Source: Acidimicrobiales bacterium | GTDB taxonomy: Bacteria; Actinomycetota; Acidimicrobiia; Acidimicrobiales; Bin134 | Length of the DNA stretch: 64,000 bases | Direction: 5' to 3' | NCBI GenBank assembly: GCA_965200775.1 | Contig: OZ241383.1 | Coordinates: forward strand, 132,280-196,279 | Part shown: positions 1 through 64,000 of the stretch, piece by piece | How the letters are laid out: every line of letters begins with the position of its first letter | How positions within the stretch are numbered: the first letter of the stretch is position 1 | The notes under the pieces: generated by a model | What the model saw: the letters and a program-made list of their open reading frames with translations, nothing else | Database searches by the model: none | Told to the model about the DNA's origin: nothing | Translations under genes and position numbers: made by a program

Positions 1-588
1 TCAGCCACCATAGGCAGCGACTCGCTGCGGGCCGGGGTCATTGCCGGCATCGTCGGGTTGGCCTTGGTGGCCTTGTACATGCTGGTGGTGTACCGGTTGC
101 TCGGGCTGGTGGCCATCTTGAGCCTGGGGATCTCGGCCACGTTGTTGTGGGTGATCGTGGCCTGGCTGGGCGAGACCCAGGATTTGGCCCTGACCCTGGC
201 CGGGGTTACCGGCCTCATCGTGTCCATCGGCGTGTCGCTCGACTCCAACGTGGTGTACTTCGAGCACCTCAAGGAGGACGTGGCCACCGGGCGGACCCTG
301 CGCTCCTCGCTTGAGCAGGCCTTCCCCGCCGCGTTCCGGACCATCTTCTGGGCCAACTTCGCCTCGCTGATAGCCGCCGTCATCTTGTACTGGCTGTCGG
401 CCGGCTCGGTTCGGGGTTTCGCCCTCATGCTGGGCCTGGCCTCGGTGCTTGACCTGGTGGCCACCTACTTCTTCCTCAGGCCTTGCGCCCAGCTCATGTC
501 AAGGTCGCCCAGCCTGATGGCCAACCACCAGCGTTTGGGAATGCCTACCGACCGGGAGGCTGTCTCGGCGGCAGGGAGCGGGGCATGA
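1..588 (+). CDS. secD: Protein translocase subunit SecD, C-terminal part (5' end lies outside the window)
   Basis: Frame 1 is open from nt 1. The C-terminal TM bundle (LVALYMLVVYRLLGLVAILSLG...SIGVSLDSNVVYFEHLKE...) is typical of SecD. The stop TGA 586-588 overlaps the secF ATG (ATGA). Confidence 0.85.
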   Translation, partial: SATIGSDSLRAGVIAGIVGLALVALYMLVVYRLLGLVAILSLGISATLLWVIVAWLGETQDLALTLAGVTGLIVSIGVSLDSNVVYFEHLKEDVATGRTLRSSLEQAFPAAFRTIFWANFASLIAAVILYWLSAGSVRGFALMLGLASVLDLVATYFFLRPCAQLMSRSPSLMANHQRLGMPTDREAVSAAGSGA

Positions 589-1688
589 ACCGGCTCCTGC
601 GCCTGTGGCGCAACCAGGCCAACGTGGACTTCCCCACGGTGTGGAAGTACACCCTGCGGGTGTCGGCAGCGGTGATCGTGATCGGCATCGTGGCTTTGCT
701 GGTGCGGGGCGTGAACCTGGGGATTGAGTTCGAGGGGGGGACGGTGTGGGAGGTGTCCGCTCCCGACGCTTCCACCGCCGATGTGCGCGACGCCCTTAGG
801 GATGTGGGTCAGGCCGACGCCAAGATCCAGTTCGTCGGCGGCGATCTTGTGCGGGTTCGGGCCGAGCTGGACGCCACCGACGCTTCCAGCGTGGCCGAGG
901 TGACCCTGGCTCTGGCCACCCTCACCGGCCAGCAGCTGGACGACATCAGCTTCAACTCGATCAGCGCGTCGTGGGGCGACGAGATCACCAACAAGGCCAT
1001 CCGGGCCCTGATCGTGTTTTTCATCGTGGTCGCCATCTACATCACGCTGCGGCTGGAGTGGAAGATGGCCCTGGCCGCACTGGTGGCCGTGGCCCACGAC
1101 ATCCTCATTACCGTGGGGATTTACGCCCTGTTCCAGTTCGAGGTGACGCCGGCCACTGCCATTGCGTTCCTCACCATCATGGGCTACTCCCTGTACGACA
1201 CCCTGGTGGTGTTCGACAAGGCCCGTGACTTCCAGCGCCGCTCCGCTCTGGTTGGACGGGCCACCTATACCCGGATCATGAACTCGGCACTCAACACCGT
1301 TTTGATGCGGTCGGTGAACACCACCATCACCTCGGTTCTGCCCGTGCTGTCGATGTTGGTGATCGGCACGCTGGTGCTTGGTGCGGTGACACTGGCCGAG
1401 TTCGCCGTGGCCCTCTTGATCGGGCTCTTGGTGGGGACCTACTCGTCGCTGTTCGTGGCGGCTCCGGCGGTGACCTGGCTGAAGGAGCGAGAGCCCGAGT
1501 ACGTGGAGATGCGGGAGCGCCTCGAGGCCCGGGCCCAGTCCCGAGGCACCACAGTTCATGAGGTGGAGGAGGTGCCGACTGCTCCGGCTTCGGCCGGTCA
1601 GGCTCCAGCTTCGGGCGGCCCGGCCCGGCGGCCGCCAATGCCGGGGACCGCCATCCCACCCAGGCCCCGTAAGCGCAAGCGCCGCTAG
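585..1688 (+). CDS. secF: Protein translocase subunit SecF
   Basis: ATG 585 is coupled to the secD stop. The product has an N-terminal TM, a GIEFEGGT periplasmic segment, a C-terminal multi-TM bundle (ITLRLEWKMALAALVAVAHDILITVGIY) and a Pro/Arg-rich tail. The track ORF 483..1688 has a longer upstream extension that overlaps secD. Confidence 0.9.
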   Translation: MNRLLRLWRNQANVDFPTVWKYTLRVSAAVIVIGIVALLVRGVNLGIEFEGGTVWEVSAPDASTADVRDALRDVGQADAKIQFVGGDLVRVRAELDATDASSVAEVTLALATLTGQQLDDISFNSISASWGDEITNKAIRALIVFFIVVAIYITLRLEWKMALAALVAVAHDILITVGIYALFQFEVTPATAIAFLTIMGYSLYDTLVVFDKARDFQRRSALVGRATYTRIMNSALNTVLMRSVNTTITSVLPVLSMLVIGTLVLGAVTLAEFAVALLIGLLVGTYSSLFVAAPAVTWLKEREPEYVEMRERLEARAQSRGTTVHEVEEVPTAPASAGQAPASGGPARRPPMPGTAIPPRPRKRKRR

Positions 1689-1768
1689 CCAGCCTCTCAG
1701 CTGGGCCCGGCCGCCCCGTCGGTGGGGAAGGGTCAGCCCATGGGGAACTGTCAGAGGGGCGATTAGGA

Positions 1769-2308
1769 TTGAAAGCCGTGGACTCAACCTGGCCGCAATC
1801 CCTCATCAGGGATGTCCCCGATTTTCCCACCGAGGGGATCGTCTTCAAGGACATCACACCGCTGCTCGACGACAGTGCCGCGTTTCGCTGGGCTGTCGAC
1901 CAGTTGGCCGAGGTGTTCAGCGACACCCCGGTTGATCGGGTGGTCGGCATCGAGGCCCGAGGCTTCATCCTGGGGGCGGCGGTGGCATACCGGCTAGACC
2001 GGGGGTTCGTGCCCCTGCGCAAGCCGGGAAAGCTCCCCTACAACACCCGGTCGGTCGATTACGAGCTTGAGTACGGCACGGCCGGCCTGGAAATCCACAC
2101 CGATGCGCTATCTCCCGGCCAGAACGCCCTCATCGTGGACGATGTGCTGGCCACGGGGGGCACTGTGGCAGCCGTGGTGGAGTTGGTGGAGTCCGCCGAC
2201 GCAGTGGTTACCGGGGTGGGGTTCCTGCTGGAGTTGGACTTTCTGGACGGTCGGTCCCGATTCAATGTCGCCTGCCCTGTCGTCTCGCTGTTTCACTCGG
2301 GGGGATAG
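1769..2308 (+). CDS. apt: Adenine phosphoribosyltransferase
   Basis: 179 aa with DFPTEGIVFKDITPLL and the PRPP-binding motif ALIVDDVLATGGT. TTG start at 1769; GTG 1778 is an alternative. Confidence 0.9.
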   Translation: MKAVDSTWPQSLIRDVPDFPTEGIVFKDITPLLDDSAAFRWAVDQLAEVFSDTPVDRVVGIEARGFILGAAVAYRLDRGFVPLRKPGKLPYNTRSVDYELEYGTAGLEIHTDALSPGQNALIVDDVLATGGTVAAVVELVESADAVVTGVGFLLELDFLDGRSRFNVACPVVSLFHSGG

Positions 2309-4585
2309 ATGGCCACGCTGACCGAACGTGGTTTCTCTCGGGGGGGGCAGACGGCCCAGGGCCCAGGGACTACGCCGGGCGAACCACCCCTGCCGTGGGC
2401 CGATCAGCTCGGCCAAGAGGCCTCCCCGCTGCTCGACGCCTACCTGGCTCGCCACCCCAACGACACCACCGAGCGCATCGAGCTGGCCTACCGAATGTCG
2501 GAGGAGGCCCATGCCGGTCAGGTTCGCAAGTCGGGGGAGCCCTATGTGACCCACCCGCTGGCCGTGGCCAACATCGTGGTCGATCTGGGGCTGGACGACG
2601 TGTCGGTGATCGCCGCTCTGCTGCACGACGCCATCGAGGACACCGCCATGGACCTGGCCGATGTGCAGCGCTCGTTCGGCAGCGAGGTGGCTTCGATAGT
2701 GGACAGCGTCACCCGGCTTGACCGGCTTCAGTTCAACACCCAGGAGGAGGAGCAGGCCGCTTCCATGCGCAAGATGCTGGTGGCCATCGCCAAGGACCTG
2801 AGGGTGCTGGTGGTGAAGCTGTCCGACCGGCTGCACAACATGCGGACCCTGGCAGCGCTACCCCTGGCCAAGCAGCACCGTGTCGCCCGGGAGACAATGG
2901 ACATTTACGCCCCGCTGGCCAACCGGCTGGGTATGCAGGACATGAAGCACCAGCTCGAGGACCTGGCCTTCGCCGCCCTGCACCCCAAGCGGTACGCCGA
3001 GATTGACCGTATGGTGGCCAACCGGGCCCCCGAGCGCGACCTGTACATCACCCAGGTGTTGTCGAACGTGGACGCCCGCCTGGCCGAACTCGGCATCCAG
3101 GCTCAGGTGACCGGTCGTCCCAAGCACCTGTGGAGCATCTACGAGAAGATGATGACCAAGGACCGCAGCTTCGACGAGATCTACGACCTGGTGGGTATCC
3201 GGGTAATCGTGGACTCGGTGCGGGACTGCTACGCCGCGCTGGGGTCTATCCACGCCACATGGAAGCCGGTGCAGGGGCGGTTCAAGGACTACATCGCCAT
3301 GCCCAAGTTCAACCTCTACCAGTCGCTGCACACCACCGTGGTGGGGCCGGGGGGCAAGTCGCTGGAGGTTCAGCTCCGCACCAACGAGATGCACGCCCGG
3401 GCCGAGCAGGGGGTGGCGGCTCACTGGAGTTACAAGGGGGGCACGGCGGTTGACGACCTGGCCTGGCTGAGCCGCATCATCGACTGGCAGCAGGAGACCT
3501 CCGACGCCGTCGAGTTCCTGAGCAACCTGAAGACCGATCTCGACCACGACGAGGTGCAGGTGTTCACCCCCAAGGGCGATGTGATCTCCCTGCCCATGGG
3601 GGCCATCCCCATCGACTTCGCTTACGCCATCCACACCGAGGTGGGCCATTCGTGCATCGGGGCTCGGGTGAACGGGCAGCTAACCCCGTTGGACCGTGAG
3701 CTTCGACCCGGCGACATGGTGGAGATCTTCACTTCCAAGGTGGCCGACAAGGGGCCGTCGCGGGACTGGCTGGGGCTGGTGGCATCGCACAGGGCCCGTA
3801 ACAAGATCAGGCAGTGGTTCGCCCAGGCTCGCCGAGAGGATGCCATCAAGGCAGGTCGGGACGCGGTGGCCGCGGCGCTTCGCCGTGAGCGGCTCCCGGT
3901 GGCCAGGATCATGTCGGGCGACGAGCTTGTGCAGGCCGCTCAGGACATGAACTATCACGACCTCGACACGTTGTTTGCTGCCGTGGGGGAGCGCCACGTG
4001 TCGGCCAAGGCGGTGGCCGAGCGGGTGGCGGGCCTGAGGGTGGAGCCATCGGCGGACGACGATGCAGACGCCGCCTTGACCACCGGGCCGTCTCCGGCGG
4101 TGCTGCCCCGGCGTACCGATCGTCCGGTGGAGGTGGAGGGCCTCGACGACGTGCTGGTGAACCTGGCCCGGTGCTGCAAGCCGGTGCCTCCCGATGAGAT
4201 CATCGGTTTTGTCACACGGGGCCGGGGGGTGTCGGTTCATCGGGCCGAGTGCGCGAACGCTGTGTCGTTGTCGTTCGAGCAGGGCGACCGGCTCATTGAG
4301 GTGGACTGGAGCGCCGAGCGCAGCGGCACCTACATCGTGACCATCGAGGTCAAGGCGTTCGACCGCACCCGCTTGTTGAGGGATGTGGCCAACGCTCTGT
4401 CCACCGGTTCGGTGAACATCCTGGCCTGCGAGACCCGTACCGGGCCGGATCAGATCTCGGTTATGCAGTTCGACTTCGAGTTGAGCGACAGCACCCATCT
4501 GGATGCCCTGCTGCGCACCATCAGGGGAATCGAGTCGGTGTACAGCGCTTACCGGGTGCTCCCCACCGCCAAGGAGCAGCGGTAG
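2309..4585 (+). CDS. rel: Bifunctional (p)ppGpp synthetase/hydrolase (RelA/SpoT family)
   Basis: 758 aa. HD hydrolase region (HPLAVANIVVDLGLDD...LLHDAIEDT), synthetase region (RFKDYIAMPKFNLYQSLHTTV), then TGS-like and C-terminal ACT-like segments. The ATG directly follows the apt stop. Confidence 0.95.
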   Translation: MATLTERGFSRGGQTAQGPGTTPGEPPLPWADQLGQEASPLLDAYLARHPNDTTERIELAYRMSEEAHAGQVRKSGEPYVTHPLAVANIVVDLGLDDVSVIAALLHDAIEDTAMDLADVQRSFGSEVASIVDSVTRLDRLQFNTQEEEQAASMRKMLVAIAKDLRVLVVKLSDRLHNMRTLAALPLAKQHRVARETMDIYAPLANRLGMQDMKHQLEDLAFAALHPKRYAEIDRMVANRAPERDLYITQVLSNVDARLAELGIQAQVTGRPKHLWSIYEKMMTKDRSFDEIYDLVGIRVIVDSVRDCYAALGSIHATWKPVQGRFKDYIAMPKFNLYQSLHTTVVGPGGKSLEVQLRTNEMHARAEQGVAAHWSYKGGTAVDDLAWLSRIIDWQQETSDAVEFLSNLKTDLDHDEVQVFTPKGDVISLPMGAIPIDFAYAIHTEVGHSCIGARVNGQLTPLDRELRPGDMVEIFTSKVADKGPSRDWLGLVASHRARNKIRQWFAQARREDAIKAGRDAVAAALRRERLPVARIMSGDELVQAAQDMNYHDLDTLFAAVGERHVSAKAVAERVAGLRVEPSADDDADAALTTGPSPAVLPRRTDRPVEVEGLDDVLVNLARCCKPVPPDEIIGFVTRGRGVSVHRAECANAVSLSFEQGDRLIEVDWSAERSGTYIVTIEVKAFDRTRLLRDVANALSTGSVNILACETRTGPDQISVMQFDFELSDSTHLDALLRTIRGIESVYSAYRVLPTAKEQR

Positions 4586-4632
4586 GGGAAAGGTCGGGGA
4601 ACAGTCGTAGTGCGCCGGTAGCATCGGGGGCC

Positions 4633-5907
4633 GTGGCCGAGTTGTTCCAAGCCCCCAAGGGCACTCGTGACATCATGCCCCCGGAGTCGTACCGGTGGCA
4701 GGCGCTTGTCGCGGTGTTCGTCGACGTGGTGGGCCGGGCGGGGTACGGGCTGATTCAGAGCCCCCTGTTCGAGGAGATCGGGGTGTTCCAGCGGTTGGGC
4801 GAGGGAACCGACGTGGTTCGCAAGGAGATGTACGACTTCCACGACAAGGGCGACCGCCACATGGCCCTGAGGCCCGAGGGCACCGCTTCGGTGGTGCGGG
4901 CGTTCAACCAGTACCGTCCCACCACGCCGTGGAAGGTGTGGTACCTGACCCCCTGCTTCCGCTACGAGGAGCCCCAGGCGGGGAGGTTCCGCCAGCATCA
5001 CCAGGTGGGGGCCGAGGCCATTGGCTCGCCCGACCCCGACCTTGATGTCGAGGTGATCGCCCTCCAGCACGACTTCTACCGGGCCTTGGGCCTGAACCAC
5101 CTGTCGCTGCGACTCAACTCCATGGGTAGCCCCGAAGACAGGCAGGCCTACGCCGAGAAACTGGCAGGCTGGTTGGGCGAGCGGCTCGGTGATCTGGACG
5201 AGGCCGACCGGGACAACGTCTCCCGCCATCCGCTTCGGGTGCTGGACTCCAAGAGGGAGCGGACCATGGCGGTGACCGCAGAAGCCCCCGTCATTGTTGA
5301 GAACCTGTCCGCCGAGGCAGCGGCTCACTTCGACCGGGTTCGAGCCGGGTTGGATGCCTTGGGGGTTTCCTACGAGATCGACCCTCGACTGGTGCGGGGC
5401 CTGGACTACTACACCCACTCCACCTGGGAGTTCGCCTCCGAAGCGCTGACCTCGGCCCAGAATGCTGTGGGGGGTGGCGGACGCTACGACGGACTGGCGG
5501 AGTCCCTGGGGGGCAAGCCCGCGCCTGGCGTTGGGTTCGGGGCCGGCATCGAGCGCATCCTGTTGGCTGCCGAGGCCGAAAGTGTCGGGGATGGGCCCGA
5601 GGCGGTGGTGGACGTGTTCGTGGTGGACGTGACCGGGGGAGAGGTCGGGCGCGACCTCACCTTCGAGTTGCGCCGGGCTGGGATCTCCGCCGACCGGGCC
5701 TTCGACGCTCGCTCCATGAAGGCCCAGATGAAGGTGGCCGACCGGTCGGGAGCCCGCCTGGCCCTGCTCATCGGCCCCGACGAGCTGGCCGCCGGCACCG
5801 TCACCCTGCGCCCCCTTCGCACCGCCGGCAACCAAGCCACCCTCCCCCGCGTTGCTCTTGTCCCCGAGATCACCAAACACCTGGAAGCAGACACCCAGCA
5901 GCAGTAG
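4633..5907 (+). CDS. hisS: Histidine--tRNA ligase
   Basis: 424 aa, GTG start. Class II aaRS/HisRS motifs: KGTRD, FRYEEPQAGRFRQHHQ, GGGRYDGL, plus a C-terminal anticodon-binding domain. Confidence 0.95.
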   Translation: MAELFQAPKGTRDIMPPESYRWQALVAVFVDVVGRAGYGLIQSPLFEEIGVFQRLGEGTDVVRKEMYDFHDKGDRHMALRPEGTASVVRAFNQYRPTTPWKVWYLTPCFRYEEPQAGRFRQHHQVGAEAIGSPDPDLDVEVIALQHDFYRALGLNHLSLRLNSMGSPEDRQAYAEKLAGWLGERLGDLDEADRDNVSRHPLRVLDSKRERTMAVTAEAPVIVENLSAEAAAHFDRVRAGLDALGVSYEIDPRLVRGLDYYTHSTWEFASEALTSAQNAVGGGGRYDGLAESLGGKPAPGVGFGAGIERILLAAEAESVGDGPEAVVDVFVVDVTGGEVGRDLTFELRRAGISADRAFDARSMKAQMKVADRSGARLALLIGPDELAAGTVTLRPLRTAGNQATLPRVALVPEITKHLEADTQQQ

Positions 5908-5970
5908 AAGTTCAGCTCAAGAGCCCCTCGGCCCGGTCAAAACCCCGAATCGTGTCGCTGCTCGCCCCGA

Positions 5971-6023
5971 GTTATGCCATAATTCTTTTGATAGCTTCAG
6001 TCAGAAAAGAATTATGGCATATT
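5971..6023. repeat. Palindromic element copy 1: perfect 16-bp arms ATGCCATAATTCTTTT / AAAAGAATTATGGCAT (5974-5989, 6005-6020) with a 15-nt loop
   Basis: Read directly from the sequence. The right arm contains the ATG (6014) of the downstream AlbA_2-type gene. A related copy lies at 7720-7772. Confidence 0.9.
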
Positions 6024-7681
6024 CGTTGTTCCATCCTCGCAGCCCCCGACCTCTTCCGTCGTCCATCTCGCTGGAGCGCTTCGCCCGGGAAGTTGATGGC
6101 GAGAGCAGCGTGCTGGAATTCAAGCGAGGCGATTCTCCCAAGCCAATCGCAGAAGCAGTCACGGCTTTCTCCAACACGAACGGAGGTGTGGTGCTTGTGG
6201 GAGTGGACGACGACGGGTCTGTCCGAGGGGTCAACGCAGGAGAGCAAAAGATCGCCCAGTTGTACAGCGGGATCCACAGCGCTCTGCATGACCACATCAG
6301 GCTGGAGATCCATGTTCTGGCGGTAGGCGACCGGGACCTGCTGGTGGTTGACGTTCCCCGGCGAAGCGATGGGGTCACCCAGATGGGAGACGGACGGGTG
6401 CTAGTCCGCAGGGGAGCGTCGAACCGGGTTCTGATGGGCGATGATTTGCTTTCGTTCGCGGTGAGCCGCACCAGGGCAGGGATTGAATCAGCCGCGACCG
6501 AGGCTAAGCCGGCTGACGCCGACGGCGACCTCTTGGAGCAACTGCGGGTGGCCTGGGATTGGAGGGTGGATGAGGTTGAGGATCGTCTCGTTGAGAACCA
6601 CTTCGCGTCACGCGATGGTGGGGATGTCCGGCTGACGGTCGCCGGGGCATTGTTTCTGTTGGCTGAACCTCAGGCGGTGCTGGGCAAGACCTACGTTGAG
6701 ATTCTGCGCTTCAGAGACCAGTCCGGGGAGTTTGATCAACGGCTGGAGGTAATGGGGGATTTGCCAACCCAGATCCAAGCCACGGTCTCGGTTCTCATGG
6801 GCATGGTCGGCTTTGACACTGCATTCGTGGGGTTGAGAAGAAGGGACCTTCCGCGGCTCCCTGAGCCGGTGGTTAGAGAAGCCCTGGCGAACGCGGTGGC
6901 CCACCGGTCTTACCGGACGACGGGGGCTCCGGTGCGAGTTGAGGTTCACGCTGGCCATGTCGATGTCATTTCTCCGGGGGGTTTCCCCGATCCGGTTACC
7001 CCCGAGAACATCCGAGGTCAGAGCGTGGCCCGCAACCGGAGCGTCATCGGCACGCTGCGACGAATGGAACTAGCCGAGGACGTGGGGAGAGGTGTGGACC
7101 GGATGCAGGACGCCATGGAGGCCAACCTGCTCCCGCCGCCCGAGTTTGTCGAGGTGGCCGACACCGTCCGGGTTCGATTGGCCATGGAGTCGGCGGCTAC
7201 CCCGGATGAACGGGCGTGGGTCCTGGAACTCAGCAGAACCCATGAGCTGGAGCCTGGTGACACCCGTCTATTGGTTGAAGCCTCAAGGCGCGGAGTTGTT
7301 GCCAACTCGGATGTCAGGAATCTGCTGGGGGTGGACGAGCAAGAGGCTAGGAGAATCTGTGAGCGGCTGAAAGCCGCTGAGCTGCTGGAGCAGAACGGCA
7401 ATCGCGGCGGAGCCCGTTATCGAGTTGCCCGAACCATCGGGGGAGGGCGTTGGCAGCCAGTGGCCGAAGAGGAGATCGACCGGCGGGTGTTGGCGCTCGC
7501 GCAAGCCAGTGACGAGCCCCTGACCAACGAGCTGGTGCGGAAAGGCACCGGGCTCGACCGGGTCGAGGCGCTTCAAGCGCTGAACCGGCTGGTGGAAGCC
7601 GGCCACCTGATCCGCGAGGGCGAACGGCGGGGCACCCGCTACGTGAAGGTGGCCCAGAAGAGCAAGCCCTCAGAGACCTGA
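6014..7681 (+). CDS. Schlafen/AlbA_2-domain ATP-binding protein with HATPase_c_4-like core and C-terminal winged-helix repeats (RecG-like putative DNA-binding regulator family)
   Basis: The N-terminus ESSVLEFKRGDSPKPIAEAVTAFSNTNGGVVLVGVDDDGSVRGV is the AlbA_2 signature. The central REALANAVAHRSYRTTGAPVRVEVHAGHVDVISPGGFP is HATPase_c_4-like. Two HTH-like C-terminal segments follow. Start chosen at ATG 6014, because the track ORF start 5852 overlaps hisS. Confidence 0.75.
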   Translation: MAYSLFHPRSPRPLPSSISLERFAREVDGESSVLEFKRGDSPKPIAEAVTAFSNTNGGVVLVGVDDDGSVRGVNAGEQKIAQLYSGIHSALHDHIRLEIHVLAVGDRDLLVVDVPRRSDGVTQMGDGRVLVRRGASNRVLMGDDLLSFAVSRTRAGIESAATEAKPADADGDLLEQLRVAWDWRVDEVEDRLVENHFASRDGGDVRLTVAGALFLLAEPQAVLGKTYVEILRFRDQSGEFDQRLEVMGDLPTQIQATVSVLMGMVGFDTAFVGLRRRDLPRLPEPVVREALANAVAHRSYRTTGAPVRVEVHAGHVDVISPGGFPDPVTPENIRGQSVARNRSVIGTLRRMELAEDVGRGVDRMQDAMEANLLPPPEFVEVADTVRVRLAMESAATPDERAWVLELSRTHELEPGDTRLLVEASRRGVVANSDVRNLLGVDEQEARRICERLKAAELLEQNGNRGGARYRVARTIGGGRWQPVAEEEIDRRVLALAQASDEPLTNELVRKGTGLDRVEALQALNRLVEAGHLIREGERRGTRYVKVAQKSKPSET

Positions 7682-7719
7682 CCCGCAAAGATCTCATAAC
7701 CGGGTTGACTTATGGCCAA

Positions 7720-7772
7720 GTTATGTCAAAATTCTTTTGTAGAGCTCGACAGTAAAAGAATCATGGCATAAC
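7720..7772. repeat. Palindromic element copy 2 (imperfect): GTTATGTCAAAATTCTTTT, 15-nt loop, AAAAGAATCATGGCATAAC
   Basis: Same layout and about 85-90% identity by eye to 5971-6023. It lies 39 nt after the AlbA_2-type gene stop. Its internal ATG is followed by GCA TAA, so there is no ORF. Confidence 0.85.
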
Positions 7773-7857
7773 TCCAAACGGCTGAGGCGCCCCGCCCACC
7801 ACGCCACACCCACTCAACCTCAGCCTAGGACGCGGTGGGCGGCGGGGGCGCCACTGT

Positions 7858-8061
7858 AACGCTCGCTCCATGAAGGCCCAGATGATGGGGGCCGACCGGT
7901 CGGGGTCCCGTCTGGCTCTGTTGATCGGCTCTGACGAGTTGGCCGTCGGCGTCGTCACCGTGCGCCCCCTGCGCGCCGCTGGCGACCAGACCACCCTCCC
8001 CCGAGTCACCGTCGCCACCGGGGTGGCCAAATGCCAAGAAGTAAACAACCGGCAACAGTAA
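7858..8061 (+). pseudogene. hisS: Detached second copy of the hisS 3' end (last ~67 codons plus stop)
   Basis: It translates to NARSMKAQMMGADRSGSRLALLIGSDELAVGVVTVRPLRAAGDQTTLPRVTVATGVAKCQEVNNRQQ*. This aligns without gaps to the hisS C-terminus (5704-5907), with 43 of 66 residues identical by manual alignment. There is no upstream hisS body. Confidence 0.85.
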
Positions 8062-8189
8062 AGAGTGCGATAGTTTAGACACCTCAGTTCGCTGTCATAT
8101 GGTTGGATCACGTTATACAACCTATTCGTTCTGAGAATCGTTGTTTGCTTAAGTTCGACACCCTGGAGCCGATTACTTGGCATTGATGC

Positions 8190-9713
8190 TCAGGCCATAC
8201 GTGCTTCTGATATCATTTTATCAACCACGGGAGTGTCCCAATCATCCCTGACTCTGGCTCCCATAGTTCGAGCGCCTGCTAAGGCATCTTTCGCTCTTAT
8301 TTCGTTAGACATCCATTTGGTCTTTTTGTTCTCTTTGTGAAGTCCCGACATTGTCAAACTATTGCTCTTCCGGCTGTTACACGGCCCACAGATTAGCACT
8401 CGATTAGTGATAAAATTTTCTCCTGCGTCTGACCGTGGCTGTATGTGATCGAGTTCCGTAAATTCGATTTCAAGTTGTCGTCCGCAACCAACGCACACAA
8501 CTTTGTCATCAGGGTTATCAGAAATAATTTGTACTTGAGCTAAGATGTTCTTGATAACCTTATTGGGTAGCTGCTGCCAGGGATCAGAAGCTCTTTGCGT
8601 GCGGATTTTCAATATTGGCACGGTTGATTCATTCTCATCAGTTCGTTCGGGGATTTCTGTGGTGTAATGTACATCCCCAAATGTAATCAATCTGCTTGGA
8701 TTTGCTTCGCCTTCGGCAACGGCGAGACCTTCTTGTACCATTCTATCCAAAACGATCTGGTATGCGCCCTCCCATATATCTATACCGATCCACTGTCTTC
8801 CCAGCTTTTCAGCAGCAATTGGTGTGGTGGAACACCCACAGAATGGGTCGAGCACTATGTCTCCTTTGTTGCTAGATCCTTCGATTATTCTTTTATAAAG
8901 TTCTAACGGTTTGCGGGTAGGGTAGTTGTAATGTTCACTTTTGGGCCCGTGCATAGCGTCTGGTATATCAGACCATATGTTTCCCAAAAGCTTTTCCTTA
9001 TAGATAAACTTCTCATCGTGTTGATCATAGTATTTGATTCGTATATTTCCACTTTTGGTGTAGTGTATTCTACCATGTTCCTCTAACGTCTCCACACTCT
9101 TGTCAGTATAATCGTCTCTAGGGGCCGTGCGAAAATAACCTCTTTCATCCATCTGATATCCGTATTTTGACCGCTTCTTGATGGGAATACTAATGGTTTG
9201 GTACTGTTTATTCCAAGTATGCTCGCCTCCCTTAGTGTAATAGAATATAGTGTCGTGGTTGCGCGGATATTGCTTGGCGATTGCCTTTGCCCCTCTGGCA
9301 GTCTCACCGTACTGCCATATAATGTCATTCCGGTGATTCTTGTAGCCAAAAGCAGCATCTAGAATCAATTTAAGGTAATGGCAGGCTGTGATATCACAAT
9401 GCAAAAACATACTGCCACCATCTCGGAGGACTCTATACATCTCCATAAGCCTGACGGCCATGTAACAAATGTATGCTCCCATACCATCGCTGTGAGATTG
9501 CCTAGCTGCTTCGATGACCGCCCATATCTTTGGCCAGTCATCTTGAATCTGATCTACCCACTCATCGTGAACATCTATTTCCCACCGCCAACGATCCTTG
9601 AACCGCGCTCCCTTCGCAATCCTGTCAGGTGTGGCATGAAAGTCCTTACTCTTGTTGAATGGAGGATCAGTTGCGATTAGATGAACAGTCTCACTGTTGA
9701 TACCACGCAGCAC
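8190..9713 (-). CDS. Beta-class N6-adenine/N4-cytosine DNA methyltransferase fused to a C-terminal HNH nuclease domain. The annotated GTG start truncates the conserved N-terminus (see (GA)13 repeat)
   Basis: Motif IV DPPF (IATDPPFNKSKDF) lies near the N-terminus and motif I IVLDPFCGCSTTPIAAEKLGRQWIGIDI lies late, which is the PF01555-type order. The C-terminus CVGCGRQLEIEFTELDHIQPRSDAGENFITNRVLICGPCNSRKSN is an HNH motif. The gene is AT-rich relative to the genome. The frame stays open upstream of 9713 and encodes NFANRSLYHADNLD, the usual start of this MTase fold. Confidence 0.8.
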   Translation of the reverse strand: MLRGINSETVHLIATDPPFNKSKDFHATPDRIAKGARFKDRWRWEIDVHDEWVDQIQDDWPKIWAVIEAARQSHSDGMGAYICYMAVRLMEMYRVLRDGGSMFLHCDITACHYLKLILDAAFGYKNHRNDIIWQYGETARGAKAIAKQYPRNHDTIFYYTKGGEHTWNKQYQTISIPIKKRSKYGYQMDERGYFRTAPRDDYTDKSVETLEEHGRIHYTKSGNIRIKYYDQHDEKFIYKEKLLGNIWSDIPDAMHGPKSEHYNYPTRKPLELYKRIIEGSSNKGDIVLDPFCGCSTTPIAAEKLGRQWIGIDIWEGAYQIVLDRMVQEGLAVAEGEANPSRLITFGDVHYTTEIPERTDENESTVPILKIRTQRASDPWQQLPNKVIKNILAQVQIISDNPDDKVVCVGCGRQLEIEFTELDHIQPRSDAGENFITNRVLICGPCNSRKSNSLTMSGLHKENKKTKWMSNEIRAKDALAGARTMGARVRDDWDTPVVDKMISEARMA

Positions 9714-9788
9714 ATCAAGGTTGTCCGCATGGTATAGAGAGCGATTGGCGAAGTTTGGTTGTCCTTCTCCTGGTTGTCTCTCTTCTCT

Positions 9789-9814
9789 TCTCTCTCTCTC
9801 TCTCTCTCTCTCTC
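9789..9814 (-). repeat. Dinucleotide microsatellite (GA)13 on the coding (minus) strand, (TC)13 on plus
   Basis: Counted directly. It lies 3 nt downstream of ATG 9817 (minus strand) and upstream of the conserved methyltransferase N-terminus. Confidence 0.95.
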
Positions 9815-9836
9815 CATTATCCGCTCTCTTTTGCCC

Positions 9837-10397
9837 TCAAGGCTTTGCCGTCCGACGTTCACTTGCTAGGATGTCGTCCATCAATGGAAGGTGTTGCCAG
9901 GCATCAGGACAACCCGCAATCGAATGAGCCATTTTGTTGGCACTCACATTATTGATAACTATGCACATCTGATCTGATATGCAGAGCGAGCATTGACTGA
10001 GCCATCCCTCAAGATCTACGACTTGTCTATGCACATGCTCACACTGTGAGTAGCAGTAGGTACTGTATCTCTTGCGTCTGTTGGTCGCCAAAGATGAAAG
10101 TAGAGGGGTGCCCCGACTCATACTGCCAGCATTTCGGTTAGTAGAAGGACTAAGGCCATGGTGTCGACGGCCCAACTCACGGTATGGCCGGTTATAGCAG
10201 GGCGCGTCAGCAGATGTGCCTTTCTCAGGTTCGACGTAACCTGATGCCAAATAGGTCAATGTCGCTGCACAGATGTCGGGAACGGCTCTCGCAGAAATTC
10301 GGCAGACCCTGTGGCTGCTCACACTGGCTACTGTAACCCCTGTGACAAGCAAGCCAGCGGCTTTCGGCTGATCGTCGGCGTGGATGTGGCGATTCAA
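9837..10397 (-). CDS. Hypothetical Cys/His-rich protein (186 aa), possible zinc-ribbon protein, immediately upstream of and co-oriented with the MTase-HNH gene
   Basis: It is the only long ORF in this ~50% G+C stretch. It contains C-x3-C...C-x2-C (CYSQCEHVHRQVVDLEGWLSQCSLC). Its TGA (9837-9839) lies 20 nt before ATG 9817. No family was recognised. Confidence 0.35.
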   Translation of the reverse strand: MNRHIHADDQPKAAGLLVTGVTVASVSSHRVCRISARAVPDICAATLTYLASGYVEPEKGTSADAPCYNRPYRELGRRHHGLSPSTNRNAGSMSRGTPLLSSLATNRRKRYSTYCYSQCEHVHRQVVDLEGWLSQCSLCISDQMCIVINNVSANKMAHSIAGCPDAWQHLPLMDDILASERRTAKP

Positions 10398-10627
10398 TGC
10401 TCTAGTCTCATCGGTCGCTAGGTCTCAAGAACAGCAGATCCTCAGCATCCCACGTCTTGCGGGGTTGATGTGAAGGGTAGTCCGTAGGGCTTTGTGTCAT
10501 CCTTGGATCAAGCACCGGCTTCGAGTTCGGATCCCCCATTTTGGGCGGAACCCCTCTTCCCCTCCCCTCGCCTCCCGATTCTAGGGGCTGCTTCCCGGGG
10601 GTGGGGGTAGTGGCCTTTGGACTGTTC

Positions 10628-11235
10628 TGAGGTTCACCCCTTTTCGTGGAGGCATGCTCAATAGGGAGAGTTATGCCGCGACCATGAAGACAGTTGGACC
10701 GTGAGTTCCGTGACGGGGCTGTGCGGAATGTTGAGGAGACGGGTCAGTTGGTGGCTCAGGTGGCCCAGGACTTGGGTATCAACGAGGGCACGCTCGGGAA
10801 CTGGGTGTATCGACAGCGCGCTGAGCGGGCCGGCGGGCTGTCAGCCGATGAGCGGGCCGAGCTGGTGCGGCTACGTACCGAGAACGCGACGTTGCTGATG
10901 GAGCATGATGTGCTTAAACGATCTGTGGTTCTTTGGGGCAACGAGGTCACGCGGTGACGGCCGGGTTCATCGCCGCTGTCAATCCACCGGACGCACAGGC
11001 AACGCCCTGGACAACGCCTCAGCCAATTCGTTCTTTTCCGCCCTCACCCACGAACTCATCAACCGCCGCCAATGGACAACCCGAGACCAAGCCCGACAAA
11101 AAATCACCCTATGGATAACTGGCTGGTACAGCCACCAACGCCTCCACAGCACCCTCGGCATGATCCCTACCATAGAATACGAACAGATCCACCCCACCGA
11201 ACCCAACCCTCCACGAATGGGAGGGGGATTCGACA
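10628..11235 (+). mobile_element. IS3-family insertion sequence remnant with a large internal deletion
   Basis: Candidate terminal inverted repeats: TGAGGTTCACCCCTTTTCGTGGAGG (from 10628) and the reverse complement of ...CCTCCACGAATGGGAGGGGGATTCGACA (ending 11235). They share TG...CCCCT...TTCGTGGAGG. The remnant holds an OrfA-like HTH ORF followed directly by the extreme C-terminus of OrfB. Confidence 0.6.
10694..10957 (+). pseudogene. IS3-family transposase OrfA (HTH), 5' end frameshifted
   Basis: REFRDGAVRNVEETGQLVAQVAQDLGINEGTLGNWVYRQR plus a leucine-zipper-like tail (ELVRLRTENATLLMEHDVLKR). Upstream ATG CCG CGA CCA TGA suggests a broken original start (MPR...). Confidence 0.7.
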
Positions 11236-11249
11236 CGCCCGCCACGTAG
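10989..11249 (+). pseudogene. IS3-family transposase OrfB, C-terminal fragment only
   Basis: GNALDNASANSFFSALTHELINRRQWTTRDQARQKITLWITGWYSHQRLHSTLGMIPTIEYE matches the end of the rve/DDE domain (DNA..ESFF..LK.E......R.HS.LG). The catalytic core is missing. Confidence 0.65.
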
Positions 11250-11572
11250 GCCTCGGTGACCACCGCTCGCAGCGCCCGGTCGATGCGCCGTCGCGGTTCC
11301 AGAAGCGAAGGGAAGAAGTTTCCATTCCTCAGTTTGGGGATCTTCAGGTTCACGTCACCGGCCTGGGTGGCGAGGAGCCGTGGCCGGTGGCCGCTGCGCT
11401 CGGTCACACGAGCGTCGCTGTGCTCGTAGCGTCCTGCTCCAATGGCTTCGGCAGCTTCGGCCTTGATCAGCTCTTGGAGCACCAGTTCCACAGCCCCACG
11501 GAGCAAACCCGCCCCACCGCCGGCGCGGAACGTTTCCCACAGCCTCGCCGTGGTATTATTGGCCAAGGTCAT
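11231..11572 (-). pseudogene. IS256-family (Mutator-type) transposase, N-terminal ~114 codons, truncated by the IS3 remnant
   Basis: MTLANNTTARLWETFRAGGGAGLLRGAVELVLQELIKAEAAEAIGAGRYEHSDARVTERSGHRPRLLATQAGDVNLKIPKLRNGNFFPSLLEPRRRIDRALRAVVTEAYVAGVS is the conserved IS256 N-terminus. Similarity stops exactly at the IS3 right end (about 11231-11235). Confidence 0.75.
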
Positions 11573-11708
11573 CGGTGTGTCCTCCTCAATGAGTGAGTGG
11601 TGTTTCTCACCGAGGGTCACACCGCTGGCACCCCGCCCCCCACCATCACAAGGGACACCCCCCTTGAGGTTTACACAGGCTGCTTGCCTCTGGGATGGTT
11701 GGCTGGTA

Positions 11709-11900
11709 ATGATGAACCGATTCAAACGTAGCAGAAGGTACAGGAGCAGGAGGACATCGGCGCTAGTATTGGCACTTGTGATGGGAACCGTTGCTCTCTT
11801 GCCCCTCTCTGTTGAGGCACACGGCGAACACCCATTGAAGCATGAGTCGTCTGATCGTTGTAGCAATTCTCCTGACTTATGTTTTGGTCATGCTTGCTAG
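11709..11900 (+). CDS. Candidate small secreted Cys/His-rich peptide (63 aa)
   Basis: MMNRFKRSRRYRSRRTSALVLALVMGTVALLPLSVEA|HGEHPLKHESSDRCSNSPDLCFGHAC. It has a basic n-region, a hydrophobic core and a VEA-H cleavage-like site, with a 26-aa mature part carrying 3 Cys and 4 His. The track ORF 11442..11900 extends it upstream through IS256-related sequence. No homolog was recognised. Confidence 0.25.
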   Translation: MMNRFKRSRRYRSRRTSALVLALVMGTVALLPLSVEAHGEHPLKHESSDRCSNSPDLCFGHAC

Positions 11901-12419
11901 CATCACGATGCTTGTCTGAGGTACTGGGCACCCTTGGGAATGAAGGCAGATGTCGAGTGTGATGACGAATGTTACATCGATATGGTGCGAACTTGTCGTG
12001 CCATATCGTCCGGACTATCGAAATAGATTAGGTGGTATATTGACTTGGAGTTCATCGGTAGGCTGGCGATATTATATCGCCTTGACGGCGGATTAGGGGT
12101 TCCAAGAACTGTTCCTTGGGACGAGATATGTCCTGAATATAGATTGTGTGGAACTCTACACCCTTTTTCATGGTTGTTTTGTGATGCAATTATCCGATCT
12201 AGGCTTCATATTGCTGTGACATAACCATATGAATATCTGTTAACCCATGTGTGGATTCTGCGATTGACAGGTCTGCCGATTAGGCATTCTAGATCAGGCC
12301 AAACGCCTTTATGTCAGGATACGTGGAAACGTACAATAATCTACTTTGCCGCCTAATTCTTGCTAAGTGTTGAAGCAAAATTGAGAATTTGATCGGAGGC
12401 ATACTGCAAGATATCGTAA

Positions 12420-12896
12420 TCACATATTTGAAGCGACTAGAACAAGGAGTCCTGCAATTGTCACCGTGATACCAACTACCATCAATAGAATAGCCCACTT
12501 CAGTTTGTCAGTCCTTCTCTTATTGGTTGTCCTTAAACCTTCAAGGATGCGTATCGAACTCTCGATTGAACTACTGAGAATGCTACCTTGCCCGTGTTCT
12601 GACCACCAGATCAACCATTTGGTGTTTATTCTGGGATAAGACACCGCTGCGCCAACTAGAATGCCAAAAGTCCCCGAGAGGGCTAGTGCCACAAGTCCGA
12701 CAGACGATAGAACAAATGATTCAAGAGTTACTTGGTCGGCAAGCAATCCCAGCGCAGTGGCAACTAGTGAGGCAACAGTAAGTGAGAAACGGGCAACTGT
12801 TGCTCCTCTACTGTCCAATGAGAGTTGCTGTTGCTCCTCCCAGTTCTGCTCCGTCTTGATTAGTGCTATGAGGTCCTGCGTGTCGTCATCCACCAC
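12420..12896 (-). CDS. Small integral membrane protein (158 aa, three predicted TM helices), unknown function
   Basis: GTG start. The product has a polar N-terminus (DDDTQDLIALIKTEQNWEEQQQ), a TM hairpin (FSLTVASLVATALGLLADQV / FVLSSVGLVALALSGTFGILVGAAV), a ~45-aa loop and a C-terminal TM (WAILLMVVGITVTIAGLLVLVA). The gene is AT-rich. Confidence 0.6.
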   Translation of the reverse strand: MVDDDTQDLIALIKTEQNWEEQQQLSLDSRGATVARFSLTVASLVATALGLLADQVTLESFVLSSVGLVALALSGTFGILVGAAVSYPRINTKWLIWWSEHGQGSILSSSIESSIRILEGLRTTNKRRTDKLKWAILLMVVGITVTIAGLLVLVASNM

Positions 12897-12996
12897 GCTC
12901 TACCCACTCGATTTTATCCGGCTCGGGTGGGGGCTCTGAAGGAGGTGAGGAATCGCTAGTTTGCGTTGGCTGTTCGTCTGGTGGGCCAAGGCTCAT
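12886..12996 (-). CDS. Possible upstream mini-ORF (36 aa, Pro/Ser/Glu-rich) overlapping the start of the 3-TM gene by 11 nt
   Basis: ATG 12996 ... TGA 12886-12888 encodes MSLGPPDEQPTQTSDSSPPSEPPPEPDKIEWVERGG. It lies between the promoter-like site and the TM gene and could simply be 5' UTR. Confidence 0.2.
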   Translation of the reverse strand: MSLGPPDEQPTQTSDSSPPSEPPPEPDKIEWVERGG

Positions 12997-13038
12997 ATAT
13001 TCCCTGCCAGTGGGTAGTGATTCGGAAAATGCTTGGCT

Positions 13039-13067
13039 ATGATACTTCAGCTTTAGTGCCTTGTCAA
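13039..13067 (-). promoter_or_regulatory. Near-consensus sigma70-type promoter: TTGACA, 17 nt spacer, TATCAT
   Basis: On the minus strand the -35 TTGACA is at 13067-13062 and the -10 TATCAT at 13044-13039, with an exactly 17-nt spacer. It is oriented toward the mini-ORF/3-TM gene. Confidence 0.5.
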
Positions 13068-13121
13068 CAGGGAAAGGGTCGCGCGCCGAATTCTGACGAT
13101 GCTTCGCTGGGGGAGTTCCTG

Positions 13122-14135
13122 TCAGTCCAACGAGATGAGGCGGGCTAGTGGTTCGGGGTCCTGTTTGTTGTCGTAGCGGACGTAGCCTGAGTTTCTGCGT
13201 TCGACGATGCCCCTGAGTTCCTCGTCGAGGTCGTCGGTGTTGAGCCCGCGTTCCCGTGCGCGTCGAAGCACGCGGTGTGATACTGCGATGGCGGTGTCCA
13301 GGTAGTCGTACAGGTGCTCGTCGGCTTCGGCGTGTATGACGTCGAGGTCGTCGGGGTAGGTCGCTTCTGTCCGCCACTTGCCGATCTGCTTCGGCGTGAG
13401 TTGGTGGCTGCCAACCAGCTTCCTCAGTTCGGCGCGGGCGGGTTCGTCGGGTATCTGGGTGAGTCCGTCTTTGATACTGTGGCTGGCGTCTCGTACTTTG
13501 TCCGGGTGCAGGTCGTGCATGATCGCCGTGGCCTTGAGGCAGACTTCAACAACCATCGACGAATCAGCGCACACGCCCATAATCCTGTTGCCTCTTTTGA
13601 TCTCGGGACGGCTTGAAGACGCGCCCTTGCGTGGTTGCTCCGACAGCGGTGGCACCATGCGGGCCGAGAGGTTGATCAGGGCAATGTCCACTTTGGTTTT
13701 GAGATATTTTTGGGTTTCTTCTTTTTCGGTCATGGGCCTCACGCAGGTTTTGTTCCAGTTGGCCTTGTCGCGGGGCGCGCGCCCGCACAGCAAAACGGTG
13801 TCTGTGCTGATCTGGTGTTCGAAGGTGTTGGTCACGGCCCGACGGCTTTCCCATTCGGGCAGGTCAGAGACGTAGAGCTGCACGTGGAACGGGACCACCT
13901 CGCGGGTGGCCTGCGTTAGCCGGATCTCGATGTTGCGTCGTTCGTCGTAGTCGATGTCGGTGAACACCACGTACAAGTCAATGTCCGAGCGGGCAGTGGC
14001 ATCGCCGCGGGCCACCGAACCGTACACATACACCTCCGCGTCGCCCTGAGCGGCGGCCAGCACAGCCTCGGCCGCCCGCTGAGCGTCGGCCCGTGTGGGT
14101 GCTGTACGGGTATCTGCCAGAGCCACTACGGCCAC
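13122..14135 (-). CDS. Pol-beta-superfamily nucleotidyltransferase (MNT-like) fused to a helical, HEPN-like C-terminal domain
   Basis: The N-terminal YGSVARGDATARSDIDLYVVF is the GS-x-RG...D-x-D minimal nucleotidyltransferase motif. The C-terminal helical region carries SHSIKDGL...KWRTEATY, resembling the H...R-x4-Y pattern of NTase-associated HEPN domains (inference). The gene is high in G+C, unlike the block downstream of it. Confidence 0.65.
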   Translation of the reverse strand: MAVVALADTRTAPTRADAQRAAEAVLAAAQGDAEVYVYGSVARGDATARSDIDLYVVFTDIDYDERRNIEIRLTQATREVVPFHVQLYVSDLPEWESRRAVTNTFEHQISTDTVLLCGRAPRDKANWNKTCVRPMTEKEETQKYLKTKVDIALINLSARMVPPLSEQPRKGASSSRPEIKRGNRIMGVCADSSMVVEVCLKATAIMHDLHPDKVRDASHSIKDGLTQIPDEPARAELRKLVGSHQLTPKQIGKWRTEATYPDDLDVIHAEADEHLYDYLDTAIAVSHRVLRRARERGLNTDDLDEELRGIVERRNSGYVRYDNKQDPEPLARLISLD

Positions 14136-14210
14136 CTCCCAACCCCAAGCCTAACGGTTTGCCCGCGATTTGGTGAGGGTGCCCTGCTGGGCATCTACAC
14201 CATCTCGGGG

Positions 14211-15104
14211 TCAGGCGGGGTTGTTCACGACAAGGCGGCGGAGGCCCTCCTGCCAGCTCACCATGCGGTCGGGGCGCAGGGCTGCGATGCGGGTGGTGTC
14301 CATGACCGTGCTGGGGATGGCGGTGTCGGCCTCCACGATTTGAGGCGGATCGCAGCCGTCAACCTCGGCCATGTGCGCGCACCAGTCGGCGATCGACACC
14401 AGCTCGGGGCTGGCCCAGTTGAGGGTGGTGGCCGGTACCGACGCCTGGTCGAGCAGAACGGGAATGTCGGCCGCAATGTCCTCGTCGTGGATGAGGTTGT
14501 AGCGGGCCCCATCGGTGTTGACCTCGATGGCCATCCCGGCCCGCATCATCAGCAGATGGAAGAACGGCCAACCGGCGGTATCGCCGTAGGGCACGTTGAG
14601 CCGGGCGATCACGGTTGGCAGGTTGAACTCTCGTGCTGCGAACCGGGCCACCGACTCTCCGGCAATCTTTCCTATCGAATAGGTCGGCATCATGTGAGCG
14701 TGATGATCTCCGTGTGGGCTGTCCTCGGTTAGCGGCTCCCCGCCGCTGGGCTTGTACACCGCTCCCGACGAGCAATGCAGGAACGCATCGGCATTGCGGA
14801 AATGGCTCATCAGGTGCCCGGTGGCCTCGGAGCAGACGGCCAGATCGGTCTTCCAGTCGCCCGACTTGATGACCGCCATGTTCAACACCACATCCACGTC
14901 ACGGGGAACGGGGGAGAAGTCCGGGTCGACGAAGTCCACGACCACGCACTCCACCCCGGCGGCCTCCAAATCGGCACGAGCATCGGCATCGGAGAACCGG
15001 GCCAGAGCGATCACCCGGTTGTCGACGGCCAGGGACTTGGCGAGTGGCGGGCCCACCATCCCCGTGGGTCCGGTCAAAACGATGGTCTTGCCGTTCAGTT
15101 CCAT
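14211..15104 (-). CDS. NAD(P)-dependent epimerase/dehydratase family protein (extended SDR)
   Basis: N-terminal Rossmann motif KTIVLTGPTGMVGPPLA; 297 aa with SDR-like length and layout. Confidence 0.75.
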   Translation of the reverse strand: MELNGKTIVLTGPTGMVGPPLAKSLAVDNRVIALARFSDADARADLEAAGVECVVVDFVDPDFSPVPRDVDVVLNMAVIKSGDWKTDLAVCSEATGHLMSHFRNADAFLHCSSGAVYKPSGGEPLTEDSPHGDHHAHMMPTYSIGKIAGESVARFAAREFNLPTVIARLNVPYGDTAGWPFFHLLMMRAGMAIEVNTDGARYNLIHDEDIAADIPVLLDQASVPATTLNWASPELVSIADWCAHMAEVDGCDPPQIVEADTAIPSTVMDTTRIAALRPDRMVSWQEGLRRLVVNNPA

Positions 15105-15178
15105 GATGTCAACCCCCGTGGCGGTCCGGCCTGTTTCACGGTCCGAAATCTAGCCTGCCTCCTCGGTATCCTTCGGCC

Positions 15179-17128
15179 ATGCGACGGCTCCTGATTTCAC
15201 TGCTCATGGCTGCGGCGCTCATCGCCGCGAGCTGCGGGGGCGACAGCAGCGACGTCGGGGACCCCTCGGCTATTCCCACCGAAGAAGCCACCCTCGTTGC
15301 AACCCCCACCGTTTCGGCCGAGGACTCGGCAACCAGCCCGCAGGAATCAACCCCGGAGCCCTCAACCCCGGAGCCTTCACCTTCCAGTACCGAGGCCGGT
15401 ACTCCGGCGCCCGATCCGACCCCAACCGGCGAGCCCGAATCCCGTCCCAGCGACCCCTACTTCGCCCTCGACCGGGTGATGGACATCAGCATTGAGATCG
15501 ACACGGACGACTGGGACACGCTGCGCCATCAGGGTCGCACTCTCCAGGACGTGATTGCGGAGATAGCTGAGCACAATTTTTCCCGTCCTTTTGCGAGCAT
15601 CTACTCGTGGTTTTCGGCCACGGTGACCGTGGACGGCGAGGCCTACGACAGCGTGGGCGTGCGCAAGAAGGGTTTCGTCGGCTCGCAAAGCGACTCCAAG
15701 CCATCCCTCAAGCTCCGCTTCGACCGGTACGTGGACGACCAGGCCGTCGACGGGGTGGTGGAGCGGATGACCCTGAACAACAGCGCCCAAGACCCTTCGA
15801 TGATCAACACCTGCATGTCGTATGCGGTCTTCGCCGCTGCGGGCAACCCGGCGCCCCGCTGCAACTTCGCTACCGTGGAGGTCAACGGCGCAAACCTGGG
15901 GTTGTACGTACACGTCGAGGAGTTCAAGGCTCCGTTCCTGGAGCACCATTTCGGCACCGCAGACGGCAACCTTTACGAGGGGACGGTCAGCGACTTCACC
16001 CCCATCTACCGGGGCACCTTCGAGAAGAAAACCAACGAGGACGACGACGACTGGTCGGATGTGGACGCCGTGGTGGCTGCCCTTGAGGATCCTTCCGACT
16101 CCGGTCTCGAAGCGTTGGGCGAGCTCGTGGATCTGGACCGTTTCCTGTCGTTCTGGGCCACCGAGGTGCTGGTGGGGCACTGGGACAGCTACTCCGGCAA
16201 CCGCAACAACTACTGGTTCTACCGGACGCCCGACGGCCCCTTCGTGTTCCTGCCCTGGGGAGCCGACGGCACGTTCCACCTCAGCGACGACCCCAACCCA
16301 TTCGACGGCATCGGGAACCCGCCGCCCTCGGTGCTGGCCCTTACCGCCATCCCCAACCGCCTGTACAACCACCCCGATTGGCGGGTGGCCTACGTGAGCC
16401 GGCTGAAGGAGATCCTCGACACCGCATGGGACGAGGAGAAGCTGCTGGAATTGGTGAACGAAATGGTCGCCATCGTGCAGGCCCACGCCCTGCCTGCGGA
16501 AGCGGCCGCCGCCGCCGAGGACACCGAGCGGGTGCGCGATTTCATCCTCAAGCGAAGGGGCGAGATCCTGGCCGACCTCACCCCCGAACCCCCCGAATGG
16601 CCGGGGTCCGGGAACCTCACCCCTGAGATCGAAAGCTCGGGCACCCTGGAGGTGAAGTTTGAAACCACTTGGGGAAGCGATCAGAGCCCCAACCCCCTGG
16701 CCGAGGGGGAGGTGAGCAGCTTGGAGTTGAACGGGTCGGAGGAGTCAACCGACAACACCGGGATATTCGCCGGCTACGCCACGGCGGAAACCCGGCAACT
16801 GCTCCCCGGTGTGGAGGATCTGGCGGCCATAACCGGGGCCAGTCTCAACGAGGATGGTTCCATCAACGGGATGGTGGTGTTGGTGGAGCTGAGCCTGTTT
16901 ACGGCCGGGGCCACCCTGGAAATCAACCGGGACACCATCGCAGGAGGGGTGTGGAACTTGCCTCCGGGCGGTTCGGAGCCGGACTGGTTCTCACCGTTTA
17001 CCAGCGGAGAGCTGGTGCTGGATGAGGCGGGTACAACCCACGGCGCGATTATCTCGGGAACCTTCTCCGGTGCATACGGGTTCGACCCGCCTCCACCCTT
17101 AGCATCAAGTGTCGATTATGCGAACTGA
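15179..17128 (+). CDS. CotH-family (spore-coat-protein-H-like kinase fold) lipoprotein
   Basis: Lipobox LIAASCGG and an S/P/T/E-rich linker. The CotH core is KPSLKLRFDRY...LNNSAQDPSMINTCMSYAVFAAAGNPAPRCNFATVEVNGANLGLYVHVEEFKAPFLEHHF...GNLYEG...HWDSYSGNRNNYWFY. The last four codons (YAN*) lie inside a duplicated aspS start. Confidence 0.75.
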   Translation: MRRLLISLLMAAALIAASCGGDSSDVGDPSAIPTEEATLVATPTVSAEDSATSPQESTPEPSTPEPSPSSTEAGTPAPDPTPTGEPESRPSDPYFALDRVMDISIEIDTDDWDTLRHQGRTLQDVIAEIAEHNFSRPFASIYSWFSATVTVDGEAYDSVGVRKKGFVGSQSDSKPSLKLRFDRYVDDQAVDGVVERMTLNNSAQDPSMINTCMSYAVFAAAGNPAPRCNFATVEVNGANLGLYVHVEEFKAPFLEHHFGTADGNLYEGTVSDFTPIYRGTFEKKTNEDDDDWSDVDAVVAALEDPSDSGLEALGELVDLDRFLSFWATEVLVGHWDSYSGNRNNYWFYRTPDGPFVFLPWGADGTFHLSDDPNPFDGIGNPPPSVLALTAIPNRLYNHPDWRVAYVSRLKEILDTAWDEEKLLELVNEMVAIVQAHALPAEAAAAAEDTERVRDFILKRRGEILADLTPEPPEWPGSGNLTPEIESSGTLEVKFETTWGSDQSPNPLAEGEVSSLELNGSEESTDNTGIFAGYATAETRQLLPGVEDLAAITGASLNEDGSINGMVVLVELSLFTAGATLEINRDTIAGGVWNLPPGGSEPDWFSPFTSGELVLDEAGTTHGAIISGTFSGAYGFDPPPPLASSVDYAN

Positions 17129-17184
17129 CTACTGCGGCGAGCTGAAGGCCGGTGAAAATGCGAACTGACTACTGCGGAGAGCTG
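17118..17184 (+). repeat. Direct duplication of the aspS start: ATGCGAACTGACTACTGCGG(C/A)GAGCTG at 17118-17144 and 17158-17184 (period 40 nt)
   Basis: 27 nt with one mismatch. Copy 1 would encode MRTDYCGELKAGE and copy 2 (the real aspS) encodes MRTDYCGELRTGD. Confidence 0.9.
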
Positions 17185-18897
17185 CGGACGGGCGACGTGG
17201 GCCGGGAGGTCTCGGTGTGCGGGTGGGTGGACCGTCGCCGCGAGCACGGCGATCACCTGGCGTTCATCGACCTGAGGGACCGCAGCGGGGTGATCCAATG
17301 CGTGGTGGACGAGCGCCACGACCTGCGCTCCGAGTACGTGGTCCGCATCACCGGAACGGTGCGGCCCCGGCCCGAGGGTACGGTCAACCCCAAGCTGGAC
17401 ACCGGCGAAGTGGAGGTGGGCGACTGCCGGGTGGAGGTGCTGTCTGCCTCCGAGTCCCCGCCGTTCCCCATCCATGCTCGAACCGAGGTGGACGAGAACG
17501 TGCGTTTGCGCCACCGCTACGTGGACCTGCGGGGTGAGCGACTCCAGCGGAACCTGAGGCTGCGAGCGGCGGTGAACAGCGCCATCCGCCGCTCGGTGGA
17601 GGACCAGGGATTCATCGAGATCGAGACCCCGATGCTGGTTGCTTCCACACCCGAGGGGGCCCGCGATTTCGTGGTGCCGTCCCGTTTGCATCCCGGCCGG
17701 TTTTACGCACTGCCCCAGTCGCCCCAGATCTTCAAGCAGCTCTGTATGGTGGGGGGCCTCGACCGCTACTACCAGATCGCCCGCTGCCTGCGGGACGAAG
17801 ACCTCCGGGCCGACCGCCAGTTCGAGTTCATGCAGCTCGATCTTGAGGCAAGCTTCGTGGGCCAGGACGAGGTGTTGGGTTTCATCACCGAGGCGGTGGC
17901 GGCGGCAGCCGAGGCGGTCACCGGCATCCGCCCCCCCGATCCGATCCACATGACATGGACCGACGCCATGGAACGGTTCGGGTCGGACAAACCCGATGTG
18001 CGCTTCGGCCTGGAGCTGATCGAGCTGACCCCGCTGTTCGAGGGCACCGAGGCCAAGGTGTTCCAGGTGGAATGCATCAAGGGCATCAACCACAAGGGGG
18101 GCAGCACGAGCCTGGGCCGCAACGCCATCGACGAGCTGACCCGCAAGTGCCAACAGTGGGGGGCCAAGGGTCTGGCCTGGTTCCGGGTGGGCGACGACGG
18201 GACGCTCGACGGAGCCTTGACCAAGTTCATGTCCGACCAGGAACAGGCAGCGCTGGGCCCGGCCATGGGAGCGGAGCCCGGCGACCTGCTGTTGCTGATT
18301 GCCGACCGTCGCCAGAAGGTGCGAGACGTGCTCGGTCTGCTCCGCCTGGAGCTGGGCCGCCCGCCCATCAACGAGGGGGGGCTCAACTTTGTGTGGGTCA
18401 CCGATTTCCCGCTGTTTGAGGCCATCGACGACCAGGGCCGGCCGGTGGCCGCTCACCACCCGTTCACCATGCCCCATCCCGACGACGTGGACCTGCTGGA
18501 CGGCGAGGGTGAGGACCTGCTGTCCGTGCGCTCTCAGTCTTACGACCTGGTGCTGAACGGCTGGGAGCTGGGTTCGGGCAGCGTGCGGATTCACCGTCCC
18601 GATATCCAGCGGTCGGTATTCAGGACGTTGGGCATCAGCGACTCGGAGGCCGACGATCGCTTCGGCTTCTTGCTCGACGCCTTCCGCTACGGTGCCCCTC
18701 CCCATGCCGGTTTCGCGTTCGGCATCGACCGGCTGGTGGCCATCTTGGCTGGGGAGGAGAACATCCGCGAGGTGATCGCCTTCCCCAAGACCCAGTCGGG
18801 GGCCGATCCGTTGTCCAACTCGCCCACCGCCATCGCCGACCGCCACCTCGACGAGCTCGGACTCCGCCTGCTGCCGCCCCCCGCTTCAGGGGATTGA
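17158..18897 (+). CDS. aspS: Aspartate--tRNA ligase
   Basis: MRTDYCGELR N-terminus with an OB anticodon-binding domain. Class II motifs: FYALPQSPQIFKQLCMVGG, YYQIARCLRDEDLRADRQFEFMQLD, GGAPPHAGFAFGIDRLV. The track start GTG 17152 is two codons upstream. Confidence 0.95.
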   Translation: MRTDYCGELRTGDVGREVSVCGWVDRRREHGDHLAFIDLRDRSGVIQCVVDERHDLRSEYVVRITGTVRPRPEGTVNPKLDTGEVEVGDCRVEVLSASESPPFPIHARTEVDENVRLRHRYVDLRGERLQRNLRLRAAVNSAIRRSVEDQGFIEIETPMLVASTPEGARDFVVPSRLHPGRFYALPQSPQIFKQLCMVGGLDRYYQIARCLRDEDLRADRQFEFMQLDLEASFVGQDEVLGFITEAVAAAAEAVTGIRPPDPIHMTWTDAMERFGSDKPDVRFGLELIELTPLFEGTEAKVFQVECIKGINHKGGSTSLGRNAIDELTRKCQQWGAKGLAWFRVGDDGTLDGALTKFMSDQEQAALGPAMGAEPGDLLLLIADRRQKVRDVLGLLRLELGRPPINEGGLNFVWVTDFPLFEAIDDQGRPVAAHHPFTMPHPDDVDLLDGEGEDLLSVRSQSYDLVLNGWELGSGSVRIHRPDIQRSVFRTLGISDSEADDRFGFLLDAFRYGAPPHAGFAFGIDRLVAILAGEENIREVIAFPKTQSGADPLSNSPTAIADRHLDELGLRLLPPPASGD

Positions 18898-18943
18898 GAC
18901 CGGCACGGCGCGGGGACGGGCCAGGGGATTGAGACCGGTACGG
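18887..18943 (+). repeat. Direct repeat CAGGGGATTGAGACCGG(C/T)ACGG x2 (18887-18908, 18922-18943) spanning the aspS stop codon
   Basis: Read directly; 22 nt with one mismatch and a 35-nt period. Copy 1 contains the aspS TGA. Confidence 0.85.
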
Positions 18944-18972
18944 GGCTCGGAACCGGCGAAGGGAAACGGGCA

Positions 18973-20307
18973 GTGAGCGACGACCTGTTTGCCGCCGCCG
19001 CAGCCGATCGCCTGGCCCAATCGGCTCCGCTGGCCGACCGGCTGCGCCCCCGCTCCCTGGATGATCTCGTAGGGCAGCAACACCTGCTCGGCCCCGGCAA
19101 ACCGCTCCGCAGCCTTATCGAGTCGGACCGCCTGTCGTCGGCCATCCTGTGGGGGCCGCCCGGCACCGGCAAGACCACCATCGCCCGCCTGGTGGCCGGC
19201 TCCACGGCCCGGGCCTACATCCAGCTCTCGGCGGTCACCGCCACGGTGAAGGACGTGCGGGAGGTGATCGCCGCCGCCCGGGACCGGCTGGGCCAGCACG
19301 ATCAGGGCACGATCCTGTTCCTCGATGAGGTCCACCGATTCAACCGGGCACAGCAGGACGCCCTATTGCCCGCGGTGGAGTCCGGGCTCATCACCCTGAT
19401 TGGGGCGACCACCGAAAACCCCTACTTCGAGGTGAACCCGCCGCTGCGGTCCCGCTCCACCCTGTTTCGGCTCGATCCGCTCGGCCCCGATGCCCTGCAC
19501 CAGCTCCTGGGCCGGGGGCTCGTGGCGGAAGGGGCCGAGGCCGACGACGATGCCCTGGCCCATCTGAGTACCCAGGCCGCCGGCGACGGCCGCCAGGCTC
19601 TGACCAGCCTGGAGGTAGCAGTGGCGCTGGCCTCGGCCTGCGGCGATGAGCCTCTCCGGGTAACGCTGGCCGACGCCGAGAGTGCTCTGGGAGCCAGCGC
19701 CGTGCGCTACGGCCGTGATGAGCACTACGACGTGATCAGCGCGTTCATCAAGAGCCTGCGGGGTTCCGATCCCGACTCCGGCTTGTACTGGCTGGCCCGG
19801 ATGTTGGAAGCCGGGGAGGATCCCCTCTTCATCGCCCGGCGCATGGTGATCCTGGCCTCCGAGGACATCGGCATGGCCGATTCGCAGGCTCTGGTGGTGG
19901 CCGACGCTGCCGCCCGGGCGGTGGAGTTCGTCGGGCTGCCCGAGGCTCAGCTCAACCTGGCCCATGCGGTGGTGTATCTGGCTACCGCGCCCAAGTCGAA
20001 CACGGTGACCATGGCGCTGGGCCGGGCCCGGGCCGACGCCGGCGACGGCAGCGGCGAGGTGCCCGCTCACCTCAGGGACGCCCACTATCAGGGAGCGGCC
20101 GGTCTGGGGCACGGCGCAGGCTACGTGTATCCTCATGACGATCCCCGAGGCTGGGTGGGCCAGCAGTACCGCCCCGACCGGTTCGAGGATCGACGCTATT
20201 ACCATCCCTCTCCACACGGTGCAGAAAGCGAGATCCAGGAGCGAATGACCGGGCTCAATTCCAGCAGTGACCATGGCGAGGATGAAGGGAGTTCCAGGAG
20301 CGAATGA
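18973..20307 (+). CDS. rarA: Replication-associated recombination protein A (MgsA/RarA AAA+ ATPase)
   Basis: [27 protein letters not shown], Walker [13 protein letters not shown], Walker [12 protein letters not shown], and the MgsA C-terminal domain ([28 protein letters not shown]). Confidence 0.92.
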
Positions 20308-20317
20308 CCGGGCTCAA
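20234..20317 (+). repeat. 25-nt perfect direct repeat TCCAGGAGCGAATGACCGGGCTCAA (20234-20258, 20293-20317) at the rarA 3' end
   Basis: Read directly; the period is 59 nt, not a multiple of 3. In the frame of copy 1, copy 2 would give ...[17 protein letters not shown] ending in TGATG at the next ORF. Confidence 0.85.
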
Positions 20318-20347
20318 GTACAACCCAAGTGAAAGCGGAGCAAGCTG

Positions 20348-20596
20348 ATGGCGGGGCGACTTTCGTGGTTCGCGGCCGGAGCCGGCGCGGGAGCGGCCTG
20401 CGTCACTTACCTGCGACACCGGATGCGCCAGGCACCCCGGACAACCCCGCCGGTGAACACCGCCGGCACCGCCGGCGCCCGGGTGAAAGCCGCAGCCTCC
20501 GAAGCCCGGGCCGCACTGGCCGAGGGCACCGCCGCGGTACGGCGCTACCGGGCCGAGGTGGCCCGCAGAGACCTTGAGAACCACCACGGGCGATGA
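20348..20596 (+). CDS. Hypothetical small protein (82 aa) with an N-terminal hydrophobic segment
   Basis: ATG start. LSWFAAGAGAGAACVTYL is followed by an Ala/Arg-rich helix. It sits between rarA and alaS. No family was recognised. Confidence 0.35.
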   Translation: MAGRLSWFAAGAGAGAACVTYLRHRMRQAPRTTPPVNTAGTAGARVKAAASEARAALAEGTAAVRRYRAEVARRDLENHHGR

Positions 20597-23183
20597 GGAA
20601 CGCATCTTGACCCCCAAGCGAGCCCAGGAAATCCGCAGCGCGTTCACCGATTTCTTCCACCAACGGGGCCACGCCGTGCTGCCGTCGGCCGGGCTGATCC
20701 CCCGTGACCCCACCGTTCTGTTCACGGTGGCGGGCATGGTGCAGTTCAAGCCTTACTTCCTGGGCGAAGAAACGTCGCCCCATCCACGGGCGGTCACCGT
20801 CCAGAAGTGTGTGCGAGCTGGGGGCAAGCACAACGACCTGGATGAGATCGGCCGCACCCGCCGACACCTCACCTTCTTCGAAATGCTGGGCAACTTCAGC
20901 TTCGGCGACTACTTCAAGACCGAAGCCATCGGCTGGGCCTGGGAGTTCGTCACTGAGGGGCTGGGTTTCGACCCCGACCGTTTGTGGGTAACCGTTCACC
21001 TCAGCGACGACGAGGCGGCCGAGATCTGGCGGGATGTGGCCGGGGTGGCCCCCGACCGGATCCAGCGATTGGACGAGGACAACTACTGGCGCATGGCCGA
21101 CACCGGCCCGTGCGGTCCGTGCTCGGAGATCTTCTTCGACAAGGGCCCCGAGTTCGGCCCCGACGGGGGCCCGGCCCACGGCGGTGACGAGCGGTTCCTG
21201 GAGTTCTGGAACCTGGTGTTCATGCAGTTCGACCAGAGGCCCGAAGGCCAGGTGCCGCTGCCGAAGCCCAGCATCGACACCGGGGCAGGGCTGGAGCGCA
21301 TCCTCACTCTCATCCAGGGGGTGGAGTCGGTGTTCGACATCGACGAAATGGCCGAGCTGGTGGGCGAGGCCTCCGCTGTTACCGGGGCGAAAATGGGCGC
21401 CGCCGAGCACAGCGACATCACCCTGCGGATACTGGCCGAACACGCCCGGGCCATGACCTTCCTCATCTCCGACGGGGTGTTCCCCTCCAACGAGGACCGG
21501 GGTTACGTGCTGCGCCGCATCATGCGCCGGGCCATCCGTCGTGCCTACCTGCTGGGGGTTACCGATGTGGTCACCCCCCGGCTGGTGGACAAGGTGGTGG
21601 ACATCATGGGCCACGACTATCCCGACATCGTGGCCAACCACAGCTTCATTCGGGATGTGGCCGCCCGGGAAGAGGAGGGTTTCCGGACCACCCTGGCCCA
21701 GGGGTCCCACATCCTCGACGACGCCCTCGACCGGCTGGGCGACGGCGAGGCCCTGTCCGGAGACCTGACCTTCCTCCTGCACGACACCTACGGCTTCCCC
21801 TTCGAGGTGACCGAGGAGACGGCCCGGGAGCGGGGAGTGGAGGTGGACCGGGACGGCTTCGACCGCAACATGGAAGCCCAGCGGAACCGGGCCCGCGAGG
21901 ATTTCGACGCCCGCCACCGCACCACCGCCGATGTGTCGTCCTACGCCCAACTGGTGGCCGACCACGGTCCCACCGAGTTCGTGGGCCGAGACCACTACAC
22001 CTTTGAGGCGGTGGTGCTGGCCGTGACTGACGACGGGATCGTGCTGGACCGCACCCCGTTCTACGCCGATTCCGGCGGGCAGGTGGGCGACACCGGCACG
22101 ATCACCTCGTCCACCGGCACAGCCGAGGTGGCCGACACCACCTACGTGGTGCCCGACCTCCACCTGCATCACGTAGGCACGGTGGCCGGCGATATCACGG
22201 TGGGCCAGACGGTCACAGCGGCCATCGACGCCGACCGGCGGGCCGCAATCCGGCGGAACCACACAGCCACCCACCTGCTGCACTGGGCCCTGCGGGAGGT
22301 GCTGGGCGACCACGTCAAACAGCAGGGTTCGCTGGTGGCCCCCGACAGGCTGAGGTTCGACTTCACCCACTTCGACGCGCTCACCGACGAGGAGATAACC
22401 CGCATCGAGGGCCTGGCCAACGAGGACATCCTGGCCAACCCCGCCACCCGCAACTACGAGACGTCGATGGCCGAGGCCACCGCAACCGGAGCCATCGCCT
22501 TTTTTGGCGACAAGTACGGGGACCGGGTCCGGGTGCTTGAGGCCGGTCCCCACTCCGTCGAGCTGTGCGGGGGAACCCACGTTCAGGCCCTAGGCGACAT
22601 CGGGCCGGTGAAGATCATCTCCGAGGGTTCCATCGGGGCCAACATCCGTCGCATTGAAGCGGTGAGCGGCACCCGCCCGGTGGAGCTCCTCACCGAGCGG
22701 GAGCAGGTGTTGACCCAGGCAGCAGAGCGTTTGGGCGTTCCGGTCGATCAACTGCTGGTAGGGGCCGACAAGCGCATGGCCGAGATCAAGAGCCTCAAGG
22801 CCGAGCTGGCCGAGCTGAAGAAAGCGGCCTCGGCCGACCAGTCGGGGGTGCTGGCCCAGCAGGCCGTGGACGGGGTGGTGGTGGCCCTGGTCGAGGACAT
22901 TGATCGGGGCGGGCTTCGCGATCTGGCCATCGCCACCCGAGACCGCCCCGGGGTGGCCGCAGTGGTGCTGGGAGCAGCCCCCGGCGGCGGCGGAGCGGCG
23001 CTGGTGGCCGCAGTGGCCCCAGACTGCGACTTGAACGCCGGCGAGCTGATTTCCGAGGCGGCGGCCACCATCGGCGGGGGCGGGGGCAGAGACCCCAAGC
23101 TGGCCGTGGCCGGAGGCCGGGACCCGTCCCGCTTGGCGGAGGCTCTGGGCCAGGCCCGGGACGCGGCCGGCATCGGAGGCTGA
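20574..23183 (+). CDS. alaS: Alanine--tRNA ligase
   Basis: EIRSAFTDFFHQRGH..., FTVAGMVQFKPYF, KHNDLDEIGRTRRHLTFFEMLGNFSFGDYFK, editing-domain HTATHLLH and CGGTH, and a C-terminal DHHA1-like tail. The in-frame TTG 20607, just after the preceding ORF stop, is an equally plausible start. Confidence 0.95.
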   Translation: MRTTTGDEERILTPKRAQEIRSAFTDFFHQRGHAVLPSAGLIPRDPTVLFTVAGMVQFKPYFLGEETSPHPRAVTVQKCVRAGGKHNDLDEIGRTRRHLTFFEMLGNFSFGDYFKTEAIGWAWEFVTEGLGFDPDRLWVTVHLSDDEAAEIWRDVAGVAPDRIQRLDEDNYWRMADTGPCGPCSEIFFDKGPEFGPDGGPAHGGDERFLEFWNLVFMQFDQRPEGQVPLPKPSIDTGAGLERILTLIQGVESVFDIDEMAELVGEASAVTGAKMGAAEHSDITLRILAEHARAMTFLISDGVFPSNEDRGYVLRRIMRRAIRRAYLLGVTDVVTPRLVDKVVDIMGHDYPDIVANHSFIRDVAAREEEGFRTTLAQGSHILDDALDRLGDGEALSGDLTFLLHDTYGFPFEVTEETARERGVEVDRDGFDRNMEAQRNRAREDFDARHRTTADVSSYAQLVADHGPTEFVGRDHYTFEAVVLAVTDDGIVLDRTPFYADSGGQVGDTGTITSSTGTAEVADTTYVVPDLHLHHVGTVAGDITVGQTVTAAIDADRRAAIRRNHTATHLLHWALREVLGDHVKQQGSLVAPDRLRFDFTHFDALTDEEITRIEGLANEDILANPATRNYETSMAEATATGAIAFFGDKYGDRVRVLEAGPHSVELCGGTHVQALGDIGPVKIISEGSIGANIRRIEAVSGTRPVELLTEREQVLTQAAERLGVPVDQLLVGADKRMAEIKSLKAELAELKKAASADQSGVLAQQAVDGVVVALVEDIDRGGLRDLAIATRDRPGVAAVVLGAAPGGGGAALVAAVAPDCDLNAGELISEAAATIGGGGGRDPKLAVAGGRDPSRLAEALGQARDAAGIGG

Positions 23184-23629
23184 TGGGGGCGCGAGCGCTG
23201 GGCATCGACCTCGGCGAGCGCCGAATCGGGGTGGCGGTCTGCGACGCCGGGGGCCGAGTGGCCACGCCGTTGACCGTGATCGAACGTTCCGGGGGCCACG
23301 CTCGCGACCACCGCAGGATCGCCGAGCTGGCCGCCGAGTACGAGGCCGAGGTGGTGGTGGTGGGCCTGCCCCGGTCGCTGGACGGGAGCATCGGCCCGGC
23401 GGCCCGGGGAGCTCAGCAGGAAGCGCAGCGGCTGGAAGCGGTGGTGGGGGTGCCCGTGCTGACCCACGACGAGCGGTTGACCACGGTGGAGGCCGAGAAG
23501 TCCCTGGCCGAGGCCGGTCTGAGCGGAAAAGCCCGCCGCCGCCGGGTTGACATGGTGGCAGCCACGGTGATCCTCCAGGGTTGGCTCGATGCCTCCGGCC
23601 CGGAGCGGCACCAGGGAGCCCGGCCATGA
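23183..23629 (+). CDS. ruvX: Holliday junction resolvase-like nuclease RuvX (YqgF)
   Basis: 148 aa with ALGIDLGERRIGVAVCD at the N-terminus. The start overlaps the alaS stop (TGATG). Confidence 0.9.
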   Translation: MGARALGIDLGERRIGVAVCDAGGRVATPLTVIERSGGHARDHRRIAELAAEYEAEVVVVGLPRSLDGSIGPAARGAQQEAQRLEAVVGVPVLTHDERLTTVEAEKSLAEAGLSGKARRRRVDMVAATVILQGWLDASGPERHQGARP

Positions 23630-24768
23630 GCGACAATCCGGGGGCGCCCCACCAGCCACCGGCCATGGCCTCCGATGGGGACGACCCCCAGGATTGGGAC
23701 TGGCTGCCCCGTCGAACATCCACCCTCACCAGGACGATCATCCTCCTGGCCTCGTTCGGGGTGGTGATGTTGGTGGCCGCGCTGTGGGTCAAGACCTGGA
23801 TGGACGACCGCCTCGACCCTCCCGGCGACGAGGGTCCGGCGCTGGTGGTGAGCATCCCGCTAGGGGCTTCAACCAACGACATCGCCCGCATCCTCGAGGA
23901 CGAGGGGGTGGTGCCCAACTCCACCGTGTTCCGCTACTACCTGCGCTACAAGGACGCCGGTGACTTCCAGGCCGGGGTGTACACCTTCAACCAGGACATG
24001 GCGGTGTGGAGAGCCAAGGACGTGCTGCTGGCCGGACCCGACCCGTCGCCGCCCGACACCATGCTGAGGGTGGTGCTGCCCGAGGGCCTCACCCTGGCCC
24101 AGATCCGCAACGAGCTGCTCGAACAGATCCCCACGTTCCGGGCCGACGAGTTGGCCCAAGCCTTGGCCTTGCCCACCACCCGGTCTCGCTACCAGCCGGC
24201 CAACAGCACCCTGGAGGGGATGCTGTTTCCCGACACCTATCTGCTCGACGACGCCACAGCCGAGGACGAGGCTGCGCTCATCATCCGCCTGCTGAGGCAG
24301 TTCGACACGGTGGCTGCCGATGTCGGCCTGGACGAGGCCCCTGACACCGTGGGGGTCACGCCCTATGAGGCGGTGATCATCGCCTCGCTGATCGAGAAGG
24401 AGGCCCTCATCGACGAGGACCGGGCCAAGATCGCCCGGGTGATCTACAACCGGTTGGCCGCAGGGTGGCCGCTGCAGATCGACGCTGCGGTGCGCTACGC
24501 GGTGAACAAGCCTTCCGCTCCGCTCACCCTCGCCGACCTGCAATCCGAGAACCCCTACAACGTGTACAACAAGACGGGGTTGCCCCCCGGCCCGATTGCG
24601 GCACCGGGGCGGGACTCGCTGATCGCGGCGCTCAACCCGGTTGACGGCTTCTGGATGTTCTACGCCCTAACCGACGACCCGGTGACCGGGGCGCACACCT
24701 TCAGCGTCACCGCCGAGGAGCACGAGGCCGCGGTGGCCATCTGCCGGGAACGGGATCTGGGGTGCTGA
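23626..24768 (+). CDS. mltG: Endolytic murein transglycosylase MltG (YceG-like)
   Basis: ATG 23626 overlaps the ruvX stop (ATGA). The product has an N-terminal TM (IILLASFGVVMLVAALWV), a YceG core (EGMLFPDTY, ASLIEKEA, IARVIYNRL, LQIDAAVRY) and NPYNVYNKTGLPPGPIAAPG. Confidence 0.9.
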   Translation: MSDNPGAPHQPPAMASDGDDPQDWDWLPRRTSTLTRTIILLASFGVVMLVAALWVKTWMDDRLDPPGDEGPALVVSIPLGASTNDIARILEDEGVVPNSTVFRYYLRYKDAGDFQAGVYTFNQDMAVWRAKDVLLAGPDPSPPDTMLRVVLPEGLTLAQIRNELLEQIPTFRADELAQALALPTTRSRYQPANSTLEGMLFPDTYLLDDATAEDEAALIIRLLRQFDTVAADVGLDEAPDTVGVTPYEAVIIASLIEKEALIDEDRAKIARVIYNRLAAGWPLQIDAAVRYAVNKPSAPLTLADLQSENPYNVYNKTGLPPGPIAAPGRDSLIAALNPVDGFWMFYALTDDPVTGAHTFSVTAEEHEAAVAICRERDLGC

Positions 24769-25616
24769 CGCCGATAGGGGTGCCTGCAGGTACCGAGGTG
24801 GCCGCCGGTGTGATCGGCTACCCGGTGCGCCACTCCCTGTCGCCGGTGATCTGCCAGGCGGCGTTCGACCGCCTGGGGTTGGACTGGACCTACGCCGCGT
24901 TCGAGGTGGAGGAGGGGGAAGCGGGCCGGGCGCTGGACCACATGCGTACCCAGGCCATGGTCGGGTTGTCGGTGACCATGCCCCACAAGGCGGCGGTGGC
25001 CGAAGTGGTGGACGAGCTGAGCCCGGCGGCGGCCACTCTCGGGGTTGTGAACTGCGTGGCCCGCGACGGGTCGCGCCTGATCGGACACAACACCGACGGG
25101 GCCGGGTTCTGCGACGCCTTGGAGGCCGATGGGGTGGAGTTGAACGGTATCTCCGGCGCGGTAATCGGAGCGGGAGGGGCCGCCCGGGCGGTGGTGGCCG
25201 AGCTGGCCCGCCGGGGGGTGGCCGAGGTTGCGGTTGTGGCCCGCCGTCCCGACCGGGCTGCGGCCGCTGCCGAGCTGGCCGGGCCGGTGGGGGCCACAGC
25301 GAGGCCGGGCGACATCGGGCGATACCGCTTGGTGGTGAACGCCACACCTGTGGGCATGGCCGAAACCGAGGGAGCGGGGAGCCTGCCCGTCGATCCCGAG
25401 AAGCTGCATCGGGGCCAGCACGTGGCCGAGCTTGTGTACAACCCGCTCCAAACACCGCTGCTGGCGGAGTGCTCCCGCAGGGGGGTGCCTGCCTCCACCG
25501 GGGTGGGAATGCTGGTGCACCAGGCAGCTCACGCCGTTCGGATCTGGACCGGGGCCGAGCCACCGGTCGAAGCAATGACCGAGGCAGCAACCACAGCGCT
25601 GATGAAGAGGCGATGA
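24762..25616 (+). CDS. aroE: Shikimate dehydrogenase
   Basis: GVIGYPVRHSLSPVICQAAFDRLGLDWTYAAFEV, GLSVTMPHK, and NAD(P)-binding VIGAGGAARAV. Confidence 0.9.
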   Translation: MLTPIGVPAGTEVAAGVIGYPVRHSLSPVICQAAFDRLGLDWTYAAFEVEEGEAGRALDHMRTQAMVGLSVTMPHKAAVAEVVDELSPAAATLGVVNCVARDGSRLIGHNTDGAGFCDALEADGVELNGISGAVIGAGGAARAVVAELARRGVAEVAVVARRPDRAAAAAELAGPVGATARPGDIGRYRLVVNATPVGMAETEGAGSLPVDPEKLHRGQHVAELVYNPLQTPLLAECSRRGVPASTGVGMLVHQAAHAVRIWTGAEPPVEAMTEAATTALMKRR

Positions 25617-25632
25617 GCCTGGTGCGAAGCCA

Positions 25633-26331
25633 GTGAGCAGAGCAGCAATGGTGGTGGCCGGATTGGCCATGGGGTTCGTGGCCGGTCGACGCTTGCTGCC
25701 GACCCTGCGACACTTCGAGGTGCGTGACAGCCGATCCCTGAGGGTGCTGGTCACCGGGTTCACCGCCGTCTCCCTGGGGGTGGCCGGAGGCGTGATGGGA
25801 ACGACATGGGATGTGGTGCCGGTGTGGGGGCTTTTCGTGGCCCTGGTCGGGGTGACCACCGTTGACCTCTTCCACTACAGAATCCCCAACGCCATCGTGT
25901 TCCCCGCCTCGACGGGGCTACTCGCAGCGGTGGTGGCGATTTCTCTTGTGCGAGGCCAGCCAGGGGCCATCGGGCAGGCTGCAGCGGCCGCGGGGCTGTA
26001 CGGGTTCATCATGGCGGTGGTTTTTGTGGCCTCGGGGGGAAGTCTGGGACTGGGCGATGTGAAGCTGGTGGTGCCGGTGGGCCTGGTGATCGGCTGGCTG
26101 GGGTCGGGTTACGCAGGGTCGCTTCTGGGAGTGCTGGTGGCCCTCGGGTTCGCCTCGTTGCTGGGCGCTGTCATGGGCTTGGTGGTGTGGGGCATTCGGG
26201 TTTGGGGCAACGACATCTTGCCCGACCCCCTCGCCGACCCCTCCCAGCCCCGCCAAACCGTGTTTCCCTTCGCTCCCTGCCTGGCGGCGGCCGCCGCAGT
26301 GGTTGTGTTGGTGGTGGCCGCTACCGGTTGA
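25633..26331 (+). CDS. Prepilin (type IV leader) peptidase, A24 family, without an N-methyltransferase extension
   Basis: Polytopic membrane protein with the GLGDVKLVVPVGLVIGWLG active-site region. Confidence 0.75.
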   Translation: MSRAAMVVAGLAMGFVAGRRLLPTLRHFEVRDSRSLRVLVTGFTAVSLGVAGGVMGTTWDVVPVWGLFVALVGVTTVDLFHYRIPNAIVFPASTGLLAAVVAISLVRGQPGAIGQAAAAAGLYGFIMAVVFVASGGSLGLGDVKLVVPVGLVIGWLGSGYAGSLLGVLVALGFASLLGAVMGLVVWGIRVWGNDILPDPLADPSQPRQTVFPFAPCLAAAAAVVVLVVAATG

Positions 26332-26410
26332 ACTCAGGTCGGACCATTCTGGGGTAGGCCCTTCGGGAACTGGCGTCAACCCCTGGGGGTGGGTCCCGTA
26401 TTATCGGCAT

Positions 26411-26941
26411 GTGGAGAATCGGCCCCACGTGGCTCTCATCGGGATGATGGGCTCGGGAAAGTCAACGGTGGGATTCTGGCTGGCCCGGTCGGAGGGGCGG
26501 CGGTTCGTGGACCTCGATGAGGTGATCGTGGGGCGCCAAGGCCGGTCGATTTCCGAGATCTTCGCCGCCGACGGGGAGGGCCGCTTCCGTGATCTGGAGC
26601 GGGAGGTGTTGGCCGAGTTCCTTGCAGCGTCGCAGCCGTTGGTGATCTCGTGCGGAGGGGGGATTGTGGTGCGGGAGGAGAACCGAACCATGCTGCGGGA
26701 CCGGGCCTGGGTGTGCTGGCTCCGGGCTACTGTGGAAACGCTGAGCCGGAGGGTCCGCGGCGGAGAGAACCGCCCGCTGCTGGGCGACGACCCAGTGGCC
26801 AACCTCGTCGCCATCAACGGCACCCGAGCCGGTCTCTACGCCGAGGCGGCCCACGGCATCGTGGATGTGGACGGGTTGGCAGCCGATGAGGTTGTGGAGC
26901 AGATCAAAAGAACCCGCCCCCAACCCGTTCCGATCCGATGA
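26411..26941 (+). CDS. aroK: Shikimate kinase
   Basis: GTG 26411 gives 176 aa, the normal size. It has the P-loop VALIGMMGSGKSTVG, FVDLDEVI, and EGRFRDLEREVL...ISCGGG. The track start 26303 overlaps the preceding gene. Confidence 0.88.
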   Translation: MENRPHVALIGMMGSGKSTVGFWLARSEGRRFVDLDEVIVGRQGRSISEIFAADGEGRFRDLEREVLAEFLAASQPLVISCGGGIVVREENRTMLRDRAWVCWLRATVETLSRRVRGGENRPLLGDDPVANLVAINGTRAGLYAEAAHGIVDVDGLAADEVVEQIKRTRPQPVPIR

Positions 26942-27009
26942 CCGCGGGTGTTTCCGGTCCAGTGCCGTCGGGGGAACCGATCCGATGACCGCGGGTGTTT
27001 CCGGTCCAG
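26930..27009 (+). repeat. Perfect 33-nt direct repeat CCGATCCGATGACCGCGGGTGTTTCCGGTCCAG (26930-26962, 26977-27009) duplicating the aroK-stop/aroB-start ATGA junction
   Basis: Read directly; the period is 47 nt. Copy 1 carries the aroK TGA (26939-26941) overlapped by an ATG (26938). Copy 2 carries the aroB ATG (26985). Confidence 0.95.
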
Positions 27010-28034
27010 CGACTTCGAGGGAACCGATTCGGGTTCCAGTTGATTTGGGGGAGCGGTCCTACGAGGTCTGGGTCGGGCCCGGTGTTCGACACCGACTGGG
27101 CGAGGTTATCCCGCCCGGGGTGGGCCGGGTGGCGGTGATCACCCAGGAAGCGGTGGCCGATGCCGGCATCACCGTGGATCCCGGCGTGGGCCACCGGGTG
27201 TTCATTACCGACAACGGCGAGCACATCAAGACCCTCGGAGCGGTAGAGGAGCTGTGCCGCCAGTTCGCCCAGTGGGGCCTCACCCGCCGGGACGCTGTGG
27301 TGGCGGTGGGCGGGGGAGCGGTCACTGACCTGGCCGGGTTCACCGCGGCCGTTTACCACCGGGGCATCCGGGTTGTGTATGTGTCCACCACGCTTCTGGG
27401 CCAGATCGACGCCTCGGTCGGCGGCAAGACGGGGGTCAACCTGCCGGAGGGGAAGAACCTGGTTGGTGCTTTCTGGCAACCGTCGGCGGTCTTGTGCGAC
27501 ACCGAGACGCTCGACTCCCTGCCCCCCGAGGAAATGCGTTCCGGGTTGGGGGAGATGGCCAAGTACCGCTTCATCGCCGATGCCCGCCTGGAGTCGCTGA
27601 GCTTGCCCGAGCGCATCGCCCGCTGCGTGGAGATCAAGGCCGAGGTGGTGGCTGCCGACGAGCGGGAGTCGGGCCGCCGGGCGGTGCTCAACTACGGGCA
27701 CACCCTGGCCCACGCTCTTGAGGCCCAGGGGGGTTACGGCCTGCGCCACGGTGAAGCGGTGGCCGTCGGCCTCATTTACGCCGCCGAGCTGGCCCACAGC
27801 ATCGGCCGAATCGACGCCGAGAGGGTGGCGGAGCACCGCCGGGTGGTGGGTGGCTACGACCTGCCCTCCAGCCTGCCCGCCGACGCCGACGTCGACGGCT
27901 TGGTCGAGCTGTTCGTCCGGGACAAGAAGGCGGTGGAGGGGGTCACCTTCATGCTGGACGGCCCCGACGGAATCCAACCGGTTGGTGGGTTGGACACCGA
28001 CCTAATGCGCGACACCCTGGAGGCCCTGAGATGA
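26985..28034 (+). CDS. aroB: 3-dehydroquinate synthase
   Basis: GEHIKTLGAVEELC, VAVGGGAVTDLAGFTAAVYHRGIRVVYVSTTLLGQIDASVGGKTGVNLPEGKNLVGAFWQP, and metal ligands in LNYGHTLAHALE. Confidence 0.93.
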   Translation: MTAGVSGPATSREPIRVPVDLGERSYEVWVGPGVRHRLGEVIPPGVGRVAVITQEAVADAGITVDPGVGHRVFITDNGEHIKTLGAVEELCRQFAQWGLTRRDAVVAVGGGAVTDLAGFTAAVYHRGIRVVYVSTTLLGQIDASVGGKTGVNLPEGKNLVGAFWQPSAVLCDTETLDSLPPEEMRSGLGEMAKYRFIADARLESLSLPERIARCVEIKAEVVAADERESGRRAVLNYGHTLAHALEAQGGYGLRHGEAVAVGLIYAAELAHSIGRIDAERVAEHRRVVGGYDLPSSLPADADVDGLVELFVRDKKAVEGVTFMLDGPDGIQPVGGLDTDLMRDTLEALR

Positions 28035-28468
28035 GCCAGATAATCCTTTTGCTGTCGGGACCCAACCTGAACCTGCTGGGCGACCGTGAGCCCGAGGTGT
28101 ACGGCACCGACACCCTCGACGACCACGTCGCTACCGCGGTTGCGGTTGCCGAGTGCCACGGCTTGGCGGTTGAACACCACCAGTCCAACGACGAGGGCGC
28201 CCTCATCAACCACATCCACCAGGCCCGGGGCCGGTGCGGAGCCATCATCATCAACCCCGGTGCGTTCACCCACTACTCCTGGGCCATACACGATGCGCTG
28301 GGTGCGTTCGAGGGGCCGGTGGTGGAGCTGCACCTTTCCAACCCCAACGCCCGGGAGCCGTGGCGTCACACCTCGGTGGTCAGCCCGGTGGCCACCGGTA
28401 CCATCGTCGGCTTCGGAGGGCACGGCTACGAGCTGGCCGTCGAAGCCGTGGCCCGCCTGCTGGCATGA
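28031..28468 (+). CDS. aroQ: Type II 3-dehydroquinate dehydratase
   Basis: 145 aa with ILLLSGPNLNLLGDREPEVYG and IINPGAFTHYSWAIHDAL. The start overlaps the aroB stop (ATGA). Confidence 0.93.
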   Translation: MSQIILLLSGPNLNLLGDREPEVYGTDTLDDHVATAVAVAECHGLAVEHHQSNDEGALINHIHQARGRCGAIIINPGAFTHYSWAIHDALGAFEGPVVELHLSNPNAREPWRHTSVVSPVATGTIVGFGGHGYELAVEAVARLLA

Positions 28469-29571
28469 CCGACCCCCCTGCCCTGGCGCCCATGGACGTA
28501 TCGGGGCGAGCCGGCCGGGTTCGGGCTGCGGCGGCCGAGGCTGGTTGCGACGCCCTTTTGGTGACCAACCTGGTCAACGTCCGCTATCTCACCGGGTTCA
28601 CCGGTTCGTCGGGTCTGGCCTGGTTGGGGCCCGACGAGCTGGTGCTGGTCACCGACCGCCGCTACACCGAGCAGGCGGAAGCCGAGACCAGCCGGGCCGG
28701 GGTGGAAGTCCGGATAGAGATCACCAACCTTGCCCCCCAGGAGATCCTGACCGGGGCCGCCACCGGGGTGAGCCGGATCGGTTTGGAAGCGGCCACGGTG
28801 AGCTGGGCCGACCAGCGCCAGTACGCCGAGTGGTTCGACTCCGCCGAGTTGGTGCCGTCGGTGGGTGTGGTGGAGTCGTGCCGCCAGGTGAAGGACGCCG
28901 GTGAGATCGACCGCATGGCCACGGCAGCGGCAATCGCCGACGACGCGCTGTCCGAGGTTGCCCCGATGCTGGCCGGCGGACCCACGGAAAGGGAGGTGGC
29001 TCTGGCGCTGGACACCGCCTTTCGCCGCCGAGGAGCGCAGGGCAGCGCTTTCACCACCATCGTGGCCGGCGGTCCCAACGCTGCCCTGCCCCACATCCGG
29101 CCCACCGACCGGCACATCGAGCCCGGTGAGCTGGTGATCGTGGACATGGGCGCGGTTGTCGATGGCTACCGCTCGGACATGACCCGAACCCTGGCGTTGG
29201 ACCAGCCCGACCCCGAGGCGGTGCGGGTGTTCGAGACGGTTCGGGACGCCCAGCAGCTCGGAGTGGAGCAAGTGGCCCCGGGCAACCCCATTTCCGGGGT
29301 GGACAAGGCCTGCCGTGACCGCATAGAAGCCGAAGGCTGGGCCGATGCCTTCGTCCACGGCACCGGACACGGCGTGGGTCTCGACATCCATGAGCAGCCG
29401 TGGGTGCGGGCAACAGCCGGCGAAGCCCTGGCGGTGGGTCAAGTCATTACCGTGGAGCCCGGTGTTTATCTGCCCGGATTCTGTGGGGCACGGGTGGAGG
29501 ACACCGTGGTGGTGACCGACGGCGGTGCTCGCCGCCTGACCTGCTCGCCCAAGACGCTCGTGGTGGCTTGA
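28465..29571 (+). CDS. pepP: Xaa-Pro aminopeptidase / M24B family peptidase
   Basis: ATG 28465 overlaps the aroQ stop. Creatinase-like N-domain (LLVTNLVNVRYLTGFTGS) and M24 metal ligands (VIVDMGAVVDGYRSDMTRT, HGTGHGVGLDIHE, TVEPGVY). Confidence 0.88.
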   Translation: MTDPPALAPMDVSGRAGRVRAAAAEAGCDALLVTNLVNVRYLTGFTGSSGLAWLGPDELVLVTDRRYTEQAEAETSRAGVEVRIEITNLAPQEILTGAATGVSRIGLEAATVSWADQRQYAEWFDSAELVPSVGVVESCRQVKDAGEIDRMATAAAIADDALSEVAPMLAGGPTEREVALALDTAFRRRGAQGSAFTTIVAGGPNAALPHIRPTDRHIEPGELVIVDMGAVVDGYRSDMTRTLALDQPDPEAVRVFETVRDAQQLGVEQVAPGNPISGVDKACRDRIEAEGWADAFVHGTGHGVGLDIHEQPWVRATAGEALAVGQVITVEPGVYLPGFCGARVEDTVVVTDGGARRLTCSPKTLVVA

Positions 29572-30437
29572 GGTTCGGTTCCGCTCGGGCGGTCGCGGGG
29601 ATTCTCGCGGCGGTGCTGGTTGTCGGTGCTTGCGGGGGAGACACCGAGCAGGAGGTGAGGGTTAGTCCGACGGCGGGCGTGTCTCCGACGGCCAGCGTAG
29701 CTGATACGGGCAGCGCGTCCCCCACGTCGAGTGTGTCTCCCACGGCCAGCCCATCCCCGACAGTGGAGGTTTCTCCGACCGCCGGCGCTTCCCAAACGGC
29801 CGGCGCAACCCCGACCACCAACGCATCTCCCACCACCGATGCTTCGGATGGTCCAGCCGTTTTGCCCGGGACACCGTTCGACCTCGGACCACCCCGGGGA
29901 GCGGAACTCGCCGTGGTGGGCCGGGACCACGACGACCCGCTGGCCGTTCACCAGGGTCCGGGCACCGGAGCGGTGGTCGCCACCCTGGGCTCGCTGGACA
30001 CCGGAGTGGTGGCCACCGGCGCAGCCCGTCTGCTGCCCGGCGAGATCTGGTTCGAGGTGCAGGTCGGCCCCGTCACCGGCTGGGTACACAGCCCGTATCT
30101 TGCCTACGCCGGGAGCACCGACGACATCACATGGCGCGTCGTCGAGATAGCCGGCGAAACCCCCACCAGCGAGTCCATGGCCGATCTCGGCCGGTTCGTG
30201 GCCGAGCTGTTCGCTTCCGGCGAGCCCTCGGCACGCATCTCGGTCTCCGCCCCGCCGACGGTCGGTGACCTGGGCGAGGTCACCGTCGACGTAGTGGGCT
30301 TGGGCGACGACTCGATCCGGGGATACAGGCTGGGTGTGTTTGCCCATCTGCCCGAGAACGGCGAGGGCTTCACCCTCAAGTCCGTCGAGCGCACTCTTCT
30401 GTGCTCCCGTGGCCTCCACGACGGCATTTGCGTTTAG
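29568..30437 (+). CDS. Lipoprotein with an SPT-rich repeat linker and a C-terminal SH3-like domain, unknown function
   Basis: TTG 29568 overlaps the pepP stop. It has the lipobox LVVGACGG, then reiterated VSPTA/SPT units, then a globular C-terminus (WFEVQVGPVTGWVHSPYLAY). Confidence 0.55.
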   Translation: MRFGSARAVAGILAAVLVVGACGGDTEQEVRVSPTAGVSPTASVADTGSASPTSSVSPTASPSPTVEVSPTAGASQTAGATPTTNASPTTDASDGPAVLPGTPFDLGPPRGAELAVVGRDHDDPLAVHQGPGTGAVVATLGSLDTGVVATGAARLLPGEIWFEVQVGPVTGWVHSPYLAYAGSTDDITWRVVEIAGETPTSESMADLGRFVAELFASGEPSARISVSAPPTVGDLGEVTVDVVGLGDDSIRGYRLGVFAHLPENGEGFTLKSVERTLLCSRGLHDGICV

Positions 30438-30567
30438 AGGTTGCAGCCTTCGCTAATCCGCCCCTTATGGCGCCCCGTCGGCGTTCCCGGGCGGCCGAGG
30501 TGAGTGAACGTCACCCAAGCCCTATTCGTGGGGAGAACCGCAGCGCCGAGACCGTAGGATTCATGCC

Positions 30568-31227
30568 ATGGCCGATACCGATGTGGAGTTTTTCTGGGAC
30601 CCGATCTGCCCGTTTGCGTGGATCACCTCCCGGTGGGTGACCGAGGTGGCCCGGCAGCGGGACTACACGGTGGACTGGCGGCTTATCTGCCTGTCGATAC
30701 TCAACGAGGATCAGGACTACGGCAAGTTTCCCGACGGCTACCAGGGCCTGCACCACAAGGGCAGGCGGATGCTGCGGGTGGCCCAAGTGGTGCGCGACCA
30801 GCACGGTTCGGAGGCAGCCGGCGAGCTGTACACCGCTTACGGGGCCACCATCTGGAACCCCGACGACGATATCCGCTCCCAGATCGGTGAGGTTGCATCC
30901 GATGAGCACTTGGTATCGGTGCTGGAGCGGGTGGGAGTGTCGGGCGAGCTGGCCGACAGGGCCGAGGATGCGTCGCTGGACGATCGGCTGAGAGAGTCCA
31001 CGATGGAAGCGCTGAGCCGTACCGGGAAGGACGTGGGCACGCCGATCATCACCTTCCACCACGACGGGGGTTCGACGTCGTTCTTCGGTCCGGTGGTGAG
31101 CCAGGTGCCACCCCCCGAAGAAGCGGGCCGCTTGTGGGACGCGGTGGTGACCCTTGCCGAGTGGCCGTCGTTTGCCGAGTTGAAGCGCTCAAAGCGTGAC
31201 AGCTTGGTGTTTCCCAAGGTGTTGTGA
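30568..31227 (+). CDS. DsbA-like thioredoxin-fold protein (single-Cys CPFAW variant)
   Basis: VEFFWDPICPFAWITSRWV at the N-terminus, in the position of the CxxC motif of DsbA/Rv2466c-like proteins. 219 aa. Confidence 0.65.
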   Translation: MADTDVEFFWDPICPFAWITSRWVTEVARQRDYTVDWRLICLSILNEDQDYGKFPDGYQGLHHKGRRMLRVAQVVRDQHGSEAAGELYTAYGATIWNPDDDIRSQIGEVASDEHLVSVLERVGVSGELADRAEDASLDDRLRESTMEALSRTGKDVGTPIITFHHDGGSTSFFGPVVSQVPPPEEAGRLWDAVVTLAEWPSFAELKRSKRDSLVFPKVL

Positions 31228-31247
31228 GCGATGTTTGGGGCCCTGCC

Positions 31248-32393
31248 ATGACGTCGGCACCGTCAGCCTCGATCGCCTATCTGGACAATGCCGCCTCCAC
31301 CCCGCTGTGCCCGGAAGCGGTCGAGGCTATGGCTCCTCTGCACCGTGAGCTGTACGCCAACCCGACCGGGGCCCACCGGATGGCTCGGGACACCCGCCGC
31401 CGCATCGACGATGCCCGCGACGTGATGGCCGAGGCCCTGGGAGCGGAGCCAGGGGAGATCGTGTTCACCGGCGGAGGCACCGAGAGCGACAATTTGGCAG
31501 TGGTCGGCCGCCACGCCATGGCCGGCGGGGTGCCGGTGTGCTCGGCCATCGAGCATCACGCCGTGCTGGAGCCAGTGGAGCATCTCGGCGGCCGGGTAGT
31601 TGGGGTGGACGACACCGGAGTCGTTGGTCTCGACCGGCTGGCCGATGCTCTGGGCGAGGACGTGACGGTGGTGTCGGTAATGCTGGCCAACAACGAGACA
31701 GGCATGGTGCAGCCGTTGGGCCGGGTGGGCGATGTGGTCCGCTCGCTGGCTCCCCGGGCCGTGCTCCACACCGACGCTGTGCAGGCTTTCCCGTGGCTGG
31801 ACGTTGCCGAGCAGGCTGCCGGGGCCGACCTCATCTCGGTCAGCGCACACAAGTTCGGTGGGCCCAAGGGAGTGGGAGCGCTGGTGGTGCGAGGCGGCGT
31901 GGAACTGTCACCGCTGCTGCTGGGAGGCGGACAGGAGCGGGGCTTGCGGTCGGGCACTCACAACGCTGCGGGCATCGTGGGGATGGCGGCTGCCGCCGAG
32001 GTGGTGTTGAAGAGCCGAGCAGAGCAGGTGGTCCGCCTAGCAGCCCTGCGGGACCGGCTGGTGGACGGGGTGCTGGCCGCGGTGGACGGCGTGGTGGAGA
32101 CCGGCCATCGGTCGGGGAAGGTGGCCGGGTCGGCCCATCTGTGTTTCGAGGGCATCGAGTCGGAGGCGCTGCTGTTCCTGTTGGAGGACGCCGGGGTGTA
32201 CGCGTCTGCCGCATCGTCGTGTTCCAGCGGTGCCCAGGACCCGTCCCACGTTCTGGCCGCCATGGGCTACGACCGGATGCTGGCCGGCGGATCGCTGCGG
32301 TTGTCGCTGGGCTACGAGACCACCGAGGCCGACATCGATCAGGTTCTGGCCGTGTTGCCAGGCGCGGTGGCACGGCTCCGGGGCCGGGGCTAG
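31248..32393 (+). CDS. Cysteine desulfurase (class V aminotransferase, IscS/NifS-like)
   Basis: YLDNAASTPL, FTGGGTESDN, SAHKFGGPKGVGAL (PLP lysine), and SSGAQDPSHVL (active-site Cys region ASSCSSG). GTG 31224, overlapping the previous stop, is an alternative start. Confidence 0.88.
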   Translation: MTSAPSASIAYLDNAASTPLCPEAVEAMAPLHRELYANPTGAHRMARDTRRRIDDARDVMAEALGAEPGEIVFTGGGTESDNLAVVGRHAMAGGVPVCSAIEHHAVLEPVEHLGGRVVGVDDTGVVGLDRLADALGEDVTVVSVMLANNETGMVQPLGRVGDVVRSLAPRAVLHTDAVQAFPWLDVAEQAAGADLISVSAHKFGGPKGVGALVVRGGVELSPLLLGGGQERGLRSGTHNAAGIVGMAAAAEVVLKSRAEQVVRLAALRDRLVDGVLAAVDGVVETGHRSGKVAGSAHLCFEGIESEALLFLLEDAGVYASAASSCSSGAQDPSHVLAAMGYDRMLAGGSLRLSLGYETTEADIDQVLAVLPGAVARLRGRG

Positions 32394-32414
32394 GGACCAG
32401 GGCTAGGGCAGGAA

Positions 32415-33449
32415 GTGATGCGGGTGTTGGCTGCGATGTCGGGGGGCGTGGACTCGTCGGTGGCTGCGGCTCTGCTGGCCGAGCAGGGGCACGAGGTGGT
32501 GGGTGTGACCCTCAAGTTGTGGGGAGGGGAGTCCGATACCGGGTGCTGCTCGGTGTCCGACGTGGACGATGCCCGCCGAGTGGCCGACCGGTTGGGGTTG
32601 CAGCACCACGTGTTCAACTTCGGCGACGCCTTCGACGAGCGGGTGGTGGCCCCCTATGTGGACGATCATGCCGCCGGTCTGACCCCCAACCCCTGTATCG
32701 AGTGCAACCGGCACATCAAGTTCGACAAGCTCATGGTGCGGGCCGGAGCGCTGGGGTTCGATGCGGTGGCCACCGGCCATCATGCCCGGCTGCACCGGGC
32801 CGCTGACGGCGGTTTCCGGGTGCAGCGAGGGGTGGACGAGGCCAAGGACCAGTCTTATGTGCTGTACATGCTGGGTCAGGAGCAGATGGCCCGGCTGATG
32901 ATGCCCATTGGGGCCATGACCAAGGACGAGGTTCGGGACCGGGCCGCCGAGCTGGGCCTGCGAAACTCGGACAAGCCCGACAGCCAGGACGTGTGCTTTA
33001 TCGCCAACCGGTCGGGGGGACGGCGGGGGTTCCTGGCCCGCCGGCTGGGCGAGGTTCCCGGCACCGTGGTGGATGGGGAGGGGACGGCGGTGGGATCGGT
33101 GGACTCTGTGCATGCGGTGACCATCGGCCAGCGCCGAGGGCTGGGCCTGGGCGGGACCGACGAGCCCCGCTACGTGACAGATGTGGATGTAGCAGCTGCT
33201 CGGGTCACCGTGGGACGGCGGGACGACTTGTTTACCGAGGCGCAGCCGGTGGCCGGAATCCAGTGGGCCGACGAACCGTTGGCCGGGGTAGTGGACGTCC
33301 AGGTGAGCGCCCACGGAACACCCGCGCCCGGGGTGGTCAACCGAGAGGGCGTGGTCCACTGGCACCAGCCCCAGCGCCGGGTAGCCCCAGGCCAAGCGGT
33401 CGTCTTCTACCAGGGTGACCTCGTAGTGGGAGGCGCCGTCGCCGCTTAG
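32415..33449 (+). CDS. mnmA: tRNA-specific 2-thiouridylase MnmA
   Basis: PP-loop VLAAMSGGVDSSVAAALL, CCSVSDVDDARRVADRLG, NPCIECNRHIKF, and DQSYVL. Confidence 0.93.
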   Translation: MMRVLAAMSGGVDSSVAAALLAEQGHEVVGVTLKLWGGESDTGCCSVSDVDDARRVADRLGLQHHVFNFGDAFDERVVAPYVDDHAAGLTPNPCIECNRHIKFDKLMVRAGALGFDAVATGHHARLHRAADGGFRVQRGVDEAKDQSYVLYMLGQEQMARLMMPIGAMTKDEVRDRAAELGLRNSDKPDSQDVCFIANRSGGRRGFLARRLGEVPGTVVDGEGTAVGSVDSVHAVTIGQRRGLGLGGTDEPRYVTDVDVAAARVTVGRRDDLFTEAQPVAGIQWADEPLAGVVDVQVSAHGTPAPGVVNREGVVHWHQPQRRVAPGQAVVFYQGDLVVGGAVAA

Positions 33450-33498
33450 CCAGGCGTCTTGCCCTCCGGGCGTCTTGAGCCATGATCTTGCGGGTGGG

Positions 33499-34365
33499 TT
33501 AGGCGATGAGGGCTCGGAGGGTGGCCAGGCGGGGGGCGATGAGGGTTGAGATCACTGTGGGCCGGTCCTGGGGTGGGGCGAGGGCGGCTTCGCCCCACAG
33601 GGCTCGACCGACGGTGAACCCGGAGCAGCCGGATTCCATGGCCACTTCCAATTGGGCCTGGTAGCTCTCGAAGCTGCCCCCGCCAGACAGCAGGGTCCAG
33701 GGCATGTCGCAGCGGGCGGAGATCTCCTTGCAGGCCGCCGCCCACCGGGACCGGTCGGGGTCGTGGTCGGGATCGACGGGGAACGGCAGCTTCAGCACAT
33801 CGAAGCCCAGGGGAGCGAAGCGGTCCACGGTGTCGAGCACGATCCGGGGGCGGGTGGCAGGGTCGTCCACGGCGTAGAACATCGGCTCCACCAGCAGGGG
33901 GATCCCGACCCGGCGGCACTCGGCCCATATGTCGGCCACGGCACCTTCCTGGGCGGCGGCATGGGGGCGGTCGGGCCGGTAGAGCACGAGCAGCTTGGCC
34001 GAGGCCGCCCCGCAGTCGGCGGCGTCCTGCACCGTCCAGCCATCGAGCAGGGCAACCGGTGAGGCTTCGGGGTCGGCCATGTAACCCTGGGCCTCTAAAG
34101 CAGCGGTAAAGCCCACGCCGGCCGGAAGCTCACCGACAAGCTGGGGGATCGAGAACTCCGGCTCCAGCATCACCCCGGTGGCTCCGGCTGCCAGCCCTGC
34201 GATCAGGTCCCGTTTGAGGTCGGTGATGGACACGGCGGTCACCGAGTCGGGACGTTCCGGAGCCATCACAGCCCGCAGCGAGTCTCGGTGGTCCACAGCG
34301 AGGACCCCGAACCGCCCGTTGTGGCTGATGTCGTCGATGCCCACGGCGATACTGCTCTCGACCAT
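33499..34365 (-). CDS. Class I aldolase of LacD/DUF2090 type; candidate 2-deoxy-5-keto-D-gluconate-6-phosphate aldolase (IolJ-equivalent)
   Basis: FGVLAVDHRDSLRAVM resembles the LacD-type AlDQRgSL motif. The ATG overlaps the iolB stop (TAATG). It is the last gene of the iol-type operon. The functional assignment is an inference from context. Confidence 0.55.
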   Translation of the reverse strand: MVESSIAVGIDDISHNGRFGVLAVDHRDSLRAVMAPERPDSVTAVSITDLKRDLIAGLAAGATGVMLEPEFSIPQLVGELPAGVGFTAALEAQGYMADPEASPVALLDGWTVQDAADCGAASAKLLVLYRPDRPHAAAQEGAVADIWAECRRVGIPLLVEPMFYAVDDPATRPRIVLDTVDRFAPLGFDVLKLPFPVDPDHDPDRSRWAAACKEISARCDMPWTLLSGGGSFESYQAQLEVAMESGCSGFTVGRALWGEAALAPPQDRPTVISTLIAPRLATLRALIA

Positions 34366-35243
34366 TAGGCCACGACGGCGCCGGCCACCGGGAGGGTCCA
34401 CGCACCGGCTCCCCAGTCGGCCTCGATCCAGGTGTGCTCGGCGGCGAAGCACGGGGGTGTGCGCCTCTCATCACCGATCAGTTCCCCGGCCAGATAGTTG
34501 AGGAAGTACATGTTGGAGCTAGGGCAGGCCACCGACGTGTGATAGCCCTTGGGCACCAGCACCACGTCACCGTCGCGGGCCACCACCGCTTCGTCGAACC
34601 CTTCCTCGGCCCGCCAGTTCCGGTGCATGGTGTAGCCCTCGGGCCGGTCGAGGCGGAAGTAGTACACCTCCTCCAGGTAGGGGGAGCCGTCCCGCCCGTC
34701 GTGGCAGTGAGGGGGCCAGCCCGACCACGTTCCCCGGGGCACGAACACTTCGTAGAGGATGAGACGTTCGGCGGGCAGCGGATGGGCCAGCGAGTGAACC
34801 ACCTGTCGGTAGGCCTGACCCCCGCCCCTGATCTCCACCCGCATCTCTGCGGGTTCGAACACCCGGGTCGGATATAGCCCCTCGGCGGGGGCCGACCCCA
34901 CCGCCGCGGTCAGTGAGGCATCGGTCGATATCCGGTATTCCGTGCCCGGCGGGACGTAGACGATTCGCCCCAGCTCCTCGAACACCGAGGAGCGGCTGAT
35001 GGCGGCGTCTATGGGGCCTGCTTCCACCCGCCCCGCTCCCGACAGCGGGACGATTGCCGTCTCCCGGCCGGCCTCGACGCCCGACCAGGGTTCGGACGGG
35101 GTGAGTTCCACTACCGAGAAGGCCACGTTGTCCCAGCCGGCCGAGGCCGGGGTCACGTCCAGGATCCGTCCCGGACCAGCCGAGGGTCGGATCGGGCCCG
35201 AAGCCGGCCCAGACGGAGGGCCGGAGGAGTCAGTACTGGTCAT
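34365..35243 (-). CDS. iolB: 5-deoxy-glucuronate isomerase
   Basis: Cupin-type IolB: GWDNVAFSVVEL, IVPLSG, RQVVHSL...ERLILYEVFVPRGTWSGWPPHCHD...YLEEVYYFR. Start chosen at ATG 35243. Confidence 0.85.
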   Translation of the reverse strand: MTSTDSSGPPSGPASGPIRPSAGPGRILDVTPASAGWDNVAFSVVELTPSEPWSGVEAGRETAIVPLSGAGRVEAGPIDAAISRSSVFEELGRIVYVPPGTEYRISTDASLTAAVGSAPAEGLYPTRVFEPAEMRVEIRGGGQAYRQVVHSLAHPLPAERLILYEVFVPRGTWSGWPPHCHDGRDGSPYLEEVYYFRLDRPEGYTMHRNWRAEEGFDEAVVARDGDVVLVPKGYHTSVACPSSNMYFLNYLAGELIGDERRTPPCFAAEHTWIEADWGAGAWTLPVAGAVVA

Positions 35244-36225
35244 GGTTGCCCCCCGAGGGTGATGAAACGAGATCGCCGGTTTCCATTTCGAGCTTGAACA
35301 GCTCCAGTAGCTCGCGAGGGCCGAGCGGCTGGTAGCCGAGGACCTCGGCGGTGCGAACCGGGGCCAAAGTGGTGTCATAAGGGATGCGAGCACCCGACAG
35401 CGACGCCATCATCTCAGGGTCGGGAGGTACCGACCTCAAAAGAGTTGGGTCTTGGCCGAACACGTCACAGGCCAGGCGGGCCAGCTCCATGCGGCCGCTC
35501 GGCTCGGCCCCGCAGCAGTGGAATATCCCTTTGGCGTCGTCGATGGTCGCCATCAGCCACATGGCTTCGGCGCATTCGCTGGCCAGGCTGGGCGTGGCCG
35601 TCATGTTTATTTCGTCGCTCTCCCACACTCCGAACGGCAGGCCCTGCGACACCACATCCAGCACCGAGGTAACGAAGTAGCCGAAACCGGGGTCCTGGCC
35701 TCGTGGCATCTCGTCGCGAGCCCAGTGGATGCCGTTCACCGCCGACACCCGGGCCACAGCGGCCCGCTCCGCCCGGAGCAGGGCGGCCTGCTCGCTGAGC
35801 GCCTTCAGCACGCCGTAGTAGTTCACCGGATTGGGGGGAGCGTGCTCGTCGGCAGGGGCCTGGGTGCCGTCGAACACCCAGTCGGTGGACACCACGATGA
35901 GCTTGGCCCCCACCCGGTTGGCGGCCTCTGCCAAGGTGATGGTGGCCTCCACGTAGCTGCGCCACCCCAGCTCACGCTGGGCGTAGATTCCGGCCAGGTC
36001 GTTGAGGATCATGGCGTGGGCGATCACGTCGGGGTCGAACCCCTCCACGCTGGCCTGCACCGCATCCCGGTCGAGCAGGTCGAGCGGCTCGATGGTGTAA
36101 CCCTGGGGTTGGTCGGGGATGAAGGAGTGGACCGGACAGTGGACCACCGCGTTGTGGCGCTCGGCGAACACCTTGACGATGTTGGAACCGACAAAGCCGG
36201 TGCCCCCGGTGACGTAAGCCCTCAT
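35230..36225 (-). CDS. NAD(P)-dependent sugar epimerase/reductase (extended SDR, RmlD-like)
   Basis: MRAYVTGGTGFVGSNIV Rossmann start and YGVLKALSE (YxxxK). Start chosen at ATG 36225. Confidence 0.7.
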   Translation of the reverse strand: MRAYVTGGTGFVGSNIVKVFAERHNAVVHCPVHSFIPDQPQGYTIEPLDLLDRDAVQASVEGFDPDVIAHAMILNDLAGIYAQRELGWRSYVEATITLAEAANRVGAKLIVVSTDWVFDGTQAPADEHAPPNPVNYYGVLKALSEQAALLRAERAAVARVSAVNGIHWARDEMPRGQDPGFGYFVTSVLDVVSQGLPFGVWESDEINMTATPSLASECAEAMWLMATIDDAKGIFHCCGAEPSGRMELARLACDVFGQDPTLLRSVPPDPEMMASLSGARIPYDTTLAPVRTAEVLGYQPLGPRELLELFKLEMETGDLVSSPSGGNHDQY

Positions 36226-36299
36226 GGTTGGCTGCTCCTGAGATGGGGTAGAAGATGGCTGGTCATGGTCGCTTGGCGAACTGGCATGGTCTCGAACCC

Positions 36300-37307
36300 T
36301 CAGGTGATCTCGTCGGTTCGTACCGGGCGCTGCTCCCGCACCGAACGCCACGCGGCCAGCCCGATCACCAGCGGGGCCCGGCCGTCGGCCAATGTGACCG
36401 GCGAAGGTGCGCCACCCACCACATCCAAAAAAGCAGCCCACTGGGCCAGGTAGGAGGGGATGTACCGCTCGAGGAAGAAATAGGGCAGCGTCGGCCCCCG
36501 AGACCCATCGGCGGTGCGGGTGGTCGCGGTGGCTGTCAACGGGTTCTCCGAAGCAGCCATGCCCCCGGAACCGAACGCCTCCACCCGCTGGTCGTAGCCG
36601 TAAACCGCCTGGCGGCTGTTGTCGATGGTGCTGATGGCCCCGTTGGCGTGGTGGCAGACGATCACCGCAGTGTCGAGATCACCGACCTCCCCGATGGCCG
36701 GGTCGATGAGCACCGCGCCGGTGGCGTACACCTCGGTGACCTCGCTCCCGGTGATGAAGCGGATCATGTCGAAGTCGTGGATGGTCATGTCGCAGAAGAT
36801 CCCGCCCGATTCATCCAGGTACATCAGCGGAGGGGGCGCCGGGTCGCGGCTGGAGACCCGCACCAGGTGGACATCGCCGATCTCACCCGAGGCCACCTGA
36901 TTGTGAACATAGCGATGGCTAGGATCGAAACGGCGGTTGAACCCCACCTGCACCGGAATGCCGGCGGCCTCGGCGGCGGCGATACCCCGGTCGACTTCGG
37001 CCAGGTTGAGGCCCAGCGGCTTCTCCACGAACGCAGCCTTTCCGGCCTCGGCCGCCGCCACCAGCAGGTCCACATGGGTGTGGGTGGAGCTGCACACCGC
37101 CACAGCATCCACGTCGGCGGCTTCGAGCAGGGCCCCTGGCGATGGGGCGTGGCGTGTACCCAGTTCGGTGGCCAGCGCGGCCGCTGCGTCGTCCACCACG
37201 TCGTACACCGCTGCCAGCTCGGCCCCGGCCACCTGGTGGGTGATCAGCTCGGCGTGCATCCGCCCGATCCGACCGCAGCCCAACACCCCGATACGAACAG
37301 TGTTCAT
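36300..37307 (-). CDS. iolG: Inositol 2-dehydrogenase-type Gfo/Idh/MocA oxidoreductase
   Basis: VRIGVLGCGRIGRMHAELI, EKPL, and IolG-like length. The ATG overlaps the stop of the upstream oxygenase gene (ATGA). Confidence 0.8.
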   Translation of the reverse strand: MNTVRIGVLGCGRIGRMHAELITHQVAGAELAAVYDVVDDAAAALATELGTRHAPSPGALLEAADVDAVAVCSSTHTHVDLLVAAAEAGKAAFVEKPLGLNLAEVDRGIAAAEAAGIPVQVGFNRRFDPSHRYVHNQVASGEIGDVHLVRVSSRDPAPPPLMYLDESGGIFCDMTIHDFDMIRFITGSEVTEVYATGAVLIDPAIGEVGDLDTAVIVCHHANGAISTIDNSRQAVYGYDQRVEAFGSGGMAASENPLTATATTRTADGSRGPTLPYFFLERYIPSYLAQWAAFLDVVGGAPSPVTLADGRAPLVIGLAAWRSVREQRPVRTDEIT

Positions 37308-38752
37308 GGGCGCTCCCTTTCCGACGCTGCCTTCAGGGCAGACACCACCCGACCGCTGCGGATCTCCACGGGGTAAAGGGCCAGCGGTTTCTTGGCCGGG
37401 CGGCGCACCGCCTCGCCGGTGCGGAGGTCGAAACGCCCGTTGTGCTTGGGGCATTCCACCACGTAGTCCAGCACCGCGCCCTCTGCCAGGTGGGCCTCCT
37501 GGTGGGTGCAGAGTCCGTCGCTGCACACCAGGGTGCCGTCGGCCAGGCAGAACAGGGCGTAGGTGGCGTCGCCCACGTCAAGCCGCCTTACCCCACCGGG
37601 AGCGAGCTCGTCGGCCGGGCCCAGGTCGAACCAGCCATCGTGACGGTTACCGGCCCAAACGGTGTGCCCGGTGTTCACGTGCGACCGGCCGGCGCCGGCC
37701 ACATCCGGCAGGTCGGGGCGGGGCTTGTCGTAGGCCGGGTCGCGCCACTGGCGCCGCAGGGTGGCCAGGATGTCCCGGTAGGCCGACCAGGTACCGGGCG
37801 ACGCCGGGGCCAGGTGGTACTTCACCTCGTGGTGCAGCGCGGGGAGGGCGTAGTAGGGCACCGAGGGGAAGATGTGGTGCTCCACGTGGTAGTTCATGTT
37901 GGAGTACAGGAAGCGGAAGACCGGGTTCATGTACACGGTTCGGGTGTTGAGGCGGTGGTCGAGCACGTTCTCCCGCAGCCCTGCGTGCTGTGTGATGGCG
38001 AAGAACACCATGAGCCAGGCCCCGTAGATGGTGGGCAGCCCCACAAACAGCAGGGGCACGATGGTCCACGCCGCCACCGACCAGGCTGTCACCCCGGCCA
38101 GGATGGCGATGTAGGCCCGGGACTCCCACCGCAGCTTGCCCAGCTCGTCTGCCGGAATGAACGAGCGGGCCTCCTCGTCGATGCGTCCCACGGCGTGCTC
38201 GGCGGTGCGCAGAACCATCTTGGGTACGTTCAAGATGGGCAGGAACACGAGGGTCACCGCACCGGCCGACGAGGGGCGGGGGAAGATGATCTCGGCGTCA
38301 CGCCCCACCACGATGGTGTCGGTGTGGTGCCGCACATGAGACCACCGCCACAGGGTGGGCTGGCGCAGCAGCATGAACGAGGCCAGGTAGTACACCACGT
38401 CGTTTAGCCGCTTGGACTTGAAGGCCGTCCCGTGGCCGCACTCGTGCCAGCGGGAGTCACCGGCTCCCCCGTATAGGGCGCCGTAGGCCGCGAAGGCCGG
38501 GACGGCCCACCAGGAGCCCAGCGAGATGAAGGCCAGGTAGCCGAATCCCCCCAGCAGGGCCAGCCAGGCCACGGTGTCCACCCCGGCCCGAACGTTGCCC
38601 CTCACCTGAAGCTCGCGCAACCGCTCGGGGTCGATCGGGGGGCGGAACCACTCGGCCTCCACCAGGCCTGCACTTTCCGCTCGGGCGGCCTCCGGTCCGC
38701 CGACCCGGTAGTCACGCCCGGCGGCACTCACCGGTGCCTCCTCGATCACCAT
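37304..38752 (-). CDS. Membrane di-iron fatty-acid-desaturase-family oxygenase fused to a C-terminal Rieske [2Fe-2S] domain (MocD-MocE-like fusion)
   Basis: His boxes HECGH, HVRHH and HVEHH with TM segments. The C-terminal CTHQEAHL...CPKHNGRF is the Rieske C-x-H...C-x-x-H motif. The gene is translationally coupled on both sides: ATGGTGA with iolD and ATGA with iolG. Confidence 0.8.
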   Translation of the reverse strand: MVIEEAPVSAAGRDYRVGGPEAARAESAGLVEAEWFRPPIDPERLRELQVRGNVRAGVDTVAWLALLGGFGYLAFISLGSWWAVPAFAAYGALYGGAGDSRWHECGHGTAFKSKRLNDVVYYLASFMLLRQPTLWRWSHVRHHTDTIVVGRDAEIIFPRPSSAGAVTLVFLPILNVPKMVLRTAEHAVGRIDEEARSFIPADELGKLRWESRAYIAILAGVTAWSVAAWTIVPLLFVGLPTIYGAWLMVFFAITQHAGLRENVLDHRLNTRTVYMNPVFRFLYSNMNYHVEHHIFPSVPYYALPALHHEVKYHLAPASPGTWSAYRDILATLRRQWRDPAYDKPRPDLPDVAGAGRSHVNTGHTVWAGNRHDGWFDLGPADELAPGGVRRLDVGDATYALFCLADGTLVCSDGLCTHQEAHLAEGAVLDYVVECPKHNGRFDLRTGEAVRRPAKKPLALYPVEIRSGRVVSALKAASERERP

Positions 38753-40689
38753 CCCACCCTCTGGGCCGACTTGTCGGATTCCATCGCGGCCCGGGCTGCT
38801 CGCACATCGGGGCTGGCGCTTACCTCGGGCACCCCCACCTCCCAGAACGAACCACCCTCGGTCCACCGGTAAGCGTGTGTCCGCAGGGCGATCACGTAGG
38901 TGCGCTCGGAGGCCCGGGACCTTCCGAAAGCGGCCTCCAGTTCGGCGATTGTGGACACGGTCTCGGCCTCACAGCCCATCGACGCGGCGTGGGCGGCGAA
39001 GTCTACCGCGGTTACCTCCTGCACCCGGGAATCGACGATGAGGTTGTTGAACGGCACCCCTCCCTGGGCCAACTGCAAGCGGTTGATCACCGCGTAGCCC
39101 CCGTTGTCGCACACGATCACGATGAGCTTGTGGCCGGTCAGCACCGTGCTGTACAGGTCGCTGTTCATCATCAGGTAGGAGCCGTCGCCCACCAGCACCA
39201 CCACCTCCCGGTCGGGCAACGCCATCTTGGCCCCCCACCCGCCGGAGATCTCGTAGCCCATGCAGGAGTAGCCGTACTCGCAGTCGAAGGAGTGGACGGA
39301 CCGGCCCCGCCACCCGTTCACCAGTTCGCCGGGGAACCCTCCGGCAGCAGCCAGCACGTAGGTGGACTCGCCGGCGGCCCGATCAACCACCCCCACCACC
39401 TGGGCGTAGGTTGGAAGGTCGGCCTGATCGTCCCCATCATCCCCGGTGGCCTGGTTGGGGGCGGCCACTATCTCGGGAGCGGCGATCTTGTCGATGTAGG
39501 CGTGGTACTGCGAGGTTTCCGACGAAGCCCGATCGGACCATTCCTCTGGTCCCCGGTAGCGGCCCAGCGCAGCGCTCAGCTCGTCGAGACCCTCGCGGGC
39601 GTCGGCCACCAGCGGTAGCGACCGGTGTTTGGTGGCGTCGAAGCGGGCCGCGTTCAGGCCGATGATCCGAACCTCATCGCCGCCTCCGAACACGGTCCAC
39701 GATCCGGTCACGAAGTCCCCGAGGCGGGTGCCCACCGCCAGCACCACGTCGGCCTCGGCGGCCATGGCGTTGGCCGAGGTGCAGCCGGTCACGCCGATGG
39801 GGCCGCAGTTGAGCCGGTGGTCTGCCACCAGCGAGGTGCGCCCGGCCACCGTCTCCACCACCGGGATGTTGTGGGCTTCGGCGAAGTCACGCAGGCGGTC
39901 CTCGGCCAGCGACCAGTGAACCCCGCCCCCGGCGATGATGAGCGGTCGCTCGGCGGCGGCCAGCGCGTCGGCAGCCCGGCGCAGCTCCCCGGTATCGGGC
40001 CGGGGACGGCGAATCTCGTGAACCGTCTCCTCGAAGAACCGGGCCGGGAAGTCGAAGGCCTCGCCCTGTATGTCCTGGGGGAGGCTGATAAAGGCCGGTC
40101 CACACTCGCCAGGGTCGAGCATGGTGTGTATTGCATGGGGCAGGGAATGGGTGATCTGCTCGGGAGCGGTGATCCGGTCCCAGTAACGCACCACCGGTTT
40201 GAAGGCGTCGTTGACGGTGGTGGCCGGAGCGTTGAAGTGCTCAACCTGCTGCAGCACCGGGTCGGGGATGCGGCTGTTGAAGGTGTCACCGGCCAGCAGC
40301 AGTAGGGGCATCCGGTTGGCCATGGCCACCGCGGCGGCGGTCACCATGTTGGTGGCACCGGGGCCGATGGAGCTGGTGGCGGCCATGATGCGGCGGCGGC
40401 GGTTGGCCTTGGCGAAGGCCACCGCGGCCAGGGCCATGCCCTGCTCGTTTTGGCCTCTCCAGGTGGGCAGCGCCTCGCCGGCCTGTTCCAGCTCGTGTCC
40501 GAGGCAGGTGACGTTGCCGTGGCCGAAGATGGCGAACACCCCGGCGAACAGCGGGACGGTGCCGTCCCTGGCTTCAGGGCCGCCCCGCACGTGGTCGGGA
40601 CCGGCAACCTCGGGGCCCACCGCCGCGATGCGTTGGGCGGCCATGTAGCGCACGATGGCCCCCGACGCCGTGATGCGGATGGTATCCAT
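38746..40689 (-). CDS. iolD: 3D-(3,5/4)-trihydroxycyclohexane-1,2-dione acylhydrolase (TPP enzyme)
   Basis: 647 aa of the acetolactate-synthase-like TPP family. It has the IolD-typical N-terminus (TIRITASGAIVRYMAAQ) and the TPP-binding GDGSYLMMNSDLYS. Confidence 0.88.
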   Translation of the reverse strand: MDTIRITASGAIVRYMAAQRIAAVGPEVAGPDHVRGGPEARDGTVPLFAGVFAIFGHGNVTCLGHELEQAGEALPTWRGQNEQGMALAAVAFAKANRRRRIMAATSSIGPGATNMVTAAAVAMANRMPLLLLAGDTFNSRIPDPVLQQVEHFNAPATTVNDAFKPVVRYWDRITAPEQITHSLPHAIHTMLDPGECGPAFISLPQDIQGEAFDFPARFFEETVHEIRRPRPDTGELRRAADALAAAERPLIIAGGGVHWSLAEDRLRDFAEAHNIPVVETVAGRTSLVADHRLNCGPIGVTGCTSANAMAAEADVVLAVGTRLGDFVTGSWTVFGGGDEVRIIGLNAARFDATKHRSLPLVADAREGLDELSAALGRYRGPEEWSDRASSETSQYHAYIDKIAAPEIVAAPNQATGDDGDDQADLPTYAQVVGVVDRAAGESTYVLAAAGGFPGELVNGWRGRSVHSFDCEYGYSCMGYEISGGWGAKMALPDREVVVLVGDGSYLMMNSDLYSTVLTGHKLIVIVCDNGGYAVINRLQLAQGGVPFNNLIVDSRVQEVTAVDFAAHAASMGCEAETVSTIAELEAAFGRSRASERTYVIALRTHAYRWTEGGSFWEVGVPEVSASPDVRAARAAMESDKSAQRVGW

Positions 40690-40701
40690 GGCTTGCCCCT
40701 C

Positions 40702-41877
40702 TCAGTCGATCCTCAACGACTCCACGTCTTCCCACCGGCCAGTTTCCCAGCTTTTGAGCATGGCGGCCTGCACGCTCACGCAGGCCAGCGCCTGCTCCAT
40801 GCCAGCGCCGTGGGGCCGTCCCTCGGCCACCGCCGAGAGGAATTCGTGGTCCTGGATGGCCACAAGGTCCTCGAAGCCGATGGAGTTGGCGTCGCCGGGG
40901 ACGAAGGCCCCGTGGTAGGGGTGGCGCTCGCCAGCGCGCACCGTGGTGTAGCCCTGCTGGGGGTCGGCGGCCCGGAAGTGTTGGAGCTCGTTGAGGGTCT
41001 CGTGGTTCCAGCTCAGCGCCCCCTCGGTGCCGTAAACGTCGAACGCCATCTGGCTCTGCGGACCGACGATGGCCCGCCCGGCCTCGAACACGCCCCGGCT
41101 ACCGTTCGCGAACACAGCCAGCGCTCCGAAGTAGTCCTCGTTGGTGACCTCACCGGTGGGATCGCCGGGCTTGCCCCGGTCGTAGTGGGTGCCCGCTTCC
41201 GACGGCAGCGGGCGCTGCTTGATGAACGTCTCCCCGGTGCCCACCACCCGGGTGATCGGTCCGTTGAGCATCATGGCCAGGTCCACGGCGTGGCTCAGGA
41301 TGTCGGTGGTGACCCCGTGGCCGGCCTGGTCGATCAGAAAGCGCCAAGAAAGTAGGCCCAGCGGGTCGGCCCCGTACATGGAGAAGAACCGCCCCCGGTA
41401 GTTGGTTATCTCCCCCAGGTCGCCGGCTTCGATGAGTCGGCGGGCGTGCAGCACCAGCGGGGCGAAGCGGTAGTTGTAGCCCACACCGGTGACGACCCCG
41501 GCCCGGCGGCAGGCTTGTTCGATCCGGGCGGTTTGGACCGGGGTTCCCCCGGCCGGCTTCTCGCAGAACACATGCTTTCCGGCTTCGGCGGCCGCGGTGG
41601 CCACCGGCTCGTGGAGCATGTTGGGAGCGCAGATCACCACCACGTCGGCGTCGGGATGGTCCACCGCGGCCCGCCAATCGCCGGTTGTATCCCTGAAACC
41701 GAAGGCGCTCCTGGCGGCGTGGAGCCGGGAATCGACGGTGTCGGAGCACACCACCAGGTCGGGGTGGTAGGGCCGATCCTCGAACAGGGTGGGCAGGCGG
41801 AGGTAGGAGCGGGAGTGGGCCTGCCCCATCCACCCGAATCCCACCACGGCCAGCCCGATGCGCCTTGGGGCGGTCAT
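40702..41877 (-). CDS. Gfo/Idh/MocA family oxidoreductase
   Basis: IGLAVVGFGWMGQAHSRSY Rossmann start, FCEKP motif, 391 aa. Confidence 0.8.
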   Translation of the reverse strand: MTAPRRIGLAVVGFGWMGQAHSRSYLRLPTLFEDRPYHPDLVVCSDTVDSRLHAARSAFGFRDTTGDWRAAVDHPDADVVVICAPNMLHEPVATAAAEAGKHVFCEKPAGGTPVQTARIEQACRRAGVVTGVGYNYRFAPLVLHARRLIEAGDLGEITNYRGRFFSMYGADPLGLLSWRFLIDQAGHGVTTDILSHAVDLAMMLNGPITRVVGTGETFIKQRPLPSEAGTHYDRGKPGDPTGEVTNEDYFGALAVFANGSRGVFEAGRAIVGPQSQMAFDVYGTEGALSWNHETLNELQHFRAADPQQGYTTVRAGERHPYHGAFVPGDANSIGFEDLVAIQDHEFLSAVAEGRPHGAGMEQALACVSVQAAMLKSWETGRWEDVESLRID

Positions 41878-42851
41878 TGGTTGGTTACGGTGCGACGGTC
41901 GACGCTGGGATGGGCGGCGGCCGGGTCGAGCAGGTGCTCGGGGGTGCCGCCCCGCAGCCAGGTCACGGCCTGCTCCACCGCCTGGCCCACCAGGCGGACG
42001 AGGCCCACGGTGGTGGCCGAGGCCACGTGGGGGGTGACCACCACGTTTTCCCGGCCCAGCAGCGGATGGTCGGGGGGGAGGGGCTCGGGTTCGGTCACAT
42101 CAAGGCCGGCACCCGCCACTTGGCCCGAGTCGAGTGCGTCGAGCAGGGCTTGTTGATCCAGCAGGGCACCCCGGGCGCAGTTGACGATGACCACGCCAGG
42201 GCTCATGGCCGCCAGTGAATCGGGATTGATTATGTGGCGGGTCTCGGGCGTGGCCGGGGCGTGAAGCGAGACCACATCGGACTCGGCCCAAAGCCGGTCA
42301 AGTTCCACCAGCTCGCCCACCGGGGAGGCCGACAGGTACGGGTCGTAAACGAGCACGCTCATGCCCAGGGCCTCGGCGTAATGCCCTAGGAGACTGCCGA
42401 TGCGCCCGCATCCCACCAGTCCCAGGGTGCGCCCGTCCAGCTCGAGCGCCCCGGCTCCGGTGATCTGGCGGGGTCCGCCGGGGAAGCCCTTGGCGAGGCG
42501 TTGCTCGGATACCTTGAGCCGCTTGGTCACCGCCAGCATCAGGGCCAGCGCGTGCTCGGCAGTGGAGACGGTGGGAGCGTCGGGGGTGTTGCAGGCCGCC
42601 ACCCCTTGAGCGGCACAGGCCGCCACGTCCACGTTGTCGTAGCCGATGCCGGAACGGGCCACCACCTTGAGGTTGGGAAGACGGCGGCAAGCGTCGACGT
42701 CCCACGGCTGGTCCGCGGCCACCACCACGCCGTCGGCCGAGTCAGGGCCGTCCACCAACTCCACGTCGGGAGGGATGGCAACGCCGGCCGGGGGGGTCCG
42801 GTCGATCCAGATCCGGATCTTGGATTCGGCGCTGGTCATGGTCATGCTCAA
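41874..42851 (-). CDS. D-isomer-specific 2-hydroxyacid dehydrogenase family protein
   Basis: GRTLGLVGCGRIGSLLGHYAEALGMSVLVYDP NAD-binding motif and a catalytic-region NCARG...D...TPH. Confidence 0.8.
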   Translation of the reverse strand: MSMTMTSAESKIRIWIDRTPPAGVAIPPDVELVDGPDSADGVVVAADQPWDVDACRRLPNLKVVARSGIGYDNVDVAACAAQGVAACNTPDAPTVSTAEHALALMLAVTKRLKVSEQRLAKGFPGGPRQITGAGALELDGRTLGLVGCGRIGSLLGHYAEALGMSVLVYDPYLSASPVGELVELDRLWAESDVVSLHAPATPETRHIINPDSLAAMSPGVVIVNCARGALLDQQALLDALDSGQVAGAGLDVTEPEPLPPDHPLLGRENVVVTPHVASATTVGLVRLVGQAVEQAVTWLRGGTPEHLLDPAAAHPSVDRRTVTNQ

Positions 42852-42874
42852 ACCTCAGGGCGATTCGTTGGGGA

Positions 42875-43879
42875 TCACGGCCGGCCGGCCAGCATCTCGT
42901 CTATTTCGTCGGGGGTGGGCATAGCGTCGGAACAGGCCAGGCGACCGGCCACAATAGCGCCGGCCGCGTTGGCCCGGGTGACGATTGCCGCCGGGTCGAG
43001 GCCGGCCAGCAGCCCGTCGGCCAGCGACCCGCCGAAAGCGTCACCCGCTCCGAGACCGCAAACCACCTCGACCGGGATGGGCGGCACCTCGGTTCGGCTC
43101 TGCTCGGTGGCCACCAGAACCCCGTCGGCCCCCTGCTTCACGACGGCCAGCGACACCCCCCGTTCCAGCAGCCGGTCGGCAGCGGTGTGGGGGTCGGAGG
43201 TGCCGACGGCGATATCGCACTCGGTGCGGTTGCCCACCGCCACCGTTGCCCAGTCCACGGCCTGGCCCACATGGGCGCGGGCCTCCTCGAGGGATGCCCA
43301 GAAGCTGGGTCGGTAGTCGAGGTCGAGCACGGTGTGTGGACGGCGGCCGCGCCGGTGCAGCACCTCCATCACGGTGGAGCGGGACGGCTCCTGGGCAAAG
43401 CGGGACCCGGTAACCCACAGCACGGGAACGGTGGCCGCGATGTCGGGTATGTCGCCGGGCAGCAGGTTCATCTCCGGGCCCCGGGGCTCGCGGTAGAACA
43501 ACAGCGGCGGGTCGGTGGGAGGATCGAGGGCGCAGAACGCCAGAGCGGTGCGCAGCTCGGGGTCGGTGGAAACGTAGCGGTTGTCCACCCCGAACCCGTC
43601 GGAAAGGTGGGTGCGGATGTACTGGCCGAAGCCGTCGTCACCCACCCGAGTGACCACAGCGGCCCGCCGGCCGAGCCGGGCACAGGCCACAGCCACGTTG
43701 GTGGGGGAACCTCCGATCGACTTGGCGAACGACTCCACCTGGCTGAGCGGGACACCGCTTTGCTGTGGGTAGAGATCGACGCTTACCCGCCCGATGGTGA
43801 GCACCTCGATCTCGGTTGGGTCCGACTCGGTTGGGTCCGACCCACCAGGGCTGGAGATGTCGGTTCGAGTCTGCGGCAC
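42875..43879 (-). CDS. iolC: 5-dehydro-2-deoxygluconokinase (PfkB family)
   Basis: LTIGRVSVDLYPQQ, GGSPTNVAVACARLG, C-terminal GAGDAFGG, and iol context. It carries a 15-bp in-frame tandem duplication near the 5' end (SDPTESDPTE). Confidence 0.82.
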   Translation of the reverse strand: MPQTRTDISSPGGSDPTESDPTEIEVLTIGRVSVDLYPQQSGVPLSQVESFAKSIGGSPTNVAVACARLGRRAAVVTRVGDDGFGQYIRTHLSDGFGVDNRYVSTDPELRTALAFCALDPPTDPPLLFYREPRGPEMNLLPGDIPDIAATVPVLWVTGSRFAQEPSRSTVMEVLHRRGRRPHTVLDLDYRPSFWASLEEARAHVGQAVDWATVAVGNRTECDIAVGTSDPHTAADRLLERGVSLAVVKQGADGVLVATEQSRTEVPPIPVEVVCGLGAGDAFGGSLADGLLAGLDPAAIVTRANAAGAIVAGRLACSDAMPTPDEIDEMLAGRP

Positions 43880-43917
43880 GCAGAGATTTTAGAGGCGCTA
43901 GGTGGTCCTTGGTGAGC

Positions 43918-44697
43918 TTACGCCCCCGCTTGGGCCAGCTCGTGCTGGAGGGCCTCCAGTTCGGCGCCACCTGCCATGAGCTGGGTCAGCTCGGCCTGCG
44001 ACAGCTCTTCCTTGGCCCAGTTGCCCATCGACTGACCCCGGTTCAGGATCACGAAGCGGTCACCCACCGGGTAGGCGTGGTTGGGGTTGTGGGTGATGAA
44101 GATCACGGCCAACCCCTGGTCGCGGGCCTCGACGATGCGCCGCAGCACCACCCCCGACTGCTTCACTCCCAGCGCCGAGGTTGGCTCGTCGAGTATCAGA
44201 ACCCGGGCCCCGAAGTAGCTGGCCCGGGCGATGGCCACCGACTGCCGCTCACCACCGGAGAGGGTGCCGACGGTCTGGTCGATGTCGCGGATGTCGATGC
44301 CCATCTTGCCCATCTCCTCCTTGGCGATGCGCTTGGCCCCCTCGATGTCGATCTGGCGGAAGGGCCAGATGCCGGTTTTGGGCTCCGACCCGAGGAAGAA
44401 GTTCCGCCACACCGACATGAGCGGCACCATGGCCAGGTCCTGGTACACGGTGGCAATGCCCCGGGCCAGCGCCTCGCGGGGCGAGTTGAAGCGCACCTCC
44501 TCGCCCTCCATGAGCAGCTTGCCCTCATCGTGCTGATGCACACCGGCGAGGATCTTGATGAAGGTGGACTTGCCCGCCCCGTTGTCGCCCAGCACGCAGG
44601 TGACCTCGCCGGGATTCACCGTTGTTGTCACGCCGGTGAGGGCGATGATGTTCCCGTAGAACTTCGAGATGTTGTGGAGTTCGAGGAAGTCGGCCAT
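43918..44697 (-). CDS. Sugar ABC transporter ATP-binding protein (single NBD, FrcA-like)
   Basis: Walker [10 protein letters not shown], signature LSGGERQ, Walker [11 protein letters not shown]; 259 aa. Confidence 0.9.
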
Positions 44698-44761
44698 CAG
44701 ACGGTCTCCTTGGTGATGGTTTGCCGTTGGGTCTTCGGTTCTCGGTTCGTTGTGGCGGCGG

Positions 44762-47008
44762 TCATCGGACCTTCTCCGCCTGGCTGCGTACGTAGTTGTT
44801 CACCAGCACCGACACCAGCAGCAGGGTGCCCAAAACCAGGAACCTCCAGTCGCTGTTCCAGGTGGCGAAGCCGATGCCTTGGGTAATCATGCCCCAGATC
44901 ACCGCGCCGATGGCCGCCCCTATAGCCGATCCGTAGCCGCCGGTGAGCAGGCACCCGCCGACCACCGCCACGATGATGTAGCGGAACTCGTTGCCGTCGC
45001 CCACGTTGGCCTGCACCGAGTTGAGCCGGAAGGCGATCACCATGCCGGTGACCCACGCCGACGCCGACACCAGCATGAACAGCGTTGTCTTGGTACGGGC
45101 CGCGGGCACACCCACCGAGCGGGAGGCGTCCTTGTTGCCTCCCACGGCAAAGATCCAGTTGCCGAACTGGGTGCGGGCCAGCACCCATGCCCCGAGCACG
45201 GCGAAGGCCAGAAACAGCATGACCCCCACACCGAATCGGGTCTGGGCCCGGGTGGCGGCCAGCTCGTCGCTGGTGATGAACAGCAGCCGGGCGGCCAGCC
45301 CCAACGCCACCGAGCCGAGGCCCACCGACACCAGGGAGCGTCCCACGCTCTCATCCGAGGTGAACAGGGTTCGGCCCAGCGTGCCGAGGGCGAATATGGC
45401 GAAGGCGGCGATGCCGCCCTTTGCCGCCCCGGTGATGATGCTGTAGAGGATGCCGTCGCCGTCAACCAGCTCGATGATGGCGAATACCAACCCGGCCCCT
45501 ATCCCCACCAGAGTGGCGATGCGGCTGATCTGGGCCCCCAGGGAAGCGGCTGAGCCGGCCGACATGGGCGGCGGAGCCGAGGTTCGCCTAGCGGAGAGGT
45601 ACTGAGCCACGGCGGCAGCAGCCAACAGAAGGGCAATCAGCAAAAGGGCGGTGAACAGCTCAACCCGGAGCTTGCGAGAGGCCGCCTCGGATTGAATGAA
45701 GAAGGCCAAGGCCGCAATGCCCGCCGATGTGAGCAGGGAGAGCACCACCGCCAGGTTCCGCGCCCTCGCCGCGATGGTGAGCAGCACCACCCCGGCCAGA
45801 GCCAAGCCCCCGAACAGGATGGCCCGAGCCCCCTGTACGGTAATCATGTAGCTGACCGCGGGGATCAGGGCGATGAGCGCACCGATCGCCGGATACCCCA
45901 CGCTCACCCTCCCTAGGGCGGCCAGTACCGCCAACACCCCGGTGGCACCTATACCGATGGCCAGAACAGTCCGGCCCGGGGTGCCGCTCAGGAAGTCGAG
46001 TTGGTCGGAGCTGTTGGAGTCCATCACCGCGGCGATGAGGATGGCGCCGACAATGGCCACGATTCCCCCAATCAGGAACCGAACCTGGTTCTGGCCGAGC
46101 TGCATCCGCATTGCCCGGTGTTCGGAGGGCACGTAGCGGGCCAGGCACCAGCCGGCCACTGCAACCAGCACCCCCGCCCCGGTGATGATCCCGAAAATCG
46201 AGTTGGAGCTGGTGCTGTCCTGTTGCAGCAGCAGGATGAAACCGATGGCCCCGGCTGCTGCACCGATGGCCGAGATGAGATAACCACCGGTGTTGGGTTG
46301 TTCCCTGCGGGCGTAGGCCAGTTCCATGGTTCCGAGAATCAGCACCACAGCGCCGATGATGAGCATTCCGCTCCAGGCCCAGTCCCGGTTGTCCCACACG
46401 TGGCCGTTGCGTACCCATTGCGCCCCGAAGATGTTGTCCCAGAACTCGTAGCCCCCGGACCGGTCGAGGCCCTCCACGATCACCTTGTTGGTGAACAGCT
46501 TTGCGAACCCGAGCTTGGCCCCTATGAGTATGAAGAAGGTGCCGAGGGTGACGATGAAGCTGGGCAGCGAGGTTTTCTCCACCAGGGTGCCGTTGAACCA
46601 CCCGATGGCCAGTGCAAACGCCAGCGACAACGGCACCGCGAGGTGGAGGCTGAGCCCGGCCCCGCCCAGTTCGGCGGTGTCGCTGCTCAGCAGGATCACG
46701 ATCACCGCGGTGGCCCCGGTCATCGATCCCGACGAGAGGTCGAACTCACCCCCGATCATCAACAGCGCCACCGGGACTGCCATCAGCCCGAGGGTGGCTG
46801 CCACATCCAGATAGTTGGCGGTGCCTCCTACTGTGCCGAACGCCTCGGAAACCATCCAGAACAAGAGCCAAACCCCGACGGCGCCGATCAGAGCGCCGAT
46901 CTCCGGCCGGGTGAGTAGCTGCTGTACCGGACCTCGGTGGGCTAATCGCTCATCACCGGCGGTTGATGCGGTGGCTGCAGTCTCTGTCGTTGTGGTCGTT
47001 TCAGCCAT
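44762..47008 (-). CDS. CUT2-type sugar ABC transporter permease with a very large central hydrophobic insertion (748 aa)
   Basis: The N-terminal part ([19 protein letters not shown]) and the C-terminal part ([20 protein letters not shown]...[23 protein letters not shown]) match RbsC-like permeases. About 400 aa of extra TM helices lie between them. Start chosen at ATG 47008. Confidence 0.8.
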
Positions 47009-47186
47009 GAGAGCCCCCCTCTCTGCCTGATGATACTGTGTTGGTTGGGCGTTGCGTGTTTGGTGGTGTCCTTCGGATGCTGTTTCTTCGTCTAACTGTA
47101 AGTCCAAACTTTAGACCAAGAGGCTGGGCCGGGTGGGAGAACCTGGCTTGGATTGTGATCGCAACGTGAGCTGCCCGGTCATGCGA

Positions 47187-47252
47187 GGGGCGCTGCCCGA
47201 GGATCTCGAGCAGCGCCCCTTCACATTTCTTAGACAGCGCGTTCAGCGCTGT
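47187..47252 (-). other. Two GC-rich stem-loops in the SBP-permease intergenic region: GGGGCGCTGC/GCAGCGCCCC (47187-47219) and ACAGCGC/GCGCTGT (47234-47252)
   Basis: Perfect 10-bp and 7-bp inverted repeats read directly. They may be an intra-operon attenuator or an mRNA-stability element. There is no clear U-tract on the minus strand. Confidence 0.35.
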
Positions 47253-47304
47253 TGATCCGAATCCAGCCAGCGTTCTTTCGGCCGGCCTTGTATCGGCTCC
47301 TGGC

Positions 47305-48342
47305 CTAGCGGGTTCCCTGGGAAACCAGTGCCTTGACCACCGAAGCGTTGGCGGTGTCGACGAAGCCCGGACCGGTGAGGATGGGCAGGCCGCCGCCCGC
47401 GGTGTTCTGGTTGGTGGCTTGCAGGTGCATGAGGATCACCGGCAGGTAACCCTGGAGGTACTGCTGCTGGTCAACGGTGAACGCCACGTCGCCCGACTCG
47501 ATGAGGTCGATGAGGTCGCTGGAGAGGTCGAATCCGCCGATGATCAGATCGCGGCCTGCCTGCTCCCCGGCTTCCAGAGCCCGAAGCGGCAGGTTGGGAC
47601 CGACGCCGAGCACGCCGTCGATGGACGGATCGCCCTGGAGCAGGGCGGCGATACCGTTCTGCTGCTCGTCGGGGTTGGCGTCCAGTCCGACGAATTCGGA
47701 GGTCACCTGACCGTTGAAGGTTTCGGCCAAGCCGTTGCAGCGCTCTTCGAGGGCCACGTTTGACTGCTCCTGGCGGGCGCAGAGCACGTGTGTGGCACCC
47801 AAGTCGTTGAACCGCTTGCCGGCACCGTTACCGGCCACGGTCTCGGTCTGGCCCACGTGGGTGACCGCGCCTAGGTCTTCGTAGTTGTTCACCCCGGAGT
47901 TGAGCGTGTACAGCGGGATTCCGGCGTCGACAACGGCACGGGCAGCAGCCTCAACGCCGGCCGGGTCGGCCAGCGAGATGGCAACACCATCGGAGCCGGC
48001 AGCGATGGCCGCTTCGATCTGCTGCGACTGAGCCAGAGCGTCGTTGTTGGAGCCGAAGTACACCACTTCGCAACCGATGGCTGCGGCAGCGTCCTCCACC
48101 GCCACCTCGACCACTGACCAGAAGGTGCCGGCATCACCATGGGTGATGACGTGGTAGGTCTTGTCGCAGCCCTGGGTGGGCTGGACTTCGACTACCTCGG
48201 TCGGCTCTTCCGTGGCAGGGGCCGCGGCCTCTGTCGGTTCGCTGGTGGCCGGTTCGCTGCTGCTGTCGTCGTCGTTGCCGCAAGCGGCCGCAACGAGTGT
48301 CAACGCCAGAAGCAGGGCAAACAGCTTCCATAGCTTGTTCAT
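47305..48342 (-). CDS. Sugar ABC transporter substrate-binding lipoprotein (periplasmic-binding-protein type I)
   Basis: Lipobox LVAAACGN, an acidic linker, and an RbsB-like fold (VITHGDAGTFWSVV...VDAGIPLYTLNSG). Confidence 0.85.
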   Translation of the reverse strand: MNKLWKLFALLLALTLVAAACGNDDDSSSEPATSEPTEAAAPATEEPTEVVEVQPTQGCDKTYHVITHGDAGTFWSVVEVAVEDAAAAIGCEVVYFGSNNDALAQSQQIEAAIAAGSDGVAISLADPAGVEAAARAVVDAGIPLYTLNSGVNNYEDLGAVTHVGQTETVAGNGAGKRFNDLGATHVLCARQEQSNVALEERCNGLAETFNGQVTSEFVGLDANPDEQQNGIAALLQGDPSIDGVLGVGPNLPLRALEAGEQAGRDLIIGGFDLSSDLIDLIESGDVAFTVDQQQYLQGYLPVILMHLQATNQNTAGGGLPILTGPGFVDTANASVVKALVSQGTR

Positions 48343-48356
48343 AGTTATTTTCCCTC

Positions 48357-49277
48357 TCAGTGTTGGTTGGTTTGTGAGGCTCCGGCACCCGCGAGGACGG
48401 GTTCCAGACTTTGCAGGAAGTCGATGCTCCGACCGGCGTCGTGCCTCAGCCGAGCGATCGCGGCGGGGTCGCCCTCCGCAATGGCGGCATCCTGCTCCAG
48501 GACGTACCAGAGGTCACGCCCCGATCTTTCCAGGGTGTCGACGATCTCGGTGATCGGCATTCCACCCTGTCCCAAGGGCGGGAACAGTCCCTGCTGTACG
48601 CCCTCCATGAGCGACAGCTTTCCCGCCACGACCTGGGCTGCGATTCCCAGGTCTGCGTCCTTCAGATGTACCAGCGCGATGCGGTCGAGATGGCGCTGGG
48701 TCATCTCGATCACGTCGCCGCCGCCGAGGAGGAGATGAGCGGTGTCCAGCACCAGCGCGGTATCGCTGATCTCCAGGATGTGCTCGGTTTCCGCTGCGGT
48801 TTCCAACAGGCATCCGAAGTGGGGATGAAGGGCCTGAATCAGCCCGTGTTCATGGGCGATTCGATTCACTTCGGCCAGCGTGGCTGCCACGTTGGACCAT
48901 TCGCTGCCGGCCAGAGGTTCCTGCCGCCAGTTCTGGGGATGGCTGACCGCACAGCTCACGAAAAAGCGTCCGCCTGCTCCTGCGATAAGGGCGGCAGCAT
49001 GGGACGCCGCCTTGAGGGTTGCCTTGGTCCGGGAGGGGTCGTGCAGCACCAGGGGGACGAAACCGCCCAGCAGCGACAAGCGGTGTCGGTCGAGTGTGGA
49101 GCGCAGCTTGGTGGGTTCGGTGGGCAGGTACCCGAACGACCCCAGCTCGGTGTGGGTAAAACCGGCATTGGCCATTTCAGCCAGCACGGTTTCGACCGGA
49201 AGCTGGTATCCCCATCCGGGCATCTCACAAACGCCCCAACTGATGGGCGCGGTCGCGGTTCGCTCAACCAGTTTCAT
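48357..49277 (-). CDS. iolE: Xylose-isomerase-like TIM-barrel protein, inosose dehydratase (IolE/MocC)-like
   Basis: APISWGVCEMPGWGYQLPVETVLAEMANAGFTHTELGSFGYLP resembles the IolE N-terminus. 306 aa in an iol/ABC context. Confidence 0.65.
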   Translation of the reverse strand: MKLVERTATAPISWGVCEMPGWGYQLPVETVLAEMANAGFTHTELGSFGYLPTEPTKLRSTLDRHRLSLLGGFVPLVLHDPSRTKATLKAASHAAALIAGAGGRFFVSCAVSHPQNWRQEPLAGSEWSNVAATLAEVNRIAHEHGLIQALHPHFGCLLETAAETEHILEISDTALVLDTAHLLLGGGDVIEMTQRHLDRIALVHLKDADLGIAAQVVAGKLSLMEGVQQGLFPPLGQGGMPITEIVDTLERSGRDLWYVLEQDAAIAEGDPAAIARLRHDAGRSIDFLQSLEPVLAGAGASQTNQH

Positions 49278-49449
49278 TTTCGTGGCGCAGCCCCCTCTTT
49301 TCTTTGCCTCTCAAGCCGGACCACCCAGCCCGGCTATGCCCGAGAAAGATTAGACGGTTGAACCCAATGGTGTAAACCGAAGCGGACGGGAGGCGTTAAA
49401 GCCCCGTCCACCTGCGGAAATGAGTGCTGAACCCAAGGGAATCAATGGT

Positions 49450-50091
49450 TCACCGGGAGGCGATTAGTCGGTCGAGTTCGCCCAGGGCGGGCGTTACGTC
49501 GTCTCCCACGAGGATGGCGTGCATTCCCAGATCCCGAGCGCCGACCACGTTGGGCTCGAAATCGTCGAGAAAAACGCTGGTTTCGGGGCGGGAGACCTCC
49601 AGGCGCTCAAGGGCCAGCCGGTAAATCCTCGGATCGGGTTTGCGTATGCCCACTGCGCTGGAGTCGATGACCGACTCGAACAGTTCGTCCACCGGTATGA
49701 GGCGGCGCCACGAGTCACCGAACTCCTTGGCGTTGTTGGTTATGATGGCCTGGCGGATTCCGGCCTCGTTGAGCTCCTGCACCTTGGCCACCACCTGCTC
49801 TCGCTGATGCTCGCTGGTTGTGCCGGTCATCGCACCGAAGAACCCCTCGGTGGTGAAACCCTCGATGCCGTCGGCCCGGCAGGATGCCACCGCCGCTTCC
49901 AGGGCCTCCTCCAGGGTGCCCTCGCCCCGTTCCAGTCGGTGCCAGGGGTGGTCGCCGTCGGCCTCGTATCGCCCGAAGATGTGTTCCAGGAGGCGCTCGT
50001 TTGTGGTTCCCAGCGAGCGTGCGTAGTCGTCGAGGTGAAACGGCGACCCGGTGAACACCCCGCCGAAGTCCCAGAACACTGCTTCGATCAT
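49450..50091 (-). CDS. HAD-superfamily hydrolase (subfamily IA)
   Basis: MIEAVFWDFGGVF (DxG/DxD-type motif I), ITNN, and DDFEPNVVGA. Confidence 0.8.
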   Translation of the reverse strand: MIEAVFWDFGGVFTGSPFHLDDYARSLGTTNERLLEHIFGRYEADGDHPWHRLERGEGTLEEALEAAVASCRADGIEGFTTEGFFGAMTGTTSEHQREQVVAKVQELNEAGIRQAIITNNAKEFGDSWRRLIPVDELFESVIDSSAVGIRKPDPRIYRLALERLEVSRPETSVFLDDFEPNVVGARDLGMHAILVGDDVTPALGELDRLIASR

Positions 50092-50121
50092 GTGGCTCCT
50101 TCGGTCATGGAGTTACTTCGT

Positions 50122-53028
<2,907 letters not shown>

Positions 53029-53044
53029 CTACTAGCGTGATTGT

Positions 53045-53326
53045 GTGGTCAAGCCGACGAACGTGCTGTTGGATCCCACTTTGCGGGCCACCGCCAAACG
53101 CAGGGCCGGTGATCGTGGCCTCAGCGTCTCGGCCTATATCCGTGAGCTGATTCGCGCTGACGACGCGGCAGCTAGTGCCACCGCTGGCGAAATAACTCCA
53201 CTGATCGGCTTGCTTGGTGCCGGCGCCGAACCCTCCGACATCGCACGCCACAAACACGAGATGGTTCGCCAGGCGTTCAGCGAGAACCTCGACCGCAAGC
53301 ACCCAACCGGAACCACCTCAGCGTGA
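53045..53326 (+). CDS. vapB: Type II antitoxin, ribbon-helix-helix (VapB-like)
   Basis: 93 aa. NVLLDPTLRATAKRRAGDRGLSVSAYIRELI is an RHH pattern. The stop overlaps the PIN gene start (GTGA). Confidence 0.75.
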   Translation: MVKPTNVLLDPTLRATAKRRAGDRGLSVSAYIRELIRADDAAASATAGEITPLIGLLGAGAEPSDIARHKHEMVRQAFSENLDRKHPTGTTSA

Positions 53327-53745
53327 GCCGCGTCTTCGTGGACACCAGTGCGTGGTACGCGCTGGCTGCACCCGACGACATCTCCCATGATCTCGCCGTG
53401 CGTTTGCTAGGTGAGCACCAGGGACGGTTGGCCACCACCGACCACGTTCTCGTGGAGACCTGGGCGGTTGCCCGCAACCGGCGAAATCGCGCCGCCGCCG
53501 ACAAGCTCGTGGCCACCATCGTTGACCGCAGCGTCGCCGAAGTCCTCACCGCAACCCCCCAGGACATCGTGACCGCCCTGAGCATCGCAGAGACATTCGC
53601 CGACCAGGACTTCTCGATGATCGACCGCACAAGCTGGGCCGTCATGGAGCGCTGTGGCATCACCGAGGCTGTGGCCTTCGACATCGACTTCGCCGTTTAC
53701 CGCTACGGCCCACACTTCCAGCAAGCCTTCACAATCCACCGCTAG
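53323..53745 (+). CDS. vapC: PIN-domain ribonuclease toxin VapC
   Basis: 140 aa with VFVDTSAWYAL (first acidic residue), HVLVETW, and FSMIDRTSWAVM...AFDIDF. Confidence 0.85.
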   Translation: MSRVFVDTSAWYALAAPDDISHDLAVRLLGEHQGRLATTDHVLVETWAVARNRRNRAAADKLVATIVDRSVAEVLTATPQDIVTALSIAETFADQDFSMIDRTSWAVMERCGITEAVAFDIDFAVYRYGPHFQQAFTIHR

Positions 53746-53764
53746 GCGCACCTGACGTGCGGGG

Positions 53765-55068
53765 TTAGTTGTTGAGGGTGAAGGTGAACTCGTCGGCGGC
53801 TGGTGATGCCCTGCTTCCGGCCGGCGAGGGTCCGTGTCCGGCAGGCGATGCTCCTTGGCTCCTTCGGGGTGGTTCCAGTTGGTAGGTGCTGTTGGGGTGT
53901 TGGGTGGTGGTGTGGTTGTGTTTGTGGGTTTTGTTGTGGCAGGTGGGGCACAGGAGTGCGAGGTTTGTGATGTCGGTGGGTTCGCTGTGTTCTCACTATT
54001 GGTTGTGGTGGGTGTGGCAGGTGGTGGCTTTGTGTCCGCAGCCGGTGCAGTGTTTGTCTTGGGCGTATAAGGCGAGTTTTTGGGCTTGGGTGGCTGTTCT
54101 TTGTTTGGTGCTGAGGTAGAGGGGTTGGTCGTCGGTGTCGAAGATGGTGGGTAGCGCTGCGGCGTCACTGGCGATGCGCTGCAGGGTGTTGGTGTCGATG
54201 GGGGTGCCGTCGATCAGTCCTGCGTTTGGGGTCGGTTGGTGATGGCGTCGTAGTGGGCGGTGACGATCAGCGTGGTCGCCTGCGCTACGGGCTCGCTGCT
54301 GGCAGGTTCAGACTTTCCGGGTTTGGCGGGTTTTTGGGTGATCAACGTTACGAGGGCGTCGGCGGTGCGTTGGTGGTGGGTGCGGTCGTTTCTGGTTTTG
54401 GTGTCTTCTCGGAACATGCGATCGCCCAAGTCGTCGAGGGCGGTTTTGACTCGCTCCCCGGCGACACGGTCCAGCTCCGCGTGCAGCACGATCATGTCGT
54501 TGTCGCCGTCGAGCACTGATGCCCGGCGACGCCGGCGTTGTTGTTCGTGGCGGCTGAGACCATCAGCTGTGGCTCGTTGTTCTTCGAGGCGGGCGACGGT
54601 TTTTTTGAACAGGTCCAAGTCCTCTGTGATCGCCAAACCGATGAGCTCAAGTTCTTGGTCTTCGTCCATAGGGGCTCTTTGGTGGGATTCGCCGACTACT
54701 TGGGCGTGGTCGATGGTGATCCACCCGTCCTTTGAAGCCTCCAGCGTGTAGGGCAGGTCTTTGAGGATTGACGCGGTTTTGGCTTGACGGCGGGCCTTGT
54801 GACGGCCCACCCCAAACTGCCGGCACAACTCCACAACAGCGTCCTCGCCTTCGAGGTCACCGAACCGGCCCAACAACACAGTGAGCAAACCGTCGAGCTT
54901 TCGACGAGTCGAGTCGACTTGCAAGATCAGCTTCGCTACCTCTGCTGAATCCAACTCCATCGGATCAACATCAACCAGCCCGCCCAACCCGACATCCGCC
55001 GACGCAGCGCCAAGCTGCTCAGCAGTCTGAGGTTCGGTGTTGTCCCTGGTGAGGAGCCCTAAATCCAT
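53765..55068 (-). pseudogene. DUF222-HNH endonuclease (REP13E12-like) gene, inactivated
   Basis: ORF 54214-55068 is the DUF222 part. The HNH part continues in another frame (LIDGTPIDTNTLQRIASDAAALPTIFDTDDQPLYLS...DKHCTGCGHKATTCHTHHNQ) and is interrupted by the tandem in-frame stops TAG TGA (53993-53998) before ...NLALLCPTCHNKTH. The tail runs into the repeated DEFTFTLNN* segment. Confidence 0.75.
53766..53795. repeat. 30-nt perfect direct repeat TAGTTGTTGAGGGTGAAGGTGAACTCGTCG, copy 1
   Basis: Identical to 55266-55295. On the minus strand it encodes ...DEFTFTLNN plus a stop. Confidence 0.95.
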
Positions 55069-55264
55069 GCCATGTAGTCTACCGACCCCAGTAACAATAT
55101 CAACCGAAAAAGGCTGGACAGACCAGAGAAATACTAGAACATATCTAAAACTTTCAGCCTTTATCTCAATATCTGGAACAACCAGGTAAACCGGCTACGG
55201 AAGGGCGAGGACGCGCCTACCCACAGCCCCCAGATCGCTTGTTCGCGAAGCTGGCAGGGCGGGT

Positions 55265-58130
55265 CTAGTTGTTGAGGGTGAAGGTGAACTCGTCGCTGGC
55301 GGTGCCGCCTTCGGAGTCGGTGGCGGTGATCTTGACTGTGAGGGTTTGCGATGCGGCGTGGCCGCCCTCCAGCGTGAGCACCGACCCGTCCCAGGAGCCG
55401 CTCAGCTTGTTACGGGCGATCTCGTTGAGCAGGCCAGTCTTGGTTTGACCGGTGCGCTGGTTGGTGGTGGTCACCTCCACGGTAAACGTCAACCCGTCGC
55501 CGCTGAAGTGATCGGCCATGTCCAGCTCGTGAGTCTGATCGTCGGACAACGTCAGGTCCTCGAACCCCTCAATCAGCGTCACCGGATTGTGATCAGGATC
55601 AGCCGGCGGAGGATCAGCAGGTGGGTTGGGGTCTGCTGGGGGAGGATCAGCAGGTGGCGGGTCGTCTGCTGGTGGGTTGGGGTCACCCGGCGGGGTGAGG
55701 TCCGGAGCGGGGACTTCGTCGACCAGCGAAAGCGTGAAGGAATCGCTTGCTGTGGTCCCGTCAGGTCCTGCGATGCGGCGTGGCCGCCGCTAAGCATCAG
55801 CACCGACATTGCGTCGTTCCACCCGCCCCGGACTTTGTTGCGGGCGACCTCGTTGAGTGCGCCGGTCTTGGATTGACCTGTGCGCTGGTTGGTAGTCGTC
55901 ACCTCCACGGTGTAGAGGAGGTCGTCGCCGCTGAAGTAGTCGGCCATGTCAAGAGCGACCGTTGAGCCATTAGCGATGGAAGCATCGTTGAACAACCCGA
56001 TCAGCGTCGGCGGATCAACCGACGGCTGATCCGCGGGTGGGTCCGCGGGCGGCGCCGGATCGGACTGTGCGCTGGCTTGGCCGAAGGCTTGTGCTTGTGC
56101 GCCGGCTTGAGCTGGCGTGCTCTCGACCACTGCCAGTGACCAAGCGCTCTCGCCGACGGAGTTCTGGGCGCGCACCTGCACCGCATACATCGTGCCGCCG
56201 CTCAAGCCGGTGACCTCGAGCGTCGTCGCGGTGTCGAGCGTCCCACTGTTGCTGGTGTCGTCGTTGGCGTCGGCGGCGTGGTCGGTCCAGTCGCCGTTCG
56301 GCAGGGCCCGGTAGCGCACGTCGTAGTCGGTGACCGCATTGCCGTGGTCGGCGGGCGCTTGCCAGTTCACGGTGAGCTTGGCGTTGCCGGAGTCAATTGA
56401 GGTGATCACCGGGCTGTCGGGCACCGCTTGCGTTGTGGCCGATGTCACTTCGGACCATTCCCCATCGCAGACTGAGTTCACAGCGCGCACGCGAGCCTCG
56501 TAGGTGGTGCCGCTGGCATCCAACGACGAGATCACCGCGCAGCGTCCGAGATTTGCGCCGCAGGCTGGTGCGGCGCCCATAGAGATCACGCCGTCGTGCG
56601 AGGCGGAAGTCCAGGATTCGGTGCCCTGCTGGCGGTACTGCACGTCATAGCGGCTGACTGAAGCCCCGTTGACCGCCGGCCGCTCCCACTGAACGACCAC
56701 CTGCGCGCCCTGCCCCATGGCGCCCATGCCCATGGTGCCGGGCGGGCCCAGCGTGGTCGCCGACGTCACATCGGACCAGGGTCCTATCCATTAATCTGGG
56801 TCCGTCGAGGAAATTGGCTCGTTGCGCATCCTCGCCTGGAACTCGTACGTTGCGCTGTCGTCCAGGCCGGAGACCGTACGGTAATTGAACCGACTATTGA
56901 CCACGGCGTCTTTCCACGACGTCTCTCCGGACTTTCGGTATCGCATGTCGTACCGAGTGACTTGAGTGTGGGAGAGATCGGGATCGCCTTGGAAGTGCCA
57001 GAAGGTCGGCTGCGTCCAGCGTACCTTGAGCTTGCCGCGCTCCGTCGAGTAGGTGCGCCATGCTGACCAAACCAGATAGTGGGCTTGTCGTACTGCGGCG
57101 TCGGCGCGCTCACTACGACAGTCCATGGTCCCTCGGCACCTCCCTCGCAGGGGGCGTGGTCGTAGGTGACGGAGCGCACCTTGATCTCGTACTCGGTGCT
57201 GTCGTCCAGGCCGGTGACATCCACACTTGTCGGCACCTCGATATTGCCCCTAAAGTCGTAGATGTTGACGGGTTGGTCTGTCCAGTCCGTAATCGAGCCA
57301 CCCTTGTACTGCACCTCAAAGGTGACACAAGGCTTGGGATTCCGGTTGATCCAGGCCACCCCGATCGACCCGCGCCCGCCCAGACCGTCCCTTTGTTTAT
57401 GTCGGGAGTAGGGAATCAGGCCGGCCTTTTTCAGCGCGTAGCGGGTCCTCCCGTACGCGACGTCGGACCACTGGCCGGCGACACCGGCGGTGTTCACGGA
57501 GCGCGCTCGCAGCTGATAGGTCGTGCCGTCTTCCAGACCGGTTAGCGTCGTCGAGAACCAGGTGCCGTTGTATGAGACCCCGTTGCTCGAGTCTGTCCAG
57601 TCCGTAATCGAGCCGCCCTTGTACTGCACTTCATGGCCGGTGTTGGCGTCAGTGTTCGTCGGTTTGTCCCAGCTCAAGTAGATCTGCCCGTGCTGTAGGC
57701 GGGTCTGACCGACCTCCAACACTGGCTTGCCTGGCGTCGCCACCCCGGGCAGGGTCAAGGACTTGACGTCGGACCACGGGCCGTAACCGGCGGAGTTCTG
57801 TGCTCGCAGCCGTCCTTCGTAGGTGGTGCCGGGGGTCAGGCCGGTGATCTTCGTGTTCCACAGGCCGCCAGGCGTTGTACTGAAGTTGCTGCTGGGCCAG
57901 TCGGTCCAGTCCTGATCGGAGCTGGCCTTGTACTGCAACTGGTAGCCGGTGATCGCAGAACCGCCGGACCCGGGCGCATACCAGGTTGCGAACATTTTCC
58001 CAGCCTGGCCAGACACCGTGAGGGACAAGCTGGGCTTGCCCGGCACCGACTGCGCCGTTGCCACGCCTGGGCTCAGCAGCGCTGCCGGAAGAGCAACCGC
58101 CAGCAGCGCCGCAAGAGCTAGGTGTACTCG
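55265..58130 (-). pseudogene. Large secreted multi-FN3 protein with two C-terminal Ig/cadherin-like repeats; disrupted
   Basis: Recurrent FN3 signatures (GG.AITGY.LQYK...W.DW, TYE.RVRA.N..G.GPWS) are spread over four track ORFs: 56784-58703, 56791-57126, 55579-56769 and 55265-55582.
Disruptions seen:
- a frame change near 57060-57126;
- an in-frame TAA at 56791-56793;
- a non-triplet deletion near 55770 in the first Ig-like repeat;
- no start codon before the signal-peptide-like LALAALLAVALPAALLSPGVATAQS, which abuts the IS481-type element. Confidence 0.7.
55266..55295. repeat. 30-nt perfect direct repeat TAGTTGTTGAGGGTGAAGGTGAACTCGTCG, copy 2 (true 3' end of the FN3/Ig-like gene)
   Basis: Identical to 53766-53795. 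Confidence 0.95.
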
Positions 58131-58178
58131 GCCGGGATGTTGGTGATGGTTTGACGTGATGAGGATCTTCTGAGTGAT

Positions 58179-59183
58179 GTGGGGATTGCTGTCTCCACTC
58201 ACCAAGAGGTCCTCATGTCTTACCGTAACGCTGGACTCACGCCGTTCGCCCGTTGGTTGATTGTTGAACGCGTCCAAGCAGGCCAGCCCGTCGCTCATGT
58301 CGCGAAGGCAATGGGTGTTTCGCGCCAGTGCGCTCATCGCTGGATCAACCGATTCAACGAGGCCGGCGACGAAGGCCTCGAGGACCGTTCTTGGCGACCG
58401 CATCGGTGCCCCAACCAGACTCCCCCTGACGTCGAGGAGAAGGTGCTTGCCGCTCGACGCGAGCACCGGACCGGCCCCGATCAGCTCACCTACGAAGTCG
58501 GGGTGCCGGCGCGAACCATCAGCCGGATCTTGCGACGCAACGGAGTCCCACGGTTGCACGACTGCGACCCAATGACCGGCGAGGTGATCCGGGTCTCGAA
58601 GACAACCACGATCCGCTACGAACGCGACCGGCCCGGCGAACTCGTCCATATGGACCTCAAGAAGCTCGGCCGGATCCCACCCGGTGGTGGCTGGAAAGCC
58701 CACGGCCGACAGATGGGCTCAACAAGCGAACGCAAGAAGACCAAGATCGGCTACGACTACATCCACTCGATCGTCGATGACCACAGCCGCCTCGCGTACT
58801 CCGAGATCCACGACGACGAAAAGGGCGAGACCTGCGCCGAGTTCTTCGAGCGCGCCATCGAGTTCTTCGCCAGCCACGGCATCACGATCGAGCAGGTGAT
58901 GACCGACAACCACTGGAGCTACAAGCACACCACCCGCCTGGGCGAGCTCATCGACAGCATCGGCACAACCCACAAATTCATCCGACCCCACTGCCCCTGG
59001 CAGAACGGCAAAGTCGAACGCTTCAACCGCACCCTCCAAACCGAATGGGCCTACCGGCAAGTCATCGAAACCAACGACACCCGCTCAGCAGCCTTGCCAG
59101 ACTTCCTCCACCGCTACAACCACCACCGACCGCACCACACCCTCAGAGGACACCCACCCATCAGCCGACTGTCACCAACCTAA
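58179..59183 (+). CDS. IS481-family transposase (HTH plus rve DDE integrase core)
   Basis: N-terminal HTH (LTPFARWLIVERVQAGQPVAHVAKAMGVSRQCAHRWINRF). DDE core: LVHMDLKKLG, YIHSIVDDHSRLAY, and TDNHWSY...IRPHCPWQNGKVERFNRTL. The likely true start is ATG 58215 (MSYRNAG). Element ends are not confidently defined; there is only an 8-bp inverted match, GTTGGTGA at 58139 and TCACCAAC at 59172. Confidence 0.85.
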   Translation: MGIAVSTHQEVLMSYRNAGLTPFARWLIVERVQAGQPVAHVAKAMGVSRQCAHRWINRFNEAGDEGLEDRSWRPHRCPNQTPPDVEEKVLAARREHRTGPDQLTYEVGVPARTISRILRRNGVPRLHDCDPMTGEVIRVSKTTTIRYERDRPGELVHMDLKKLGRIPPGGGWKAHGRQMGSTSERKKTKIGYDYIHSIVDDHSRLAYSEIHDDEKGETCAEFFERAIEFFASHGITIEQVMTDNHWSYKHTTRLGELIDSIGTTHKFIRPHCPWQNGKVERFNRTLQTEWAYRQVIETNDTRSAALPDFLHRYNHHRPHHTLRGHPPISRLSPT

Positions 59184-59216
59184 TAGCCGAATACAACTAG
59201 GCGGAGGGAGCGTCTA

Positions 59217-59232
59217 CCCCCCCCCCCCCCCC
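59217..59232. repeat. Homopolymer C16 (G16 on the minus strand)
   Basis: Counted directly. It lies 34 nt after the transposase stop and about 190 nt upstream of the ADH gene. Confidence 0.9.
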
Positions 59233-59423
59233 TCGACAGGGCCGCGCCCATCAAGCAGAGCGCGCCACCGCCCTGAGGGGTGACCCGTCGCCGGTTCAGA
59301 ATCCTGAGCACGATACGCCCTCCTTCAATGGGCCCGTAGCAACCGGCCCATGGTACCAAACTCCCGCCAATGTCAATCAACATCAACCAGGCCAGACAGC
59401 CTGCCGGGTGAGAAGATAACCCA

Positions 59424-60362
59424 ATGAGAGCAGTGCGCTGTGTGGATGGTCGGCCGTCGGTGGTGGAGGTAGCCGCTCCTCAGGGCGAGGGAGTGCGGAT
59501 CAAAACCGCCTCGGCCGGGGTGTGCGGCTCCGACCTTCACATGCTGGAACTCGGGATGCTGAACACCTACACCGTGGGCCACGAGTTCGCCGGTTGGCTT
59601 GACGACGGCCGCCCGGTAGCAGTGGAACCCATCAGAGGCTGCGGCACCTGCGAGCTGTGCCGAGCCGGCGACTACAACCGCTGTCCGGGAACCCTGGAAC
59701 AAGTGGCAGGCATCTCCCGCGACGGAGGCATGGCCGACGAGGTGCTGATATGGCCGGAGGCAGTCGTCCCGCTGCCTTCCGGGGTAAATCCCCGAGACGC
59801 CTGCCTGGTCGAGCCCCTCGGTATAGCAGTCCACGGCTTCCGCATGGTCGGTCTGAGGGGCGACATGAGGGTGGCCGTCATCGGTGGCGGCACCATAGGC
59901 CTGACCGCCCTAGCCGTGGCCCGCCTGGCGGGGTGCGAAACCGCCATCTTGGCCCGCCACCCCGCCCAGAATGAGGCCGCAGAGCGCCTCGGGGCTGTCA
60001 CGATTACCGAGCAGCCCTACGACATTGTGGTGGAGGCCGCCGGCTCCACCTCGGCCCTGGCCGACGCCGCCAAAAGGTGCCGACCCGGAGGCAAGATCGT
60101 GGTACTCGGCACCTACTGGGAGGGAATGGAGCTACCCGGTATGGATCTAAGCATGAAGGAGATCACCGTGGTGCCGTCCTCCATGTATGGGCGATTCGGC
60201 CCGACCCGGGACCTCGATGTTGCTGCTGCTGCGCTCGCCCAACTTCCCGAACTACCCGAAGCGGTCATCACCCACCGTTTTCCGCTCGACGCCGCCGCCG
60301 AAGCTTTTGCCACTGCGGCCAACCGCTCGGCAGGCGCCATCAAGGTCGTCCTGGAGCCCTGA
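59424..60362 (+). CDS. Zinc-dependent alcohol dehydrogenase (MDR family, threonine/sorbitol dehydrogenase-like)
   Basis: GVCGSDLH, GHEFAG, the structural Zn cluster CGTCELCRAGDYNRC, and VAVIGGGTIGL. Confidence 0.85.
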   Translation: MRAVRCVDGRPSVVEVAAPQGEGVRIKTASAGVCGSDLHMLELGMLNTYTVGHEFAGWLDDGRPVAVEPIRGCGTCELCRAGDYNRCPGTLEQVAGISRDGGMADEVLIWPEAVVPLPSGVNPRDACLVEPLGIAVHGFRMVGLRGDMRVAVIGGGTIGLTALAVARLAGCETAILARHPAQNEAAERLGAVTITEQPYDIVVEAAGSTSALADAAKRCRPGGKIVVLGTYWEGMELPGMDLSMKEITVVPSSMYGRFGPTRDLDVAAAALAQLPELPEAVITHRFPLDAAAEAFATAANRSAGAIKVVLEP

Positions 60363-60477
60363 CCCGGACAACCACCCGAAGTCAACCAGCTGCACTCAAC
60401 CGCGCCGTATCACTGAGGCGCAGGAGTCACAACCCAGTCGCGCCGCACAACCCAGGCGCAGGAGTCGGGTCAGGCCG

Positions 60478-61230
60478 TCAGGTGCAGGGCTGAGTGGGGG
60501 CCACGGCGGGGAGGCGGCCGGCCCGCATCGAGGTGACCGACGTGCCGTCGGTCTCGAAGATCACCCGGTAGTCGATGTCAGACTCGTCCACCGGGACGTA
60601 CTGGATGGAGTTACCGCTGCCGTCGGCGTAGGGGATAACCACCAGCCGAGCACCGAACAGCTCGTGGAGCTGGGCCTCTGTGCTGCCTACGCTGGCTCCC
60701 GAACGGGTGGTGATGCTGGGGTTGTTGATGTCCACCCGCTCGATGGTGGAGTTGTACACCGTGACGACCACCCCCGTCGGCCCGTTGGCCGGGGCGAGCA
60801 GGTAGCACCGGGGGGTGCCCTCCTCTTCGCCACCGGTCCACGCCGCGTTCACTGCAGTAGCCGCCTCGTCGGGGGTCATGCCGAAGTACATGTCGCCCAG
60901 TCCCACCGTGCTGAGCTTGGTTGCGTTACCGAAAGCGGGTTGCGACGTATCAACTGGCTCGGGCACGTCGGGTGGATCACCTGTCGGCACCACTATCGGG
61001 GTTGGGGTCTCCTCGGGAGCTTCGGTGGGCTCCTCGGTCGGGGTTGGGGTCTCCTCGGGAGTTTCGGTGGGCTCCTCGGTCGGCGTATCCGCGGGAACCG
61101 GGGTGGAAACATCGATCGGCGTTTCGGTTGGGGTCGGGGTCGGTTCTGTCTCGGTCGTGGAATCGTCGTCGTTCCCGCAAGCAGCGAGAAGGAGAGCGAC
61201 GGCGGCGATCAGAGCGATGATGAAGCGCAT
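60478..61230 (-). CDS. Lipoprotein with a Thr/Pro/Glu-rich repeat linker, unknown function
   Basis: Lipobox LLLAACGN, a TPTEEPTE(T/A)PEETP repeat, and a globular C-terminal domain. Confidence 0.6.
   Translation of the reverse strand: MRFIIALIAAVALLLAACGNDDDSTTETEPTPTPTETPIDVSTPVPADTPTEEPTETPEETPTPTEEPTEAPEETPTPIVVPTGDPPDVPEPVDTSQPAFGNATKLSTVGLGDMYFGMTPDEAATAVNAAWTGGEEEGTPRCYLLAPANGPTGVVVTVYNSTIERVDINNPSITTRSGASVGSTEAQLHELFGARLVVIPYADGSGNSIQYVPVDESDIDYRVIFETDGTSVTSMRAGRLPAVAPTQPCT
60997..61080. repeat. 42-bp tandem repeat x2 (one mismatch) inside the lipoprotein linker
   Basis: CGGGGTTGGGGTCTCCTCGGGAG(C/T)TTCGGTGGGCTCCTCGGT occurs twice in direct succession. Confidence 0.9.
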
Positions 61231-61266
61231 GTCGCTAGCGTAGTAGCCGGAGCGACCACAAGTAAG

Positions 61267-61339
61267 TAGGCCGCCTGGGACTCGAACCCAGCACCTTGAG
61301 ATTAAAAGTCTCCTGCTCTACCTGATGAGCTAGCGGCCC
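61267..61339 (-). tRNA. tRNA-Lys (anticodon UUU)
   Basis: The reverse complement GGGCCGCTAGCTCATCAGGTAGAGCAGGAGACTTTTAATCTCAAGGTGCTGGGTTCGAGTCCCAGGCGGCCTA folds as a 73-nt cloverleaf. It has a 7-bp acceptor stem, a GG D-loop, the anticodon loop CTTTTAA and the T-loop TTCGAGT. No CCA is encoded. Confidence 0.9.
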
Positions 61340-61389
61340 GCCGTCACTGTATCGCCCAACCCCTCCGGGATGGCCGGTAATATCGCCCG

Positions 61390-61599
61390 GTGACCTCCGG
61401 GGAACCACTCAGCTCCACCAAGCCCTTGGGAGCCGATGAGGCGCTCCTCGACGACGTGGACAGCGAGCTGATCGACGTGGAAGCGGTACTGGGCGACCTG
61501 GACGACCTAGAGCGGCTGGGCCTGCGGGTTCAAACTGCAGTGGCCGATGGGAGCATCGCCCACCGCCCAGTCCTCCAGCGTTGCTCAGAGCACATCTGA
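61390..61599 (+). CDS. Hypothetical small acidic protein (69 aa)
   Basis: ORF only, with a GTG start. No motif was recognised. Its end overlaps the convergent phosphatase gene. Confidence 0.25.
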   Translation: MTSGEPLSSTKPLGADEALLDDVDSELIDVEAVLGDLDDLERLGLRVQTAVADGSIAHRPVLQRCSEHI

Positions 61600-62274
61600 C
61601 TCGGGCACCTCAACTTCACCGGTGTCGAGTGGCTCGATCCTGTTTCCCGGCGTCAGGGTGCCGTTGTCCACCGTCACCCATCGGCCGCTCATGTTGCCGA
61701 TCCGCCCCGCCGGACACCGCAGATGGGCTTCCAGCGAGTACATCACCCCTCCGTGGGTGACGACAGCGGCGCGCTGATCGCCCACCAGGTCGGCCAGCTT
61801 GACGAGACCGGCCAAGGTCCGGGCCAGCAGCGCCTCATCCGACTCCCAGCCCGGCGGGCGCCGACCATCCTTCAGGAAGCCAGGGAATTGGGCTTCGATC
61901 TGTTCGCGGGTTAGGCCGGAGAACTCCCGCACATCCCGCTCGATCAGCTCGGGCACCAGTATGGGGGAACCGCAGCCCCACTCCTCGGCGATGATCTCCG
62001 CGCTGGTGACCGCCCGTTGCAGGGTGGAGGTGGCCACCATGTCGAGGGGTTCGAGCCGGGCCGCGGCGGTAGCGGCCTGCCTGTGGCCTAGCTCGGATAG
62101 CGGGGGATCCGCCTGGCCCTGCCACCGTCGAGCCGCATTCCAGATCGATTGTCCGTGCCGGAGCAGAAGCAGGTGAGCCACGTACCCCACGGTATCGGTG
62201 GCTGGGCCAAGTCGAGAATCACCGGGAATGGCCAAGTGCAGGCAAACCGCCGTCGTCAAGGCAACCCTCCCCAT
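61585..62274 (-). CDS. Histidine phosphatase family protein (phosphoglycerate-mutase-like)
   Basis: LLLLRHGQSIWN (RHG motif), LSELGHRQA, and VVTHGGV. The start is uncertain: ATG 62274, or GTG 62190/62181. Confidence 0.8.
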   Translation of the reverse strand: MGRVALTTAVCLHLAIPGDSRLGPATDTVGYVAHLLLLRHGQSIWNAARRWQGQADPPLSELGHRQAATAAARLEPLDMVATSTLQRAVTSAEIIAEEWGCGSPILVPELIERDVREFSGLTREQIEAQFPGFLKDGRRPPGWESDEALLARTLAGLVKLADLVGDQRAAVVTHGGVMYSLEAHLRCPAGRIGNMSGRWVTVDNGTLTPGNRIEPLDTGEVEVPESDVL

Positions 62275-62320
62275 GTTCCGGGCCGTGGCCGTGACCGGGG
62301 ATTCCCGTACACTTTGGCCC

Positions 62321-62557
62321 ATGGCCACGCTGCGCCTGTTTGCACACGTCAGGGAAGCAGCCGGGACCGGACGCGACGAGGTGCCGGGAGCGACCGTCGA
62401 TCAGGTGCTGGCCGCCGCCGTTGAACGCTACGGCTCGGCGTTCGATGAACTGCTGCCGGTGTGTCGCATCTGGCTGAACGGCGAACCGGTCGTCGGAAGC
62501 GAGGCCGTGGCCTCCGGCGACGAGGTCGCCGTGCTGCCCCCCGTGTCCGGGGGGTAG
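62321..62557 (+). CDS. MoaD/ThiS-family ubiquitin-like sulfur-carrier protein
   Basis: 78 aa ending in ...VLPPVSGG*. It has a beta-grasp-like pattern (ATLRLFAHVREAAG...WLNGEPV). Confidence 0.7.
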   Translation: MATLRLFAHVREAAGTGRDEVPGATVDQVLAAAVERYGSAFDELLPVCRIWLNGEPVVGSEAVASGDEVAVLPPVSGG

Positions 62558-62634
62558 CCTTTTTTGGCCATGTTTTGTTCCAAGTCGTGTCATTGGACAC
62601 GGGTTGCCCGCTGCGGAATCCATACGGAGCTGCG

Positions 62635-63849
62635 ATGACCATCGATGTCGCGGTGCTCTCTTTGCACACCTCACCTTTGTCCCAGCCGGGCGTGGGCGAC
62701 AGCGGCGGCATGAACGTGTACGTGCGGGAGATGGCTGCGGCGCTGGCCCACGGGGGAAGCGAGTGCCGTGTTTACGTGCGCCGCGGGCAAGACGGCCAAC
62801 CCGACGAGGTACCCGTCGAACCCGGCGTGACCGTGGTCCACATTGATGCCGGGCCCCCGGATCTGGCCAAGGAGGAACTTTCCGGCGTGGTGGATGAGTT
62901 TGCTGCCGGAGTTCTGGCCGATTTTCACCGCCGGGGATGCCCCGATGTGATTCACGCCAACTACTGGCTTTCGGGGGTTGCCGCCCACCGGGTCAAGCAC
63001 GCCGTCGAGGTGCCGCTGGCCGTTACCTTCCACACCCTCGCTCGGGTGAAGTCGGCCACCGGCGACCCGGAGTCCGAACAGAGGGCCCGGGCCGAGCTCG
63101 ATGTGATCGGCTGCTCTGACGCCATCATCGCCTCCTGTCGGCCCGAGGCTCAGCAGCTTCGGAGCCTCTACGACGCTCCTGCCGAGAGGATCGAGTTGGC
63201 CCCGCCAGGGGTGGAGCACGCCCTGTTCTCCCCCGGCGACCGGGAGGGGGCTCGACGCGCTCTCGGTTTGGGCGACGGGCCGGTGCTGCTGTTCGTGGGC
63301 CGGATCCAACCCCTGAAGCGGCCCTTGGTGGCCGTGGAGACGCTGGCCTGCCTCAACCGCTCGGACGCCCGCCTGCTGGTGGTAGGAGGGCCCAGCGGCC
63401 CCGAGGGAGCCGATGAACTCGAGAGATTGCGGAATCGCATTCGGGCGCTGGGAGTGCAGGATCAGGTGACCCTGGTTCCTCCCCGGCCCCACCATCTGCT
63501 CTCCACCTACTACCGGGCCGCCGACGTTGTGCTGGCTCCGAGCCGCAGCGAATCGTTCGGTTTGGTGGCGTTGGAAGCGGCTGCGTGCGGAACCCCGGTG
63601 GTGGCTGCGCCGGTAGGTGGCCTGCGCTCGGTAGTGGATCAGGGCCGCACCGGTTTGCTGGTGAAAGAGGCGACTCCCGAGGCGTTCGCAGGCCAGGCCG
63701 CCAGGGTCATTGAGAACCCGCTGTTCGCTGCCGAGATGGCCATGAACGCCGCCGAGCGGGGGCTGTCCTACTCGTGGACGGCCATGGCTCAGTCTCTGCG
63801 GGCTGCCTACCAGAAGATCCTGAACCGGGTTCCCGTCGACTGCACATGA
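62635..63849 (+). CDS. mshA: D-inositol-3-phosphate glycosyltransferase (mycothiol biosynthesis), GT4
   Basis: VAVLSLHTSPLSQPGVGDSGGMNVYVREMAAALA is the MshA signature. It has a C-terminal GT4 E-x7-E region (PSRSESFGLVALEAAACGTPVVA). Confidence 0.9.
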   Translation: MTIDVAVLSLHTSPLSQPGVGDSGGMNVYVREMAAALAHGGSECRVYVRRGQDGQPDEVPVEPGVTVVHIDAGPPDLAKEELSGVVDEFAAGVLADFHRRGCPDVIHANYWLSGVAAHRVKHAVEVPLAVTFHTLARVKSATGDPESEQRARAELDVIGCSDAIIASCRPEAQQLRSLYDAPAERIELAPPGVEHALFSPGDREGARRALGLGDGPVLLFVGRIQPLKRPLVAVETLACLNRSDARLLVVGGPSGPEGADELERLRNRIRALGVQDQVTLVPPRPHHLLSTYYRAADVVLAPSRSESFGLVALEAAACGTPVVAAPVGGLRSVVDQGRTGLLVKEATPEAFAGQAARVIENPLFAAEMAMNAAERGLSYSWTAMAQSLRAAYQKILNRVPVDCT

Positions 63850-64000
63850 AGGGGCGGGACGGCGAGGGCGGCGACCGCTCGCTGCTGCCACGCGACGAGC
63901 TGCTGGCGCTGGAATCGAAAATCGACGCCTGGCTGGACGACCAGCTTCACACCAATCCAACCGTGCTGACCATCGACCGGGGCGAGCCCGGGCAGCGGCG
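63846..64000 (+). CDS. Hypothetical protein, 5' part (3' end lies outside the window)
   Basis: ATG 63846 overlaps the mshA stop (ATGA). The frame is open to the window end (MKGRDGEGGDRSLLPRDELLALESKIDAWLDD...). Confidence 0.4.
   Translation, partial: MKGRDGEGGDRSLLPRDELLALESKIDAWLDDQLHTNPTVLTIDRGEPGQR

Follow-up and report, generated by a model that had tools for sequence, protein, structure and literature searches.

In the genome of a sponge-symbiont actinobacterium, the interval between hisS and aspS, two essential tRNA-synthetase genes, looks as if another version of it had been attached to a first. Along the window (the whole stretch of 64,000 nucleotides that was analyzed), the order is full hisS, a first cargo block (block A), a 5'-truncated hisS, a second cargo block (block B), a 3'-truncated aspS and full aspS. 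The block at 7816-17157 has a truncated hisS at its start and a truncated aspS at its end; hence it resembles another interval version, which the sequence suggests was attached to the first one via non-homologous junctions. We consider it moderately probable that illegitimate or one-sided recombination has fused two alleles of this locus. The features listed in an earlier note on this DNA were all recovered, far above chance. The note had drawn the added segment at 7858-17157; the segment does start in hisS and end in aspS, but its real start is 7816.

Intact hisS forms the left flank (4633-5907, + strand, an ORF of 424 aa) and intact aspS the right flank (17158-18897, + strand, an ORF of 579 aa). 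Their products are 76-83% and 87-90% identical, respectively, to those of genus relatives, in which relA-hisS-aspS-rarA synteny is conserved. The last 67 codons of intact hisS (tail 1, 5704-5907, +) reappear at 7858-8061 (tail 2, +; nhmmer E 4.7e-29), followed by a stop codon of their own at 8059-8061. The 202 nt of 5705-5906 and 7859-8060 align without gaps at 79% identity (blastn E 1e-46), and the encoded proteins share 43 of 67 residues (E 8e-30), tail 2 being a Pfam HGTP_anticodon match. The relic turned out to be longer than first described, as a further piece collinear with tail 2 lies upstream at 7816-7854 (+). This piece 1 corresponds to codons ~273-285 (the TSAQNAVGGGGRY region) and carries a 1-nt deletion. 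It matches positions 816-851 of the genus hisS profile (nhmmer E 0.0055), and in more than 12 relatives blastn-short places it at the orthologous site in hisS (best E 5e-5). Between the two pieces, before 7858, some 220 nt of hisS have been lost.

The hisS copy had been called undecayed, a description at odds with the 1-nt deletion, the internal deletion and a neutral-like pattern of substitution. Differences between tails 1 and 2 are spread 17/11/16 over the codon positions, so that positions 1 and 2 hold 64% of them, compared with 40 ± 6% in functional ortholog pairs. Genus-conserved residues are departed from at 7 of 33 sites in tail 2, at 2 of 33 in the resident tail, and at 0-3 in relatives.

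The aspS relic (head 1, 17118-17157, +) consists of codons 1-13 (MRTDYCGELKAGE) plus 1 nt. Positions 17118-17144 equal 17158-17184 except for one mismatch, and the window contains the repeat twice, where shuffles give an expectation of 0.00; in the strain variant L082 the 27-mer is perfect because position 17178 is a C. Relic codons 10-13 (AAG GCC GGT GAA) resemble those of aspS in relatives (CGC GCC GGT GAC), which indicates that all 39 nt derive from aspS, and the relic matches the genus profile with an nhmmer E of 6e-5. Judged by sequence, both relics are true homologues, beyond chance matching.

The nearest relative of tail 2 is the resident hisS tail, with 36 differences in 177 sites, whereas each sampled species differs by 48 or more; the search for a donor lineage that the earlier note had proposed returned none. 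The two tails also share derived features (LLIG, RPLR, TLPRV, a terminal QQ and equal length). Being mutual nearest relatives with derived residues in common, they point to two versions from closely related lineages. The same closeness, together with a separation of only 40 nt between the aspS copies, could speak for duplication in situ, in which the hisS tail and the aspS head were copied by slippage or segmental duplication and then drifted, and no foreign allele was involved. However, if the stretch between hisS codon 273 and aspS codon 13 had been copied in tandem, an aspS head would precede a hisS tail, and the opposite is seen; the order and polarity of the relics fit insertion of a locus fragment instead. 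Such a copy would also have duplicated the cargo, yet blocks A and B have nothing in common. In addition, 7 of the 8 mismatches between the aspS copies are crowded into the final 13 of 40 nt (hypergeometric p ~6e-4), the variant codons match alleles of other species, and piece 1 is closer to another species (35/39 vs L022) than to the window's own hisS (29/39). Duplication in situ is therefore highly improbable.

Block A (5908-7815, +) contains a single cargo gene, two palindromes and a spacer. The gene (6014-7681, +) combines AlbA_2 (Schlafen-like) and HATPase_c_4 domains according to Pfam. A repeat search (repeats D14, I2, I11) detected two copies of an AT-rich palindrome of ~57 nt, P1 at 5967-6023 and P2 at 7716-7774, with DNA folding z-scores of -6.8 and -3.9; promoter-like hexamers overlap both, and a GC-rich spacer (7775-7815) follows P2. 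The GC3 of block A is 0.72, against 0.86-0.88 in host genes.

The paired palindromes that bracket the AlbA_2 gene might be taken as traces of a site-specific integrative element, or of two that arrived in succession (A, or A then B), targeting the 3' end of hisS, carrying a replacement gene end and having since lost the integrase. The att core would be a 27-bp block, 5705-5731 and 7859-7885, whose copies at the 5' edge of tail 2 and in resident hisS are identical down to the rare synonymous codons GCT CGC TCC. Integrase-driven islands do bring a substitute gene end, as described for the dusA 5' end (PMC4482086) and for SGI1-like elements at the trmE 3' end (PMC8409611); their classic footprint is an intact gene next to a duplicate of its end, here partly diverged, and a short identical block is a further likeness. 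Piece 1 already weakens this explanation: as hisS homology extends 5' of the 27-bp core, the duplication does not end at the core, and at its true boundary the copies are just 29/39 identical. Furthermore, no integrase or recombinase domain was found in the scanned ORFs of the interval (Pfam, PADLOC, NCBIfam), and 28 genus relatives all lack an element, relic or palindrome at hisS. The aspS head copy adjoins aspS rather than the far end of the element, an arrangement misplaced for an att site and one that site-specific integration cannot yield. Altogether, we regard an integrative element as improbable. No tRNA or other RNA family was detected within 5908-17157.

Block B is made of two parts. 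The first, B1 (8062-12950), is compositionally foreign, with a GC content of 42-55% and tetranucleotide z-scores of 7-13. Pfam, PADLOC and NCBIfam scans identified an MTase-HNH fusion (8190-9713, -) whose MTase part is 34-36% identical to actinophage methylases. B1 also includes a (CT)n microsatellite near 9782-9812, ORF186 (9837-10397, -), IS3 remnants (10694-11249, +), an IS256 remnant (10979-11572, -) and a TM protein of 158 aa (12420-12896, -). The second part, B2 (13122-17128), has host-like composition (GC3 0.76-0.84, tetranucleotide z near 0). It begins with an NTase that has a helical HEPN-family C-terminal domain (13122-14135, -), as judged from Pfam, a family search and a structure model: Pfam HEPN is matched by 26 of 61 family members, and the model (pLDDT 92) gives NTase/ANT-like structural matches. 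A NAD-dependent epimerase (14211-15104, -) and a short-form CotH kinase (15179-17128, +), both assigned by Pfam, complete the block, and the stop codon of the latter lies within the aspS head relic. The homologs of CotH are mostly longer, with an LTD domain. Among the cargo genes none has a close homologue, identity reaching at most 72% for CotH and ~50% for the AlbA_2 gene.

The composition profile suggested in the earlier note thus sets B1 apart as foreign and block A as slightly atypical, but B2 is host-like. The portrayal of the cargo as defence-flavoured suits the MTase-HNH, AlbA_2/HATPase_c_4 and NTase-HEPN-family genes; it does not extend to any complete known system, to the 2.8 kb of block B taken up by the epimerase and CotH kinase with host-like composition, or to the IS3/IS256 remnants.

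A comparison of this interval across relatives shows that it is a hotspot, as had been proposed, and one at the level of the genus. The usual hisS-aspS spacer in Acidimicrobiales is a few to ~100 bp, and outside the genus the gap is at most 125 bp in 50 of 52 genomes. Of the 26 informative species in the Ca. Poriferisocius-like genus, 14 keep the spacer to 90 bp or less, and in the other 12 it holds 1.5 to >10 kb of differing cargo. At least six distinct gene sets are found across species, with genes for HNH, a trypsin-like peptidase, Fic, DUF2510, DUF1156, a giant He_PIG protein and IS3; one set consists of AAA_14/DUF4143, a 1380-aa protein and AbiEii. Cargo types are interleaved on the aspS tree, and relatives do not share the arrangement of the window uniformly. 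Relics of hisS or aspS are absent in these relatives, including those with cargo, which suggests that ordinary turnover is clean and that the window records an aberrant event. Swapping by way of flank homology would be consistent with this absence.

Two conserved core genes framing an interval of differing gene content, with no recognizable mobile element responsible, are typical of the core-gene-flanked chromosomal hotspots of horizontal transfer (Oliveira et al. 2017, PMC5635113) and of the defence-island hotspots of E. coli (PMC10121019). There too, recombination between homologous flanks is presumed, and cargo is partly foreign in composition and partly defence-like. Differences are that the variability of the hisS-aspS interval is seen between species of an uncultured sponge-symbiont genus, not between strains of one species, and that the flanks are aminoacyl-tRNA synthetase genes.

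As the genome is metagenome-derived and repeats of the flanking genes are present at both seams, co-existing strains with different islands at this locus might have been merged by the assembler. However, five further sequencing runs yielded short-read assemblies that reproduce both junctions with 99.7-100% identity; the assemblies apparently all come from one study (SRR33960549-54), so that their agreement speaks for reproducibility rather than for independent populations. Contigs from SRR33960549, -50, -52, -53 and -54 cross 7858 and 17118, and together they tile 1-20912. The identical repeats are just 27 nt long, and the arrangement recurs in a variant strain that differs by 10 SNPs. The seams are thus real, and a chimera is scarcely credible.

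The most economical history would involve one event. In the Ca. Poriferisocius-like genus, the hisS-aspS spacer has turned into a slot in which genes are gained and lost. Version 1, the continuous backbone, would consist of hisS, the AlbA_2 cassette and aspS, and version 2 would be a fragment that starts at hisS codon ~273, spans the MTase-HNH to CotH cargo and stops at aspS codon 13. A linear fragment of this locus that stemmed from a close relative or a sister lineage may have been captured just 5' of the aspS start codon during break repair or by recombination with one-sided homology. The non-homologous joins would lie at ~7815/7816 and inside the AAAA at 17154-17157. The roles are equally reversible, version 1 arms having perhaps recombined into a version-2 genome. 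Selection would have preserved both intact synthetase genes, and the functionless truncated ends would have been decaying ever since.

Several observations fit this capture poorly. Piece 1 is nearer to other species and piece 2 nearest to the resident tail, a mixed signal that calls for a subsequent gene conversion between the tails or else for sampling noise in a stretch of 39 nt. The 27-nt identity with its rare synonymous codons is not expected from simple capture, and a joint at most 4 nt from the aspS start codon is a priori unlikely unless selection for aspS expression is invoked. Genomes with version 1 alone or version 2 alone did not turn up, and the homologues of the cargo genes are all distant.

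A possible but rather unlikely alternative is that two separate one-sided events of homology-facilitated illegitimate recombination struck an original hisS-B-aspS genome, with block B there from the start and block A arriving later. In the first, DNA anchored in hisS or relA would have delivered a new hisS 3' part with the AlbA_2 cassette, and an illegitimate join at host hisS codon ~273 would have pushed the old hisS end and block B downstream. In the second, DNA anchored in aspS or rarA would have delivered a new aspS, its left end just 5' of the ATG, with a join at host aspS codon 13/14. The final sequence predicted is the same as under the one-event history, and the present data do not separate the two. 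Consistent with two events, B2 is host-like and block B bears old IS scars, whereas block A is compact and slightly atypical. Against them, two rare events would be needed at both ends of the interval, where one is enough, and sliding-window identity to relatives along resident hisS, a comparison of poor resolution, reveals no breakpoint.

Insertion by homology-facilitated illegitimate recombination (HFIR) was reportedly first described by de Vries and Wackernagel and by Prudhomme et al., whose work PMC5361080 cites. It has been shown experimentally in transformation and conjugation (PMC3240628): foreign DNA is inserted beside a homologous anchor and its other end is joined non-homologously, as may have happened at this locus. 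An AAA microhomology is possible at 17154-17157, where leaders in relatives read ...caaaATG, a point in favour of the two-event history, and a short A-rich microhomology of this kind is a likeness to HFIR; unlike in HFIR, both ends may here be illegitimate.

The left junction, on which the two-event history also draws, is built like the orphan 3'-end arrays (C-terminal displacement) of rhs, cdi and T6SS effector-immunity loci, for which HFIR is the proposed origin (Kirchberger et al. 2017, PMC5361080). For rhs and T6SS, one-sided-homology insertion that pushes old 3' ends downstream has been proposed (PMC5361080, which cites Jackson et al. 2009 for rhs). Both have an intact gene followed by a 5'-truncated older 3' end with its own old cargo, and in both alleles are stacked, a rare outcome where clean replacement is common. 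In contrast, hisS is a housekeeping synthetase without a polymorphic toxin domain, a single displaced copy is present, nothing like the advantage of keeping immunity genes is apparent, and the hisS-aspS interval has a mirror-image relic as well, the 5' end of the downstream gene.

Expression of aspS now probably depends on read-through from the CotH side. The aspS relic, read onward, forms a uORF of 16 codons (17118-17168) with an 11-nt overlap with the start of aspS, and translation of aspS may be coupled through it. The kind of locus is already known, a core-gene-flanked hotspot with displaced gene ends, and the hisS-aspS interval is a neat, ordinary case of bacterial gene-island growth.

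The stretch has a high G+C content (66%) and belongs to a member of the Acidimicrobiales to which the sponge-associated Candidatus Poriferisocius MAGs are the nearest public relatives (76-83% protein identity in hisS). Its relA (2309-4585) and hisS (4633-5907, intact) genes are followed by an 11.25-kb interval of other genes, by an intact aspS (17158-18897) and, next after aspS, by rarA (18973-20307). The earlier note had placed a second hisS 3' end and a second aspS 5' end between the two intact genes, and both are present, well outside chance expectation. The 3' end of the resident hisS gene (5705-5906) and its copy (7859-8060) are 79% identical over 202 nt, ungapped (E 1e-46), and as protein they share 43 of 67 residues; Pfam assigns the copy to HGTP_anticodon, the HisRS anticodon-binding domain. 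At the other end, ATGCGAACTGACTACTGCGGCGAGCTG is found at 17118 and again at 17158 with one mismatch, a repeat for which 0.00 occurrences are expected in shuffles. The order is thus full hisS, block A (5908-7815), 5'-truncated hisS, block B (made of B1, 8062-12950, and B2, 13122-17128), 3'-truncated aspS and full aspS. Rfam and tRNA scans of the interval detected no credible RNA gene, the sole match being a miRNA model on a palindrome, far under threshold. The window's only tRNA gene, tRNA-Lys, lies at 61266-61339 on the minus strand, and a mild GC dip (60-64% vs 66-70%) extends over some 14 kb upstream of it, at 44000-58000.

Junctions of this kind might be produced by a chimeric assembly, and they were compared with other assemblies. 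Short-read contigs found by exact-protein look-ups (runs SRR33960549, -50, -52, -53 and -54, all apparently from one study) are 99.7-100% identical to the window, jointly tile positions 1-20912 and cross both seams. Contig L082 represents a strain that differs slightly from the window (10 substitutions, and 20 nt in a (CT)n tract), and its arrangement is unchanged; its C at position 17178 makes the aspS 27-mer repeat perfect. Because contigs cross both seams, a second strain has the same arrangement and the identical repeats measure only 27 nt, a chimera is very unlikely. The (CT)n microsatellite (9782-9812), which lies between the methyltransferase-HNH gene and ORF186 and differs by 20 nt between strains, is a contig end in one short-read assembly.

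The hisS relic is made of two pieces. Piece 1 (7816-7854) matches, at the orthologous position, hisS codons ~273-285 (the ...TSAQNAVGGGGRY... region) in more than 12 relatives; it agrees with the relative L022 at 35 of 39 positions, with a 1-nt deletion. In an nhmmer search with a genus hisS profile, piece 1 aligned at positions 816-851 (E 0.0055) and the longer piece, hereafter tail 2 (7858-8061), at positions 1072-1247 (E 4.7e-29). The two hits are collinear, the relic covers codons ~273-285 and 358-424, and about 220 nt of hisS are missing in between. Tail 2 differs from the resident tail at 17/11/16 sites by codon position, with 64% of these at positions 1 and 2, compared with 40 ± 6% in functional orthologue pairs of like divergence (n=183). 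Among 33 genus-conserved residues, seven are lost in tail 2, including the invariant KAQMKVADRSGA motif, against two in the resident tail and 0-3 in relatives. The copy had been described as undecayed, and these data say otherwise: the missing ~220 nt, the substitution pattern and the lost residues indicate that the hisS remnant is, judging from its sequence, an old pseudogene fragment that has retained an open frame by happenstance. For annotators, the 59-63-aa ‘ORF’ at 7870-8061 is not a gene. A GC-rich hairpin at 7786-7851, which in part coincides with piece 1, did not significantly exceed shuffled sequences in stability (z -1.8).

The ancestry of the relic gives a mixed signal. The resident tail (5704-5907) and tail 2, whose haplotype contains ...CAGATGATGGGGGCC..., are mutually nearest (36/177 differences, compared with at least 48 to any species) and have derived residues and length in common; the first 27 nt of tail 2 (7859-7885) equal resident 5705-5731, rare synonymous codons included. 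Piece 1 is closer to other species (35/39 to L022) than to the resident gene (29/39). We infer that two closely related alleles were involved and that gene conversion between the direct repeats occurred later. Sliding-window identity along the resident hisS gene revealed no recombination breakpoint. Of 5.8 billion proteins searched for a donor with the 67-aa tail 2 as query, only the window's own 59-aa ORF was retrieved, but the word prefilter missed even the resident hisS, so that this search says little about the donor; a metagenome scan with hisS yielded just two more genus-level relatives, none nearer than 82%.

The aspS relic (17118-17157; nhmmer E 6e-5) reads ...GAGCTGAAGGCCGGTGAA, and its codons 10-13 (AAG GCC GGT GAA) are nearer to the alleles of other species (CGC GCC GGT GAC) than the resident codons are (CGG ACG GGC GAC). 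Hence all 39 nt are a fragment of a different aspS allele and no slipped copy of the resident gene. With 40 nt between the two aspS starts, the relic gives rise to an upstream ORF of 16 codons (17118-17168, MRTDYCGELKAGENAN and a stop) that overlaps the aspS start by 11 nt. The stop codon of the preceding CotH gene lies inside the relic and overlaps its ATG in ATGCGAACTGA; the upstream ORF stops in that motif as well, 8 nt past the beginning of the genuine aspS ATG. This layout suggests a chain of translational coupling from CotH through the upstream ORF to aspS. The first ATG, at 17118, should not be annotated as a gene start.

The claim that the hisS-aspS interval is an accessory-gene hotspot was borne out at genus level. 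The order relA-hisS-aspS-rarA is found in 75 of 80 Acidimicrobiales loci. Outside the genus, aspS is next after hisS in 52 of 53 loci, with spacers of -1 to 125 bp in 50 of these 52. Within the genus, represented by 24 species representatives and two metagenome contigs (n=26), spacers measure 10-90 bp in 14 species and 1.5 to >10 kb in the other 12, and the inserted gene content differs between species, with at least six gene sets. A 408-aa HNH-domain protein is encoded directly 5' of aspS in five species and a secreted trypsin-like peptidase directly 3' of hisS in five species. Other cargo in relatives includes Fic and DUF2510 proteins; an AAA_14/DUF4143 ATPase with a ~1380-aa protein and an AbiEii toxin; a DUF1156 protein; a He_PIG-repeat protein of more than 3200 aa; and, in L087, an IS3-like element. 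Because these slot states are interleaved on the aspS neighbour-joining tree, several gains and losses are needed to explain them. The window forms a long branch on that tree, its nearest relative being 13% divergent at the nucleotide level. Slot variation was assessed between species; the sampled strains of the window's species all share one arrangement.

Relatives with uniformly the same arrangement were not found: spacers differ, and neither the hisS and aspS relics nor any of the window's cargo genes were detected in any relative's hisS-aspS interval searched. Likewise, an AlbA_2 cassette, palindrome or relic at hisS was seen in none of 28 genus relatives. Between relA and hisS, too, the spacer varies within the genus (15 bp to 4.6 kb in loci L001-L080), hence hisS has variable slots on either side. 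In one such spacer (L009:7386-9215), a 30%-identical AlbA_2-family gene is preceded by nested AT-rich palindromes of another sequence. In three relatives of much lower GC content (L020, L023 and L024; 49-57%, hisS 76% identical), hisS-aspS adjacency is lost: 3' of hisS comes a conserved series of seven or eight ORFs that lack annotation, and there is no aspS within 10 kb.

The blocks differ in composition. Block A contains a single AlbA_2 + HATPase_c_4 gene and is mildly atypical (GC3 0.72 vs 0.86-0.88 in host genes). Block B1 is strongly foreign (GC 42-55%, tetranucleotide z 7-13) and comprises a fusion of an N6/N4-methyltransferase with an HNH nuclease, a small membrane protein, an unassigned ORF and remnants of IS3 and IS256. 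Block B2 has a host-like composition and three genes, encoding a nucleotidyltransferase, an NAD-dependent epimerase and a short-form CotH kinase. The nucleotidyltransferase model (pLDDT 92) resembles MNT/ANT-type enzymes, and the helical C-terminal half belongs to a family with a Pfam HEPN match in 26 of 61 members. The cargo had been called defence-flavoured, which is only partly apt since no complete known system was recognised: PADLOC gave matches at domain level only, to MTase_II/III (methyltransferase-HNH fusion), to the Schlafen part of a pAgo model (AlbA_2) and to PDC-S09/M05A (nucleotidyltransferase), with partner genes for the matched cargo absent and no match for the epimerase and CotH. 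Homologue searches (best identities 72% for CotH and ~50% for AlbA_2) disclosed neither a donor nor an alternative context. The CotH kinase (15179-17128) belongs to a very large family, with 1182 matches at E<=1e-20 in the protein collection searched; Ca. Poriferisodalis and a Chloroflexi MAG are among the few sources named. Most family members have a C-terminal lamin-tail domain; the window copy is without it, and its frame stops within the linker, at a point that falls inside the aspS relic. The IS3-family remnant (10627-10974) is 77% identical at the nucleotide level to L002:4576-4923, upstream of relA, and this match, together with the IS3-like element in the slot of L087, indicates that the IS family circulates in the genus. 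An inverted repeat located roughly around low-GC B1 (8095-8111 / 12216-12232) matches at 14 of 17 positions, within the range of chance pairs; it is probably fortuitous, but could represent the ends of a decayed element.

A 57-nt AT-rich palindrome occurs on both sides of the AlbA_2 gene, as P1 (5967-6023) and P2 (7716-7774), and the two copies are ~85% identical. P1 includes the AlbA_2 start codon, and each palindrome overlaps a promoter-like hexamer pair; operators, terminators and recombination sites are candidate roles. Further copies were found neither in the window nor among relative loci L001-L080; a 17-mer from it appears in 25 viral contigs, once each and never as a palindrome, which we attribute to chance. 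Integron attC sites have outer ends 5'-RYYYAAC ... GTTRRRY-3' and intI nearby. The outer ends of P1 and P2 are 5'-GTTATG ... CATAAC/CATATT-3', so the core-site order is reversed, and no integrase lies in the interval; an attC identity was discarded. With arms of 17-21 nt and a 15-nt spacer, the palindromes are presumably not dif-like Xer sites either.

How did the stacked arrangement arise? The relic order is most likely explained if a fragment of the same locus, cut in hisS and in aspS, was joined into another version of the locus just upstream of aspS. One version would have consisted of hisS, the AlbA_2 cassette and aspS, with 7790-7815 directly joined to ATGCGAACTGAC; the fragment would have run from hisS codon ~273 through block B to aspS codon 13. 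The simplest history would be a single capture event with two non-homologous joints, and an AAA microhomology is possible at 17154-17157, given that leaders in relatives read ...caaaATG. Equally compatible are two one-sided events, in which the AlbA_2 block with a new hisS end pushed block B and the former hisS end downstream and an incoming aspS displaced the former start. The present sequence is compatible with either order of arrival of A and B. Tandem duplication was rejected, as it would place the relics in the reverse order and double the cargo.

Site-specific integration is disfavoured on several grounds. Integrase, resolvase and recombinase domains are absent from the 10 ORFs scanned with Pfam and the 7 cargo proteins scanned with PADLOC and NCBIfam, and only DDE transposase remnants were found in the scanned proteins. 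The 27-nt identity does not bound the duplicated segment, as hisS homology continues upstream of it at 7816-7854 (29/39); the element does not recur among relatives; and the aspS copy abuts aspS, whereas integration would leave it at an element's far end. The locus thus departs from an integrase-driven island in a protein-coding gene in integrase, att core edge and recurrence. The relic architecture works like the displacement arrays of rhs, cdi and T6SS loci, where an intact gene likewise precedes a second, 5'-truncated version of its 3' end that has cargo of its own downstream. However, those arrays carry polymorphic toxin domains and immunity genes; the displaced end is here the HisRS anticodon-binding end and no such pair is present, hence the likeness is in mechanism only. 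As in hotspots of horizontal transfer flanked by core genes, the flanks are conserved and syntenic, the content varies, and the cargo has atypical composition and IS remnants; the comparison supports the view that the locus behaves like one. Clean replacement by flank recombination would explain the relic-free relatives, in keeping with what is generally seen at hotspots that have no mobile elements (PMC5635113) and with the view that stacking by homology-facilitated illegitimate recombination is the rare outcome (PMC5361080, PMC3240628).

A more speculative view, which we consider quite improbable, is that a dedicated agent holds the slot open and that the relics are footprints of repair of a nuclease-induced break, with capture of the homologous locus from another cell. 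One candidate could be the 408-aa protein of relatives, acting as a homing-type nuclease that cuts next to the aspS start. This conserved protein has a C-terminal HNH domain, and its gene lies ~170 nt 5' of aspS in five relatives (L001:3674-4900, L002:11418-12644, L005:12678-13904, L016:14632-15858 and L004:20194-21246); it could be a selfish nuclease gene tied to the slot. Alternatively, the AlbA_2 gene and its two palindromes could constitute a new small, integrase-less mobile cassette. If a dedicated agent did exist, the scar would turn into a defined mechanism by which islands form between essential genes when symbiont genomes are reduced. The locus is no new kind of system but a plain and well-kept example from a lineage not studied before, of interest chiefly as a natural record of aberrant allele exchange; it would be notable only if the palindrome pair or the recurrent HNH gene proved to be the slot-opening agent.

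In an uncultured lineage of sponge symbionts, a slot for gene exchange is thus documented between two essential synthetase genes, and the window preserves a rare fossil of an aberrant outcome, the stacking of two alleles in place of a swap. The stacking shows that closely related cells passed on versions of the slot and that islands grow in part by one-sided or non-homologous joining. The slot is also a place to seek strain-specific functions of the symbionts, such as defence genes and CotH kinases.

Follow-up and report, generated by a model that had tools for sequence, protein, structure and literature searches.

Methyltransferases switched by simple sequence repeats (SSRs) are known mostly from small-genome, host-adapted pathogens. 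Cj0031 couples a PD-(D/E)XK nuclease to a gamma-class methyltransferase and has a poly-G tract inside its gene. The closest described counterpart in terms of the repeat is M.MmyCI of Mycoplasma mycoides subsp. capri, which is OFF at (AG)12 and ON at (AG)10 (PMC3498834), and GA[n] tracts in Mycoplasma mod genes are also listed in a survey that covers mod genes of Type III systems (PMC5909438). In the ModA, ModB, ModD, ModH and ModM enzymes of Haemophilus, Neisseria, Helicobacter and Moraxella the SSR lies in the 5′ coding region and consists mostly of tetra- or pentanucleotide units or poly-G; the proteins have conserved ends and a variable central target-recognition region, and an effect on a regulon has been demonstrated (PMC5909438). 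The same survey of REBASE also lists a putative phase-variable methyltransferase from the Actinomycetota, M.Cca44701ORF9495P of Corynebacterium casei (PMC5909438).

Here we describe a gene in the window (the whole 64-kb stretch of DNA analyzed) that is probably a slipped-strand contingency, i.e., phase-variable, gene, judging from its sequence and that of its homologs; it would presently be OFF, at one repeat unit above an ON length. The mechanism is already known from the Mycoplasma (AG)n genes; what is new is the family of the enzyme, its hosts and its occurrence in more than one phylum. Like the Mycoplasma mod genes, this one codes for a PF01555-type methyltransferase with an AG/GA tract in its coding sequence, the tract varies in length between homologs, out-of-frame alleles are common, and a TAA lies just past the tract in three homologs (L003, L009 and L005). 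However, the Mycoplasma mod tract starts at nucleotide 320, whereas that in the window directly follows the ATG; the Mycoplasma enzyme is a Type III Mod whose gene adjoins a res gene, whereas the window protein is solitary, fused to an HNH domain and has no res neighbor; and the Mycoplasma hosts are low-G+C pathogens, whereas those considered here are uncultivated high-G+C bacteria that, from the names of MAGs and contigs, are probably sponge-associated. With the Mod enzymes of the phasevarions it shares the SSR in the 5′ coding region and the conserved ends flanking a variable center, but the repeat unit is GA. Like the Type IIG enzyme Cj0031 of Campylobacter jejuni (PMC4889913), it combines nuclease and methyltransferase in one polypeptide with a single SSR, but its nuclease is of the HNH type, its methyltransferase of the beta class, and its (GA)n tract at the extreme 5′ end. 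The C. casei gene, another putative phase-variable methyltransferase of the Actinomycetota, is listed only, and its description as a Type III mod sets it apart from the window gene; as it was already listed, the remark in the initial annotation that this feature is not described in high-G+C Actinomycetota was too strong. What emerges is a known device on a new architecture, a solitary beta-class methylase and an HNH domain that would be switched as one unit, in uncultivated high-G+C hosts from the Acidimicrobiia and also the Dehalococcoidia, with two kinds of repeat recruited to one position.

The GA tract and the reading frames behind it

The elements of the proposed switch are as follows:
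9815 to 9817, minus strand: ATG start codon, used at in-frame tract lengths (read from the sequence and the homologous loci)
9789 to 9814, minus strand: perfect (GA)13 simple sequence repeat directly after ATG 9817, the proposed switch
9777 to 9788, minus strand: imperfect purine extension of the (GA)13 tract, AGAGAAGAGAGA (read from the sequence)
9677 to 9817, minus strand: 46-aa product that the present OFF allele yields from ATG 9817 (by translation)
8190 to 9836, minus strand: methyltransferase-HNH open frame of 548 stop-free codons, closed by the stop at 8190 to 8192

The initial annotation had noted a (GA)13 tract at 9814-9789 behind ATG 9817 and out of frame with the methyltransferase, and this observation is correct. 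The methyltransferase frame is bounded by an in-frame TGA (9839-9837, minus strand) and open from 9836, and the first ATG, GTG or TTG within it is GTG 9713; ATG 9817 is out of frame with it because 9817 − 9713 = 104, i.e., 2 modulo 3. The tract itself never makes a stop since it is read as (ER)n in every frame. In simulated tracts, translation from ATG 9817 gives a protein of 541 aa at 12 GA units, 539 at 9 and 543 at 15, while 10, 11, 13, 14, 16 or 17 units give a truncated product of 32–48 aa, such that gain or loss of units would toggle the gene between full-length and truncated products. The earlier arithmetic, by which losing one unit or gaining two would yield an enzyme of about 541 aa, thus agrees with the simulated lengths.

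The tract is the sole dinucleotide repeat of at least five units, the SSR length threshold for dinucleotides (PMC5909438), in the 64-kb window, and none of 100 shuffled versions of the window with preserved dinucleotide composition contained a GA run of 26 nt, even with two mismatches allowed. The sequence upstream of ATG 9817, aagagagcggata, is weakly Shine-Dalgarno-like. A promoter and terminator scan of 8000-10400 found 5 elements against 3.7 expected in shuffles, which is no excess, and none of them precedes ATG 9817 on the minus strand; Rfam recovered a single tRNA in the window and nothing near the methyltransferase-HNH locus.

In the mechanism we propose, a horizontally acquired gene encodes a beta-class DNA methyltransferase with a C-terminal HNH nuclease, and translation from ATG 9817 would have to cross the (GA)n tract, as (ER)n, to reach the conserved N-terminus. 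Slipped-strand mispairing at replication would gain or lose GA units, such that 9, 12 or 15 units would yield the full 539–543 aa enzyme (ON), and other lengths would end after 30–50 aa (OFF). Methylation and nuclease would be switched together because both lie in one polypeptide behind the tract. The NucS-type mismatch repair of Actinobacteria leaves indels unrepaired (PMC7015689). We infer that, within a population, the gene switches often and in both directions, that the enzyme is active, and that the switch is adaptive as a form of bet-hedging, setting defense or an epigenetic state against cost or self-restriction. The comparison with the homologs suggests that restriction-modification or epigenetic states vary as a mosaic within the host populations; such variation would bear on phage–host dynamics in the host communities.

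The upstream N-terminus and the methyltransferase-HNH fusion

Three further features define the protein:
9714 to 9758, minus strand: codons for PNFANRSLYHADNLD, strand and helix of the conserved N-terminus, ahead of the annotated GTG start (alignment, AlphaFold model)
8751 to 9686, minus strand: PF01555 (beta-class N6A/N4C) DNA methyltransferase domain (Pfam, PADLOC, PDB sequence matches, fold matches, alignment)
8361 to 8495, minus strand: HNH nuclease domain, CxxC...DH...N...CxxCN (Pfam, NCBIfam, alignment; kept in all homologs)

The role proposed for the tract depends on where the protein begins. About 100 of 120 homologs start with M-x-x-PNFxNRTLYHGDNL, roughly 24 residues upstream of GTG 9713. 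In the 532-aa translation of window positions 8190-9788, N12, R16, D22, N23 and L24 are invariant in 68 sequences; GTG 9713 corresponds to V26, and all five residues lie upstream of it. In the AlphaFold model the strand formed by residues 17-20 and half of the helix at 23-29 also precede GTG 9713, with pLDDT above 90. These observations bear out the initial annotation, which had placed the gene start upstream of GTG 9713 and called for alignment of the extended N-terminus. If translation really began at GTG 9713 or at some other internal codon, the tract would be part of a 5′ leader, where any effect on expression would come about without frame-switching. Gene callers do pick internal starts, as for P0001, P0032, P0065 and P0074, but such a start would cost the protein five invariant residues and a core strand. 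Moreover, the conserved stretch upstream of the internal start changes almost exclusively at synonymous sites among homologs; over the 19 codons from the tract to that start, L002 and L003 have 8 synonymous codon differences and no nonsynonymous ones. In addition, a TAA closes the methylase frame of L003 and L009 directly ahead of the codon that overlaps the beginning of the tract, which leaves the tract as the only route to the conserved upstream codons. We therefore consider an internal start very improbable. The truncated starts given to these four proteins also carry practical weight, as this is how gene callers annotate such genes.

Pfam assigns residues 51-362 of the 548-aa translation to PF01555 (1e-39) and residues 448-492 to HNH (1e-9). 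The methyltransferase part has the order of the beta class, with motif IV (DPPF) N-terminal to a variable central region and then motif I (VLDPFCGCSTT), and the corresponding fold: Foldseek matched the model (pLDDT 86) to CcrM, M.MboIIA, M.RsrI and the EcoP15I Mod with E-values of 1e-15 to 1e-11. The DPPF motif suggests an N6-adenine methyltransferase. Across the homologs the ends are conserved and the central target-recognition region is variable in the alignment, giving alleles with different predicted specificities. The HNH part, which in NCBIfam matches the Cas9/IscB HNH region, reads CVGCGRQL...ELDHIQPRS...ITNRVLICGPCNSRK, and its C432, C435, D447, H448, N462, C467, C470 and N471 are invariant across 68 sequences; with the catalytic D-H...N...N motif and two CxxC pairs of zinc ligands, it is a predicted nuclease of the HNH (beta-beta-alpha-Me) type.

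The best PADLOC matches are to MTase_II, with MTase_III behind it. A Type III Mod subunit was considered and is ruled out by the lack of a res partner, there being no res-like neighbor within the window or at the homologous loci.

The repeat in homologous loci

The initial annotation had also proposed looking for homologous loci with other repeat numbers. Nine such loci carry (GA)7-16 between the ATG and the conserved PNF/PNW motif, among them loci in MAGs of the Acidimicrobiales, Ca. Poriferisocius and the Dehalococcoidia and on unnamed metagenome contigs:
L001: 9 GA units, in frame
L017: 14 GA units, in frame
L002 (Dehalococcoidia MAG): 16 GA units, OFF
L003 and L009 (one Acidimicrobiales MAG): 15 and 9 GA units (L003 OFF)
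L004 (Ca. Poriferisocius): 14 GA units
L005: 16 GA units
L006: 10 GA units (11 in some assemblies)
L010 (sister allele of the window): 7 GA units, OFF, in the same frame as the window

The ATG lies 3–18 nt before the tract, and a Shine-Dalgarno sequence is clear in several homologs, namely aaaggagg in L002, gaggag in L006 and acaggagg in L017. The position of the tract is kept between homologs with only 45–55% protein identity. Two more lineages (L018 and L020-L024) have a C9 run after the ATG at the same place, and the closest relatives of the SSR-bearing genes have plain M-x-x-PNF starts; hence, SSRs have been gained or lost repeatedly. Among the homologs with truncated starts, L019 has no SSR and a normal in-frame ATG, and L025 apparently has no SSR either. 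A protein search for an (ER)n leader joined to the conserved N-terminus returned short N-terminal fragments only, with no ER leaders and no further ON alleles.

Tract length also varies among close alleles. The window and L010 (99% amino acid and 98.5% DNA identity) differ by 18 nt in tract length, and part of this difference falls in the AGAGAAGAGAGA stretch, where L010 has only AAGAGA. Six assemblies contain the L006 allele with an identical protein, yet four of them show 10 units and the other two 11. The observed ON alleles belong to other lineages (L001 and L017), and lineages with multiple alleles showed OFF states only. For the lineage of the window no ON allele was found, its 13-unit and 7-unit alleles both being OFF in the same frame. 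The presence of GA tracts at varied lengths in related genes makes a random on/off switch the most likely reading, and the candidate phase-variable methyltransferase of the initial annotation gains from the homologous tracts, the occurrence of both frame states and the length differences between near-identical alleles.

Dinucleotide repeats are a place where polymerases and assemblers err, and the contig name of L010 suggests only 3x coverage. Yet the same architecture recurs in apparently independent assemblies of different technologies (HiFi-style, SPAdes-style, MEGAHIT-style and Logan, judged by contig names), and the unit numbers of L006 are reproducible. We regard the chance that the tract is a sequencing or assembly artefact as next to negligible. 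Indeed, of the outcomes that would have spoken against the initial annotation, neither an invariant (GA)13 among homologs, nor homologs starting at GTG 9713, nor an assembly artefact was found.

The low-G+C cassette, selection and the one-unit excess

The gene lies in a segment distinct from its surroundings:
8106 to 10256, minus strand: low-G+C cassette (46%) with 98.5% identity to contig L010 of another sample (flanks unrelated)

With a G+C content of 45%, against 66.5% for the remaining window, the methyltransferase-HNH gene is foreign to its host, and it looks horizontally acquired. The host itself is an actinobacterium, as initially supposed, with the best named matches of its LigA in Ca. 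Poriferisocius (66%) and the Acidimicrobiia. Fragments of IS3-type and Mutator transposases surround the cassette, and no convincing terminal repeats were found at the ends of its 2.15 kb. Neither the pattern scan nor the protein scan of viral contigs gave a match, and nothing in those contigs points to phages as close-range carriers of the family. Nor did JGI metagenome contigs match the family pattern or the exact flank of the window tract. In the plasmid database only the methylase part found matches, which are about 35% identical and lack the HNH fusion.

This setting raises the question of whether an error-prone tract simply inactivated a selfish horizontal gene, leaving a decaying pseudogene rather than a maintained switch. 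Most alleles are OFF, the cassette sits amid transposase fragments, and decay is common in the family, as L004 and L005 are truncated 5′ remnants and there are more than 100 short N-terminal fragments. The window and L010 differ by 3 synonymous and 6 nonsynonymous changes, differences too few for constraint on the window lineage to be demonstrable from this pair. Against decay, dN/dS is 0.13 between L002 and L003, both OFF alleles, with only synonymous changes just past the tract; the ORFs downstream of the tracts are intact over 477–521 codons, with conserved HNH and methyltransferase motifs; the position of the tract is kept at 45–55% protein identity; the C9 tract arose independently at the same place; and L001 and L017 are in frame. 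Judged by these substitution patterns, the coding sequence downstream of the tract is under purifying selection, and we consider a decaying pseudogene unlikely.

A different difficulty for the proposed switch comes from the distribution of phases: 10 of 14 lineage-level observations, counts that are small, not independent and biased toward OFF by how some loci were found, fall in one OFF phase, that of ON plus one unit, giving 10 versus 2 among the OFF observations. Unbiased simple switching does not predict such an excess, which therefore counts against it. One could instead posit programmed recoding, in which the tract that is one unit too long is the working state and slippage of the RNA polymerase, with one unit lost from the transcript, or a 2-nt slippage of the ribosome on the GAG/AGA repeat, provides steady low expression of a potentially toxic enzyme. 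The excess holds for GA and C9 tracts, and related pairs differ by multiples of 3 nt with the phase kept (18 nt for the window and L010, 12 nt for L003 and L009). Loss of one unit is the sole event that rescues both types of tract and therefore points to the polymerase rather than the ribosome. Yet slippage of RNA polymerase during elongation is, to our knowledge, documented for A/T runs and not for GA dinucleotides. Furthermore, the same L006 allele occurs with both 10 and 11 units, in-frame alleles are known, and downstream RNA structure is not conserved (z of −3.5 in the window, as against −0.05, −1.3, −0.7 and +1.6 in four homologs). The same skew could also arise if selection against ON acts together with a bias of indels toward insertion, which is 2.17:1 in M. 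smegmatis (PMC7015689). On balance, recoding at this locus appears quite unlikely. The broader proposition that the ON-plus-one phase is the selected working state, and part of a recoding device shared across phyla by apparent sponge symbionts in which a self-targeting methylase-nuclease is barely expressed, we likewise hold to be unlikely. The slipped-strand switch remains the reading that we prefer.

Beyond this family, L005 also carries an unrelated, EcoRI-like methyltransferase (PF13651) that is interrupted by a (GA)16 tract within its gene, and 15 or 18 units would restore its frame. The ON-plus-one phase is the one mostly seen in the GA tracts, the poly-C tracts and this EcoRI-like methylase, and it is kept over changes of 12 and 18 nt.

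Reading frames and the N-terminus of the methylase-HNH gene

The minus strand of the window reads ...gggcaaaagagagcggataATG(GA)13AGAGAAGAGAGACAACCAGGAGAAGGACAACCAAACTTCGCC... at the 5' end of the gene, with the following features read from the sequence:

9817-9815, minus strand: ATG start codon
9814-9789, minus strand: perfect (GA)13 tract
9788-9777, minus strand: imperfect purine extension of the tract

Directly after an in-frame TGA (9839-9837), the long frame stays open from 9836 to its stop at 8190-8192 (minus strand); it is listed as a 507-aa ORF because its first ATG/GTG/TTG is GTG 9713. ATG 9817 lies 104 nt upstream of this GTG (2 mod 3) and yields 46 aa in the present sequence, and simulated tracts of 9, 12 or 15 units yield 539, 541 or 543 aa. 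Re-reading the coordinates bears out the initial annotation, which had named GTG 9713 as the only in-frame start of the long ORF, with the frame open up to 9836, placed the tract out of frame behind ATG 9817, and calculated that loss of one GA unit or gain of two would restore a product of about 541 aa. A 26-nt GA run, with two mismatches tolerated, occurred in 0 of 100 shuffles of the window and is not a chance expectation; the 64 kb hold no other dinucleotide tract of at least 5 units. The 99 nt after the tract (9690-9788, minus strand) have an unusually stable fold (-30.2 kcal/mol, z -3.5), in which GAGAGA pairs with a downstream UCUCUC and a hairpin surrounds GTG 9713; this fold is absent from the four homologs examined.

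About 100 of 120 homologs start with M-x-x-P-N-F/W-x-N-R-T-L-Y/F-H-G-D-N-L, roughly 24 residues upstream of the GTG 9713 position. In the 532-aa translation of 8190-9788, where this GTG is V26, the invariant columns N12, R16, D22, N23 and L24 all lie upstream of it, as do a strand (17-20) and the first half of a helix (23-29) in the AlphaFold model (pLDDT 91-96), and TTHA0409 (PDB 2zie) aligns to this segment with its own N-terminus. The proposals that the gene truly starts upstream of GTG 9713 and that its extended N-terminus is conserved among homologs are thus both upheld. The window codon at the homologs' Met position is GAA and there is no alternative in-frame start; hence, the conserved N-terminus is translatable only from ATG 9817 via the tract.

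Recurrence and length variation of the tract

Some homologs had been called with shortened starts (MNSETV...), and for these we read the DNA itself. Additionally, a pattern scan for (GA)7 preceding the conserved N-terminal codons, using one genome per GTDB species, recovered six loci in five MAGs, including those of L002 and L003.

Repeat tracts at homologous loci and in one unrelated methylase
L002, Dehalococcoidia MAG OZ220495.1: aaaggagg-N6-ATGACCA(GA)16, out of frame
L003, Acidimicrobiales MAG OZ220474.1: ATGACGGGTAACC(GA)15, out of frame
L009, second copy in OZ220474.1: 9 units (pattern scan)
L001, contig: ATGAAGCATACAAAGAGC(GA)9, in frame
L004, Ca. Poriferisocius OZ244918.1: 14 units (pattern scan)
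L005, Acidimicrobiales OZ220491.1: 16 units (pattern scan)
L006, 'bacterium CAR3_bin_7': 10 units (pattern scan)
L017: acaggagg-N6-ATGGTCAAC(GA)14, in frame
L018:1422-1440 and L020:766-785 (L021-L024 same): C9 directly after ATG, one nucleotide too long in all
L005:6560-7632, minus strand, Acidimicrobiales MAG OZ220491.1: EcoRI-like methylase (PF13651), tract 7336-7367

Homologous loci with different repeat numbers, as sought in the initial annotation, therefore exist, with 9, 10, 14, 15 and 16 GA units across them. L017 is a more distant homolog (<45% identity to every other family member compared), and two further lineages carry C9 in place of GA at the same position, as ATGA(C)9 in L018 and ATGAGCTA(C)9 in L020-L024; the L020 allele has C9 in 5/5 assemblies. 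The nearest protein relatives of the SSR-bearing genes have ordinary starts, which implies that this single site has acquired or lost SSRs repeatedly. In L005, an internal (GA)16 splits the unrelated EcoRI-like methylase into two ORFs, and a tract of 15 or 18 units would give a full 356/358-aa ORF; a GmrSD_N-HNH gene follows this methylase.

Length also differs between near-identical alleles. The sister allele in L010, a contig from another sample, is 99% identical in protein (501/507 residues) and 98.5% identical in DNA over 2.15 kb (window 8106-10256) with unrelated flanks, and its leader is 18 nt shorter (ATG(GA)7AAGAGAC vs ATG(GA)13AGAGAAGAGAGAC). The CAR3_bin_7 allele is present in six assemblies that predict the same protein, with 10 units in four and 11 in two. 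Going by contig names only, these assemblies come from apparently different pipelines (HiFi-type, SPAdes-type, MEGAHIT-type and Logan), and the tract is accordingly ruled out as an artefact. At the sequence level the window locus shows what is expected of a phase-variable methyltransferase, and its earlier proposal as a candidate for one is strengthened by the tract's recurrence at varying lengths and by these allele pairs: the tract is real and the earlier interpretation holds.

Proposed switching and the excess of ON+1 tracts

We posit that slipped-strand mispairing alters the GA unit number, with only unit numbers of 0 mod 3 linking ATG 9817 to the enzyme. Since both lie in one polypeptide, methylase and HNH would be switched together, comparable to the joint switching of Type III systems and Type IIG enzymes. 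Turning ON in an unmethylated genome may be costly if the HNH restricts, and such a cost would favor mostly-OFF populations with rare ON cells. Actinobacterial NucS repair leaves indels uncorrected (PMC7015689); tracts of this kind are thus expected to be unstable in such hosts.

Across lineages, the tract is in frame (ON) in two (L001, L017), one unit over (ON+1) in ten (window, L010, L002, L003, L009, the L005 copy, the L005 EcoRI-like gene, L006 with 10 units and the two C9 lineages), and one unit short or two over in two (L004; L006 with 11 units), a count in which look-ups via shortened proteins could find OFF alleles only. Related pairs hold phase across 18-nt and 12-nt length changes. 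The 10 vs 2 split of OFF states gives a two-sided binomial p of ~0.04, the observations not being independent. Two readings could account for the ON+1 excess. The likelier is insertion-biased slippage combined with selection against ON, and in M. smegmatis insertions outnumber deletions 2.17:1 (PMC7015689). Recoding through one-unit loss at the RNA level is the less likely, a low-probability though interesting possibility. Downstream of the tract, no RNA structure is conserved that would support stimulated frameshifting.

L002 and L003, both out of frame in consensus, show a dN/dS of 0.13, and the 19 codons from the tract to the internal start differ by 8 synonymous and 0 nonsynonymous codon changes in L002/L003 and likewise in L002/L009. 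Intact ORFs of 477-521 codons follow the tract in the window, L010, L001, L002, L003 and L006; only a 5' remnant is left of L004 and of the L005 copy, and >100 short N-terminal fragments of the family occur in the protein collection. The window and L010 differ by 3 synonymous and 6 nonsynonymous changes, uninformative on selection.

The principle of an SSR-switched methyltransferase is already known. The nearest parallel comes from Mycoplasma, whose Type III mod genes carry an (AG)n tract. Homologs there retain the tract at different lengths and many are frameshifted, and M.MmyCI is OFF at 12 AG units and ON at 10 (PMC3498834); a mod-gene survey takes in 'environmental' species and one Corynebacterium (PMC5909438). 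The present gene is not a Type III Mod, as a res partner is absent. Full-text literature searches turned up neither an account of SSR switching in sponge symbionts nor one of this methylase-HNH family. New here are the enzyme architecture, the host group, the cross-phylum spread and the convergent recruitment of two kinds of repeat.

The enzyme, its host and its neighborhood

The 548-codon frame contains PF01555 (N6_N4_Mtase, residues 51-362) and HNH (448-492) domains by Pfam, and PADLOC ranks Type II methyltransferase models over Type III. In NCBIfam and PDB sequence searches the N-terminal two thirds match CcrM-, MboIIA-, DpnA- and EcoP15I-Mod-like methylases, and the C-terminus the HNH region of Cas9/IscB. 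The AlphaFold model, built on 68 sequences (mean pLDDT 86), has CcrM, EcoP15I Mod, M.MboIIA, M.BceJIV and M.RsrI as best fold matches. In beta-class enzymes a DPPF motif IV favors N6-adenine over N4-cytosine; the DPPF of the window enzyme thus favors its prediction as an N6-adenine methyltransferase. The two CxxC pairs, D-H, N and N of the HNH signature do not vary across 68 family members. The N-terminal catalytic part, the motif I part and the HNH are conserved around a variable center, presumably the target-recognition region, a layout well known from mod alleles.

The window LigA has its best named matches in Ca. Poriferisocius sp. (66%) and in Acidimicrobiia MAGs, which places the host in Acidimicrobiia (Actinomycetota), in agreement with its earlier reading as an actinobacterium; MAG and contig names suggest sponge metagenomes as the source. 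The G+C of the gene is 45% vs 66.5% for the rest of the window, and homologs likewise lie under their flanks (L002, 0.48 vs 0.65; L003, 0.45 vs 0.645). The gene appears to move horizontally, carrying its own switch along. Its window neighbors are a Schlafen/AlbA_2-HATPase gene, IS3-type and Mutator transposase fragments, and a small low-G+C membrane-protein ORF. No conserved partner gene was found across the homologous loci; among the neighbors are other restriction-modification/defense genes (Eco57I-like, GmrSD, MvaI/BcnI, EcoRI-like methylase).

Adjoining the cassette are the IS3-type (HTH_Tnp_1, rve_3) and Mutator-family fragments (10694-11866) and a second low-G+C stretch (46%, 12000-13400) with a 158-aa ORF (12420-12896) that has hydrophobic stretches and no Pfam match; together they look like a patchwork island. 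The L010 allele sits in a dense restriction-modification cluster (L010:2851-3752 and 6163-8933) with an MvaI/BcnI-type endonuclease and methylase fragment, an EcoRI-like methylase, and a second methylase-HNH gene that has an ordinary MAEPNW start and adjoins an IS1595 transposase. Elsewhere in the window, an intergenic C16 homopolymer (59217-59232) lies just past an IS481-family transposase gene (58179-59183), with a zinc-dependent dehydrogenase ORF (59424-60362) ~190 nt downstream of the homopolymer. The LigA (50122-52947, minus strand; 941 aa) has ~365 residues without a Pfam match from the OB fold end (409) to the HhH start (775); its relatives form two size classes (~680 and ~990 aa), and the presence of an HNH domain in one of them (P0212) hints at a mobile insertion. 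DUF222-HNH genes adjoin the methylase-HNH gene in L003 (833-2107) and L011 (3040-4449), and window 53922-54795, spanning ORFs 53407-54168 and 54214-55068 that lack Pfam matches, is a 67%-identical stretch and possibly a frameshifted copy.

Follow-up and report, generated by a model that had tools for sequence, protein, structure and literature searches.

The window, a stretch of DNA of 64,000 nucleotides, carries an operon of 13 co-directional genes that brings together inositol (iol) catabolism and an ABC transporter (Table 1). Its IolG, IolD, IolB and IolC proteins all exceed the respective NCBIfam equivalog cutoffs, and the DeoC/LacD-type aldolase scores 162 bits against the cutoff of 184 for PRK12858. 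The binding protein of the importer is otherwise similar to generic sugar-binding proteins. Family-level counterparts of MocA, MocB and MocC, which the sequence-only reading had listed, are present as two Gfo/Idh/MocA dehydrogenases, a binding protein whose best match is of the rhizopine type (below cutoff) and an IolE-like TIM barrel. The Pfam-scanned ORFs of the window (those outside ~4.5–13.1 kb, bar some short ones) include no IolA-type aldehyde dehydrogenase, no MocR-type or other regulator and no formaldehyde-handling gene. The host is a marine actinobacterium of the class Acidimicrobiia, probably associated with a sponge.

Table 1. Features of the iol operon and of the fusion gene within it (positions in the window; domain and motif positions in residues, aa, refer to the 482-aa protein).
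Feature	Position	Strand	Basis
IolE/MocC-like xylose-isomerase-type TIM barrel, first gene of the operon	48357..49277	-	PF01261; TIGR04379 152 bits, below 290 cutoff
ABC importer (three genes)	43918..48342	-	Pfam
ABC importer, substrate-binding protein	47305-48342	-	Best NCBIfam match rhizopine binding protein, 194 bits, below 420 cutoff
ABC importer, double-length permease	44762-47107	-	Pfam
ABC importer, ATPase	43918-44697	-	Pfam
iolC (5-dehydro-2-deoxygluconokinase)	42875..43879	-	TIGR04382, 342.4 bits vs cutoff 300
D-isomer-specific 2-hydroxyacid dehydrogenase	41874..42851	-	Pfam
Second Gfo/Idh/MocA oxidoreductase	40702..41877	-	Pfam; best NCBIfam match levoglucosan dehydrogenase, 276 bits, below 650 cutoff
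iolD (TPP-dependent trihydroxycyclohexane-1,2-dione acylhydrolase)	38746..40689	-	TIGR04377, 807.5 bits vs cutoff 715
7-nt overlap ATGGTGA (iolD stop codon, fusion start codon)	38746..38752	-	Sequence read directly
MocD-like/MocE-like fusion gene, 482 aa (membrane di-iron oxygenase and Rieske ferredoxin domain)	37304..38752	-	ORF translation, Pfam and NCBIfam
FA_desaturase domain (PF00487), aa 80-315	37808..38515	-	Pfam E 5e-33, 115 bits vs cutoff 29.7
His box 1, HECGH, aa 103-107	38432..38446	-	H103, H107 invariant, 76 homologues
His box 2, HVRHH, aa 139-143	38324..38338	-	H139, H142, H143 invariant, 76 homologues
His box 3, HVEHH, aa 289-293	37874..37888	-	H289, H292, H293 invariant, 76 homologues
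Rieske [2Fe-2S] ferredoxin-type domain, aa 374-461	37370..37633	-	PF00355, E 2.8e-16, 59.6 bits vs cutoff 20.3
Rieske cluster ligands C415-x-H417 … C434-x-x-H437 (CTH aa 415-417, CPKH aa 434-437)	37442..37510	-	
4-nt overlap ATGA (fusion stop codon, iolG start codon)	37304..37307	-	Sequence read directly
iolG (inositol 2-dehydrogenase)	36300..37307	-	TIGR04380, 402.9 bits vs cutoff 355
RmlD-like NAD-dependent SDR	35230..36228	-	Pfam; directly after iolG also in relatives' loci L084, L088, L090
iolB (5-deoxy-glucuronate isomerase)	34365..35243	-	TIGR04378, 210 bits vs cutoff 205
DeoC/LacD-type aldolase (IolJ role), last gene of the operon	33499..34365	-	PF01791 and DUF2090

Between iolD and iolG lies the fusion gene, and it overlaps both neighbors. 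The end of iolD, '...GGA TGG TGA', overlaps the fusion start, 'ATG GTG ATC', and the end of the fusion gene, '...CCA TGA', overlaps the iolG start, 'ATG AAC'. Read directly, these codons agree with the overlaps that had been proposed, and together with the domain models they uphold the earlier view that the gene is embedded by translational coupling in an actinobacterial, here acidimicrobiial, iol operon. A 520-aa reading of the same frame from a GTG start was rejected. The 482-aa start is preferred because homologues align only from about residue 5–14 of this form, and because public contigs that carry the identical protein were independently called with a gene of 482 aa.

The translation and the Pfam matches confirm that three desaturase-type His boxes and a C-terminal Rieske CxH…CxxH motif reside in one 482-aa ORF. 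In the region of the FA_desaturase domain, a hydropathy scan located hydrophobic stretches at residues 57–84, 162–182 and 213–255. Besides the box histidines, H256, H266 and H307 are invariant in the alignment of 76 homologues, as are the Rieske ligands C415, H417, C434 and H437. The AlphaFold2 model (mean pLDDT 88, pTM 0.84) is consistent with a single packed two-domain unit.

The two halves of the protein align end to end with MocD and then MocE. In BLASTP, the oxygenase part (residues 10–365) shares 46% identity, with one gap, with the S. meliloti 1021 'MocD' Q92VY9, a reference named by genome annotators from homology and distinct from the genetically characterized MocD of R. leguminosarum 1a and S. 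meliloti L5-30. The Rieske part (residues 374–473) shares 40% identity, with no gaps, with the MocE-family ferredoxin encoded adjacent to this MocD. TIGR02377 (MocE_fam_FeS) is the top NCBIfam family of the Rieske domain, at 89.9 bits (E 8.7e-26) and below the curated cutoff of 136.15. In addition, tblastn retrieved 473 plasmid records with an adjacent mocD and mocE pair, collinear with the fusion and followed by a gene for an FAD-dependent reductase. Neither a plasmid search with the binding protein of the window nor a homologue search from S. meliloti MocD led to a locus annotated for the breakdown of rhizopine, so the identity to experimentally studied Moc proteins stays indirect. Order and identity bear out the proposed MocD-MocE-like fusion, with both domains above their Pfam cutoffs, and sequence comparison supports a gene in which a MocD-like oxygenase is joined, in collinear order, to a Rieske ferredoxin of MocE-like type.

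The C-terminal domain, of about 100 residues, is a ferredoxin-type Rieske domain and not the alpha subunit of a Rieske non-haem iron oxygenase. Sequence and fold searches of the PDB match it to Rieske ferredoxins, CarAc among them, at a target TM-score of ~0.9, whereas Rieske-oxygenase alpha subunits align over their Rieske part only (target TM-score 0.25–0.3). Against PDB sequences the oxygenase domain had no match, the only hits of the protein being Rieske ferredoxins. A Foldseek search with the full model was likewise dominated by Rieske proteins; neither AlkB nor SCD1 is among the best 50 matches listed, of which those that best fit the membrane part belong to a chloroplast motor complex and have low TM-scores.

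Public records name this gene and its homologues 'fatty acid desaturase', and the FA_desaturase domain and His boxes fit that name. That the protein is a membrane fatty-acid desaturase or lipid hydroxylase, placed in the operon by chance, is nevertheless highly improbable. Models of characterized desaturases and carotenoid hydroxylases score 25–32 bits against cutoffs of 475–500 (DesA 28.8 and DesB 32.3 vs 500), the closest named relatives are MocD-like, and the gene is coupled translationally to iolD and iolG in a conserved context. The fused Rieske ferredoxin also argues against a lipid enzyme: a 2001 review is quoted as having found no desaturases fused to a ferredoxin. A polar substrate has a precedent in GntB, a FADS-type enzyme that hydroxylates arginine, whose model the fusion matches weakly in NCBIfam.

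A survey of 80 related genomic loci resolved three clades that match protein architecture. One holds the split mocDEF systems of Proteobacteria and Firmicutes; another, to which the gene of the window belongs, the two-domain fusions of Acidimicrobiia; and the last the three-domain FADS-Rieske-FNR fusions of Verrucomicrobiota, Acidobacteriota and others, including Chloroflexota. Embedding among iol genes was found at 17 of the 31 two-domain loci and in part at two more, at 55–84% identity; it recurs in independently sampled relatives of 57–62% identity. The second Gfo/Idh/MocA protein is a constant partner of the fusion, being present at nearly all iol-linked loci. In Burkholderia and others, split mocDEF genes adjoin iolG-like and TIM-barrel genes. 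The sequence-only reading had named clustering with lipid desaturases or sterol/carotenoid oxygenases, together with relatives devoid of iol genes, as evidence against itself. It is not refuted in this way: the protein clusters among MocD-like proteins, apart from lipid and carotenoid enzymes, and the iol genes are retained around its closest relatives. More distantly related clade members are found away from iol clusters, with an MFS transporter, an alpha/beta hydrolase or PHO4 as neighbor; the iol linkage applies to most of the near relatives and not to the whole clade. A PanB-like gene that follows rhizobial mocDEF was considered as a sign that formaldehyde is produced and set aside, as it is confined to Rhizobiales, bar one weaker distant match in an Acidimicrobiales locus (L043).

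Some of these neighborhoods point to sugars. The three-domain relatives adjoin not iol genes but genes for aldose 1-epimerase, for sugar transporters (MFS and RhaT) and for AraC regulators. In relatives from Ilumatobacteraceae, genuine xylA and xylB come next, one such locus being devoid of iolD and iolG, and mocDEF of P. syringae adjoins xylA2 (PMC5132102). On these grounds the enzyme could act on a sugar, methylated or modified in some other way, instead of a cyclitol, and the position among iol genes would reflect a mixed carbohydrate-utilization island. We consider this improbable for the gene of the window, since it is wedged between iolD and iolG through overlapping codons, the exact arrangement is kept in the closest relatives, and the operon has a nearly complete iol set in which iolC is the only kinase and no sugar isomerase occurs.

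As the sequence-only reading had noted, no MocF-like reductase is visible in the window. A tblastn search of all 64 kb, in which MocF and the FNR domain from three-domain fusions served as queries, gave no convincing match; the best one (E 0.012 over 28 aa, at 59868) falls in a zinc-type alcohol dehydrogenase and was rejected. No reductase occurs among the Pfam-scanned ORFs defined above, and none of the two-domain Acidimicrobiia loci has a MocF-like or FNR-like match beside it. In the sister clade, an FNR-type reductase is fused behind the Rieske domain, which supports an electron chain from reductase through the Rieske cluster to the di-iron centre.

We infer the substrate class, the O-demethylation chemistry and the electron path of the fusion as follows. 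The reading we favor, at about an even chance, is that the protein is a membrane-anchored, non-heme di-iron monooxygenase, from the MocD branch within the FA_desaturase/AlkB superfamily, which works with its Rieske domain to free a modified inositol of a substituent, most likely an O-methyl group. The substituted cyclitol would be imported by the MocB-like ABC system. A reductase whose gene lies elsewhere in the genome would then hand electrons from NAD(P)H to the fused Rieske cluster, from which they would reach the di-iron centre at the cytoplasmic face of the membrane, where activated oxygen would hydroxylate the substituent; an O-methyl ether would give a hemiacetal that breaks down to formaldehyde and free inositol. 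The product would enter through IolG or the second Gfo/Idh/MocA dehydrogenase and proceed through the IolE-like protein, IolD, IolB, IolC and the aldolase. The fusion would be co-produced with the enzymes and the ABC importer of the inositol-catabolic operon. The demethylase role of MocDE in Bahar et al. 1998 is reportedly a model drawn from genetics and homology. The mocDEF genes lie within the catabolic locus of rhizopine (3-O-methyl-scyllo-inosamine) and are inducible by rhizopine (PMC10107442, PMC6668481), and root exudate with pinitol as its main component induces mocDEF homologues (PMC5789663). Our literature search found no report on the biochemistry of any MocD-family protein, and for pinitol or methyl-sugar demethylases it gave only P450 and Rieske-oxygenase systems.

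The same architecture could serve a cyclitol pathway through different chemistry, namely C–H hydroxylation of a deoxy- or C-methyl-cyclitol or attack on another ether or amine substituent. Di-iron enzymes of the FADS/AlkB type typically hydroxylate unactivated C–H bonds, and C-methyl-inositols have been reported from marine and sponge settings, matching the habitat of the host. Candidate substrates would be compounds like quercitol or viburnitol, or else mytilitol and laminitol, which are C-methyl-inositols of marine origin. All ties of the fusion to the iol operon apply equally here, and the additional redox enzymes of the operon (the second Gfo/Idh/MocA protein, the 2-hydroxyacid dehydrogenase and the RmlD-like SDR) could process uncommon stereoisomers or intermediates of the keto type; di-iron C–H hydroxylation is treated in the AlkB review PMC8918992. 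However, the one model that genetics has given for the family has the O-methyl group taken off 3-O-methyl-scyllo-inosamine, and a C-methyl group is not simply removable by hydroxylation. We judge such chemistry unlikely.

The proposal that MocDE channels methylated cyclitols to inositol catabolism dates back decades, and databases already hold the fusion architecture in abundance; the MocD family is labelled 'fatty acid desaturase' almost everywhere. Within the family, three redox architectures are observed: the split three-component mocDEF, the Rieske-fused two-domain form and the self-sufficient three-domain FADS-Rieske-FNR form. More tentatively, and with some doubt, the family might form a broad class of membrane enzymes that use a di-iron centre to O-demethylate or de-alkylate polar cyclitols and sugars oxidatively, in parallel to the P450 sugar demethylases, and in which these three architectures evolved; the iol-embedded form would then imply that Acidimicrobiia of marine and sponge habitats regularly draw carbon from substituted inositols. 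If the proposed function is correct, thousands of 'fatty acid desaturase' database entries would move to carbohydrate or cyclitol catabolism, the fusion would supply the step by which pinitol, ononitol and other substituted inositols enter a standard iol pathway, and such compounds would be implicated as substrates of marine and sponge habitats. We know of no methyl-inositol established as a sponge or marine substrate. Work on MocD has so far been confined to genetics, and the natural oxygenase–ferredoxin fusion, with its three-domain relatives, would be a convenient system for a first MocD biochemistry.

Several known systems share parts of this design. The marine P450 O-demethylases of 6-O-methyl-D-galactose have the same proposed task, oxidative O-demethylation of a polar carbohydrate, an analogy that depends on the chemistry suggested for the fusion. 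PMC6292453 and PMC9400963 describe formaldehyde release and a need for ferredoxin and ferredoxin reductase in P450 carbohydrate demethylation. The P450s are, however, soluble haem enzymes whose fold and cofactor are unrelated to those of a membrane di-iron protein, and the likeness is one of function only. The ferredoxins CarAc, BphF/BphA3, TodB and that of NDO have the same fold and ligands as the C-terminal domain (28–35% identity), but they are free carriers for soluble Rieske oxygenases, whereas the carrier here is tethered to a membrane di-iron enzyme. AlkB fusions (AlkB-rubredoxin and ferredoxin-ferredoxin reductase-AlkB) likewise join a class III membrane di-iron hydroxylase covalently to its electron partner, and are also routinely mis-annotated as fatty acid desaturases (PMC8918992). 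Their carriers are rubredoxin or plant-type ferredoxin and their substrate is an alkane, whereas the present carrier is a C-terminal Rieske [2Fe-2S] domain and the predicted substrate is polar; in the NCBIfam search, the fusion had no significant match to AlkB models.

Also related are the uncharacterized three-domain FADS-Rieske-FNR proteins, whose oxygenase and Rieske modules are the same as those of the fusion (44–50% identity). They carry an extra NqrF/FNR-type NAD(P)H reductase domain, which the fusion lacks and which would make them self-sufficient, and they occupy the sugar-related neighborhoods described above. The mocDEF systems of the S. meliloti and R. leguminosarum rhizopine loci and of widespread proteobacterial operons share with the window a homologous oxygenase and Rieske ferredoxin in the same order. 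Genes of the inositol pathway are linked in both, and the window has family-level counterparts of MocA, MocB and MocC, the last two below their model cutoffs. A difference is that the fusion has no MocF-type reductase, MocR or LacI regulator nearby. The fusion is also set apart by its acidimicrobiial host, its own phylogenetic clade and a Rieske domain under the TIGR02377 cutoff. In addition, mocDEF encodes separate polypeptides in a unit of its own, whereas here oxygenase and ferredoxin form one polypeptide whose gene sits inside a canonical iol operon.

The fusion is encoded by a single minus-strand ORF of 482 codons and consists of two distinct modules. The FA_desaturase domain of Pfam covers residues 80–315 (E = 5e-33) and the Rieske domain residues 374–461 (E = 2.8e-16); each match clears its gathering score by a wide margin. 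The three His boxes are invariant across 76 aligned homologues, as are H256, H266, H307, and all four Rieske ligands. Translation, Pfam, and the alignment thus agree with the sequence-only reading that three His boxes and a C-terminal Rieske motif lie in one ORF. Hydrophobic stretches at residues 57–84, 162–182, and 213–255, found by a hydropathy scan, fit the usual paired-helix topology of membrane di-iron oxygenases of the FA_desaturase type (FADS). In the fusion, a ferredoxin-type Rieske module is covalently joined to a membrane di-iron oxygenase module whose ligands are all conserved.

The overlaps with iolD and iolG proposed earlier were read directly at both junctions. iolD ends in …GGA TGG TGA where the fusion starts with ATG GTG ATC (7 nt, ATGGTGA), and the fusion ends in …CCA TGA where iolG starts with ATG AAC (4 nt, ATGA). 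Gene calls for the identical protein on independent public contigs agree on 482 residues and both overlaps. The fusion is co-translated with IolD and IolG, and this context is conserved.

The operon comprises 13 genes read in one direction, which overlap or are separated by short gaps. IolG, IolD, IolB, and IolC pass the NCBIfam equivalog cutoffs, but the IolE-like protein remains below its own (152 versus 290 bits). The best NCBIfam match of the binding protein is the rhizopine binding protein, below cutoff, and it is also similar to generic sugar binding proteins. At 781 residues for the longest ORF (~635–643 in relatives), the permease has roughly double the normal length, and its two BPD_transp_2 matches suggest that two permeases are fused in it. 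Housekeeping or unrelated genes make up the scanned flanking DNA (shikimate pathway, tRNA synthetases, mnmA, cysteine desulfurase, and ligA). No regulator, aldehyde dehydrogenase (IolA), or ferredoxin reductase was found among the scanned ORFs, a set that covers the window outside positions ~4.5–13.1 kb, apart from some short ORFs. A tblastn search of the 64 kb with rhizobial MocF and with the FNR-type reductase domain found in three-domain fusions (see below) gave no match, bearing out the claim that the window has no MocF-like reductase. Elsewhere, the window encodes a CotH kinase-like protein, a possible toxin in the form of a stand-alone PIN-domain protein, and two adjacent proteins with fibronectin type III repeats. 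Fibronectin III-like eukaryote-type domains are frequently reported from sponge symbionts. The closest relatives of the fusion (81–83% identity), several from metagenome bins, are labelled Candidatus Poriferisocius or Acidimicrobiia; judged by these labels, the source is probably a sponge-associated actinobacterium.

Locations of the fusion, its motifs and operon, and features of related loci (L numbers; L001–L003 are plasmid loci)
Feature	Location	Description
Fusion ORF	window 37304..38752 (-)	oxygenase + Rieske ferredoxin
His box 1	aa 103-107	HECGH
His box 2	aa 139-143	HVRHH
His box 3	aa 289-293	HVEHH
Rieske ligands	C415-T-H417 … C434-P-K-H437	
Operon	window 49277 down to 33499	
Operon genes 1-4		IolE-like TIM barrel; periplasmic binding protein; double-length permease; ABC ATPase
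Operon genes 5-8		IolC; 2-hydroxyacid dehydrogenase; second Gfo/Idh/MocA oxidoreductase; IolD
Operon genes 9-13		fusion; IolG; RmlD-like SDR; IolB; DeoC/LacD-type aldolase
IolE-like protein	window 48357-49277 (-)	first operon gene
ABC permease	window 44762-47107 (-)	
Fibronectin III proteins	window 55579-58703 (-)	
CotH kinase-like protein	window 15179-17128 (+)	
PIN-domain protein	window 53323-53745 (+)	
Three-domain loci	L041, L042, L046-L048, L050, L054-L057, L059, L066, L067, L069, L072-L080, L083	
Three-domain example	L046:9956-12238	~760 aa, FADS oxygenase + Rieske ferredoxin + NqrF/FNR-type reductase
~290-aa family	L041:10429-11316, L046:12242-13147, L048:2449-3366, L050:13078-14163, L076:12287-13123	
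xylA + xylB	L088:13174-15963, L089:8446-11200	follow fusion cluster
PanB-like paralogue	L001:13059-13859, L003:12133-12948; also L052, L082	
Two-domain fusion, different context	L026:7808-10014, L029:5955-8138	marine Actinomycetota

In 473 plasmid records, tblastn matched the N-terminal 360 and C-terminal 100 residues of the fusion to two adjacent genes, annotated as a fatty acid desaturase family protein and a MocE family 2Fe-2S type ferredoxin and followed by an FAD-dependent oxidoreductase. UniProt lists the copy on pSymB of S. meliloti 1021 under the name MocD (Q92VY9). By BLASTP, the fusion shares 46% identity with this MocD over residues 10–365 with one gap, and 40% with the neighboring MocE-family ferredoxin over residues 374–473 without gaps. 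The best NCBIfam model for the Rieske domain is TIGR02377 (MocE family), ahead of the HcaC and AndAb ferredoxin models (58.9–68.1 bits). Collinearity and best model thus sustain the proposed MocD-MocE likeness, yet the Rieske domain scores 89.9 bits, below the curated TIGR02377 cutoff of 136. It is very probable that the protein is a MocDE-type fused oxygenase. Annotation as a lipid desaturase is contradicted by this homology, the fused ferredoxin, and the operon context, and that function is highly improbable. Only 25–33 bits are reached with the models for DesA and DesB (characterised desaturases), CrtR (carotene hydroxylase), and GntB (arginine hydroxylase).

Sequence matches to solved structures were confined to Rieske ferredoxins. 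In the AlphaFold2 model (mean pLDDT 88, pTM 0.84), the Rieske domain matches Rieske ferredoxins over their full length (e.g., CarAc, target TM-score ~0.9), whereas the match to catalytic Rieske oxygenases is limited to their Rieske part. The C-terminal domain is therefore an electron carrier and no additional catalytic module.

By exhaustive profile search, the family is compact, with only 287 clusters at 50% identity (E ≤ 1e-30) and typical lengths of ~350 (stand-alone), ~475–500 (two-domain), and 760 residues (three-domain). Scanning a single genome for each species gave 80 loci, which were taken with at most 10 kb of flanking DNA and typed by reading-frame continuity and by tblastn with the window operon proteins and rhizobial MocF. 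Three architectures were found. Split mocD/mocE pairs occupy 28 loci (25 from the scan and three from plasmids) in Proteobacteria, Paenibacillaceae, and a few others; a MocF-like match lies within ~10 kb in 19 of them, usually directly downstream. Two-domain fusions account for 31 loci, nearly all in Acidimicrobiia, and three-domain fusions for 24, in Verrucomicrobiota, Acidobacteriota, Chloroflexota, and one Bacteroidales. In the latter, ~280 residues beyond the Rieske domain form an NqrF/FNR-type NAD-binding domain ending in …AYDEF, with Pfam NAD_binding_1 and FAD_binding_6 in the reductase part; these proteins would be self-sufficient versions of MocDEF. A neighbor-joining tree was built from the oxygenase domains (distance-based, no support values); its three clades correspond to the three architectures, and the window protein falls within the actinobacterial two-domain clade.

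Near three-domain fusions and some split pairs, an unannotated family of ~290 residues without a Pfam match was observed. Most copies are directly downstream; three, including one upstream copy, are at a distance of 1–5 kb. The family has three subfamilies, which hhalign links with 99% and 98% probability for two pairs and 40% for the third, and one subfamily is related (93%) to a Burkholderia "xylose isomerase" adjoining mocDEF. The family looks like a conserved TIM-barrel-type partner. In Rhizobiales, a paralogue of PanB (3-methyl-2-oxobutanoate hydroxymethyltransferase), below NCBIfam cutoffs, follows mocDEF-like genes; in L082, the mocDE-like and PanB-like genes have no MocF-like match between them. 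It could capture the one-carbon unit or formaldehyde from demethylation.

Proximity of such fusions to iol genes holds for part of the family. Of the 31 loci in the two-domain clade, 17 have three or more of IolD, IolG, IolB, IolC, and the aldolase no farther than 10 kb away, in an order that mostly matches the window's, and two more have a partial set. For six proteins, the encoding contig was inspected individually. Both the window protein and P0040 (62% identity) sit between iolD and iolG in the full arrangement; P0099 (57%) shows the same with an extra SDR gene separating iolD from the fusion, and P0113 (57%) has a partial arrangement without iolD and iolG. P0084 and P0056 are located outside any iol arrangement. 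Burkholderia split loci have iolG and two TIM-barrel genes alongside LacI-mocDEF. Given the iol context in both groups, the cyclitol link recurs across phyla; it is strongest in the window's immediate relatives and not universal. In L026 and L029, the context is a different one: a glyoxalase-fold protein, an HD-domain protein weakly matching myo-inositol oxygenase, and an alpha/beta hydrolase precede the fusion.

A methylated sugar as the substrate would suit the neighbors of the three-domain fusions (aldose 1-epimerase, MFS and RhaT sugar transporters, and AraC regulators, with no iol genes) and the genuine xylA and xylB after the fusion in Ilumatobacteraceae, but the window's own gene arrangement speaks against it, making it improbable here. 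Both xyl genes exceed the equivalog cutoffs in the Ilumatobacteraceae locus (L088); the related L089 lacks iolD and iolG. P. syringae mocDEF has been reported to adjoin xylA2 (PMC5132102).

The fusion probably serves cyclitol catabolism. A substituted cyclitol would be imported by the operon's ABC system and stripped of its substituent, and the product would pass through IolG, IolE, IolD, IolB, IolC, and the aldolase. An NAD(P)H-dependent reductase encoded at an unlinked site would donate electrons to the Rieske cluster, and these would then reach the di-iron centre; this reading is natural since the split clade usually has an adjacent reductase and the three-domain clade fuses one. Bahar et al. 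reportedly found in 1998 that mocF is not essential for rhizopine catabolism, so a missing cognate reductase would be no obstacle. The proposed role of MocDE is O-demethylation of 3-O-methyl-scyllo-inosamine. Circumstantially, mocDEF homologues of R. mesoamericanum are induced by a root exudate whose most concentrated compound is pinitol (PMC5789663). On these two grounds, O-demethylation is the most likely chemistry, in which methyl hydroxylation and hemiacetal collapse would release formaldehyde and inositol. That a methyl-inositol is demethylated is about an even chance; different chemistry on a cyclitol, namely hydroxylation of deoxy- or C-methyl-inositols, is unlikely, though less so than a sugar substrate.

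No paper found by literature search describes MocD biochemistry or a MocD-type enzyme fused to a Rieske domain. In the Acidimicrobiia order UBA5794, iolCGDEB operons were described from sponge and sediment lineages, with the fusion gene unmentioned (PMC12008989). The architecture is nevertheless already abundant in databases, one source labelling some copies "MocE subfamily Rieske [2Fe-2S] domain protein", and the idea about function dates back decades. Electron carriers are also fused to the membrane di-iron hydroxylase AlkB, and these fusions are likewise mis-annotated as desaturases (PMC8918992). MocDEF is the nearest known system, and the window protein may work similarly. Two of the tested features set it apart from strict MocDEF members: its Rieske domain scores below the MocE model cutoff, and it has no linked MocF. 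Further differences are the fusion itself, the location within a canonical iol operon, and the placement in an actinobacterial clade of its own. Tentatively, the whole family might represent a class of membrane di-iron carbohydrate/cyclitol de-alkylases with three redox architectures.
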